NCBI GenBank assembly: GCA_037447605.1
Contig: CM074814.1
Span: 1,612,001 to 1,676,000 of the forward strand
DNA from: Zygnema circumcarinatum SAG 698-1b
Taxonomy: Eukaryota > Plantae > Zygnematophyceae
Length of the DNA stretch: 64,000 nucleotides
Direction: 5' to 3'
The notes beneath the pieces are model-generated. The model was not told the DNA's origin, did not search any database, and saw nothing but the letters and a program-made list of their open reading frames with translations. Positions 1 to 64,000 of the stretch are shown piece after piece. The position numbers and the translations under genes are program-made. Every line of letters begins with the position of its first letter. The first letter of the stretch is position 1.

Positions 1-81
1 CCTTGCAGAGCCCTTCGCAGGAAATGGAGAATGAGCAAGGAAGGATTCATGATGCATTGAAAGAAAGGAGTCGGAGGGCAC

Positions 82-2975
82 CTGCCAAAAAATGAAATAG
101 CTTCCAACAGTTTCCTTGACGGCTTCGTGCGCCCACGTGTCTCTGTTCATCTGCACGCAACAGTCCGAGAAAAAATATGAGAAAATATGAACATGAGATC
201 CAAATTGAGGCACAAAAATCCATTGGAAGGTGCGCTTTACAGATTTTTTCCTTCAGAGTCAAACTACTTTTGGAAACGCATTTTCAGTTGTGCAGCTCGC
301 ACCGTGTGACTCGCAAACTCGTTATTTGACTGCACGTTCACAAGAAGCCACTTGTTTTGCTTTGTGCCCTCCGACTTCGCCTGCAAAACAAGCAAATTTT
401 CACAAGGTTAAACAAATTCAAAAAAGTTAAGTTGAAAGAGACCATCGAAAGTAGGTCCTTCGTTCGATCAAGAACAAACAAGCAATGGGCTCAAATTCAG
501 AGATGGGTCTTTAGGGTTTTTAGGGTTTCCGTGCGCGAAAGCCATACCTCACCTGCTCTATGCTGCCCTGAAACATAATCTCAAAGGGAGGTCGAAACAG
601 TGCTGCCAACGCATCTTTCGGCCCCTCCTCACTCTCTGCTGCACTCTCTCCGCTGCGCTGCCTCGTCCTCTCCTCCGCCTCTTCTCGAAAGTTCCGAAAA
701 GCGTCAATTACTGTTCTCTGCGGCTCTGCTTGAGCCATCTGGTGAGCTCTGCAGAAGCAGCAGTGGCAGCTAAATTTCTCAATGACCAGCCTCTCCACAC
801 TACACAGCCTCTCCACAGGGCTTTTGTTCGGGGGAAACCGCAAAGGAAAGGGAAGTACACTTCAGAAGATGGGGCAAGATGAGGCGAAAGAAAACAAGGG
901 GGGACGGATGGGTTTGAGTATATGGAAAACGAGGCTAAGTATGAAGAATACGGAGAGGACATGTACCTGTAAAGGGGCGTGTCATCGTAAAGAGCTTCTC
1001 TTTTCACGGGTAGGGGTGGCCGCACATAGTCAAACACACTGCACATGAAAATTCGTCAGCTCTGATTTCGTCATACGGAACAAACAGCGATGGCAAATGT
1101 CACACAACCAAAGGTCTATGGAGGCGACAGCTAAGCACATTAGAGAAGCGTGAGCAATGTGCAGTTGCATGAAACACAGACTCTTACTTCTTATACATGT
1201 TCCACCAACTTATGCAAAACACGGAATGTGCTCAAAAGCATATTCGGCGGCTTCGCAAGAAAGGGGCCTCACTGATTCTGAAAATCAAAACATTTCTGTC
1301 GTATACAAACTTCCTCCTTGACATGGTCGTCTCTGAGGTCGACTTGAACCGTATACGCACCTAACATAAACACTGTTCCTACTACCACAACTTCTAAATT
1401 GGGGCTATCTGAAGGGACATGTTTGACAGAAATAGGTACTTTGTGGGCACATAGATGTGAGAGAGGTTATAAACCCACATACAAACTGAACAGGGCATAC
1501 TGGTACTTCTTCAGCTGCTGAAAAAATCTTCTGGTCAAATAGGAAAATGCTAAAAAGATCTAACTCCCAACAGCATCCGTTGGATTTCCAAAAACACTTG
1601 AAAAATGCCAGCCCAAATCTAGAACCATATAACTCGTGAACTCATGGACTTGAAATCAAAACATGCACGCATATCATTGCACGTAAACTTGCGGTCTCCT
1701 TGGTGAACAGAATAGGCTTGCATCACAGGAGGAAACATGGCACGCAAAGTAGACCACCAAAACCAGACAATCGCAAGCAACTTTTGATGTCACAAAGTCT
1801 CCATCATGCCGCTTTCAATTTGATTCCTTGTCCAACATTCAACAATCTCGAAGCCACAACATCCGACATATGAAACAAAACGTACACCTTCCTATGTAAC
1901 CATAAACGTATTAACAGCATTAGTTTTCAAGAAAAATGGCTATTGGTCACCAGAATCCTTCCATTGACGCAAAGGAGGATAAGAGTACTTCCTAGGTTTA
2001 GGGTCGATTCTGCAGATATCCAGCATTCTCTTAAACAAAATAGAGTATGAATGAAACAGGTAAACACAACACAGCTTCCTGAAGGGCTCGTGCTTCTTGC
2101 AGCTCTTTGGGAATTCACTTTCGTAAAAGGTTTGAACATTGCAAGCTATTGGACGTAATAAGACTGAGTATTGGCTTAATCGATCTGCTATCACCACGCT
2201 AATTTAGAAATTCATCTCAGGACAAAAGTTCTCAAAATGAATCCTACCGCAGCCCCCTAGTAAAAAACAAAGGAAAGGAAAAGAAGAGTGAGGGGGCGGA
2301 AAGGGGTGATGGTGCCCCTACTTCAGACTCTACCCTACAGAAACTACTTCTTTTGCCAGAATATTGCGATAGGGTGTCCAGCTAGTGTGGCCTTCATTCT
2401 AGAGACGGTGAAATAAAGGGCCGCAGCTTACCCAGCAAGCGCAGCAAGGTCCTCGGATGGAATTTGTGGCTGTTCAGGAGGAGGGGCAGCTGCCTCGGGA
2501 GCTCCCTGATTCTCTCCACGAGGCCCATCCTCATGGCTATCGGCAAAAAAAAGTTGCAGGGCCGACTCAAGCTGCCACTCAGTAGCCTGGAAAGCAGCCA
2601 CACACCAACGATTGGTGCTTGAATCAGTCTCAATCCCTCTCTCTCTCACTTTCCCCCTCTCTCTTTCTCTACCTCTCCCCCTCTGCACGAACAGCTGGCC
2701 CCACTTCTATTCTAATAGCTGTTGAAAAAGCTCACCCCGGCAAGCTCAATCCTGAAACAAAAAATTGACCTGCAACGCTTCGCTCTCCTGGCTGTTTCCT
2801 GCCTTCATAAGCCAGTCAAAAGGCCTAAAAGCGACATATACTTTCCGAAATGGTGACCTTCCTACGAGCGACGCATTGCAGAGCGCACAGCCTCCCGCAC
2901 CTGCAACCATTGACGAGCAACCGGCTCGTCCGCTCCTGTAATATCCACGAAGCTCGCTAAGGTCGCCGCCTCCAT
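82..2975 (-). CDS. PUX7: UBA-like/UAS/UBX-domain CDC48 adaptor (PUX7/UBXN7 family); 3' part runs off the left edge
   Basis: Phase-compatible GT-AG exons 2975-2901, 2586-2432, 1038-967, 748-553, 380-303 and 150-82. They give MEAATLASFVDITGADEPVARQWLQ-ATEWQLESALQLFF (UBA-like), DYVRPPLPVKREALYDD, LAALFRPPFEIMFQGS, KWLLVNVQSNNEFASHT and MNRDTWAHEAVKETVGSYFIFWQ (UAS domain). Confidence 0.9.
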
Positions 2976-3271
2976 CGCCGAGCCACTTTTGCAGAAGCTT
3001 ACAGCATATACTTCTTGAAGCAAACGGCTAAAAACTAAGAAAAAAAAATCGATACCCTCTGTTTGTTGTTTATATGAAACCGAAAATCAAAGAACAGAAC
3101 GCCCCAGATTAGAGAATGAAGAATAGGGAGGCGAGACGGGCCTGGTCGCTCCGGTGCTCCCCTCCATCCCCTTCACCACCATCAGCTTCAGGAATTTTCT
3201 CAAAAGGAAATGCATCACAAATTGCAGGTCATTTCCAAATTCCAGGAGACTTGCAACCCCTCGCGTGGCAA

Positions 3272-3443
3272 ATCCAACGGCCAGAAAGCAGCCTCGTCCA
3301 CGCGGTCATCCAACGGCCACGAAAGCAGCCCCGCCCACGCGGCCATCCAACGGCCAGAAAGCAGCCTTGTTTACGCGGTCATCCAACAGCCAGAAAGCAG
3401 CCTCGTCCATGCGGTCATCCAACGGCCGAGAAAGCAGCCTCGA
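3272..3443 (+). repeat. Tandem 36-37 bp repeat, ~5 units, carrying the TCCAACGGCC (MSA/MYB3R-type) motif
   Basis: Unit ATCCAACGGCCAGAAAGCAGCCTCGTCCACGCGGTC starts at 3272, 3308, 3345, 3381 (variant AACAG) and 3417. Confidence 0.9.
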
Positions 3444-3460
3444 GGGAATTTAAAAAAAAA

Positions 3461-3961
3461 ATGGTCGAATGGTTGCAGTTATTAGCAATGGTTGGCTAGG
3501 AAGCTAGCCAACGGTTGCATCCAGTGGCAATGATTGGGTGGGGCGGGAATCAATGGTCCAATCGTTGCAGTTATTGGCAATGGTTGGCTGGTTAGCTAGC
3601 CAGTGGTTGCATCCATTGGCAATGATTGGGTGGGGCGAAAATCAATGGTCCAATGGGTGCAGTCATTGGCAATAGTTGGCTGGGTGTCATTGGCAATAGT
3701 TGGCTGGGTAGCCAGCCAATGGTTGCAACCATCGGATCCAATGGTTCGGTGGGGAGGGAATCAATGGTCCAATGGTTGCAGTTATTGGCAATGGTTGGCT
3801 GCGAAGCCAGCCAATGGTTGCAACCATAGGCAATGATTGGGTGGGGCGGAAATCAATGGTCCAATGGTTGCAGTTATTGGCAATGGTTGACTAGGAAGCC
3901 AACCAATGGTTGCAACCATAGGCAATGATTGGGTGGGGCGGGAATCAATGGTCCAATGGTT
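3461..3961 (+). repeat. 92-bp palindromic satellite, block 1
   Basis: Consensus GCCAGCCAATGGTTGCAACCATTGGCAATGATTGGGTGGGGCGGGAATCAATGGTCCAATGGTTGCAGTTATTGGCAATGGTTGGCTGGGAA. The 92-bp period is seen at 3805/3897. Confidence 0.9.
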
Positions 3962-4293
3962 CACAGATCGGACCATTAGACAAACCAGTCGACTGGTTGG
4001 CAACCAGTGGTTGCGGACCGAAACAACCATTCGACTGGTTTGGAACCAGTGGATGCCACTGGTTGGCAACCAGTCGAATGGTTGGCAACCAGTGCCGCCG
4101 GATCGAAACAACCATTCGACTGGTTGCGAACCAGTGGCGCAGGACTGAAACAACCTTCGACTGGTTCGGAACCAGTGATCCAATGGTTGGCAACCATTGA
4201 ATTTCTGAAATTATGCCTTTTTGCAAAAATGGGTCGTTTGTGTTTTTTGGTTGGTTGCCAACCGTTGACAACTAGTGTAACAAGCCTGATGCG

Positions 4294-5173
4294 CAGGCCT
4301 CTTCAAATAGGGGATTTCGGCTTAAGATAGGGGACTGTCCCCTAACTTGGTTTTGTAAAACCATGTAAATATGGACTGTACGGACGAAACTGTGCACATA
4401 CGGGCGAGAATTTTGTGGAGACCTTGCTTCATCATTTCCCAACACTGCTACTGTCGAGTCTGATTTTTCAGTAATTGGATGGGAGAAAGACGAGTTTCGA
4501 AAGAGGTTGACAGACTTTTCATTGGAAGGAATTCTTCACTGCAAACAGTTTGATAGTTTGACCGCTCTTCGAGGGTCTCTTTGAGTAGCATCACTTCTAT
4601 AACTGTCTTGATCAGCTAAAACTCCTAAGGGAGTGCGACCATTTTTCATTTCATTTCTAATTTTAGTTCCTATTTCAGTTTTTCTTTTGTGACTACACCT
4701 AGAATTTCAGAGGTTATGATTTGGAATAGAGTTTTTGTGAGGAAATTTTAAGACTATGATGGATTCTAAAGTGATACTTGGAGTAATTAATGATGGATGG
4801 AAAAGGAAATAGAGAGCTTAGGATTGGATCTACAAAGTTTCAGTGCAATTGGGCTTTTGAATAAGCAACTATATGTTGTGATTGCCAAATGCACAGTTGT
4901 TCTAATTGATTGGTAAAATTTACCAATCTATAAGAGTCAAAGAGGTTGCACCAGTTTTTAAAGCCGTGTTGTTATACCAACAAGTAAAGTTCATATACAT
5001 CATTGCTATCGTGGTTGCAAATGCAATTCATTTCCATTTTGTTTTTAACCAAAAAAATGCTTTTTTGGGGCTTGTGTGGTATTTAAGTTGAAATCACGTA
5101 AACTAATCTCAAAATCTTACATAAATAAGCTATTTACGATATTTAGGGGATCTCCCCTATTTGAAGAGGCCTG
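4294..5173 (+). mobile_element. Non-autonomous hAT transposon B (internal deletion derivative), nested in element A
   Basis: Perfect 21-bp TIRs CAGGCCTCTTCAAATAGGGGA (4294-4314 and 5153-5173). Exact 8-bp TSD CTGATGCG at 4286-4293 and 5174-5181. A CAG start and 8-bp TSD are hAT hallmarks. Confidence 0.93.
4408..4584 (+). pseudogene. hAT transposase C-terminal (dimerisation-domain) remnant
   Basis: Translates EFCGDLASSFPNTATVESDFSVIGWEKDEFRKRLTDFSLEGILHCKQFDSLTALRGSL*. The P-x-T-A-x-V-E-S-D-F-S...R-x-x-L segment fits the hAT C-terminal motif. Not listed in the ORF track. Confidence 0.8.
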
Positions 5174-5696
5174 CTGATGCGTACAGATGCGTACGAATTC
5201 GTACAGCCGAATCGTACGGTTGTACGGGGATTCTGTACGGCCGAACCGTAATAGTTTTCTCCGAAACGCCGACGGCATTTTGGTAGCTGTAGCGTTCAGT
5301 TCGCTACAACTAGTGATTTAAAGGTTGCCAACCATTTGATTTAATGGATATAACCATTCGACTGGTTGCCAACCAGTGCCGCCAGATCGAAACAACCATT
5401 CGACTGGTTGCCAACCAGTGGCGTCCACTAGTTCCAAACCAGTCGACTGGTTGCCAACCAGTGGCATCCACTGCTTCCAAACCAGTCGACTGGTTGCCAA
5501 CCAGTGGATCCACTGGTAGGCAACCATTTGACTGGTTGCCAACCAGTGGTTGCGGACCGAAACAACCATTCGACTGGTTAACAACCAGTGGCATCCACTG
5601 GTTGGCAACCAGTCGACTGATTGCCAACCAGTAGACGTCCAACCATTGCCATCCAATGGTTGTCCAATGGTTGCCGATCCACTGGTCCGAACTGTG

Positions 5697-5890
5697 CAAT
5701 GGTTGCAGTTATTGGCAATGGTTGGCTGGGAAGCCAACCAATGGTTGCAACCATAGGCAATGATTGGGTGGGGCGGGAATCAATGGTCCAATGGTTGCAG
5801 TTATTGGCAATGGTTGGCTGTGTAGCCAGCCAATGGTTGCAACCATTGGCAATGATTGGGTAGTGGCGGGAATCAACGGTCCAATCGTTG
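5697..5890 (+). repeat. 92-bp palindromic satellite, block 2 (continuation after element A)
   Basis: Same unit; period 92 at 5732/5824. Confidence 0.9.
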
Positions 5891-5970
5891 CTCCCCCTCC
5901 CCCTCCCCCTCCCCCCATTCCATTTAAATTGTATTTTTATTTCCTCTCTTTTGTCTCTGTGGGGCGGCAG

Positions 5971-6511
5971 GTTATTCTCCTGGACGAGATGCTGAAGCTC
6001 CTGTCACGTCGCTCCTCTGGTAGCAAGTCCCGCCTGCTTGCCAATGTTGGTTCCAGCATCCCCGGGGGGGAGGGGGGGAATCAACTTAAAGATAAAACTA
6101 AATTTTAATTAATCTTATTCCTTGTGATTCATTAAACCTAAAACAAAAAAAGTTAGTGTTCTACCTTAGTGTTGGAGCACTCTCTCTCTCCTTTTTTCAC
6201 CGATGCTCATTAGAACATATTAAGGTTCTTTCAACTCCTCCCCTTCATTCCTTCATCCGCGGATACCCCTCCCTCTCCTAAACTATTAAAATCTGAGTTT
6301 ACTCTGGTTTCTTTTTTGTTCATTCCAGGATTTTGCATTAGCTGAGAAATTAGGGTTTGGGTTGGATTGGTTTGGGGTTCAGGACCGGTTCCCTCCCGAG
6401 CAGGCCATCGAAGAGGACTTTCTTCTTCAGAGTTCCCGAAGGCAGACCTGCTACCCAAGGCTCTCTAGCATAGGCAGGAATAGGGGCTCAAGGGAGACGG
6501 AGCTCACTGAG
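5971..6511 (+). pseudogene. Two orphan exon-like segments of an unidentified gene
   Basis: 5971-6045 (75 nt, VILLDEMLKLLSRRSSGSKSRLLAN) and 6383-6511 (129 nt, DRFPPEQAIEEDFLLQSSRRQTCYPRLSS...ETELTE). Both are CAG/GT-bounded, phase 0 and open. No start or stop exon seen. Confidence 0.4.
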
Positions 6512-6529
6512 GTTTAGGCAGTTTTTTCT

Positions 6530-7650
6530 TTGTTTTTTTCTTTTCTTTTTTTAAGAATTTAGAGGGGGACGAGAAGATGGGTAGTTCGGAGGTTCGCATT
6601 GTTAGCAAGCGTCAATGTAAATAGCATTTTCTTCCTTCTTTTTTAAGGCCCTGTGGACGTGAACAAAAAAAAAATAAAAAAATGTGACTTCAAGCATTTG
6701 CCAGCCGATGTTATAGTCGTTGGCAATGGTTGGGTGGGGCGGGAATCAATGGTCCAATGGTTGCAATCATTCGCAATGGTTGGGTGGGGCGGAAATTAAT
6801 GGTCCAATGGTTGCAGCTAATGGCAATGGTTGGCTAGGTAGCCAGAATATGGTTGCAACCATTGGCAACGGTTCGGTGAGGCGGGAATCAATGGTCCAAT
6901 GATTGCAGTCATTGGCAATGGTTGTCTGGGAAGCCAGCCACTGGTTGCAACCATTGGCAATGGTTGGGAGGAGCGGGAATCAATTGTCCAATGGTTGCAG
7001 TTATTGGCAATGGTTGGGTGGGAAGCCAGCCAATGGTTGCAACCATTGACAATGGTTGCAACCATTGACAATGGTTGCAACCATTGACAATGGTTGGGTG
7101 GAGCGGGAATCGATGGTCCAATGGTTGCAATTATTGGCAATGGTTGGCTGGGAAGCTAGCCAATGGTTGTAACCATCGGCAATGATTGGGTGGGGCGGGA
7201 ATCAATGGTCCAATGGTTGGCTGGGAAGCCATTCAATGGTTGCAACCATTGGCAATGATTGGGTGCGGCGGAAATCAATGGTCCAATGATTGCATTTATT
7301 GGCAATGGTTGGATGGGAAGCTAGCCAATGGTTGCAACCGTTGGCAATGGTTGGGTATAGCGGGAATCAATGGTTCAATGGTTGCAGTTATTGGCAATGG
7401 TTGGGTGGACAAGCAATATATCGCATTTCTGCAAACCGGGATATATGGATCGATACAATATCGCGATACATCCAATACTTCCATACCGCTTTATATCGTT
7501 TACGTTCCAGAATCGCCCCCTCCGCCAAGCTGCCTCCTAATCGAAGAATTTACATGAACGTGGCGCCTATTCATTGGTCGCGGTGCCAAAACTCTGTATC
7601 TCTACCCCCGCCTCCGTGCCCTTACCGCGTCCCGCACTACGGTGGTGCAC
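6530..7650 (+). repeat. Composite block (unique head + satellite block 3 + ~240-bp unique module), paralogous to 17022-17830
   Basis: TTTAAGAATTTAGAGGGGGACGAGAAG...GGCCCTGTGG and GCAATATATCGCATTT...CGCGTCCCGCAC occur in the same order at both places, with scattered substitutions and indels. Confidence 0.88.
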
Positions 7651-8497
7651 CCATTGGCAATGGTTGGGTGGAGCGGGAATCAATGGTTCACTGGTCGCAG
7701 TTATTGGCAATGGTTGGCTGGAAAGCCAGCCAATGGTTGCAACCATTGGCAATGGTTCGGTGGGGCGGGAATCAATGGTCCAATGGTTGCAGTCATTGGC
7801 AGAGGTTGGGTGGGGCGGAAATCAATGGCCCAATGGTTGCAGTTATTGGCAATGATTGGCTGTTAAGCCAGCCAATGGTTTCAACCATTGAAAATGATTG
7901 GGTGGGGCGGAAATCGTTGGTCCTATGGTTGCATTCATTGGCAATTGTTGGCTAGGTAGCCAGCCAATGGTTGCAACCATTGGGAATGGTTCGGTGGGGC
8001 TGGAATCCATGGTCCAATGGTTGCAGTCATTGGCAATGGTTGGCTGGGAATCCAGCCAATGGTTGCAACCGTTTACAATGATTGGGTGGGGCGGAAATGA
8101 ATGGTCCAGTGGTTGCACTCATTGGCAATGGTTGCCTGGGTAGCCAGCCAATGGTTTCAACCATTGAAATGATTGGGTGGGGCGAGAATCAATGGTCCAA
8201 TGGTTTCAGTCATTGGCAATGGTTGGCTTGGAAGCCAGCCAATGGTTGCAACCTTTGACAATGATTGGGTGGGGCGGAAATCGTTGGTCCTATGGTTGCA
8301 TTCATTGGCAATTGTTGGCTAGGTAGCCAGCCAATGGTTGCAACCATTGGGAATGGTTCGGTGGGGCTGGAATCCATGGTCCAATGGTCGCAGTCATTGG
8401 CAATGGTTGGCTGGGTAGCCAGCCAATGGTTGCAACCATTGACAATGATTGGGTGGGGCGGAAATCAGTGGTCCAATGGTTGCAGTTATTGGCAATG
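7651..8497 (+). repeat. 92-bp palindromic satellite, block 4
   Basis: About 9 units of the same consensus. Confidence 0.9.
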
Positions 8498-8737
8498 GCC
8501 CCTCTCCCTCACCCTCTTCATACACTCTCTCTCCCGCCTCTCCCTCACCCTCTTCATACACTCTCTCTCCCCCCTCTCCCTCTGCCATGCTCCCCTCTCC
8601 TCTTCTCTCTTATCTTCCTCTTTCCCTCACATCCTTTCCAAACACTTTTCACCCTTTTCTTTCTCAATTTTTCGTCCAACCTTTTGACATTATTTTTTTC
8701 ATACATTTTCAAATTTTCCACATTTTTCCACCTGCAG

Positions 8738-10369
8738 GGAAAACAGTGCTGGTGAACGCGCTCGCCTGCCAACTCCCCCGCCAAAAAAATGTTTCCCTTT
8801 TTGGCGAATTTCGCGCAAATGGAGTTTTCCGGGAGGGGGCGATTGTCAGGTGGAGGGAGGAGCCTACGGAACCCTGTTTTCCCCTTACCAACTTAAACCC
8901 TAAATCTTAAGCCTTCAATCTTAAAACCCTACGACTCTTAAACCCTAAGCCCTAGACCCAAAAACCCTAAAAACTTAGAATCTTAAAACCGTAAATCCTA
9001 AACCCGGAACCTTAATCCCCTAAACCCAAAATGAACCGCAAACCCTAGACTCTAAATTCTTAAAATGTTAACCCTAAAATCCACGATGCAGAGAATTTTG
9101 ATTTGAAAACCTCATTCAAGTTTGTATACCTTTACTTAAAATCTTTAAAACCCCTAAAAACCTAATATCCTTACTAAAAAAATTAACCCTAAATTCATTT
9201 TTTTAAATATCTGGGTTGCAGACATGCCTACGTACGTCAGGAAGACATTTTTTTTTCTCAGCTGACCGTCCGAGAGACTCTCCTTCTGGCTGCAAAGCTG
9301 CAGCTACCCGCAAAACTTTCTGAGGAGGAAAAAATTTTACATGTGGACCGACTGATTCATCAACTTGGACTTGTACGAACACTCGGTTTTTTCTTAACAC
9401 CCAAAAATACCTTTATTCATGCAAAAACCTAAACCTTCAACCCTAAATCCTAAAACCTAAGCCCTAAACCCTCAACCCTAAATCTTAAACCCTAAACCCT
9501 AAACCTTCAACCCTAAATCCTAAACCCTAAGCCCTAAATCCTCAACCCTAACCTCTAAACCCTAAACCCTAAACCCTAAACCCTGAACCTTAAACCTTAA
9601 ACCATAAACCTTAAACCATAAACCTTAAACCCTAAACCCTAAACCTTCAACCCTAAACCCTAAACCTTAAACTCTAAACCCTAAATCTTAAACCGTAAAC
9701 CCTAAACCTTCAACCCTAAATCCTAAAACCTAAGCCCTGAACCCTCAACCCTAAATCTTAAACCCTAAACCCTAAACCTTCAACCCTAAATCCTAAACCC
9801 TTTCCGCCCCTGTTTTGTGTTCCACCCTTTTCGCCCTTTTTCCACTTCCACACATAAACCCCTAAAAGCCAAATGAAACTCCAGAACGCTCACCCTAAAC
9901 CCTAAATCTGAACCTTAAACCCTAAAGTCCTAAACCCTGAACCCTAACTGTTAAACCTTCAACCCTGAAACGCGAAACCCTGAGTCCTACCTCCAGATGC
10001 TGAACCCTAAACCAAATCCCTAATCCTTAAACCCTGCACCCTAAAACCCTAAACCCAACACCTTTCGAGGCAGCCAACTACATCCTAACATTAGAAATCC
10101 CTAAAACCCTGAATACTCTTAAAAACTCTATCAACTGAAAAACCCTCAAAACGCAATTTGCACCCCAATGAAGTCGTTTTAACCCTTCTTTGACCCCCCC
10201 CCCCCCCCCTTTTTTTTCCCCCCTTTTTTCCCCCTCAACTTCTTGGGCAGACCACGCGTGACAAGGCCACCAACAATGTCCGGGCAGCCATAAACTTTTT
10301 TTCGGCGCTTCTTTCGGCTCAATTTTTTGGCGAATGGGATTCGGCCAAGACCGCATGGGCCTTCTGCAG
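8738..10369 (+). pseudogene. ABCG7: ABCG7 (WBC7)-like half-transporter relic, three exons
   Basis: Exon 8738-8849: GKTVLVNALACQLP...FRANG (end of Walker A). Exon 9222-9372: AYVRQEDIFFSQLTVRETLLLAAKLQLP...HQLGL (Q-loop). Exon 10251-10369: TTRDKATNNVRA...[frameshift]FGSIFWRMGFGQDRMGLLQ (membrane domain). The signature/Walker B exons are missing, and the introns are degenerate CCCTAAA repeats. Confidence 0.8.
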
Positions 10370-10389
10370 GTGCTCTTCTTCATTAAGCT

Positions 10390-10780
10390 TTTTTAGGACT
10401 TCAGGGTTTCAGGGTTTTAGGGTTTCATGGTTTGAGAGTTCTACAATTTTAGAGTTTTACGGTTTTAGAGTTTTAGAGTTTTAGGGTTTCAGGATTCTAG
10501 AGTTTTAGAGTTTTAGGGTTTTTTCAGTTTCAGGGTTTTAGGGTTTTAGAGTTTTAGGGTTTAGGGTTTTAGGGTTTTGGGGTTTTAGGGTTTTGAGGTT
10601 TTAGGGTTTCAGGGTTTTAGGGTTTCATGGTTTGAGAGTTCTACAGTTTTAGGGTTTTAGGGTTTTTTGAGTTTCAGGGTTTTAGGGTTTAAGAGTTTCT
10701 GGGTTTAAGGGTTTTAGAGTTTTAGGGTTTAGGATATTAGGGTTTTGGGGTTTTAGGGTTTCAGGGTTTTAGGGTTTCAC
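10390..10780 (+). repeat. Telomere-like block, G-rich strand on +, mostly 8-mer TTTTAGGG/TTTTAGAG/TTTCAGGG
   Basis: Direct reading, e.g. GGGTTTTAGGGTTTTAGAGTTTTAGGG. Confidence 0.9.
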
Positions 10781-10784
10781 TACA

Positions 10785-13700
10785 ACCCTACAACCCTAAA
10801 ATCCTCACTCTGCAACCATCCGAACTCGACGCCCTACATCCTAAACCTTCCAACTGTACACAATGAAACATAAACCCTGAATGCAGACCCTAAACCCTGC
10901 ACCCTTACCCTAAACCAACCCCTAAACCCTAAACCCTAACTCCTGCACCCTAAACCCTAACTCCTGCACCCTAAACCCTAAACCCTCAACCCTGCACCCT
11001 AAACCCTGCACCCTAAACCCTAAACCCTAAACCCTAAACCCTAAACCCTGCACCCTAAACACTAAACCCTGCACCCTTAACCCTAAACCCTGCACCCCTT
11101 ACCCTAAACCATGCACCCTAAACCCTAAATTCTGCACCCCAAACCTTAAACCCTCAACCCTGCACCCTAAACCCTAAACCCTGCACCCTAAACCCTAAAC
11201 CCTGCACCCTAAACCCTCAACCCTGCACCCTAAACCCTAAACCCTGTACCCTAAACCCTGCACCCCAAACCCTAAACCCTGCACCCTAAACCATAAACCC
11301 TAAACCCTGCACCCTAAACCCTAAACCCTGTACCCTAAACCCTTAACCCTGCACCCTAAACCCTAAACCCTGCACCCTAAACCCTGCACCCCTTACCCTA
11401 AACCATGCACCCTAAACCCTAAATTCTGCACCCCAAACCTTAAACCCTCAACCCTGCACCTTAAACCCTAAACCCTGCATCCTAAACCCTAAACCCTGCA
11501 CCCTAAACCCTAAATTCTGCACCCCAAACCTTAAACCCTCAACACTGGGCCCTAAACCCAAAACCCTGCACCCTAAACCCTAAACCCTCAACCCTGCACC
11601 CTAAACCCTAAACCCTGCACACTAAACCCTGCACCCTAAACCCTAAACCCTGTACCCTAAACCCTGCACCCCAAACCCTAAACCCTGCACCGTAAACCAT
11701 AAACCCTAAACCCTGCACCCTAAACCCTAAACCCTGCACCCTAAACCCTAAACCCTGTACCCTTAACCCTGCACCCCAAACCCTAAACCCTACACCCTAA
11801 ACCCTAAGCCCTCAACCCGGCACCCTAAACCCTAAACCCTGTACCCTAAACCCTGCACCCCAAACCCTAAACCCTGCACCCTAAACCATAAACCCTAAAC
11901 CCTGCACCCTAAAACCTAAACCCTGCACTCTGCCCCTCNTAAACCCTAAACCCTAAACCCTGCACCCTAAACCCTAAACCCTGCACCCTAAACCCTAAAC
12001 CCTAAACCCTAAACCCTGCACCCTAAACCCTAAACCCTGCACCCTAAACCCTAAACCCTGCACCCTAAACCCTAAATTCTGCTGCCCCCACCTTAAACCC
12101 TCAACCCTGGGCCCTAAACCCTAAACCCTGCACCCTGCACCCTGCACCCTAAACCCTAAACCCTGCAGCCTAAACCCTAAACCCTCAACCCTGCACCCTT
12201 AACCCTAAACCCTTCAACCTAAACCCTAAACCCTGCACCCTGCACCCTAAACCCTAAACCCTAAACCCTAAACCCTGCACCCTAAACCCTAAACCCTAAA
12301 CCCTAAACCCTAAACCCTAAACCCTGCTCCCTAAACCCTAAACCCTGCACCCTGCACCTTAAACCCTAAACTGCACTCTAAACCCTAAACCCCTGCACAC
12401 TAAAACCCTAAACCTCTGCACCCTAAACCCTAAACCCTAAACCCTAACCTCTAAACTCCTGCACTCCTAAACTCCTAAACTCCTCAACCCTGCACTCCTA
12501 ACTCCTAAACCTGCACACTCCTGCACCCTAAACCCTGCACCCTGCACCCTAAACCCTAAACCCTGCACACTAAACCCTAAACCCTGCACCCTAAACCCTT
12601 AACCCTGCACTCTAAACCCTAAACCCTGCACTCTAAACCCTAAACCCTGCACCCTAAACCCTAAACCCTGCACCCTTAACCCTGCACCCCAAACCCTAAA
12701 CCCTGCACCCTAAACCCTAAACCCTGCACCATAAACCCTAAACCCTGCACCCTAAACCCTAAACCCTAAACCCTGCACCCTAAACCCTAAACCCTGCACT
12801 CTAAACCCTACACCCTGCACTCTAAACCCTAAACCCTGCACCCTTAACCCTAAACCCTGCACCCTAAACCCTAAATTATGCACCCCAAACCTTAAACCCT
12901 CAACCCTGCACCCTAAACCCTAAACCCTCCACCCTAAACCCGAAACCCTGCACCCTAAACCCTAAATTCTGCACCCTCCACCCTAAACCCTCAACCCTGG
13001 GCCCTAAATCCTAAACCCTGCACCCTGCACCCTAAAACCCTCAACCCTGCACCCCTGCACCCTAAACCCTAAACCCTGCACCCTAAACCCTAAACCACCC
13101 TAAACCCTAAACCCTAAACCCTAAACCCTAAACCCTAAACCCTGCACCCTAAACCCTAAACCCTAAACCCTAAACCCTGCACCCTAAACCCTAAACCCTA
13201 AACCCTGCACCCTAAAACCTAAACCCTGCACCCTAAACCCTAAACCCTAAACCCTGCACCCTAAACCCTAAACCCTAAACCCTACAACCCTAAACCCTGC
13301 TCCCTAAACCCTTAACCCTGCACTCTAAACCCTAAACCCTCCCTAACCCTGCACCCCTAACCCTAAACCCTGCACCCTAAACCCTAAACCCTAAACCCTG
13401 CACCCTAAACCCTCAACCCTGCACCCTAAACCCTAAACCCTGCACCCTAAACCCTGCACCCTGCACCCTAAACCCTAAACCCTGCACCCTAAACCCTAAA
13501 CCCTGCACCCTTAAACCCTAAACCCTGCACCCCCTAAACCCTGCAAAACCCTAAACCCTGCACCCTAAACCCTAAACCCTGCACCCCAAACCTTAAACCC
13601 TCAACCCTGGGCCCTAAACCCTAAACCCTGCACCCTAAACCCTAAACCCTAAACCCTAAACCCTGCACCCTAAACCCTAAACCCTAAACCCTAAACCCTT

Positions 13701-16700
13701 CACCCTAAACCCTAAACCCTGCACCCTGCACCCTAAACCCTAAACCCTGCACACTAAACCCTGCACACTAAACCCTGCACCCTAAACCCTGCACCCTGCA
13801 CCCTAAACCCGAAACCCTGCTCCCTAAACCCTAAACCCTGCCCCCTAAACCCTAAACCCTGCTCCCTAAACCCTAAACCCTGCACCCTAAACCCTAAACC
13901 CTGCACCCTAAACCCTAAACCCTGCACTCTAAACCCTAAACCCTGCACCCTAAACCCTAAACCCTGCACCCTAAACCCTGCACCCTCAACCCTAAACCCT
14001 CAACCCTGCACCCTAAATTCTGCACCCCAAACCTTAAACCCTCAACCCTGCACCCTAAACCCTGCACCCTGTACCCTAAACCCTAAATTCTGAACCCCAA
14101 ACCTTAAACCCTCAACCCTGGGCCCTAAACCCTAAACCCTGCACCCCAAACCCTAAACCCTGCACCCTAAACCCTAAACCCTGCACCCTAAACCCTAAAC
14201 CCTGCACCCTAAACCCTAAACCCTAAACCCTAAACCCTAAACCCTAAACCCTAAACCCTAAACCCTGCACCCTAAACCCTAAACCCACTCTAAACCCTAA
14301 ACCCTGCACCCCCTAAACCCTGCACCCTAAACCCTAAACCCTGCACCCTAAACCCTAAACCCTGCACCCTAAACCCTAAACCCTGCACCCTAAACCCTAA
14401 ACCCTAAACCCTGCACCCTGCACCCTAAACCCTCATCCCTGCACCCTAAACCCTAAACCCTGCACCCCAAACCTTAAACCCTCAACCCTGCACCCTAAAC
14501 CCTAAACCCTTCACCCTAAACCCGAAACCCTGCACCCTAAACCCTAAATTCTGCACCCCAAACCTTAAACCCTCAACCCTGGGCCCTAAACCCTAAACCC
14601 TGCACCCTGCACCCTAAACCCTAAACCCTGCAGCCTAAACCCTAAACCCTCAACCCTGCACCCTTAACCCTAAACCCTTCAACCTAAAACCCTAAAACTC
14701 CTGCACCCTGCACCCTAAAACTCCTAAACCCTGCACACTCAAACCCTCGGCCACTCAAAACCCTGTGACCCTAAAACTCCTGCACCTGCACCCCAAACCC
14801 GAAACCCTGCTCCCTAAACCCTAAACCCTGCTCCCTAAACCCTAAACCCTGCTCCCTACCCTAAACCCTGCACCCTAAACCCTAAACCCTGCACTAAACC
14901 CTAAACCCTAAACCCTAAACCCTGCACCCTAAACCCTAAACCCTGCACCCTAAACCCTAAACCCTGCACCCTAAACCCTAAACCCTAAACCCTAAACCCT
15001 AAACCCTAAACCCTAAACTGCACCCCAAACCTTAAACCCTCAACCCTGCACCCTAAACCCTAAACCCTGTACCCCCTAACCCTGAACCCTGTAACCCTAA
15101 ACCCTAACCCTGCACCCTAAACCCTAAACCCTGCACCCTAAACCCTAAACCCTGCACCCTAAACCCTAAACCCTGCACCCTAAACCCTAAACCCTGCACC
15201 CTAAACCCTAAACCCTGCACCCTAAACCCTAAACCCTGCACCCTAAACCCTAATCCCTGCACCCTAAACCCTCAACCCTGCACCCTAAATCCTAAACCCT
15301 GTACCCTAAACCCTGCACCCCATACCCTAAACCCTGCACCCAAAACCCTAAACCCTCCACTCTAAACCCTAAACAATGCACCCTAAACCCTTAACCCACA
15401 ACCCTGCACCCTAAACCCTAAACCCTGCGCCCTAAACCCTGAACCCTGCACCCTAAACCCTAAACCCTGCACCCTTAACCCTAAACCCTGCACCCTAAAC
15501 CCTAATCCCTGCACCCTAAACCCTCAACCCTGCACCCTAAATCCTAAACCCTGTACCCTAAACCCTGCACCCCATACCTCTAAACCCTGCACCCAAAACC
15601 CTAAACCCTCCACTCTAAACCCTAAACAATGCACCCTAAACCCTAAACCCTCAACCCTCAACCCTGCACCCTAAACCCTAAACCCTAAACCCTGCACCCT
15701 GCACCCTAAACCCTGCACCCTAAACCCTAAACCCTGCACCCTAAACCCTAAACCCTGCACCCTAAACCCTGCACCCTAAACCCTAAACCCTGCACCCGAA
15801 ACCCTCAACCCGAACCCTAAACCCTGCACCCTGCACCCTTAACCCTGCATCCTAAACCCTGCACCCGAAACCCTTCACCCTACTCCCTAAACCCTAAACC
15901 CTGCACCCTAAACCCTAAACCCTGCACCCTAAACCCTAAACCCTCAACCCTCAACCCTGCACCCTAAACCCTGCACCCTAAACCCTGCACCCTAAACCCT
16001 AAACCCTGCACCCTAAACCCTAAACCCTAAACTCCACTCTAAAACCCTAAACAATGCACCCTAAACCCTAAACCCTCAACCCTCAACCCTCAACCCTGCA
16101 CCCTAAACCCTAAACCCTGCACCCTAAACCCTAAACCTGCACCCTAAACCCTAAACCCTGCACCCTAAACCCTAAAAACCTAAACCCTAAACCCTGCACC
16201 CTAAACCCTGCACCCTGCACCCTAAACCCTGCACCCTGCACCCTAAACCCTGCACCCTAAACCCTAAACCCTAAACCCTGCTAAACCCTAAACCCTGCAC
16301 CCTAAACCCTAAACCCTAAACCCTAAACCCTAAACCCTAAACCCTAAACCCTAAACCCTAAACCCTAAACCCTAAACCCTGCACCCTAAACCCTAAACCC
16401 TAAACCCTAAACCCTGCACCCTAAACCCTAAACCCTAAACCCTGCACCCTAAACCCTAAACCCTGCACCTCTAAACCCTAAACCCTGCACCCTAAACCCT
16501 AAACCCTGCACCCTAAACCCTAAACCCTGCACCCTAAACCCTAAACCCTAAACCCTAAACCCTAAACCCTAAACCCTGCACCCTAAACCCTAAACCCTAA
16601 ACCCTAAACCCTAAACCCTAAACCCTAAACCCTGCACCCTAAACCCTAAACCCTGCACCCTAAACCCTAAACCCTGCACCCTAAACCCTAAACCCTGCAC

Positions 16701-17010
16701 CCTAAACCCTGCACCCTAAACCCTAAACCCTGCACCCTAAACCCTAAACCCTGCACCCTAAACCCTAAACCCTGCACCCTAAACCCTAAACCCTGCACCC
16801 TAAACCCTAAACCCTAAACCCTGCACCCTAAACCCTAAACCCTGCACCCTAAACCCTAAACCCTGCACCCTAAACTTTAAGCCCTGCACCCTAAGCCCTC
16901 AACCCTTAACCCTCAACCCGCACCCTAAACCCTAAACCCTGCACCCTAAACCCCGCACCCTAAACCCTCAACCCTTAACCCTGCACCCTAAACCTTAAAC
17001 CCTACATCTT
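10785..17010 (-). repeat. ~6.2-kb interstitial telomeric array: CCCTAAA interleaved with CCCTGCA and minor CCCTCAA/CCCTGTA
   Basis: Continuous 7-mer phase with a dominant 21-bp unit CCCTAAA-CCCTAAA-CCCTGCA. One N at 11939. Confidence 0.97.
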
Positions 17011-17021
17011 GCATCCTGCAT

Positions 17022-17830
17022 CTGTTTTTTTCTTTTCTTTTTTTAAGAATTTAGAGGGGGACGAGAAGGTGAGTAGTTCGGAGGTCCGCATTGGCAGCAA
17101 GCGTCAATGTAAATAGCATTTTTTTTCCTTCTTTTTTAAGGCCCTGTGGTAAGTTTTTTCTGCCCAGCAGCATAGGGAGGCTTATTCTTTGCCGCGTGTG
17201 TGTGTCGGAGGAATTTTGAAGTGACCAAAAAAATAAAAAAAGTTGTGGCTTTCAGCATTTTCCAGCCGATGTTGCAGTTGTTGGCAATGGTTGGGTGGGG
17301 AGCCAGCCAATGGTTGCAACCATTGGCAATGATTGGGTGGGGCGGGAATCAATGGTCCAATGGTTGCAGTTATTGGCAATGGTTGAAGCCAGCCAATGGT
17401 TGCAACTATTTGCAATGGTTCAGTGTGGCGGGAATCAATGGTCCAACGGTTGCAGTCATTGGCAGTGGTTGGCTTGGTTGCAACCATTGGCAATGGTTGG
17501 GTGGGGCGGGAATCAATGGTCTAATGGTTGCAGTTATTGGCAATGGTTGGCTCGGGAGCCAGCCAATGGTTGCAACCATTGGCAATGGTTGGGTGGGCAA
17601 GCAATATATCGCATTTTTGCAAGCCGAGATATATCGAGCGATGGAGTATCGCGATACATCCAATACTTCCATAGCCCTTTATATCTGTGAAGTTCCAGAA
17701 TCGCCCCCTCCGCCAAGCTGCCTCAAAATCGAAGAATTTACATTAACGTGGCGCCTACTCGTTGGTCGCGGTTCGAAAACTCTCTGTCTCTTCCCCCGCC
17801 TCCGTGCGCTTACCGCGTCCCGCACCACGT
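17022..17830 (+). repeat. Second copy of the composite block (includes satellite block 5, 17270-17600)
   Basis: Colinear with 6530-7650; has ~60 extra nt near 17150-17220. Confidence 0.88.
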
Positions 17831-18510
17831 TGTGCCCGCCATCGCTGGACGCCCTTTGATTGGCTGCGCGTGACTTCGATCCTCGTCTTCGTGGCGCGTC
17901 TAGCGACTGTCACGTCACGCCCCTGAGTTCGAGCACGTACTGTATTGATTTTTGCAGTCGGCCCGCAGGTGCGAGTTCGTCTGTGTGCGCCGCGTGGCGA
18001 GTCTGGCGACTGTGGTCCCATCGAGGCAAAATCTTCTTACGCGTCGGCCGTCGATGGCCGTTGGAGGATTCCACACCGTCCGATTAGCCATTAAGAAAAG
18101 CACTGCTGATGTCAGCCATCCGCTCGTCGTGGGACCACCGCGTAGCTGTGACGCCACGTGGAGCCCTCGCTAGACCTGCCGCCTGCTCTGCCAGGTGGCG
18201 CTTGTCGGGACCTGTGATAAGGTCGTCGCACTACTGTATACGGACGGCCCGGACCGCCCGTTGACCAAATTGGAAGATACGTGGCGTTGTTTCAGTCGTC
18301 CGATCTCAGACATTGCCGTTCGGGCCTGCACGCGCTCCCCCACCGACCACAAAGCGCCGGCGCGCAGAATGAAAGTGCCTGCGCATCGGCCAATCACAGG
18401 CCGCCATTGGATCGGTGCGCTTTGGCGGTTCGGAATGCGCACCGCCACGTGGCGCGCTTCCTCGCCAAAAACGCGGTCCCACCAGTCGAGTGAATGCTTA
18501 CCGACATTTG

Positions 18511-18660
18511 TGGGAGAAAGTTTCATTGAACTCACGATGGCGAGGCCATCAAATAAATGTATAGTACATGGACAAAAGCAAAATGTGGAACCACGAGGGA
18601 CTGGTCGCAAAGTACCGAAACACAATAAAACGTAAAATAAGCTACGAGCGGAAAAGTACG
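18511..18660 (+). repeat. Dispersed ~100-150 bp repeat, copy 1 of 3
   Basis: CATTGAACTCACGATGGCGAGGCCATCAAAT...GGAACCACGAG..ACTGGTCGCAA. Homologues at ~35961-36095 (+) and ~52435-52520 (-). Confidence 0.75.
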
Positions 18661-19134
18661 CCTAGGCACACAACGCAGCCCTCCGCGAAGGTGAGTCACC
18701 GATGTGCGGCACATCCCGAGGAGGAGGGAGCGCGGGAAGTCCACCAACACCCGCAGCTTCACGCCGAAGAAGAAGCGTAGAAGCGAGGACGGCAGCGCTC
18801 AAGGGCGACGGAAATGCGCTGTCGATAAAAGGTACAGTAGCCAGCCAGGATCGCCGGAGGAGGGCTTCCTTCCTTCCGGGGCCGTGCGCGTATCTCGAAG
18901 GAGCGATGGGCGCACTGGCGAAGGAAGGTATGTGTCCAAACGGGTGAATAGTCGGTCGTGGGGACACAAGGTGGCTCGCCTCCCGTCGCACAGGGTAGTT
19001 AGCTTCTTGAGCCACCGCAGCAATCGCATCGCGCACAACACTATGAGCCAAAATGCGTTCGCCGCCGTGTGCGCATCCGATTGAATCACCACAAACAAAC
19101 AAACACACTAACGAGGACAACCCTACAATGGTTA

Positions 19135-19466
19135 TCTTCGCCGCGAGTACAGTACCAGGTCGTACGGCGCCTCACGTCACCTCGTGTCACGTCACGCGCA
19201 CATTACGCGACCATTCCCCCACGGCGGTGGCGCCACCTGTTGGTCCGTACACTCTTCCCCAGATTTCAGGATAGGGTAGGCGCACGGCCCGCCGTTTTGA
19301 GCCGCATATCTCCTCTCCGGGCAGCTCGTGGCCAACCTTGAGCTGCCCGGAGGGCGCTCGCCCAATGCGGACGCTTGCTCTGCGCACACGGAAGCAGAAA
19401 ACATTTCAGGGCTGCCCGGGGCCCACCCCAAGGCCTGGGCCATCATTTCTCCCTCCCTCACCTCTC

Positions 19467-19518
<52 letters not shown>

Positions 19519-19540
19519 GCAGCCAGGCACGGCCATGGCT
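19135..19540 (+). repeat. Left arm of long imperfect inverted repeat (promoter-like module + (CT)n 5'UTR)
   Basis: CATTCCCCCACGGCGGTGGCGCCACCTGT, CTTGAGCTGCCCGG...CGCTCGCCCAAT, GGCTGCCCGGGGCCC.CCCCAAGGCCT and the CT tract all reappear reverse-complemented, in order, at 22950-23380. Confidence 0.88.
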
Positions 19541-20689
19541 GCCGCGGCCTCTTTCTCGTTCTCCCTCCGCGAGCGCGTGCGCGCGCTGGCGCTGAGCCAG
19601 CTGCAGGCGCTGCTCTCGCACTTACTGGCGGCTCTGCGCCGCCGCGCTGGGCGCCGACCGCGACGCCTTCGCGCAGACGGCCCTCGACTACATCGAGGCG
19701 TACGGCGTGCTCGACCTCCCTCCCCTACCGCCGCCTTCTGCCCAGCATGCCGCCTCTCTCGCAGGGGCCGAGGAGGAGGAGGAGGAGGAGGAGGGGGGCG
19801 AGTGCGCCGAGAGGGAGGGGGAAAGAGGCAGCGTCGTCAAGCGCCTCCGCATGGCGTCGCCTGCTGCGCCCATCCCCTTCTCTCCCGCTCCCTTCTTCCG
19901 CCTGCGAGCCTCCACCTCGGAAGAAGCCGACGCAGACGCAGCCAAGTTGAAGACTGCGGAGGAGATCGGAGCTGCGGAGGCAAGTTTTAGGAATGTTGGT
20001 GTAGGTTTTGCTTTTGGATACGGCAGGGAGACCGAGAGTGTTTGTGATGTTCCTCGCTCTCCCATCCCTAGAGTGGGAGTGAGGGAGAGGAAAGTAAGGT
20101 TTATGATGGAGGGAAAGGTGAAGGTGCCAGGAAAGGGGGACAGTGACAACGAATCCGGGGAGGAAATGGAAGTAGAGGGAGTGAGAGGGACGAAGAGACA
20201 AAGGAGGGGGGGTGAAGACAATGAGAAGGAATATTCAATGCTCGGTAAGGGAGTGGGAGGAAAACGGGCGAGGGAGGGGGAGGAGGAGGCCGACATCGCC
20301 CTTTTGGGAGAGCGCGGAAAGGTGAGGGAAGATCATTCTCAAACCAGAAAAAAAAGAATTTATTTGTTTGCTGTATCTTGTTTCGTGTTCTTCTTCTGTC
20401 CTTCTTGTTTATCCTGTCCTGTTTATTTTCTCTGTTGTTTGTTCTATTTTTTTCCTTTTTTTTTTTTTGTCTTTTCTTTTTTTTTTTTTATATCCGTTTT
20501 TCTGTTTGGTTGTCCCGTGCAGTATTCCAATTACGTGTACGACTGCAGGGCGAAGGGTCGCAAAGAGACGATGAAGAAAAGGGGCTCTCTCCCTCGCGAC
20601 CCCTCCGCCCGTCCGAGGAGGGCCTTTCCCACTCGCTCTGTGGAAACCCACATCGGACAAATACAGGGTCCGGGAGGAGGTCCGGCTGA
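19535..20689 (+). pseudogene. Orphan gene, acidic/basic low-complexity protein, one apparent +1 frameshift near 19622
   Basis: GCCATGG start after a CT tract. MAAAASFSFSLRERVRALALSQLQALLSH continues as YWRLCAAALGADRDAFAQTALDYIEAYGVLDLP if one T is removed. T-rich intron 20322-20548 (GTGAG...CAG). The last-exon frame is ambiguous (stop 20689 or 20753). Confidence 0.5.
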
Positions 20690-21394
20690 ACCCCTCATGG
20701 GAAAGTACTTGCGTTTCTTCCGGTCTGTAACCGGGGGGGCGATAGGCATGTGATGTGCGTAAAGGCCACGAGTTTGGGAAGGAAGGGGGAGGCGGAGCGA
20801 GTGGTGGAGGAAGCCGCTGCCGCGGTTGGTTGGCCGGAGGGCCCCCCCGGCCACAGCGGCCGGCGGAGACAGTTAGAGGCACTTGTTGGATTTTTGCATT
20901 CTTTTTATTATTCGGTGTCTATGTCAGTTGCAGTTCAGTCTCAATTGCAGTTCCAGTTCCAGTTTCAGTGCCAGTTTCAGTTCCAGTTCAGTTTGGTGAA
21001 TACTGAGTGCGATTTTTTTTCTGCAACTTTATCGTGATTGCAGTTCCATCGCTACTTAGATGTAAGGTGCAGTTCAAGAGTGTAACTTAGCATGGAACTG
21101 GCTGACCAGTGACCAGCCTTTCAGTGAGATGGTAGTTTTGCAGCGTCATCCTCAACGAGGACAAGTCTGTTTTTTTTTTTTTTTTCATAAGATTGGAGGA
21201 GTTTGGAAACCCAAGAAGTGTTTGCACAAACAAATGAACTCTTTGTGTAAAACCATCAATAAAGCACGGATTTCCATGAACTGATGAGGACGACCTTGGC
21301 TGTTGCTTTAGCATGCACCAGGTTTCTCTGTCTTTTCCTAAGCTCAAATCCAGCCGTCCAATAAAATCGAACCAATAGGAACGTGCCATGTCAG

Positions 21395-21580
21395 ACTAGC
21401 CAAGGGCCAAGGGTTGAACGGAACATGGGTTGGACCAACCATTGGAATGGTCACGATTTGCAAATCAATAAATCCCGATCCAGCCAACCATTGGATGCAA
21501 TGGTTGCAGCCATTGGCAATGCTTGGCTGGCTAGCAAGCCAATGGTTGCAACCATTGGCAATGGTTGGCTGGGAAGCAAG
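21395..21580 (+). repeat. Satellite header + short satellite block 6
   Basis: GGGCCAAGGGTTGAACGGAACATGGGTTGGACCAACCATTGGAATGG...CCCGATCCAGCCAACCATTGGAT; the same header begins the block at 23734. Confidence 0.85.
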
Positions 21581-21952
21581 GGAGAGAGGGAGCGAGGGAA
21601 AGGGGGAGTGGGAGAGTGAAGGAGGGCGAGATAGAGGGAGAAAGGGGGATTCTGCACGCAACAGCAGCATGAACACACCAAAATAGTGCTGCAAAAAACA
21701 GGCATAGAGAGAGTCATACAATGAAAAAAGACCCTTTCTTCATAAAAAAGGACAGCCTTTAAGGCAAAAAAATTACAGCTGGCAATTTCTGACACACTTA
21801 TTCCGCTACTTCCTTTTGAAACTAAAACGGAAGTTGCCAGAGATGAAATTTCAATAAATACATGCCAAATTTTGTCCAAAAAAATTATTTACTCAGAAAA
21901 TGAGTAAAAATCATTTCTAATTATCTTGAACCTTCAGTAGTTTGATTTGGAC

Positions 21953-22946
21953 TCAAGGACACAAAGGGCACTTGAAGCCCCGGCCATCCTCAGATGGCAA
22001 AAACACTCCTCTCGGATCCGTCCACATCGGATGGAGAGGCTTCTGCTTGACTCTCAGCGATTCGTCCAAGCGGGCAAGTGCTTGGCGCAGAAGAGCCGAT
22101 TCACGCGCCAAGGCCGCATTGCTCGCCTCCATATCCCACCCGCTGTTCAGCCTTTCATGGATAGTAACCAAATCTTGCAGGTCGTCGCCTCCCTGCTTCC
22201 TTTTCCAATTCGAGAAATTGTGCAAATTTCCTCCCATTTGCATTTTCCCCTCCCCAGGACCACTCCGGCGGCTGTATTGCGGCTCACCGAATGCCTTTTG
22301 GGTCGCACTGAACACTGACGACGAGGCGCGGAACACAGGCCGCCGCCTGGCACTGAAGAGCGGCTCAGGCTCATCATAGAGCGGCGCCTTCAAGCTCGGA
22401 TAATCCAAGGACTTTGCATGATACTCCTTCGAGTTGCGGACAATGGGATACGTCTTCACGGTCCGGGGGGGCTGTATTGCCAACAAGGGATCAGAAAACG
22501 CGAAATCAGTCAAGCGTATGCATACAAACCTTCAAAACTGGCCCATACAAAAGCAAGCAGCATCAACGCAAAAAGCACTTTCCGATGCTAACAGCCCTAG
22601 AAACAAAAAGCTTGAAGTGTTTGGAAGGTGCAGCAGGTCATACCTGGCGAGGATTCGCTAACTCCTTTGCGAACTCCTCGTGCAACCAGTCCACAGCGAA
22701 AAGGTAGGCCTTTCCGAGTTCCGTGGCGCCCGCAAGCAGCCACGCCCAAGCGCTGTATCCAAGCACCGCCATGGCAGCCAGCGCATGCCAGGAGACGCTG
22801 CAAAAGACGACAAAAAGGTCTTCCAGGTGCGGGCGGGCGGCTGCAGCAGCCTTCAGCCCGCCGCCCACCGCCGCTGCGAGCAGCTGCATCAAGTGCAGCC
22901 AGAAAGCGCAGAAAGCTGCCGCCCTGGCAGCACCTGGCACGGCCAT
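21953..22946 (-). CDS. Orphan two-exon gene, ~273 aa, hydrophobic N-terminal segments, C-terminal helical stretch ending CPLCP
   Basis: Exon 1 22946-22644 (101 codons, donor GTATGA) joins in phase 0 to exon 2 22471-21953 (acceptor ...TTTTCTGATCCCTTGTTGGCAATACAG). The ATG follows a CT-rich leader on the minus strand. Confidence 0.6.
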
Positions 22947-22949
22947 GGA

Positions 22950-23380
22950 TCAGCAGGAGGAGAGAGAGAGAGAGAGGGAGCGAGAGAAGAGAGAGAGGGA
23001 GAGTGAGAGAGAGCGAGAGAGCGAGAGAGAGCGGGTGGTCGGTGAGGGAGGGAGGAAGACATGACAGCCCGGACCGCAGGGCGAGGCCTTGGGGAGGGCC
23101 CCGGGCAGCCGAAACGTAATACAGGCTGCCCTATACCCGACGCAAGCGTCCGCGATTGGGCGAGCGTCGGCCGGGCAGCTCAAGTCTGGCAGCGAGCTGC
23201 CCGCAAGGGAAAGGTGTGGCCCAAAATGGCGGGCCGCGCTCCTACCTCATCTGCCCTGTGGATAGGACTGTACGGACGGACAGGTGGCGCCACCGCCGTG
23301 GGGGAATGCTGCCGTACGGTGCGCGCGACGTGACGGGACGCGCCGTAGGGGGGCTGCGCCTGATCGGAATCGCGGCGACG
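22950..23380 (-). repeat. Right arm of long imperfect inverted repeat
   Basis: Reverse complement of 19135-19540, e.g. ACAGGTGGCGCCACCGCCGTGGGGGAATG at 23280-23308. Confidence 0.88.
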
Positions 23381-23398
23381 GAGGACCAGAAAGAATTT

Positions 23399-23730
23399 CA
23401 GCTGCCCGACCGCCGCTCGCCCAATCGCGGACGACTGATTCGCTGGGAGGGCAGAATAAACCATTTGAATGCTGCCCGGCGCCAAACTTGAGCTGCCCGG
23501 CCGACGCTCGCCCAATCGCGGACCTTTGCTTCACGGTTGGGGCAGCCAAAACCATTTCCGATCTGCCCGAATCCAGACTTCAGCTGCCCGGCCGACGCAC
23601 GCCCAATCGCGGACCTTTGATTCACGGTTGTGGTAGCCAAAACCATTTCCTATCTGCCCGTGGCCAGACATCAGCTGCCCGGCCGACGCTCACCCAATCG
23701 CGGACGTCCGCGAAGGGTAGCCGAAAACAT
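23399..23730 (+). repeat. 91-bp tandem repeat, ~3.7 units, CCAAT-containing
   Basis: AGCTGCCCGGCCGACGCTCGCCCAATCGCGGAC core; units start at 23399, 23490, 23581 and 23672. The same core lies inside both inverted arms. Confidence 0.9.
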
Positions 23731-23733
23731 TCC

Positions 23734-24450
23734 GGGCCAAGGGCTGGACGGACCATGGGTTGGATCAACCATTGGAATGGTCGCGATTGGCAAGCCGTTG
23801 GTTCCCGATCCAGCCAACCATTGGATCCAATCGTTGGGCGGAGCGGGAAGCAATTGTCCAATGGTTGCAGCCATTGGCAATGGTTGGCTATATAGCCAGC
23901 CAATGGTTGCAACCATTGGAAACAATGGTTGGTTGGGCCGGGAATGAATGGTCCAATGGTTGCAGTTATTGGCAATGGTTGGATGGGAAGCTAGCCAATG
24001 GTTGCAGCCATGGACAATGATTGGGTGGGGCGGGAATCAATGGTCCAATGGTTGCAGTTACTTGCGATGGTTGGCTGGAAAGCCAGCCAATGGTTGCAAG
24101 CATTGACAATGGTTGGCTGGAAAGCCAGCCAATGGTTGCAACCATTGACAATGATTGGGTGGGGCGGGTATCAATGGTCCAACGGTTGCAACCATTGGCA
24201 ATGATTGGGTGGGGCGGGAATCAATGGTTGAATGGTGCAGTTATTGGCAATGGTTGGCTGGGTGGTCAGCCAATGGTTGCAACCATTGGTAACGATTGGG
24301 TGGGGCGGGAATCAATGGACCAATGGTTGCAGTTATTGGCAATGGTTGGCTGGGAAGCCAGCCAATGGTTGCAACCATTCGGCAATGGTTCGGTGGGGCG
24401 GGAATCAATGGACCAATGGTTGCAGTCATTGGCAATGGTTGGCTGGGAAG
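23734..24450 (+). repeat. Satellite header + 92-bp palindromic satellite, block 7
   Basis: Same consensus; ends ~350 bp upstream of the FAH ATG. Confidence 0.9.
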
Positions 24451-24798
24451 CACTGGAATAACTTTCCGTTATTAAACCTTTTTTGTTTATTTTAAAATCT
24501 TCCCCGCGTGAAAAGGGTTGTGTCGATCCTAAAAAGGGGTGGATTTATCAGTTCCCAAAGGAAAACACGCAAGGGACCCGTTGGCGCAATATCAAATATA
24601 TTTGATACGAACCGAGAAAACCGAATGGCGCGCGAATGGTACAATGGTCAATATCGAGTACGTCTCGATTCGAACAGAAATTGGAGGTGCCGCAGCGCGC
24701 GCGAGGGCGAGGGAGCGGGGGAGGGAGAGGGTGAGGGAGAGGACGACGGAGGGAGGGAGGGAGCGACAGGCCTTCGGAGGTGCGAGGCCGTGGCAGCC

Positions 24799-30042
<5,244 letters not shown>

Positions 30043-30063
30043 TCTGGCGGAGGTGGAGGAGGA

Positions 30064-30094
<31 letters not shown>

Positions 30095-30104
30095 NNNNNN
30101 NNNN
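30095..30104. other. Assembly gap (10 N) after poly-G
   Basis: N run. Confidence 0.99.
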
Positions 30105-30163
30105 GGCAAGGACAGTGGGGAGGGAGGGGAGGGGAGGGGAGGCAGCGGTTCTATGTTCAAAAT

Positions 30164-30580
30164 TTAGCGATGAGTTCGCAGAGGTGAAAACATCCTTGCA
30201 CTCATTGTGCGGATAATATGAAGCACCTCTGCTGGCATAGAGGGAGCATCGCCAACATCCTCCTGCAGAAGCAAGACATTTTGGAGATCAGGATGAATGC
30301 AGGCAGGCATTTGATTACTAAGAACGAAAAGGGCCTAAAAAGCGCACTTACCCGAACCTTCACGAATGCGTCGACTATGATACCAATCAAGAGGTTGAAT
30401 ATAATGAACACCATGAGGATGATGAATGACCACCAGAAGAGCATGGCTGCCAAAAGCTCCCAGCCTTTCAGCTCGACCAGGAATGCATTCACCGAGTCAT
30501 CTCCCAAGAGCGCGTTGAAACACGTGCTGAGGGGGATAGCCAGCGATCGGAACTAGATCGGAGCAGTCCCTTCCAAAGTC
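30164..30580 (-). pseudogene. Polycystin-2 (PKD2/TRPP)-like cation channel fragment: pore helix, S6 and next exon
   Basis: *FRSLAIPLSTCFNALLGDDSVNAFL...LFWWSFIILMVFIIFNLLIGIIVDAFVKVR, GTAAGT intron 30351-30263, then EDVGDAPSMPAEVLHIIR...*. An in-frame TAG lies just upstream of FRSL. It sits between two N gaps. Confidence 0.7.
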
Positions 30581-30920
30581 ACCAATTGTAAAAAGTAGCT
30601 ATTCACATCCTCCTCCTTCTGTGATGACGTAGTTGATCCTGCATCCCAAATCACACCGAGGGATAAAGACCCTAAACTCTATAAACATCACCAAAACCTT
30701 GATGGCAGGATGCAGCCTACAGTGCTCCTACTACAATGAAAATGGCTGCCTTAATCTCACCACAGAGCAATCGCTGCCACCATAATGGATAAAGAGATGA
30801 AGTCCAAAACATTCCACAGCTGAGCGAAGTGTGACACAACAGAACCATACACACGATAGCAAGTGATCAATTCTCTCAGCTTCCTCTTCCTCCCCCCCCC
30901 CCCCCCCCCCCCCCCCCCCC

Positions 30921-30930
30921 NNNNNNNNNN
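30921..30930. other. Assembly gap (10 N) within poly-C
   Basis: N run. Confidence 0.99.
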
Positions 30931-31279
30931 CCCCCCCCCCCCCCCCCCCTTGAGATCAATGCCACATCATTCCTTCTGCAAAATCTCGGTTTCCCGCCAT
31001 TCCAAGACGTTGTCTTGCACTCCATCTTTCCCTCTCGCTCTCTCCTCTCTCCCTCCCTCTCTCTCGCTGCCCCACCCGCCGTCACTCTCTCTCGCTCTCT
31101 TGTTTTTCCCGACAGCCCTCTCCACCTCTCCCTCTCCCTTTCTCTTCCTCTCCCTCGCCCTCTCCAGTCCCTCTACCTCTCACTTCCGCCCTTTCCCTTT
31201 GTCTTTGCCCTTCCCCCACTTTCTTCATAGCCGCGCCGTCCGTCTCCTTCTGCGGGCCTTGTTTGGGGGGGAGGCAGCC

Positions 31280-34200
31280 ATGGCGGAGAGGGAGGCCCGC
31301 GCCCTGGAGGGCTTGCGCGTAGCGGCAGCAGCAGCCGCGCGGCCCATCCATGGCCGCGACGTTGCTAAGTTCTGCGCACTCTTGCTGTCAGGGCTGAGGC
31401 GGGAGGAGGAGGTGGAGGAGGAGGAAGAGGAGCAGGAGAGAAAGGGGGAGGAGGAAGAGGAGGAGGAGGAGGAGGAGGAGGAAGAGGAGGAGGAGGAGGA
31501 GGAGGTGGTGGAGGAGGAGGAGGAGGGGGAGGAGGTGGAGGGGGTCATGGCGGATCGACTAATTCATATGGGCATACTTGATTCGCTGGAGGCTTGTATG
31601 CGATTCGGGTATGCACAGGGATGCTCTTTCTTTCCTTTTTCTCTCATGGAGCTCTCCTTAAATTGAGCGCCCCGAACACTCTGTTTCTTTCAGGGACTTC
31701 ACCCCTTCAGAAATTTGTAGTTGAATTCATCACTGGGATTTTAGCTTTTTTTGGTGTGAAAATCCTCAAATTTCTTATTTACAAACGCCATATGTAGCCT
31801 TTCAAATGACCATGCTTACTTGTAGCGGTGGAGTCGGAACAAATGTAAAATGTTCTTTTGTTGGAGGACATTGCCACCTTCTGGTTCCTGTATGTGTCTT
31901 TCTTTGATAATTGACTCTTTGAGGAATCAAAAGTCCGTTCATTGAATCCTTTAAAACACGTGGCATTTGGTTTTGTCAAAGTGAGCCGTAATGGTGATAG
32001 ACCCTTACTTTTTGAAGTGCATTGCTGTGCAGGCACGAGTCGCTTGCTATCTGCCGCGTGGCAGAGTTGGCAGGAGCTTTAGCTCTGTCATCGTACAGTG
32101 CAAACTGCCACGTGGCATCACACAATGGCATCGTAAGGGCTCTTGTAAATCTCGTGAAGAGTGATGGAGGAGTGGAGGTGATGGAGGTGGCAGCCCTTGC
32201 AATGGGACATTTGGCAACTTCTGCGAACGGCTGCAGGGCTCTCCAGGAAGCTGGGAGTGTTGCCATCCTCTTGTAGGTGCCTTAGATGTGGCTTTCCATC
32301 TCCACCATCACTCGGCATCTGTGGCAAGTTTGAGTTGGTGAGTAGATTCTGACAGAGGAGGGTTCTTGGATTTGTAATGAAATGAGTAGGGCCGATGTGT
32401 TCCTTCAACCATGCTCCCTTTTTTCGGTTGAGAGAAGTGAACATACATTATGTGACGTTCTCTCCGTTTCTGCCGTTCCCCTTTTTTTGCAGAGAAGCGT
32501 TTGTAAAGATTGCACGATCGACTTTTGTTGGCACTCCCCCCCTGGGTGTTTGGGAAGAAGTAGACCAGGGGAATAGCTGTGGTGGCTTCGGTAGTTTCCC
32601 GGCACACCTAATGCTGCAGGAGGGGAAGCAAAATCGGCCGAAAACTGAATGTGAACAGAGGTTGCGGAAGAAACAGTTCATTGACAATCAGAGCACGAAC
32701 CCCGCTGTTTGTGCAGAAAGCACACCCGTGAAGTTTGTCTCAACAGGATGCAACAGTTTAAAGGAAGCTGCTGACAAATGTGGTGGTGTCCTGTGCGGTA
32801 AGATTTGCAGCAAAACCGGAAGTGATTGTCATGCGAAAGGTGTCTTTATGGAGGTTCACAGGTGCATGGAAGCCCTTGTGTCGACATTGCACGCAGTCAT
32901 GCTCGGACCCTGTCCAGTCCTCTCTGCTCCAATAAATAGAAAAACACTCTTAGCAGCAGTTTATGGTTTGCAAGTCGTGTACGGCGTTCAACGAAAGTCA
33001 GACGTGGTCGACAAATTTCGAGTAGCGATTGGACAGTTAATCGTGCTGTTGGGTATGCTAAGCAACATAGGAGAAGAGAGGGATGGGATGGAGAGGGAAG
33101 CTTTTCAGACTTGTGAGTTTGGGACCTTCCTTGCGGGTCATCAGGGTGGTCTGGAGAATTTCTTTAAGGAGTATTGGGAAAGGAGACCCCTTCTGGTGAG
33201 AAGAAGGCAAGCTTCCCATGAAGCAGTCTCCAAAACGGAACCCAACACAGAATGCAGCAAGTTAGTCCATTGTGTTCAGTCTCCCATATCCGAGATTCAT
33301 AACGGGAACGAGTCACAGAATGAGAAGCCGGAAAGTGTTTCGCTCTTACAGAGCATCAGGGAGCTTCAGAGTGATGAAGCTGTTTTCTCAGATTTGCTGC
33401 CAAAATGTATAGCCTGCCCTACCGCACCATCGTATGATTTCGATCCTGCTGCTGTGATCAAAGCAATGGGAGACAAGCTAGGAGGCCCTATGGTTTCTGG
33501 ACAGGATTTGTCCCTAGTAAGAACCAATGCTTCGGCTCCTGGTCAGCAGGAAAACTTTTTCTCCGAGCACAGTCTCAGGCAGACAAGAAATGGCGTGGTT
33601 TCCGCTGAAGACTGCATAGAAGCTTACAGGGAGGGATACTCTATTGCCCTCAGAGGATTGACATATCGATTGGGTAAAATAGCTGAGTTGTCTGACAGCA
33701 TAGCAGAGTTTTTAGGACAACCTTCTGCGGGAGCCAACCTTTATTTGACCCCTGGCAATAGCCAAGGGTTGGCCTGTCATTACGATGATCATTGCGTCCT
33801 AGTCTGTCAGATGGCGGGCTGCAAAAAGTGGACTGTTTATCGAGCAGAGGTCAAAATGCCTTCACTTTATGAGACTCGGCATACGCCACGTGCTTCAAAA
33901 AGTGATGTTGAGGGGGAGTATGTTCTTGAGCCAGGGGATGTACTCTACATACCTAGAGGGTACCCCCATGAAGCAAGCGCCATAGGATTGAGGGGTGATG
34001 GAGAGGCAGATGTTGGAAATGGCATGGAAGGTGGAGGGGCAGAGAGTGAATTTCCTGAGGAGGGTGAAGCTTTTGGAGATGTTTTCGAGAGGGGGTTTGC
34101 GGGAGGTTCAGACTGTGGTGTTACTTTGAGACCATGCAGCAACAAAGGAGATTATTCGCTCCACGTGACCTTCGGACTTGAGGTTGAGCCTTTGTTTCAG

Positions 34201-35278
34201 TAAGGAGCCTGTTACTTCAAAAGAAACTTCTTGGAATGGATTTCAGAGGCATAGGCAGATACATTGGCAAAGGTCTACGTTCTTATTGTGAGCTTCAGAT
34301 TTAGTTTGATGCTGTCTTGGCTGTTGCGGGTGTGTTGGCTGAGAAATTTCGGGTGTGTTGCTCCTCTCTAAGTGTGCCCTCTGTGGTGCTTCTAGGTGGG
34401 AAGGCTTCCTTCACATTGCCCTCAGCGCATGGCGTCTTCAAGAAGTAAGTGATGGAGGGAGAGGGCAATCACACATGCCAGAAAGTGGAGGTAGGGAAAG
34501 CAGAAAGCGGCCGCACACAGCTGTCCACTTTTCTGACGAAGACGGTATAGCTTTAGGCTCAAAATGGTTACTTCACTTAGGCATCCATTATCTGGCAAAC
34601 AAATATCCTGAATTGAGAAAAGCCTGTCTGGTGGGCAGCAGTTCTGATGCAGCTATGGGTCATACTGCTTCGGAGCTATTTGGCAGAGATGATACAAACT
34701 GTGGAGCAGATGAATCACAGGGGATACAATCCGCTGAAACTGCCTCTTACAACCCTAATAGAGCAAGCAATCTGACGCAGCAAGAGCTCACATGTGACGT
34801 TCAAATGACAGAAAGGTTTCAATCACGGGAGGAAATGGAGCAGCATCGTTTGAATAAGGTACCTCTGCCATGGTTCCGTGGGCTCATGAAATGGGTTTGT
34901 AACAACTGCAGCTTTGGTGAAGCAGTTCGAACATGTGAGAAGCTTCTGGAGATGAAGGACTTAGAAGAAGACGGAGGCCATAGAAACGGGGGAACAAGCC
35001 CCCCCGATGTTTGTTCGTTTGTTCTCCTTGAGCAGGTGTTTGAAGAGGAAGGGCTTCCTGCCATTCTTGCCAAGCTTGACACCTTAATGCACACTTCAAA
35101 AGTCGCCCTGGAGACGGCTTTCACGGCTTTCAAGGAGAGATTCACGGAGCATTGCTCTTTTGAGGATTCGAAGGTGGCGTTCATGTTGAGGTTGGCTTCA
35201 CTGCGAGATGGAAGGAGAGCCTTCACAAGGGGGATGCTGCTGCTGCATGAAGCCAATGCTCCGTTCAGTTTTGTGTAG
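31280..35278 (+). CDS. JmjC/Cupin_4 2-oxoglutarate oxygenase (NO66/MINA-like) with N-terminal poly-Glu and ARM-like region
   Basis: Exons ~31280-31608, 32033-32272, 32493-34199 and 34396-35278. Motifs FFKEYWERRPLL, GANLYLTPGNSQGLACHYDDH (HxD), LEPGDVLYIPRGYPHEA (distal His), SLHVTFGLEVEP. Confidence 0.88.
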
Positions 35279-35960
35279 TGAAGGCTCCATGCAGTGCACT
35301 TGGAAGCCATTGTGCTTCCAATGACTTTAAAGAATGGTCGCTTCGCGAGAAATCCGAATTGAACTCGAATGGATGGTTCCTTTTGCTGCATACCATTGCA
35401 TGGGTGCTCACGGCGGCACTGTACATGTTTATACCTTATCACCCCCTGTTTTTTCTCTTTCGAATTTTCAATACTCAAAAAATCATGATTGCGAGACAGC
35501 AGTCTTCTTGCGTCTGAGACTTTGCCCTGCTCTGATATTTTCAGCACATAGGCGTGCCATGTCGCTCCTGCGGTACACGAAGTAGAAAGCTTAAAACCCT
35601 TCAGGCACTGAAAACCCTGAAGTCTCTAAATGTCCTTTGGCCCAAGTGTTTGTCCAATACATGGAAAGTGGTCCGAAAGTGAGGTCCATCACCAGGTTAT
35701 GTGAAGACTACCAAGCAGAAAGGATGAATCCTCACATCTTTTCGGTCAGATTGGCTAAGTCGGCGAGTAGACTTGGGATCTGACTTCCAATACTTCGACA
35801 TGAGATGTGGCCTTCCAAATTCAGATATGTAAATATGATTAAAGGTAGAGTGAAGTGGTTCCAAAGAACGAACTAGAAGTGGCTATAACCCCACCGCCCC
35901 CCCCCCTTTCACTTTCCCCTTGGCTTATTACGTATTGGACAGTCTTCCCAACGGGACTCA

Positions 35961-36095
35961 AGGGGGGATGTGGCATTGATCTCACGATGGCGATGCCATC
36001 AAATGCACATGACGAAATCATCACCGGGAACCACGAGAAACTGGTCGCAACGGACCTAAGGAGAAAAGAAAAAAGCTAGGAGGCGAAAGGCCATT
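35961..36095 (+). repeat. Dispersed repeat, copy 2 of 3
   Basis: GGCATTGATCTCACGATGGCGATGCCATCAAAT...GGGAACCACGAGAAACTGGTCGCAA. Confidence 0.75.
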
Positions 36096-36671
36096 CTCCA
36101 TAAGACGTACCAATTAGCGGGCCCCAAACAGCGATAGCTGCCGTTAACAGCAGAATTCCTTCCATTAGAGGTCACAAACTGTCAATTGACATCCAATCAA
36201 TCAGTCGAGATCTGATTCGAAGTCCACACTGGCAACCCCGCGGCCACTCTCATTGTTGGCCGATTTTCCACGTGGGTCCGCAGGGACGCCGCTGGTTCGT
36301 CGACGCGCACATTATTGGTCCTTAGTGACCTCCCAAGTGACTTCAACAGCAGGTGCTCTCAGTGAAGCCCGAGTCAGCCACAGAGGACCGAAAGCAGTGC
36401 AACTTCGGCAGAGGACGGTCAATGTAAAGCACATAGTTGTTAGGATCAACAATTTTAGGGCTGATAGAGAATGGCCCTCAGAGGCCAACCCTGCGTTGGT
36501 TAGGAAACAGCCCATCGAATTATTTAACTTTTATAAAAAAGAAAAGAAAACATGCCGAAAATATTGAGAAAACGACCTGCAAATAGAACCTACGCCTCTG
36601 CCTATAGTTGCTTTAGTTTCTCTTACCTACCCCTCCCTCCCTCCCTCCCCCCATCTCCCCCTGCACACAGG

Positions 36672-39600
36672 TCAGGACGCCCCCTCCTCCGCAGGCGCCA
36701 CACTAAGCTGCTTGTCCGCCCACAGCCTGAACCGCTTCACCCGCAGAGGGAGGCTCTCCACCCTCTCCTCCGCACCGCCCTGCGTTGTCTCGAGGGCGCT
36801 CTTCATGGCAGAGGCAGAGCTCCCCTCCCCCCCCCTACCTTGAGGGAGGCTCTGGAGGCATCTTTTTCTCTTCAGTCTAAGGAAGAAGTCTTCGGTGTCT
36901 AGCACATATGACACCTGCACAGCACAGTTCACTTTGACAATGAGAAGATCGACCCACCTCCGAGACGAGAGAGACGGAACCATAGGTGAAGGCAAAGTTT
37001 TGAATGTGAGTCTTGCCTAAGGGGATGATGGCACATTGAAGCCATGGCTTAAAAGTAAATTTAAGCGTGCTCAAGTGTGGATGAGTGCAACCAACGCACC
37101 TTAGATGTGCTGCACGAGATCTTGCATTCTAGGCCATTAAGGACTCGTACGGCATCTATCCAGCTCGAAGCCGCACTGCTTCGATTGCCTTTCGTCGTTG
37201 ACCTTTTTGCATTCCTGCAATCGCACCACGAATGACAGGGTTTCAAACTGCAAATGGAGCACACGTAAAGTAGTTGGTCCGCAAACTTCATTAGTTACCG
37301 AACCGAGTCCAAAGTTTGAGCAACATAGCGAGGGCTTCTCCTACCTGTGCAGGAACACATGGGGACGATCTGAAACGGATTCAGAGGCAGAGCTGAGAAA
37401 CTGAGAGAGGTAGTCACTGAAAACTGGGTCCAAACTGCCCGTGGGAACATCCAACTTCTCCGAACCACCCTCCATAAGCTGCATTGTGAGCACCCCCATT
37501 GAACTAGCTCCGGATTTCTGCAAAAAGACCAACAAGTAGTAAAAAAATTACCAGAAGAAAACGGGCACCTAAACTACAAGGTGTCCAGACAACCAATCTG
37601 CCAATCCGTGCATGAAGAGCGGGCCCCAAATCTTAGAACGTTACAGTCTGAGGAAAGCTTGAACTTTGTGAACTAAAAATTTAACAAACACTCAAGCTTA
37701 GCCGCCGAGTTTTGTATCCGCCGACACCATGTCATAGCACGCTGCAGGTTGCCAAAAATGGTAAAGCAAGTAGCTTACATGTTCAAGGCGATAGACATTG
37801 TCATCCTGAAGAAGCACGCATGAGTTGGCGTGGTAAACAAGGTCAACAAATCCTCCCGGGGCCCGCCCTTGCTCATAGGAATGAAGGACGAGCAGCTTGT
37901 TCGACATTTCATCCGTTACGGCAGTTTGCAACTGCAGAGAGCCCGATTCACCCAGACAACCATAGACAGTCAGAATTTGACAATCTTCCCTGACTCTTCC
38001 TTTCTTCGTCACCTTCTTCTTCTTAGCATGCATTTGCCGAACACCAAGATAAATAAATAAGATAAACAACAGAAACCTCAAAAGCATGAAAGTAGGGAAA
38101 CAATGCAAATGAGACAAGGATTACGAGACAAACAAGATAAGCATGTAACTATACCTGCTTTACAAGCTTGTAAATGAGCTTGTCCAATGTGAAGAGGACG
38201 TAGGATTGCGTGCCGATAAGGCTTCGACAGTCATCTTCAAATTTCGTATTCTCTATTGTGCCGTCCAGCAGATTATACAGAAGTTCCATGAACCTGAAAA
38301 TTCACCATGAACCAATTACGGAAAGCCATTTCCAAACAGCTCCCAGTGTCCTAAAAACGTATGAACTCCAACAAAAGCATGACATAAACTAGAAGGCAAA
38401 GGACTCCCATACTTAGTGTAGGGATCGAGCGAGTTTCCATCGGTTTTGCTGCTCTTCCACTTGTGCTCCTGCGACTGAGCATTGGTCTTTGCGGAAAGTA
38501 TGCGTTCATAAAGAATCTGCCAAAGAGAACATGACAGAGTACAAGTTCAGTATAATGGGCAAGGGGGCTCCGCTTCTATCCTGTGCGTCTTCACCTGATT
38601 GAAACTAAGATAAGCCCTAAGATATATTGAACCTTTCAAACCCAAAAATGAGTTTCTTTACTCACTGCCAGATGAAGAAAAATCACCTGATGTAGTCGCA
38701 AGAGTATGTAAAAGACATCGTTTGCATAAAAAACATGGCTGCCATTCGTCGCAGTCGGAACACCCCCACTGAGGGAGCCCGGATGAGGGGCTAAAGGCTT
38801 GCAATGGAAAAACCGGCCATCTGGTGAGCTTGGAGAAGATATTCCCTCCGCCTCCCCATCATCTGCATCACCTCCTCCTTCTGCCTCTCCCTCACTCTCT
38901 CCCTTCGCGAGATGTTCATGGTCCTCATCGTCATCATCATCATGCTCCTCATCGTCATGCTCATTTTCACTGTTTGTATCGGACTCTACACTAGAGCTCC
39001 TGCCTGAGGACCCACTATCCTCTCCCTCTTCATCCCCTCTCGCATGCTGCTGATGGGCCTCTCCCTCTCCCTCTCCCTCCGCCTCCCCATCGTCATCATG
39101 AGCATGCACGCTCTTATGCTTGTCTGCTTCCTTGAAGCTGATCCCATTTGCGACCAATTTCCGATTTTCGCCTCCATCGCCTTCAGCTCGTTCGCGTTGA
39201 GGAGCAGAAGGCTCCTCCTCCTCAGGGGAGGGAGAGAGCTCTCCCTCTTCCCGAGGAGATCGCGGTTGAGCTTGTCCCTCAGTTGCACCTCCCATTACAG
39301 TGTCAACAGCAGCTGCTTCTGTTCCCTGTTAAGATATAAGATATAGATATAGGCATGCCGCATTAGTCAGCCTTGACTTCACTAAACACATTGCCAAGGG
39401 AAGAGCTGCAGAACAAGTACAAATAATATGTCCTAATACTTTGGAAAGTGTACTACAACACTCTGATAATAGAATAGGAAGATCACGTTTCGAAGGAAAA
39501 TTTACTACAAGCCCATTTATCTTGGGGTTTAACAACTCAGATGTGCAGAAATGTCGATTTTTTGCCACACAACATCCATGTAAAGACAAATCCTTACAAC

Positions 39601-40561
39601 TTGTCTTGATGTAGTCAGTTTCCAAAGGCAAAGAACATAGCACACAAAAAACAAAGCATAAACGAGTATTATTCAAACTATTCCTCTTCACCTTTATGCT
39701 TGTTTTCACATAGATTTATGTGTCCATATACTTCTTGGTAAATACATATCTTCGATCATCCAAATAGACAAGACAGTCACAGACAGGAAATGGAGTACAA
39801 AATGGAAATGAAGCAAAAAAGTCCATACCGGGTCTGGTCGATGAACCTCCCCCAAAGCACCTGCTTCGCCCCTGCTTTCCGTTGCCATCGCCTGCTTTCC
39901 ATGATCTCCACCACCGGCAGCCATATTATGCCCACCCAAAGCTGAACCATCCTCTGGAGATGCTCGAGCTGACTGCTCCCCTCGAACAGGAGGGAGAGAA
40001 GGCTCTCCACAGAGAGCGCTCTCCTTCAGCCTCTCCTTCACTACTTCAGAAACATCCTCTGTAAGGCAAGGCCCACTAATTTTGCTCTCTCCTTGAATTT
40101 GGCTAGACTCGCCCCCTGCAGTGGTTGAGACATGGGGGTCTACCTCTTCAGAGGTCAATTTTGGATTCGGTTCTGAAGCAGTATCTTGGTCAAGCAAACT
40201 TTTGCCTTTACTTGCCTCTTCTGCATCTTCCGTTCCGTCGGGACGAGGGGGCACGCCAAGGAAGGGCTCTACAAATGCAGTCCAAAGCTTCATCACATTC
40301 TCGCTCTGTTCACTTGAGCTGCAGACTTCTTCGGTGGAGAATTTGATTATTTGGTAGAGGTCTTCATGGATGGATGGGTCTGGATACTCATAGAGCATGT
40401 CAGGAATGAGGGGTCGACGATTGCCGGCAGCAAGGGCTAAAAGTGTATTGTCATCGTCACGTCTTTTTTTGTCGTTGATGTCTTTTATGTCGGAAAGCAT
40501 GGCTGCCAAGAAAAAGGATAAAGAAAAACTCTCCTATTCAGCCTTCTTCTAACACCATCAA

Positions 40562-40592
<31 letters not shown>

Positions 40593-41231
40593 TGACATAT
40601 CCAGACTCTTGTGTTCAAAACAGATATCTAAAACCCGTACCCTCCGTCACCAAAACTTCAATGTTCCACCGAGCAGAGCAAAATGTAGACCGTAACAAAG
40701 GTGTCAAACAACTAACTCAAGAACAGGGCAGCCAAATTTCCCTTAAGCCTTCGAAATTTGACATTGAAATGTAGGAGAATTAGAATGGAAGAGCAAAGAT
40801 GGCCTACTTCTGGCACTGAGGTACTTTTTGTCCTGTTGCTTAAAGTAGAAGCTCCGATGGTCCAGCGATTTGTGGTAGTTTTTGGCATACACTTCCGCCC
40901 ACACTTTGTTCATGTCCTCGCGGCAGCGGCCCCACTCGTCCTGTTTCTGCCGCAGGCGCTGCAATATGACGGGCAGGGCCACGGCGGGGTTCTTCTTCAG
41001 CAGCTCCTGAATGTCCAGCCCATGGTCGCCATATATGCGCTCTACACAGCGGAGATTGATGGCTGTAAAGCGATCCACAGAGGGAGAGAGAGACAGAGAG
41101 AGGGAGAGGGAGGGAGGGACGGAGGGAGGGAGAGAGAGAGAGCGCGGGAGAGGGAGGGAGGGGGAGAGAGAGAGGGAGAGAGAGAGAGAGAGGGGGAGAG
41201 AGAGAGAGAGGGGGAGAGAGAGAGAGAGGGG

Positions 41232-41268
<37 letters not shown>

Positions 41269-44200
41269 AAGAGAGAGATTAGCAGGGCTCGAAAGATTGC
41301 TCCCCATTGAACGAAAAGGAAGCATCAGCAATCGGGAACTTTTCAGAGAAAACGATATCGAAAGAAAACAAGCAGTTTAAAGGGCTCCTTCACAGTTTTG
41401 ATTTAGGGCTCTGTGAAGACGATTGGAGCGGCCCAAAGTCATGAATGGATGGATCACAGATTGCAGGATATTTTGGCGAGTGAATATGCATAAGGGCCAA
41501 CAAATGGAGGGCAAAGTGCGTGGCAGGAACTTACGGCCCAAGTCTTCAACCTTTGTAAAGGCCGACGGTTTTCCCTCCTTGTCCTTTTCCCTATGTAAAT
41601 TCTCCACTAGCTCGTGCACGCGCTTAGCAGTCACAACAGTGGATTCTAAAAGCATATCCAATTCAAACCTGCATGCAAAACCCCCAAGAAGAATGTTTAG
41701 TCTCCAGCATAGGAAATTAAACACAGATTCGAAAGACTATCTTTTCGAGAAGGTTTCATGCCAATAAACTCAAGCCGATGAGGTGCTTTTTCATACGTAT
41801 TTTCTAAAGCATGACGCACTTACAATCAGCTTTGCATGCAAGTACTTGAAAAGACTTTCACTGAGATGCGATGAAAGATAACCATCCGTGCCAACTATAT
41901 ACAACACAACTACAACTACTTCAATCTTCTTCACAACAACTTCTTCTACTTCATTTTAGCACTTTCAACATGACAATGAGTGAGCTTCCAAAACAATTGC
42001 CCTTTGCAAGTCACCACATTGCTCCACTCACTACCAGCAAGAAAAATTTTGTCATCAAAAGGCACTGCACAAAAGCAAATTTGCTGACTTTCGTAACGCG
42101 AATCTCCTCACAACATGAAGACAATCAATCGACCCTCTGCCATGTAGCAAAAGGAAAAAAAAAGTCGCTGTTCTTAAAATGCAGAAAGCAGAAACCACCA
42201 ATAGGGTTGCTTGTGTTGGACTATCACCTATCATCTTCACAGCGGAAGAGGCTCTCTTCGTACTGGTTTTTGCGCATGTGCTTGAAGGAATAGTCCTCGC
42301 TGCCGGACGTGACGGATACCCAGTTGTCATTCAGTACCTTGTTGCCGATCTCCGTGCGATGGTTGGAGACCATTCGAGGGTACTGCATCTCACAAACATA
42401 TCAAAACAGGGCAAGTCAAGCAAGATAAATCAAGTTATAAGCATGAAAGGTACAAATGAAGGTATACAATTCAGCTAGAAAACGAAACTACCGAGGATGC
42501 AAGTTCATCACCTGCACATTGAAAGTTTCTTTCTGCATCAGGAACAACAAATACTGATCACATGCAATTCTAAAGAACCTCCCAAAGGCCGCTTCAGACT
42601 CTACGAATGAGAACGTACACTCTTTGGAAGCAGGCGATAGCTTGGGGTGCATTTTTCAGAATTGGAGAGGTCCAACTCCGAGATTGGCTTGTTGACCATC
42701 TTCTCCTTAGCAGTCATTCCTGCTCTGTGAGGAGGCTCCCTTGGAGGGGGCAGCATGCTCTTGTCACGATCACGGTCACGGTCACGGTCACGGTCACGGT
42801 CACGGTCACGGTCGCGGTCACGGTCACGGTCACGATTTCGGTCGAGGTCCCGAGCCCGCTCCTTCTCAACTTCCTTCTCTTGCTTCTTCTTTTGTGGGGT
42901 TTCACCAGCTTCACTTTCTGATTAACACACAAAGTCAGCGTCAGAATTTTATCTCAAGAACAACAATTTCCAAACTTTTTTGGAAATAAAGAAATGTATG
43001 TCAAACTCACAAGCTTTTTCACTAGCAGATAGCAGAGCCTCCTTGCATGCAAACATGAAAGGAAGCAGACAGACATGCGCATAGAAACTAAATAAGGAGG
43101 TTTGATAAGCAAATGCTCAAAGACAAAGCTGCAATCACTTACCTTTCACTAGGAAGGGCATAAGGGCCGCAATGTGCTCAGTAATACTACCTGCCATACA
43201 CAACAAAAATTAAACCATGTATTCAGCAGTTAGAATAGCTCCTCAGCTGCCAAGAAACAGTTCTTTACGATGATTTCCAGCCGTATTGAGCAGCATGTCA
43301 GCTCCTAACATGAGCTGGTGGTAGCCCCTAGAGGAGGAATGCATATCGAACACAGTTCTGGCATTCAATGGGCCGAGAGAACAAAAGATCATGACGATTT
43401 TCGAGGCATATTAGGGTACAATGTATGTAGTGTTCCATTTAATGACGTGCTGAACAGAGAGACAAATGATAATCCCATTAAAACTGACATAGTTCCAAAG
43501 CCTGCTGCACAAGAGAAAGTGAGAAGCCAAATCAGCTATACTATTGGATAATACTTACCGGGACTTTGTTCCCATCTCGCCCAGATTTCATTGAAACTCT
43601 CCATGAGATCCTGATGTTTTCCCAAAGCATCTTTCGCCTGCATGCCAAGAAATTTCAGCATCCGTTCTGATCAAGAAAATCCATTCTCAAACAAAGGTGC
43701 AAAGTACCCTAACAGCGGTCAGATTATGACTAAGTTTTACCAGCGAAGACTTTAAGCAAAATGACATCAGCAGAAAAGCCACTCTCCATGAACAATAGAC
43801 AACCACATTGTCTCCCCCTCCCTCACGTACGGAAAGAGAACGGCTGGATATGGCCCTTTCCTCAGATTCAGACCTCCCTTTCTTCATAATGAAGCCTCAT
43901 TCTGGACACAGGCAACTTCTTGGCCAGTGGGTTGTCACTTTGCCGATAAAGGCTCCCATCCTAACTACCTTCTCTCCTTTTCGTCATGGCTTCATGGATG
44001 AGGGCAACATCCATTCGTGGGCTAGGCCTCAATTGCAACGAATTTCTGCACTAAACATGAGTGAGAGCATGGACCAAGAAGAGTTAAAACACACCTCATC
44101 CTGCACATCCATCTTGCTAAGAACGCCATCGCCGACCATTTGGAGAACCTTCACAAATTCAGCCCATGCCTCCTTGTTGCGAAGCCTAGCTTTCGCCTTC

Positions 44201-47200
44201 TCAAAGAAACTGAGGTCTTTCTGCACATTGGGAGCTGCATCACAGTAAACAATAGAAAACGACCGAGCTCACAGTGTAATTAGAATTGAGAATACACCAA
44301 ACCCAATAAGCCAGGGTGTAGCAAGCACTGTATTCAGCACTAGATTGGGACAGGAATCACCACAGCCTGGCAAGGCCAAACATGTGGAACATCGGTTTGT
44401 CATCTGACCAACCAGGGCATCGATTGAATGAGGCAGTATATCTCTATAAGCGAAACAAAGAACAGATTTGAACAGATTTGCAAGCTTGCACACAGGTAAA
44501 AAAGAAGGAGAAATGCACAAAGAAGCATACCTTTGAGGGGCTTCCTGTCATCCCCAACAGACCCTGCTTGTGCATCTAGAGAAGGTAGATCCCTCCCTTC
44601 CACGTGCTGCTTAATCAACACATCGGCACGACGGGCTGAACTACGTTTTGTTGGTCGCAAGGCAGCCTCTGCATCTTGATGTGCATCTGTATCCCTCTCC
44701 TTTTCCTCCTTCTCCTCCTTTTTCGATTTCTCCTCTTTGGGTTTCTCTTCCTTCTCTTCCTTGAATTCCTTCTCTTTCTCCCTATACTTCTCCTTCTCCT
44801 TGACTTTCTCAAAGACTTTCCTTTCCTCAGCTTCTGGCTTGCCTTTCTCTGTCTCGCGTTCTGTTGCCGCATCGGTAGTGATAGCTGCACTCAGCTTCTC
44901 CTTCTGCTAGAAAAAGACTGAATGGCTTTGTCAGAAGAATTCGCGTGCGGCGTAACTTTGTACACAATTTATAAGGAGCCACAATAATCTCTATACAAGG
45001 TTGCTCCAATGTCTGACGCGAAAAAGGGAATCATCTTCAGACACAATAACAATCTGTCGTAGATGGCAATCATCTCCATGCAGCATATGATGAAGATCAC
45101 AATCAGAAGTGAACTGGATATGACTGATCCTCAAGGACAATGTCATACCTTCATTGTCTTGTCTGCAGGAGGAGGACGACCAGCAGGACCCATCGGAGCA
45201 ACTTTGTCTGAAGACTGCTGCCTTGAAGCAGCAGTCTGTGCCGCCCGAGAAGCCTGCTGCTGCACGGGGGGATGAGTGTGGTCCGGGAGAAAGAAGGTGA
45301 ACTCGTCAAGCAGGTCTTGATGCTTTTCGAAAAGCTTTGCCACCTGCATTCAACCTGAAATTCAGTATCTTTCCAGAAAAGGACATGCTGCTAGCCATAC
45401 CAACAATACCAACAGTAAAGAGCAACACCAAAAAGGCACAGCCTGCCACTCCATAAAGTTGTCCTTCCGATATAGGAAGTTATTGATATTCAGGCCATTG
45501 GCGCCGATTGGGCAATAGTTTAGCTCCTGTACCTCGCGATAAACATCAGTGATACTCTTGTTCCCCTTTCGATACATGTTGAGAACCTCCAGAAATGCTT
45601 TATAGACCTGTTCCTCGTTCTGAAACCGGGTCTGCACAGAGACGTGCGTTTTAAACAAGTAAACAAAAAATGACTTTCCTGCATTCCAAATCGCTGTCAG
45701 CCTGCCTGTCACAGAAGGTCAACCCCAGAGGCAAAACATAATTGATAACTGACAGCTTTCTTAACGTCCCTCTACACCTCAGGACGATAAAAACCGCCCA
45801 AGGTTTCTAACCACATTGTCAAACAGCTCATTGAATCTTCAACTAAGTCTCCTCCTCTCAAAACTCTGTCCCTGCAGGTGCCCTTCACCTATCTCGCCTT
45901 ACCACCCTCCTCTCCTCTTCCCTTTCCCCTCTTTTCTCTCCTTCCCTTCCTATTGCTCCGCTTCTGCTTCCTGTCTGTCCCCCCCTCTCCCCTTTCCCCT
46001 CTTTCCTCTACCTCCCTTCTTATCCCTTCACTTCTGCTTCATACCTGTCCTCCCCTCTCCCCTTTTCCCTTTTTTCTCTCATTGCTTCGAATTCCTTCAC
46101 TTCTGCTTCCTATCTGCCCTCCCCTTTTCCCTTTCCTCTCTTTTCTCTCCCTCCCTTCCTATCCCTTCACTTCTGCTTCACACCTGTCCTCATTCTCTCC
46201 TCGTTCTCTTTTTTTCTCTCCTTCCCTTCTAATTCCTTCACTTCTGCTTCCTATCTGCCCTCCCCTCTCCCTTTTCCCCTTGTTTTCTCTCCATTCCCTC
46301 CTAGTCCTTCGCTTCTGCTACCTATCTGTCTTCCCTTCTCTCCTTTCCCCTCTTTCCTCTCCCTCCATTCCTATTCTCCCAGTAAGCTTCCTATCTATCC
46401 TCGCTTCCCTACTCTCCTCCCCTTTACCCACTCTCCCTCGTCAAGAAGTAAAACTAGATAAGGTAACTTTGGAATCGCCTGTTCCAGCCGTTCGACGAAG
46501 TTGTCGGCAAGACTCCTACCTTGATCTTGTTGACATAGTTGATGGCCTGGTCAAATTCAACTGGCTGCTTCTTTGGCGGTTCTTCAGGTGGCATTGTGAT
46601 TTCATAGCCCTCTGGCAGAAAGGTATTAAACCCAAGAATAAGCTGCCGATGGCCTTTAAAAAGCTCCTTCACCCGGGCTATGACGCCGGCAGTATCTATC
46701 CTGCAGACAGAAACATAGCTACTGAGCACCCTTGAACTCAAATCTTAGCATTTTCCCCAGCCTCAGGATGACACTTGAGGATGCAACAAAGCATGCGGGT
46801 TCCAGAACGCCTCATCCTCGCCTTCCAAGCCCGTGCGCGCCTTCCACGCCCATTTTACCTTCTATATGCGAGTCAATCGCTTCACCCTACTGTAAACCTG
46901 AACTACAAAGAGAAAGAAAGTAAAGAGACAGCCAGTACTCACCTCTGCGCTTTGAAGTCCTTCATGCACTCCAGAAACTCCTCATACTTCTCTTTGTCAT
47001 CCTTAAATTTCTCCTTCACAGCTTTCAAATAGGCTAAGGCATCATCGGTTGTCAGCCGCTGAGTGCCCGCCTGTGTCGGCTGAGGTCCGGGAGACTCAGA
47101 CCTGCAAGCAAAACCCTCGGAATATCAGCCAAATATCATAAACAGCGAGCTTTACCGATCCCACCCACCGTAAGACCTCACAATAACTGCAGCTTGAACG

Positions 47201-47283
47201 ATTACGTACGTTTCTCCTCTCCCAGTGTTAACAGGCCGCTTCTGGGATGGCCCAGCACCACTATCATCCCTGTTGCGCTTCAT
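36672..47283 (-). CDS. SIN3: SIN3-like paired amphipathic helix co-repressor
   Basis: MKRNRDD start; PAH1 ([32 protein letters not shown]); PAH2 ([27 protein letters not shown]); PAH3; HDAC-interaction domain ([48 protein letters not shown]); C-terminal [28 protein letters not shown] and [11 protein letters not shown]. Confidence 0.96.
45890..46440. repeat. 70-bp pyrimidine-rich minisatellite in a SIN3 intron
   Basis: CTTCTGCTTC core recurs near 45961, 46031, 46100, 46170, 46241 and 46312. Confidence 0.85.
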
Positions 47284-48017
47284 ATTTACAGGTGCAAAGA
47301 AGGGAACAGAGTCAGAAGGAGAAGTCTAGCTCCCCCGCGGACGAGGGGGCCAAAGCTTTCAGGCTGCACGAAACCTTGCGTCCGCCATGACTTCTTCCTG
47401 GCTCCAGCCTCCGCCTGCAAGATTGCCGCCAGCGGAAGAGGAGAGAGTGCGAAGGAGGAACGGGCAGAAGTCCGCTGGAGGAGGAAGGGAGGGAGGGTGA
47501 AGGAGAGAGTGATGGGCTGTTGGCAGCGCGTTGGAACGAGAGGCGCTTTTCGCTATGCAGGGCTGGGACGGTCCGGGCAGCCAAAACAAACGTTTTGAAT
47601 GGAATTAGTTTTGTTTCGGTCAGCCTTCAGTTTGGTTTGTGGGGGATTTCAGTACGGGAAACTAAAACGAATGACGTCATTCAGATCAAAAGTCAAAATG
47701 AGATCGGTCTATCGGCGGACACGTGGCCGCCTGCGCACCTCAAAGTTGACCTCTGATTCGTCGGTTGGCGACGGAAAATCGCGCAAACTGGGTATTTAGA
47801 GCAATTATGACGTCATAACACGTCATAAAGTTCGAAACTTTTGACAATCCAGTTCGACGGGAGGCGGCTTTCTATTGGAGCTGCTGCATGATATTTCTCC
47901 TGCCCATTCTCGGAGCAAGAATGTTCTTAAACTGCCCGGATCCCTGGTACGTGCCTGTTGAGTGGGCTGCCCCCTCCATCTCCCCCCCCTGAAGGCTCGA
48001 GCTTCAATTTGGAATCC
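47284..48017. promoter_or_regulatory. Divergent SIN3/HisRS intergenic region with bZIP-type ACGT sites
   Basis: Head-to-head ATGs ~735 bp apart. 14-bp palindromes GAATGACGTCATTC (47669-47682) and TTATGACGTCATAA (47805-47818); G-box CACGTG at 47720-47725. Confidence 0.6.
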
Positions 48018-51000
48018 ATGGCTGCCAGCTGCGCGCAAGTGGCGGCAGCAGCGGCGGCTTCAGCGACAGCTTCTTTAACTTTAATCCATCGGCTAGGGCA
48101 GTCTGAAGGGGCACTTCGTCCTTCTAATGGAGTTAGGTCTCGCCTCAGTTGCGTCTGGCGCTGTGCTGGTTTGTCAAGTCTATCCGCTTCAGTAGCCCTT
48201 CGCGATAGTGTTTGCAGCACAAGCATTCATCACTACGAGCTTGTGAGAGATGCAATTCCTTGGACATTCCGGGAAAGGCAGAAGAAGGCATTGCATTTGG
48301 GCTCCTTGAGGCTGGTGGTGCGGGCAACCAGCACACAAGAGGGAGTTAGAGGCCCTGCAGCTGCAGGCCCTCCTCCTTCACGTTCTTCTGATATGGTGGA
48401 CGTGAATCCTCCCAGAGGCACTCGGGATTTTCCTCCTGAAGAGATGCGATTGCAGACTTGGCTGTTTTCTAGCTTTCGTGAGGTACGGCCTAAAGAAGAA
48501 CAGCGGATACGTCAGGTCGTTTCAGACACGCCGACGGATGATCGGTTTCAGTCGTTGTATTTCTATCCTTTTTTCTTATCTTGTTCATCACATTCTCTTT
48601 TACATTCCATGCCAACCACGTTTTGGCAGTTTCTTTTACTTCTTCAGTTTCTTTTTCTACTTTTGTATTGTAACTTGCTATTCCGTCAGAGGTTTTGTGC
48701 CATTGTTTCAGGCGTAATCATCATCGTGTGCGTTTCAAAGCAATTTCTGACGGTGTTCACAAGAAAATTAGATTTTGAATCCGTCAAACCTTGGGCATTG
48801 CAGGTCTCCCGGCTTTTTGGCTTTGAAGAGGTGGATTTTCCCGTCTTGGAATCGGAGGAGCTTTTCGTTCGGAAGGCAGGAGAAGAGATAACACAGCAGG
48901 TGAGCGGCCTTGTCTCCCAACCTTTGCGAGCCCATTATTCAATACCATTATAGACCTTGTCTATTTTGGGCATGCAGCGAACGTCTAGAAGCATAACTCG
49001 GATGCTTATTCTTTAAGTCATGGCATAGATAGGATGTCGGGAAACTCATAAGAACGTGCTGGTTTACTTGTTTTTTCTTATCTGCCTTACAAGTGTTCGT
49101 ATTGTTCGCCTGTTTGGCGGGTGCTTCAGGGGCTTAACAGGTGGCTGCTACTGAGGGGAAATTTGGCTGCAGCTCTACAATTTTGAGGACAAGGGCGGTC
49201 GGAAAGTCACTCTTCGGCCAGAATTGACACCTTCCTTGGCACGACTTGTATTGCAGAAGGGGTGCGTGGGGCACTGATCCTGTATTTTACCTACTTTTGT
49301 ATTCATTGCCCCTGAGTAACGAACCGTGCGAGAGGATTGATCAGTTTTTTCTGTCTTTCAGGAAATCTATCTCACCTCCACTGAAATGGTTTGCAATTGG
49401 ACAATGCTGGAGATATGAACGCATGACGAGGGGAAGGAGGCGTGAGCATTTCCAATGGAATATGGATATTCTTGGGGTAGCTGGGGTGGAGGTGAGTGGA
49501 GATCCTCCACCTGGGCATTTTTCTTTGACTGGTTATGATCACGTTCCAAGTCAGGCCATCCTTTTTTGTGTTTTGAACTGCGTCAATAGAATAATGCATG
49601 TGATGCTTGGATTGGTGGGAGGACAGGCCGAAGCAGAGCTGCTCTCAGCTATTGTGACGTTTTTTTCACGACTAGGATTGACATCGGCTGATGTTGGGAT
49701 CCGTGTGTCTAACCGGAAGGTGAAGCGATGATGTTTCTCATTTAGTAGAGTATCCTGTATGAACTTGTAACGTGGGCTGGCTGCAGTTATTGAGAAACTG
49801 AATTGACTTGATTTTCTAAGGATGAGTTTTTTAGGAGTAAATCTTTCTGCAAGGACAGGCTTTCTATACATTGGGGCAACTTTTAAGAGAGCCGCATGAT
49901 TATGACTTGTTAGTTGGAAACTTGGTCAATCATGCAGGTCTTGCAGGCCTTGCTCAGCCGTCATGATGTACCTTCCGAAGCGTTTGCTTCAGTGTGTGTT
50001 ATTGTGGATAAGGTGAGTCTATGCTAGATGGAAATCTTTGGCCGACCCTACTCCAGAGGATAATGCTGGAAATTCTAAATATATACAGGAAGATATACGC
50101 ACTAGTTGCAGTTTCTGGCATGCATTCCGGCGCACATGGTGGCCTAAAGTTATTAGCCTCGATGTAGGAGGCATTTTGGCTCATGTTGTTTGGTCCGAAG
50201 AAGCTATCAATGAGTAGACTTGAGTCAATGCTTGTCGGTCACTTCAATGTTTGAGCACCACTTGGAGGGATGCAGATTGAAAAGATACCTCGGGAAGATG
50301 TTGAACGAGAGCTGGCAGCCATCGGCCTTTCTGTAGAGGCTATTGATGGCATTCTTGGAGTTATGTCAGTGCGTTCACTGGATGAATTGAAAAGTAAGCT
50401 GTTTTCCTTTTTGTTTGGGAAAAGAGTGTCAACGCAGATGTTTCGCTCCTTGAGTCTTTTATGGATCTGGTAATCAAATTGGACGAGCTATCTGGTTCCA
50501 ATGCGCTGCTAACCATACTGACAGTGTCAAGGCTGCCTTAGTTTGCCAAAACATGTTTATACATTCATTTTAAGGTTTTTTGTGACAAACGGTCTTTTGG
50601 GCACAGTGCAGGTTTAGTTGGGGACAGCATTGAAGCCCTTGGAGAGCTGCAACAACTCTTTCACCTTGCAGATGCCTACGGCATTTCTAATTGGCTTGTC
50701 TTTGATGCTTCAGTCGTGAGAGGGCTGGCATACTACACTGGCACAGTTTTTGAGGTATGGCACTTCCATGAGGCCAACAGACTCGAATAGCACATTTGCA
50801 AGTACTTAATACGCCTCGTTGTGTATGTGGAAAGCAGTTTGCTCAGCACTGATGTGTGTGCATCTCTATACAGAAAGTGACAAGAAGTATAATTGGTGAA
50901 TGATAGCCGGTACTTGACATTGTGCTAATTGCAGGCATTTGACCGTGAGGGAAAGCTGCGTGCCATTTGTGGAGGAGGCCGATATGACCGCCTTCTATCC

Positions 51001-52013
51001 ACGTTTGGGGGAATTGACACGCCTGCTTGCGGCTTCGGGTTTGGTGATGCAGTCATTGTTGAGGTACGTATGGGGGTCGGCCTCTCTTCAACTTACAAAA
51101 GAAGCTCTTAATTTGCAAGGTGAATGTGCTGAAAATATCCAGTTAACTTGAGTCCTTCCCGATCTCGCTCTCCCAGCCCTAACTGATCCGTTTCTTGTTC
51201 CACTTTATGAACTGCTTTTGCACCACGCTTGTCAGTAACGCCATAGTTGCAAGATGTAGGCTGATTTAAACCCATTGCAGTATCGCTTTTCAGTCAAAAG
51301 TATTGTTGCGCTATAAGTTTGACTGAACAAGTGTTTGACATTTTGAAATATACTGATTTTGTGGAACACTTGATTGCAGCTTTTGAAGGAGAAAGGTCTG
51401 CTACCAAAGTTTCCCCACACAATAGATGACATCGTGGTGCCATTGGATGAAGAGCTCAGGCCCCAAGCAACGGCACTTGCAAGCCGTCTTCGAAGTGCAG
51501 GCCGAGCAGTTGACCTTGTTCTGGAAAGCAAACGACTCAAGTGGTACTCCACTGATCGTACCCGCAGTCATGACCTGGAAATTCTTCACGTCAGCAATGG
51601 ATATTTACGATCGTGTGGATGAATCTCATTGTTCTGGCATTTAAGTGGCGGTGTCTGATGCTTTCACTCTTGCTGCATGTTCCCTAGAAATTCCCCATAG
51701 TATGATAGGGGTAGCTCAGATGATGTTGGAGAAATGAACGCATGTCCTTGGAACTGCATGCAAGGTGTGGAATGTGTCTGTTAAATCTTGTCCTTTCGTG
51801 CTGCGGATGAAGGTAGTCTTTCATTTCTTGGTATAGAAAAATGATTTTTGGTGGTGGAATATTGGTTATGGCAGGGCCTTCAAGCAGGCTGAGCGAGTAG
51901 GGGCGGGCCGCATGATCATGTTGGGCTCCGCGGAGTGGGAGCGTCAGACTGTGAAGGTCAAGGACCTGGCCACGAGAGAAGAGTCAGAAGTTCCCTACGC
52001 TGAGGTCGCTTGA
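48018..52013 (+). CDS. HRS1: Histidine-tRNA ligase, organellar (chloroplast/mitochondrial) type with transit peptide
   Basis: Ala/Ser/Arg-rich N-terminal extension; [78 protein letters not shown]; stop at 52011-52013. Confidence 0.95.
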
Positions 52014-52434
52014 TGCCGTTACTTGTGCTATGACTAAGTCAGAGAAGTCGATAGTTACCTCACATGGAAGTCCTCGCCTCAGTTTTTCCTTTACTGCTGC
52101 CGTAAGGCTTTTGGTCCTTTCTGGTTTAGTTCGTAGTTTTTGGTCCCAAGTGGTCGACTATATTGTAGAGCATGGTTTAGAGCAACTTCTGGGGTCATTC
52201 GCTGTTGCGAAACGATCTTTGTAGCAGAGGAAGGTCCCTCTTTGAAAGTCCTCTTTGTTCTTTCTGTGTGAGAAGCATTGATGGTGGTGTTCCATATCCA
52301 TTCCTTCATGTGTAAACGTGCAAGGAATTCCAACTTCAGTATTGTCGCAACCACGCAATGTAATATCTATTTGAACCACAATCCTTCAGTTAGAACGCTG
52401 CCCCTTGGCCAGTCTCACCATACTCCATGGATTT

Positions 52435-52520
52435 TCCTGTTCTTCGTGGTTCCCCATGCTACTTTCGTCCATGCACATTTAATGGCCTCGCCATCGTGAC
52501 TTCAATGCCATTTTCCCCCA
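52435..52520 (-). repeat. Dispersed repeat, copy 3 of 3
   Basis: Reverse complement reads GGCATTGAAGTCACGATGGCGAGGCCATTAAAT...GGGGAACCACGAAG. Confidence 0.75.
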
Positions 52521-52731
52521 TTATTTTCCTTCCTTCTTTCTGCACATGCCAACCTTGGCCGTTCATGTTTCCGCGTCCCCGGACAGGGGCCGTCCCCATG
52601 CGAACCATATTCAGCATCCCCCAATGAAACCCCGCCACGTGTAAAAATCGCCTACGTGACGAGTTCCCATTCGTCGCATCGCTGTATTTCTCCAATGCCA
52701 AAAAGGTTCCCCCACGACTCGTGATGAATTA

Positions 52732-53081
52732 GTTACGATTATATATTATATATTATATTATACAACTGTGACGAATAGATAACGGCTGATATATATTAAT
52801 TTACAACGCCTTTACAACATGTACGGTCATACGGTCGTACGACTGTACGGTATTATGCGGCCCGAGCACGAGCAGACAGAAAAAACCAGACGAACGCATT
52901 TCGCAACGCCAACGCCAAAACGACCTAATTTTGGTATGGTACGACCGTACGACCGTACGAGTACGGTCGTTAATTGTTCAAAACGAGTGGGTATAATATA
53001 TGTAATAAAGTGTTTTACTTTGTAATATATTACTAATTTTAAACCCGTTGTAAATTATATAATATATTCGGAATTTATAAC
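52732..53081. mobile_element. AT-rich fold-back (MITE-like) element
   Basis: Imperfect inverted ends (ATATATTA..AATTTACAACG vs CGTTGTAAATTATATAATATAT) and inverted internal TACGGTCGTAC/GTACGACCGTA clusters. Composition differs from the flanks. No TSD identified. Confidence 0.45.
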
Positions 53082-53578
53082 GCGGGCCATCCCTACCCAC
53101 GAGCGGCCAATGAGCCCTGGCCTTCGCCGGCCTTTCGTCACGGAACTTTAACCGAAACTGGAACTGGAACTGATACTGGAACTCGAACTGCCGGGACTGA
53201 ACGTTAGGACGAACGCATGGAACTCAGCGGTTTGGCGGAGGCCGGAGGCAGGCAGGCCGGAGGGACCGGGGAGGGTGGGTGAGGGCGAACGAGGGAGGGT
53301 AGAGGGAGGAAGGGAGGGAGCATGACGATCATGGAAGGCGCATGTGAGGGCCGGCAGGCGCTGTAGATGCGGGGGCCTACTGCACCCGTGCATGTCTGGA
53401 CTGGAAGAGCCGATCGCCAGTTGTACAGGGCGGCTTGCTGCAGGAGTTGAGGGAAGGGCCGGGTACAGAGGCAGGGAAGCAGGATTGGTTTGAGGCAGTT
53501 TTAGGGTTGAGGCTATTGATCTCGGGGTTTTCTGTATTGCATTTAGACGACTTTGCGGAGGAAGAAGAGCTTTCTTGA

Positions 53579-55778
<2,200 letters not shown>

Positions 55779-57051
55779 GCCTCTGTTCCGCCAAAACTTT
55801 ACCACGTCCGTATATCTTACAAGTTGCTACGTGATGATTGGGTCTGTTGGGTTACGGTTAGAGCCCTTGTAGGTTTGAGATGCTCTTTTTTTGAGCCTGG
55901 GATAGGTCACTATGAAACGCACAAAGCTGCGTATATGCTCTGCTCCGCAGGTAGCCATTCATCGCGTCCGCCTGGAGAGCTTGTCTCGGGCTCGTTTGGG
56001 CGTATTGCTTACTGCCAGTTCGACAATTTTTTGGCTTATAAAGTAGAGCTGGTTGTAGCGCAGCAGCTCTGCTTCACACGTAGCTTTTTGCTTTTAGGGT
56101 TTCCATGTATGGCCTTCGTGCTTGATCGGTTTCCTTTCTAAACCCTCATGGTGGCGGCTGCAGGCCCTGGAAGTCAATCCTAAGAGTGCAGCGCCTTGTC
56201 ATCAACTGTCAGTCTCCTGAAGTGTATGAGCGTCTTCCAGTACCTGACAGGGCTGGGAACTCAAGAGTGCACTTATAGGGCTGATGAAACTCAAACTGGT
56301 GACAGCAATGTGTAATCTTATTTGCCCTGAAATTTTGTATGTAAATCTCCAGTGGCCTGCTTGCACTGGGAGTCTGGGACGGTCTCGGGTTTTGTTGGCT
56401 ACATGTAACCAGATAATAAGGCCAGGCGAACCCTCATACTGCACGCAAAGATCAACGATCTTCTCTTAGAACACAGGCCCTTGGAGGAGGCAGCACCCTA
56501 AGGGGTTAGCAAACATTCCAACTTACTATGATTATGATCCAAAATTCAAAATTGGAGTACGAGAAGTTCTGGATTCCCAAATTTTGAATTCTTGGTTTGT
56601 GGCATGGGCTGCGGCATTCATGGGTTGTGGATTCGGTGATACAATCTCGACTTTGCAAAGGGCCAAAAAGGTGTTATAGGGTCTCCACTGTTGGCGAGGA
56701 CCACCGTTCTGCATACGCACAGTGGTCTCAGAGGGTACGAATGTCACCCTGCAAGTTGTCGAGAGGCCCAGCGTCCATCCGGCATATATACCAAAGTCCG
56801 CATACCGCTACCATTCTACCGCTACCGAATCTGCTTAATATCGCAATTTCGAACCTTACCAAACCTGAGAAGGTCTCAAAATTCGCGAGAGCCCAACCCG
56901 AGCGGAATACTTAAGCCTCCACAATTTCGTACGATTTTCGGAATTTGGAGGCTCCAAGAGACGAGTTTGCCAAAATAAATAAATAAAATTAAAATGATTA
57001 AGCAGCAGTGCGACCAGAAGCGAGCACGGAACTCGAGCAACAATTATTACT

Positions 57052-57224
57052 TTACATAATGAAGTTGTTGCCAGTCAAGCCTGAGGTGGGAGCAGTTGGG
57101 GCTCTTTGGCTTTGCACGTAGTTGAACTGCCCGCTGAGGTCGCTAGAGGACTGCTGCGGCTGCGCTTGCATGGGGGGGGTTTGGGGCCTCTGGGAAGCCT
57201 GCTGCGGAACACCCCCCCCTTGCT

Positions 57225-57258
<34 letters not shown>

Positions 57259-60200
57259 ACTGTTGGGGGCCAACACCACCATGTCCTGAGAAGGCACACA
57301 CAACAGAACCACCACAAATCACGACTTCTTCGCTGCACTGTACTGCACTGTGCCTTTGCAAATCTGCTGCTGAGGCTTGTTGAGGGCGAAACTTCAAATG
57401 AATTGTGGGGAGGAGCGCATCAGGGAGAAGAGGGGATAAGAGATGGAAGAAAGGACGTACCTTGGGAAACAGCATACCGATGAGGCGGCCAGGTCTGTCA
57501 GGGACGCTGGCAAGGAGGAGGGTTTGAGAAGGAAGCTTGATTACAGCACACTGCAGCCCAAGGTATGGCAGACGAGCTGTGAGATATGTGGAGCTTGGTT
57601 TCGAGATTTCATCTCAATGGGAATTTAGAGCCACAAAGTAATTGCTAGAACCATGTTGCAGCGGAGAAAGGAAGCTGAGGATGAAAGATCGTTAGAAGTG
57701 TGTAAGGTTTCGTTAGTTTCACCACATGCCCTCCAACTGCTGTAATGCCTTTAAGTTCAATTGAACCTCTCTGCTTGTTCAACTCCTCAAACATACCAAA
57801 GCAGCAGATAAAGAAGGAGAAACGAGTCCTGAATACGCACCAACTTTTTCTCGGCCATCTGCTTCAGAAAGTGGTGATCCGACAAAGGCCGAAAAACAAG
57901 CAGCTCTGCTTTCCCCTGATATTCTCTGTGGAGTCAACATGAAGCAATAACAAGCAATCATGAGGAACATCAATCGGAGAGCTGGGACAGGTGTGCCCCT
58001 TTTCTCGTGATTACTTTACAGCAATATGAGTTAGTCAGGTAAGCACTAATGAGCTCACGCTTAAAAGGGCACACACAAGTCAAATTCAAGGTTGGTAAGC
58101 CCACTCACACACAGATACTGACAAAAGTTATTGCCACTATGCACTGTTTAGGCAAATGAGACACTGCTTATTATACTTCCCTTCACACATGGAGCTGCGA
58201 TAGGGGCACATGGTAGCTAATCGTCTTGAATGCAACGTAAAAAACCATGGAAGTCCCATGCGTAACAAGTAGCAGAAGGTCTACCTGCTATTCATGTGAT
58301 CTTGAGCTATCAGTCGCACTATTTGCATGCTCGTCGGCCAATCAGAAGCCAAACTGCATTCCACATCACCCATGGCAGCGTCCTGTCAGAATTCAGTAAC
58401 CCACATAAAACTGAACAATTAACAAACTTAATTTGGGAAATCGATGTTGCCAAGCTCAGGGCCTATCTGCATCGCAGTAACATTTTTCACTGGACATGCA
58501 TGCAGGATCGCTGGAGAGGCTGACTATCACCGAGATTGAAAAAGCAAACAGAGTCTGCTCTAAACATAAACGCGGGTCTTGAGGAAGAGTGCTCACTCTT
58601 CAGGTGAGCTATTTTGCCGGTATCCCTGCAACAAAACCGCCGATCAAAATCAATGCATAAGCAATCAAATTAGCCCATGCAGACATCTCATTTGGTGAAC
58701 AAGCTGCCGCAGCAGAAGTCCACCTCATTGAATCATTTGCTTAATAATAACAGCTCATGTAGAACCTCAAAAAATGTGCCAAAGAGTAGGAAAGCTGCGA
58801 GCAGAAGTCTCCAGCTTTTGTACTCACTTCCAACCTGCAGATGAAGACGGGCTTCATTTGCCTCTGCCCAGCCAACACACCCTGTGGGAGGCACAATGCC
58901 ATGTCAGCATTAAGGAGAGCTATGAGCACAATGAAAGGGGACTGACTTTGAAGCGAAGAAAGCATCTACAGCTGCTACTTCACATGTCTTTTTCCTTCGG
59001 TCCTGCGGGCGAAGACTCGACCTGCTATGGGGTTTGACAAGGACAACTATGCAGGCAGGCTTAAGCTCTTTAAAATCCATATTAATTTTGGCAAGAAAGA
59101 AACCCTTTCTGTTTGAAAGAAACCCTAGTGTTTTACACAGTCTGGGCTCAACTCGACATCCAACTATTTATATCTGGTGATTAGGACGAGCCGAAAGATC
59201 CAATTAACAAACAGCCAATATGCAATACTCCAATCTGGCAATTTTGATCAGGCAAGGCCAAACCCCCGCTCAATTGTTTATTCTACAACAAAAAGGACAG
59301 GTGTTGTCGCATGCAAAACCTAATACGGAAACGAAAGTCACAATGCTTTCAGGACAGGAATCTCAGACTTCTCCCACTGAGATAACTTTCCTGCTGAACT
59401 CCGAATGGGCTGCCCCTCCCCTATCTCTCTCTCCCTCAAAAGCAGTGCGGCTCACCTCCCAAAGCTTGGTATAGCGCGGCTGCTGTTGCCCCGGATTTGG
59501 CTGAGAAGCCGGCTTTTGGCCCATACTGGTAGAGAGAGGGGCAGTGCTTGACATAGAAGCTACAGGGGGAGAAGCAGCTATATGCTCCTGCATGCTTTGA
59601 GTAGCTGCAGGAAAGCCGGGAGTGGGAATCATCCCCACTCCCGGAGTGGAGGAGAGAATTCCCCCTCCCTGAACAGCCATACTTACAGGACCCCCCATGC
59701 TCACGCTTCCCTGAGTAGGGAGGATATTCTGGCTAGCCATGGCTACTGAAGGAGTAGCTAAACTGCTAGTTGCTTGCACCATAGGTGGTTTTCCTATGAC
59801 CCCAATTCCCATGCCTTGCCCTGCAGGTACTTGGTTTATTCCCACAGCCCCATTCATCCCAAAGCTTCCGGATTGAGAGAGAGCAGTCTGACTATGCCCA
59901 CCTGCCTGCTGGGTGAAGGCGGAGCTTATCAACCCCATACCAGGTTGCAGCATGCTGCTGCTTGGCTGGGAACCCACTCCCACTCCGACTCCTACTCCTA
60001 CTCCCACTCCCACTCCCACTCCCACTCCCTGAGAGACAATGCCGGCCACTCCTGCAGCTGCCTGACTTGGAGGAAGAATACCAACAGCATTCACTCCCAC
60101 GGCTGAGCCCAATCCTCCTCCCACTGTTAAGCCTGCTGCTCCCCCCACCGCCATTCCTGGGGTAGAACCCACAGAAACGAGTCCCCCCATAGGCGGCATA

Positions 60201-63200
60201 GTGCTAAGGACGGCCATACCTCCTACACCTCCTACTCCTCCTCCCACAGCCGGCACACTCCCCAGCCGACCTGCCTGACTAAGTGCTGGAACAGCACCCA
60301 ACCCATTTCCAGAAGCAATACCTCCAATGCTCTGCTGACCCACACTTATTGATGGGACTCCCCCCATAGTCGCAAGTCCCCCTGCTGCAGAAACACCCAC
60401 AACTACCGCTGCCGGAGTAGTGAGAGTGGAAGCGTTGGGGGTAACGCGCATAGTGTCAAGTGTAGAGCCTACAGCTGCTGACATAGCATCTATCTGTGGG
60501 AGGGTGCCTCTCCCCACAGTTGCTAGAGATGAAGGAGGGGCCCCCTGAATGTTGTTTCTTATGGCTGAAGTCGCGGTAACGGCCTTTGTGGCCTGCGGAT
60601 TGACACCAATGGCAGGTACAGCACCCGGAGCTACGCCCATTTGGAGGGTTTCCTGGAAAGAGATAGGGAAACAACAATATACAAAGGTTGGACCATCAGA
60701 AGCTCGTGAACATTGAGCACTATTACAGTTGCTTTCAGTTCAGCTTTATCACAGTCCCATCTAAACACTTTCTGCAGGGTAGCAGTCCTTGCTTTCCACA
60801 AATCCCCAATGTGCGTAGACGAGTGGCATGGTATCAGCGTCAGTTCTTTTCTTAAGATGCTTGTAGTTCTCTCCGTCGGTTTTCATGTTTGGAAAATGAT
60901 GTACCTTCTTTAGACTTGGCACTCCAGGACGCACATCTGCATTTCCAAAAAACGAAATTGGATAAGGTACAAACTTACTGACTTTAAGTTTATTGTCCGA
61001 ATGACAAGGAACTTCACATCAGGCTGAAAAACGAGAGGGTGAACCTTACATTCTCTTTGCACATCCAATAGCAACCGTCCTTCAGGAACCTTTCTGATAT
61101 TGAACCACTTTTAAGAACAATCTTGTTTTTGAATTCTGGTTAATGTGTTATGAGTCAAATAAATTCAATCTGGCCATCAAAAGCCATCCTGCTGACCACT
61201 CATACCTTACATTCAAATCAACTCTACCGTGCGTATTAGCAGAACGCAAATGCAGTGGGAACGGGGTAAGAATAAAGACACCAACTGCAGCGACGGTCGG
61301 AGCTTTAGGGCATTTCACGTTTAGGGTTAGGGTTCAGATCAGGGCTAAGTACAGGAATAAAGTTGCATGTTGAGGTGGTTCTTGAGGTTAGGGCAAATAT
61401 TTGGACGAGGGATTAAAATGAGGGTTAGTGTTTGCGTTAGGGCTGACATTAGGGCTACGATCGAGACTTGGCTTCAAGTTTCAGGTTTGGGTGCTGTTCA
61501 ATTAGAGGTAAAGATCAAAATTAGGGTCGGGTCGGGTTTAAAGTCGAGATGGAACGTAGGTTAGGCTCAAAATAATAGCTAGGAGTAAGATCAAGAGTTA
61601 ACAACTTTAAATTTCGTATTAAAGATGAGCGAGAGGGAGAGAGTGAGGGAGAGGTTTGTGGAGCCCACTGGCAGAATTATGACATGGAAAGATTGGCGTA
61701 CTCACTGGGAAGGCCACCTCGAATGCCCGTTGCCTGTGCTCCTATAGGCATGCCCGATGCCGACAGTGCTATTGCTGAAGCTGAAGGCGGGCCTGCAGGA
61801 TTCTCCGCTTTCACACGAGCACCTTCTCTTGGCTGATGCAGGGCTGAGTAAGCAGCCATAAATCCCTCTGAAAGCAGCACCATGTGGTGGGGGGAAACCT
61901 TTGAGGCTTCGGGAGGAAGCTCTGCGCCTGCGCGAACATTCCGCTTCCCCTGCAACCCGGTCTCACTCTTCATTTCTCAATGCTTCTCCAACAAACTGCA
62001 GCTATTCTTCAGTGAGAGATTGCAAGCTTGTTCTAATTGCGTAGGAGATTAGTAAGGGATGTTTCAAGGCACAATTGCCGCTCACACTGCTGTAGACCGT
62101 CCTTAGAGCTTGCAACTGCCGAGGAGCAATGATTGATAGTGACACAGCACACTGCAGCCACAGGATGAACTCCCATCCATCGCAGACCTTATTAGACAGA
62201 AGTTCTCTCGCCTCATATATCTTGTTATCCCTTCTGCCAACTCTCACAAAGCCACTCGCCCGCTCCTTAGCTATGCTAGTGAGTGCATCTCTCTAAACAG
62301 TTTCGAAATCAGACAGCAACACTAGCTTGATGCTTTAACTTACTAAAAGTCTGAAAGAGAGACGCTACTAGCTACTGAGTCTTATTCATCGCCCCTGACA
62401 TGTGGACAAGGTGATCCAAGCATCTGGTAGATATAATTCACCCTCAACAGAATCTTTCCTCCCTTGATAAGTGAATTATAAAAAGAATTCCACGTTTTGC
62501 TCTACGAGTGTGCCGCATACCTGGGAGTACGCCTGTGCGACAAGTGCTGCATCAGCAAGCCAGTATCCTTGCTGCTCTGTTTCTCCCATGGGTGCAGCAG
62601 GTTGAGTGCTGATGGGTGGGCACGGCACAGGTTTAGGTATTCTTTGAGGGGGAGAGGCCGCCACAAGGACAACATGCTTCTGACGCTCAGAGACGTGCGG
62701 GAGAGGAGGGGTCACTGTGGGAGCAGGGCAGCACATCTGCACATCGAGCAGACCAGCAATCATTGTCGCTTGCTCGATATTCTAAAGGGAGAAGGACTGC
62801 TGGTCGGAGGGTCTGTTTGAGGCTTACGGGTACTACAGAACGCGCCTCTTATATTCTGCAGTAGTGAACAAAGTGACGAACTTGCTGGCAAAGAAGAATC
62901 GGAAAGTAGCTCACGAGCCTGACCTTGAGTATTGGACGTTATCAAAGACATGCAACAGCTATGGTGACAGATAAGAAGGCTTCTCTCAATAAGGAGATTG
63001 AAAGGAAGTATGATAGCATAACTTTCACGATTCTGTATCGTGTGGCATACAGGTGGTTCATAGCCTACAGCGTAGGTAGTTTAGTGCCAACGATCTGTAA
63101 TCTACAACAGATGTTGCTCATTCCGGAGCAGAAAGTCCAACAACAATGTACCCGAACATGAAGTATTGTAGCTTGTATTGGCGCAGCAATTATACCTTTA

Positions 63201-63548
63201 TAAAGGCAATTCAACGAAGTGTCCCAACACCCTCACTTGACAAGAAAAATGATTGGTACAACTGTGGAATGAAGACATAAGTAAGGAAAGATTCATGTGC
63301 AGCGAGCCATTCCTTTCTATATTCATTTTTTACAAGCTCCGATTCTTCCTTTCTCTGTCCTTTCTCTGGGGCCGCCATGACGAGAAGCATAAGGTGTACA
63401 GCATGGAAAAGATACGCACCATTAGAGCCTCTGCCAGAGCTTCCGCAATAGCAGTCTCTCCACAACCCCCTCCAGAAAACTCGATGTTGCTCAACCATTG
63501 CATGAAGAGATCTTTATCATTCGTCCATGAACTTTGCAGCAACGAACT
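57052..63548 (-). CDS. MED25: Mediator subunit 25 (PFT1); 5' end probably lies beyond the right edge
   Basis: vWA domain WTNDKDLFMQWLSNIEFSGGGCGETAIAEALAEALM, QKHVVLVAASPP, VSLSIIAPRQL; Gly/Val-rich middle; ACID domain YTKLWE-GVLAGQRQMKPVFICRLE; C-terminal DMVV + poly-Gln. Confidence 0.93.
61320..61570 (+). repeat. Decayed TTAGGG-type hexamer tract in a MED25 intron
   Basis: TTAGGGTTAGGG followed by scattered TTAGGG/TGAGGG/TCAGGG/TCGGGG-like units. Confidence 0.55.
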
Positions 63549-64000
63549 GTCTGTCCCCAATGCCGCGTAGAAGGGCGGTTCACTTCTGTTGTATCACTGA
63601 CCTAGACTACAATAACAGGCGCACTGCTGTATGCACAACTATGCAGTTTAGACGCACAGTCGGCTTGCGCTTCCACTGTTGCTGGCTTCAAGCCTGACTA
63701 TATACTGTTTTCTCCGATTCTCTGTGCCAAAAGGGCAGGACTCAAATTCTCCTCATTCGGATTTCTTTCAGGCTCATGTGCAGGTGTCGTTCAAAGGCGT
63801 TCAGCCACTTACCCGAATATGGGCCTGGGCTGTTGAAAACAATGAGAGCCATCTCCGCAGAAGATGTGATCAACTTCTGGAAAAGGAGGAGTGCAAAACA
63901 CATGCGGAGATAGCCTTACTCTTTGCACAAGATTTCTTCGGACAGTAGCCATAGCAATAGTTGAAAGTCAGACTGCTACATGTAAACAGGCACTTAATAA

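Follow-up and report, generated by a model that had tools for sequence, protein, structure and literature searches.

Two putative genes facing each other

The locus comprises two putative genes that are read towards each other, each behind one of a pair of inverted upstream arms, within a 64-kb stretch of DNA that was analysed as a whole and is referred to here as the window. The left gene begins on the forward strand with an ATG at 19535, in a start context, GCCATGGC, that is usual in this genome. GC content at the three codon positions supports the frame of this ATG only over the first ~35 codons, up to about 19640 (19535-19640), where the signal switches to another frame. The main open frame (19641-20321, forward strand) is that of a long ORF at 19596-20753, which lies one base off the frame of the ATG at 19535 and has its first in-frame ATG at 19851. 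Because the ATG is off frame and the periodicity switches near 19640, the left gene probably contains a frameshift or an assembly indel. An earlier reading, made from the sequence only, had described on each side a (CT)n leader ending at an inward ATG; leader and ATG do occur on both sides, at 19535 (+) and 22946 (-), but on the left the ATG does not share the frame of the long ORF.

A putative intron of 201 nt (20322-20522), bounded by GT..AG, T-rich, a multiple of three in length and free of stops in frame, would separate the main frame from the last coding segment and stop codon (20523-20753, forward strand). The stop-free run on this side extends over 385 codons, a length reached by none of 1000 composition-matched shuffles. 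The product would be an acidic, low-complexity protein of about 340 aa that is predicted to be mostly disordered.

The right gene lies on the reverse strand. Exon 1 (22644-22946) has 101 codons, is hydrophobic around residues 9-31 and 43-74, and has a GC content of 0.71/0.50/0.72 at the three codon positions, similar to exon 1 of the neighbouring fumarylacetoacetase (FAH) gene. It would be followed by a phase 0 intron of 172 nt (22472-22643, GT..AG), deduced like that of the left gene from the DNA letters alone, and by exon 2 (21953-22471), whose 172 codons and stop encode a segment for which two helices and otherwise mainly disorder are predicted. The stop-free run of exon 2, 192 codons long, was reached in 3 of 1000 composition-matched shuffles. 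Joined, the two exons would encode a protein of 273 aa with a hydrophobic N-terminus. The proposed frames of the two genes are the ones preferred by codon-position GC and by a codon log-likelihood ratio (LLR), and on both sides the open frame has the look of genuine coding sequence.

The sequence-only reading had held that the two ORFs are unrelated and carry no recognisable domain, and our comparisons agree. The score between the two proteins falls within that of shuffled sequences, tblastn of the ORFs against the 64-kb window gave neither a cross-match between them nor a related host gene, the exon/intron layouts and lengths differ, and none of the 23 ORFs with a length of at least about 70 aa between 17.8 and 23.1 kb exceeded the cut-off of a Pfam family. 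The HMM searches that it had proposed were carried out together with other database searches, with exons and frame segments queried separately rather than as joined protein models, and they found no homologue or domain for either protein. In a word-indexed search of about 5.8 billion proteins neither the left ORF nor right exon 2 had a relative, and right exon 2 was also without a match among 1.84 billion cluster representatives searched with full HMMER. Right exon 1 gave nothing in Pfam, the PDB or the 64-kb window, and an exact-sequence look-up returned no record. Sequence searches of the PDB gave no match for the ORF segments, and the ESM Atlas no usable match for either protein (recognition scores 1464 and 1074). 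AF2 single-sequence models of the two proteins were of low confidence (pLDDT 56 and 45). The word orphan is used here in the sense of having no relative outside a poorly sampled clade, and the protein databases may lack the species and its close relatives; for the neighbouring JmjC/NO66-like gene, only land-plant relatives were found, the best of them 38% identical. Rfam and tRNA scans of the locus gave nothing relevant, the sole match being a sub-threshold miRNA in low-complexity sequence.

The inverted arms and their surroundings

The left arm (19138-19520, forward strand) and the right arm (23378-22955, reverse strand) are colinear reverse complements in MAFFT and global alignments, and a repeat search of the window recovered three colinear inverted blocks between them with 72-81% identity. 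In a Smith-Waterman comparison they score 220, where shuffled sequences average 19.7 (z = 75), and with the CT/GA microsatellite left out they are 79.3% identical over 299 aligned columns (K2P 0.24, 12 indel events), which bears out the claim that the arms mirror each other along their length. The similarity also stops at the start codons, as had been claimed: in shuffle tests it is not significant in the DNA past the two ATGs (z = 0.3) or beyond the outer arm ends (z = -1.4), and a colinear homology past the ATG that seemed suggestive by eye was dropped on the former value. Arm homology is confined to the upstream region and leader, with sharp boundaries and unrelated coding sequence downstream. 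No third copy of the arm is present in the 64-kb window, and the arm motifs were not found in metagenome or viral contigs, collections that are uninformative for an alga.

From outside to inside, the left arm consists of an ACGT-rich outer part, a conserved block of 29 nt with a 12-bp palindrome (19212-19240), a dyad hairpin module (19317-19350), a CCAAT block (19355-19378), a conserved GC block (19410-19436) and a CT-rich leader (19446-19516) that includes (CT)23.5 at 19470-19516. In the right arm the 12-bp palindrome is found at 23283-23294, the CCAAT module at 23124-23206 and an imperfect (GA)n leader at 22960-23031. ACGT cores (19174 and 19189 in the left arm, 23114 and 23328 in the right), the 12-bp palindrome (at 19226 and 23283, within a 29-nt block identical in both arms) and CCAAT (19362 and 23155) are thus present on both sides, as the sequence-only reading had stated for its ACGT motifs, GC-rich palindrome and CCAAT module. 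The ERSE-like CCAAT-N9-CCACG promoter module that recurs in this genome was not found in the arms.

Mismatches between the arms are clustered (window variance, P = 0.0008), and the longest stretch without a mismatch is 29 nt (P = 0.008). Identity of 100% is kept in four internal islands, 75-300 nt inside the arm ends, which correspond to the palindrome block, the dyad, the CCAAT block and the GC block, whereas conservation is lowest over the outer ~70 nt, at 65-72% identity. Clustered mismatches and perfect islands are as expected for retained cis-elements, and the pattern could partly come from mutational heterogeneity or alignment gaps. Around the start codons, a 13-mer spanning both ATGs is common to the two sides in direct (+/+) orientation, whereas the arms are inverted (such a match arose in 1 of 2000 shuffles), and the start context is palindromic, with CCATGG inside GCAGCC..GGCTGC. 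CT- or GA-rich leaders with a GCAGCCATGGC-type start context also precede the FAH gene (24799) and the JmjC/NO66-like gene (about 31280), and in this respect the arms look like gene fronts of the same genome.

Directly outside the right arm lies a 91-bp tandem repeat of 3.4 copies (23397-23705), each unit of which copies the CCAAT module found inside the arms, inverted relative to the copy in the right arm and direct relative to that in the left arm; the module has six copies at the locus, this array included. Farther out, between the right arm and the FAH gene, which is divergent from the right gene and has its ATG at 24799, come a segment that we call X (23734-23836) and then a 92-bp CCAATGG-type satellite block (23834-24451). 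The convergent intergenic spacer holds X' with one unit of the 92-bp satellite (21404-21580, forward strand), a direct copy of X plus satellite (23734-23937) with 85% identity over 103 nt (K2P 0.16). A further duplicate, U/U', pairs 7412-7644 with 17600-17833 at 88% identity. The locus lies between blocks of the same 92-bp satellite, and a 6.1-kb interstitial (CCCTAAA)n telomere-type array is situated 2 kb from it. Judged by X/X', U/U' and the CCAAT module, the locus is a mosaic of local duplications.

Origin of the arms

The explanation that we favour, with about an even chance of being right, is that the arms result from an old, local and inverted partial duplication of a promoter and 5' leader. 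Each arm would serve as the promoter and 5'UTR of its inward lineage-specific gene, and the two would descend as old paralogues from a single gene front end of about 0.4 kb, each with upstream ACGT and palindrome elements, a dyad and CCAAT module, and a CT-rich leader reaching to about 15-20 nt before the start codon. The right arm, the 91-bp CCAAT repeats and the FAH leader fill the 1.85-kb divergent intergenic region from the right gene to FAH, so that the native promoter region is probably on this side. The left arm would then be the inverted copy, placed 3.4 kb away before an unrelated open frame, and the transcripts of the two genes would meet at the AT-richer spacer of 1.2 kb. The copy may have arisen by local inverted partial duplication, within DNA that is prone to rearrangement and rich in satellites and telomere-type repeats, rather than by transposition, template switching at small palindromes being one possible mechanism. 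The homology with its limits, the clustered conservation, the coding statistics, the lack of relatives and the local duplicates were observed, and from them we infer promoter activity, the direction of copying and its mechanism. The second alternative of the sequence-only reading, a promoter and 5'UTR module in front of orphan genes, gains support from the homologous inward arms and the two unrelated lineage-specific ORFs.

This explanation has to account for a coincidence: the duplication would have broken off no more than about 20-40 nt from a start codon, just before a second ORF that looks coding, and selection or ORF extension would be needed to explain this. Two simple routes to inverted copies were considered and rejected. 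A fold-back (hairpin-primed) duplication is a misfit with arms that are 3.4 kb apart and an ATG-spanning 13-mer that is direct, not inverted, while a tandem duplication followed by inversion would predict two paralogous genes, and these genes are not paralogous.

We regard as rather unlikely that the unit is an ancient and now immobile MULE-like or foldback DNA transposon of Pack-MULE type, whose TIRs of ~0.38 kb would hold inward promoters around two non-transposase cargo genes. The sequence-only reading had proposed a mobile MuDR/Pack-MULE cassette, and this is not supported by our search for a clean TSD, a transposase or a further arm copy in the 64 kb, none of which was found. The 4.2-kb unit is bounded by inverted arms, and the satellite block around the locus also holds nested transposons. 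Mu elements are defined by a 9-bp TSD (PMC10401008), and the outermost 9-mers of the arms (19138-19146 and 23370-23378), the only TSD candidate, match at 8 of 9 positions as a direct repeat, the TSD length of a MULE. These 9-mers are near-palindromic, however, and match at 9 of 9 positions within the inverted repeat; at least 8 of 9 is reached in 8% of random position pairs, and no 8-11-mer direct repeat (0-1 mismatch) was found beside matching TIR ends, although at 21% divergence a true TSD could have decayed.

The pattern of conservation, with the weakest similarity at the termini and the islands well inside, also speaks against terminal repeats, and the arms are too far diverged for a recently active element. 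As the sequence-only reading had noted, there is no transposase, either in the unit or in its flanks, among the 23 ORFs searched with Pfam; this excludes only MuDR-like autonomy, since non-autonomous elements need none. Only two arm copies occur within the 64-kb window, and the cargo shows no similarity to host genes in the window or to 1.8-5.8 billion proteins. A module from within the arm recurs in the flank outside the right arm, and sequence of that flank recurs in the interior, so that local rearrangement fits better than a discrete insertion. Reverse transcriptase, RNase H and recombinase domains were likewise not detected by Pfam in any internal ORF; a DIRS-like retroelement, which would combine inverted terminal repeats with the lack of a TSD, would be expected to carry RT and tyrosine recombinase ORFs between its repeats.

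We find it improbable that the arm is a portable promoter, 5'-leader and start-context module, possibly once carried on a MULE or foldback element, that was copied before open sequence and seeded two lineage-specific genes. If that were so, the palindromic start context would supply an ATG in either orientation, and the birth of orphan genes through a transplanted promoter could be traced at this locus. Quite improbable, in our judgement, is a dispersed promoter/5'UTR family of non-transposon nature, of which the arms would be two members, located before several unrelated genes and spread or homogenised through ectopic gene conversion or through recurrent partial duplications. The limitation of homology to promoter and leader, ending at the ATGs, would agree with such a family, as would the conserved internal islands, which suggest retained function, and the local amplification of the CCAAT module itself; against it stand the lack of a third copy in the 64-kb window, the absence of the arm motifs from the metagenome and viral contigs, uninformative as these are, and the absence of the CCAAT-N9-CCACG module from the arms.

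That an entire gene was duplicated in inverted orientation long ago, the coding regions then diverging past recognition while the promoters were kept, is very improbable: both proteins are fast-evolving, disordered and lineage-specific, and they share their first two residues along with the 13-mer across the start codons, yet with arms that are 79% identical coding homology should show, and neither DNA (z = 0.3) nor protein (within shuffles) reveals it, while exon/intron layouts and lengths differ. Hardly credible at all is an assembly artefact, in which the inverted arrangement would stem from wrongly joined sequence or a collapsed repeat among the satellites and telomere-type repeats; the window has short N runs (11939, 30095-30104 and 30921-30930), an odd interstitial telomere array and a possible indel error in the left gene, but no N run falls between 17000 and 30000, and arms that are 21% diverged with 12 indels are not collapsed or duplicated reads.

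On the favoured explanation of a local inverted partial duplication, the locus adds no new mechanism by itself, other ORFs being already known to have received a promoter and leader through partial duplication, and the transposon reading, which was the source of excitement in the finding, is not supported. If both arms are active, one regulatory front end would serve two unrelated young genes, a clean natural example, and the 21%-diverged copies would act as a built-in footprint of cis-elements (palindrome block, dyad, CCAAT block and GC block). The locus would then provide candidate promoter elements for a streptophyte alga and a case of lineage-specific genes gaining expression.

Comparison with known systems

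The TIRs of maize MuDR hold the promoters of mudrA and mudrB. The locus shares with MuDR a unit of ~4-5 kb, long inverted arms and two genes convergent from the arm ends; it differs in having no MURA/MURB-like protein or transposase domain, arms that are 21% diverged and weakest at their termini, no clean 9-bp TSD, no family of copies in the window, and flanks and interior that share local sequence. As in Pack-MULEs, inverted arms enclose what appears to be coding sequence of non-transposase type, and the arms may contain the transcription starts. Pack-MULEs carry fragments of host genes, whereas in searches of the window and of protein databases no such fragments were found in the interior here, and neither a parent gene nor a homologue of the cargo could be detected; the sole piece recognisably captured is X with one satellite unit, copied from the outside flank.

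Enrichment of CCAAT boxes in bidirectional promoters is known from mammals. The right-arm CCAAT module and the opposed 91-bp units between the right gene and FAH recall such CCAAT-rich divergent promoters, with the difference that the modules here are tandemly amplified and a 0.6-kb satellite block precedes FAH; a promoter function of this region is putative.

The locus also resembles partial (5'-end) gene duplication, by which a chimeric or new gene can take over the promoter and 5'UTR of another (review PMC3449122; Drosophila example PMC1463047). The common ground is a sharply bounded copy of a regulatory region and leader before an unrelated ORF, probably made locally in a duplication-prone region. 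What sets the present locus apart is that the copy is inverted, so that the two genes converge, and that it ends at the start codon without coding exons and is old, yet retains perfect islands.

Two inverted arms with conserved islands

A repeat search of the window recovered three colinear inverted blocks of 72-81% identity between the arms, the ~0.4-kb promoter- and leader-like copies that enclose two facing genes. MAFFT and global alignments placed the left arm (19138 to ~19520, plus strand) and the right arm (23378 to ~22955, minus strand) in colinear register, and the Smith-Waterman score of the arm core was 220 against 19.7 ± 2.7 in dinucleotide shuffles (z = 75). The sequence-only reading had described the arms as colinear reverse complements, which these alignments bear out, and all the motifs that it listed are present in both. 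Without the CT/GA microsatellite, identity is 79.3% over 299 aligned columns (K2P 0.24), and 12 indel events separate the arms. Similarity does stop at the start codons, as had been proposed, being not significant past either ATG (z = 0.3), nor is it significant outside the arms (z = -1.4). The 21-mer surrounding the palindrome and the CCAAT module had no matches elsewhere in the window except in a local tandem array, and no other long inverted repeat was found in 24.5-64 kb.

Mismatches between the arms are clustered: identity in 20-column windows has a variance of 8.6, compared with 3.7 under permutation (P = 0.0008). The longest stretch without a mismatch measures 29 nt (P = 0.008). The arms are identical across a palindrome block (19212-19240), a CCAAT block (19355-19378), a GC block (19410-19436) and both halves of a dyad (19318-19328 and 19337-19350), which in either arm can fold into a hairpin (ΔG of -20 and -13 kcal/mol, with z = -5.3 and -3.2). 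Such clustering is the pattern that paralogous footprinting of retained cis-elements would leave, with mutational heterogeneity as a caveat. The locus is useful for this built-in footprint of candidate cis-elements, and could serve as a test case once RNA evidence and a count of arm copies across the genome are examined. At 42763-42834 stands a (GTCACG)12 array, whose hexamer is similar to the GTCACG(T) cores toward the outer ends of the arms.

The facing genes and their start codons

The right gene, on the minus strand, is predicted to consist of an exon of 101 codons (22946-22644) with hydrophobic stretches at residues ~9-31 and 43-74, a phase 0 GT..AG intron of 172 nt (22643-22472) and a second exon (22471-21956 plus the stop codon), giving a predicted protein of 273 aa. 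The 192-codon open run of exon 2 was reached by 3 of 1000 composition-matched shuffles, and the 385-codon run of the left ORF by none of 1000. The left gene, on the plus strand, has its ATG at 19535 in the start context usual for the genome, one base off the frame of the long ORF 19596-20753. Because the GC-poor second codon position matches the ATG frame over 19535-19640 and the long-ORF frame from 19641 on, we consider the left gene to be one coding sequence with a frame break, which falls in a CGC/GCC-rich tract (~19630-19645) and stems from an assembly indel or from a true frameshift. A plausible in-frame, T-rich GT..AG intron of 201 nt lies at 20322-20522 on the plus strand. The codon-position pattern of both ORFs is that of exon 1 of FAH, the fumarylacetoacetase gene on the outer side of the right arm.

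Pfam matched neither ORF, in line with the earlier statement that no domain is recognisable. Neither right exon 2 nor the left ORF had a relative among ~5.8 billion proteins in a word-indexed search, a full HMMER scan against 1.84 billion cluster representatives likewise found no relative for right exon 2, Atlas and PDB searches gave nothing usable for the ORFs, and the window holds no paralogue of either; exons and frame segments were searched separately. Single-sequence AF2 models of the ORFs are mostly disordered (pLDDT 56 and 45). The best database match of the neighbouring JmjC/NO66-like gene is only 38% identical, to land plants, so the databases cover the species and its near relations thinly, or the length range excludes them, and the "orphan" status of both genes is therefore relative.

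The 13-mer GGCACGGCCATGG is found at each of the two ATGs, both times on the plus strand (1 of 2000 shuffles), and is thus flipped relative to the arms; the match extends to 21 identical bases over 23 aligned columns. It codes for the first residues of the right gene and forms the end of the leader in the left gene, where the opposite strand of a palindromic CCATGG supplies the ATG. Flanking the left copy are 7-bp inverted repeats that form a hairpin (ΔG -14.1, z = -3.3). We infer that this may record a small inversion, templated by a hairpin, at the copy's inner junction; part of the match is the genome's usual start context, itself palindromic. The GCAGCCATGGC-type context, also found before FAH (24799) and the JmjC/NO66-like gene (~31280), spans 19518-19543, 24790-24806 and 31272-31286 at the three start codons. 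It is palindromic when the second codon is GCT or GCG, creating an ATG on both strands, and may be the genome's preferred translation-start context.

A repeat field with local duplicates

TRF delimits a 6.1-kb (CCCTAAA)n telomere-type array with a CCCTGCA variant at 10887-17004, and blocks of a 92-bp CCAATGG-type satellite lie at 3272-8498, 17200-17597 and 23834-24451. The cassette (arms plus interior) is thus surrounded by satellite blocks, and an interstitial telomere-type array is 2 kb away. Ahead of this array on the same (plus) strand is (TTTTAGGG)48 (10391-10777), the two arrays being head-to-head within a complex interstitial region (9424-17004) that includes degenerate C-strand repeats at 9424-9983. 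The satellite has the same orientation on either side of the telomere-type array, an arrangement at odds with a simple symmetric end-to-end fusion. ARAGORN called two tRNA-Ala(GGC)-like genes and one undetermined tRNA at 5395-5577 and 7008-7093, inside 42/85-bp and 92-bp satellites, probably false positives from palindromic satellite units.

Several further local duplicates lie in and around the cassette. On either side of the telomere-type array, a 233-bp unique segment is duplicated at 88% identity (U, 7412-7644; U', 17600-17833), each copy following the 92-bp satellite, and homology stops exactly where U meets satellite again. Segment X (23734-23836) and adjoining satellite reappear in the intergenic spacer (21404-21580), as X' with a single satellite unit. 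A 91-bp tandem array of 3.4 units (23397-23705) adjoins the right arm on the outside; its unit is the arm-internal dyad/CCAAT module, in the orientation of the left arm's copy and opposite to that of the right arm's. The cassette interior thus holds a copy of the outside flank, and the outside flank holds copies of an arm module, a pattern that agrees with local rearrangement in steps and less easily with a discrete insertion.

FAH, identified by Pfam FAA_hydrolase_N, starts at 24799 on the plus strand, which makes it the divergent neighbour of the right gene. The 1.85 kb between the two genes comprises the right arm, CCAAT repeats, X, satellite and the GA-rich leader of FAH. A near-perfect (CT)526 tract (1,051 bp, 28403-29453) begins within a few bases of the end of a FAH exon, at the start of the intron after the FAA_hydrolase match 28276-28400. 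Just upstream of the JmjC/NO66-like gene, 10-N gaps at 30095-30104 (in poly-G) and 30921-30930 (in poly-C) interrupt homopolymer regions (30072-30146 and 30879-30949) that look like an inverted pair with 0.7 kb between them; the gaps probably mark an assembly problem at homopolymers.

Origin of the arms and known parallels

The likeliest reading, at about even odds, is an old, local duplication in inverted orientation that took in only the front of a gene, its promoter and 5' leader, within a field of repeats prone to rearrangement. The right side, common with FAH, would probably be the native promoter region, and the left arm a copy now fronting an unrelated, acidic, disordered ORF. Both arms probably still act as promoters, and two transcripts would converge on the 1.2-kb spacer. 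Of the two alternatives proposed earlier, the analysis of the window supports the second, as a duplicated promoter/5'UTR module before unrelated ORFs, and does not support the mobile cassette.

An ancient, decayed MULE or foldback origin is unlikely. The outermost 9-mer (19138-19146 and 23370-23378) is near-palindromic, matching 9/9 as an inverted and 8/9 as a direct repeat, and could be weakly taken as an ambiguous target-site duplication (TSD) of MULE length, which is 9 bp (PMC10401008); in a positional null, 8% of random pairs reach at least 8/9. The MuDR/Pack-MULE-like identity first suggested was not supported in the window: Pfam scans of ORFs in the cassette and flanks revealed no transposase, RT or recombinase domain, no 8-11-bp direct repeat (0-1 mismatch) abuts matching TIR ends, and the arm termini are the least conserved parts (65-72%, with the peak 75-300 nt inside), the opposite of the pattern for transposase-binding ends. 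The 21% divergence of the arms rules out recent activity of such an element. More doubtful again is that the arms belong to a dispersed promoter-module family or reflect gene conversion. A whole-gene inverted duplication, its coding sequence diverged beyond recognition, is contradicted by the lack of significant similarity past the ATGs (z = 0.3) and very improbable, and an assembly artefact is hardly credible.

The locus is alike in form to MuDR, but it did not clearly show any of the defining MULE features that we tested. Duplications limited to a gene's 5' part, which supply other ORFs with regulatory regions, are a known class (PMC3449122, PMC1463047), and the locus fits it.
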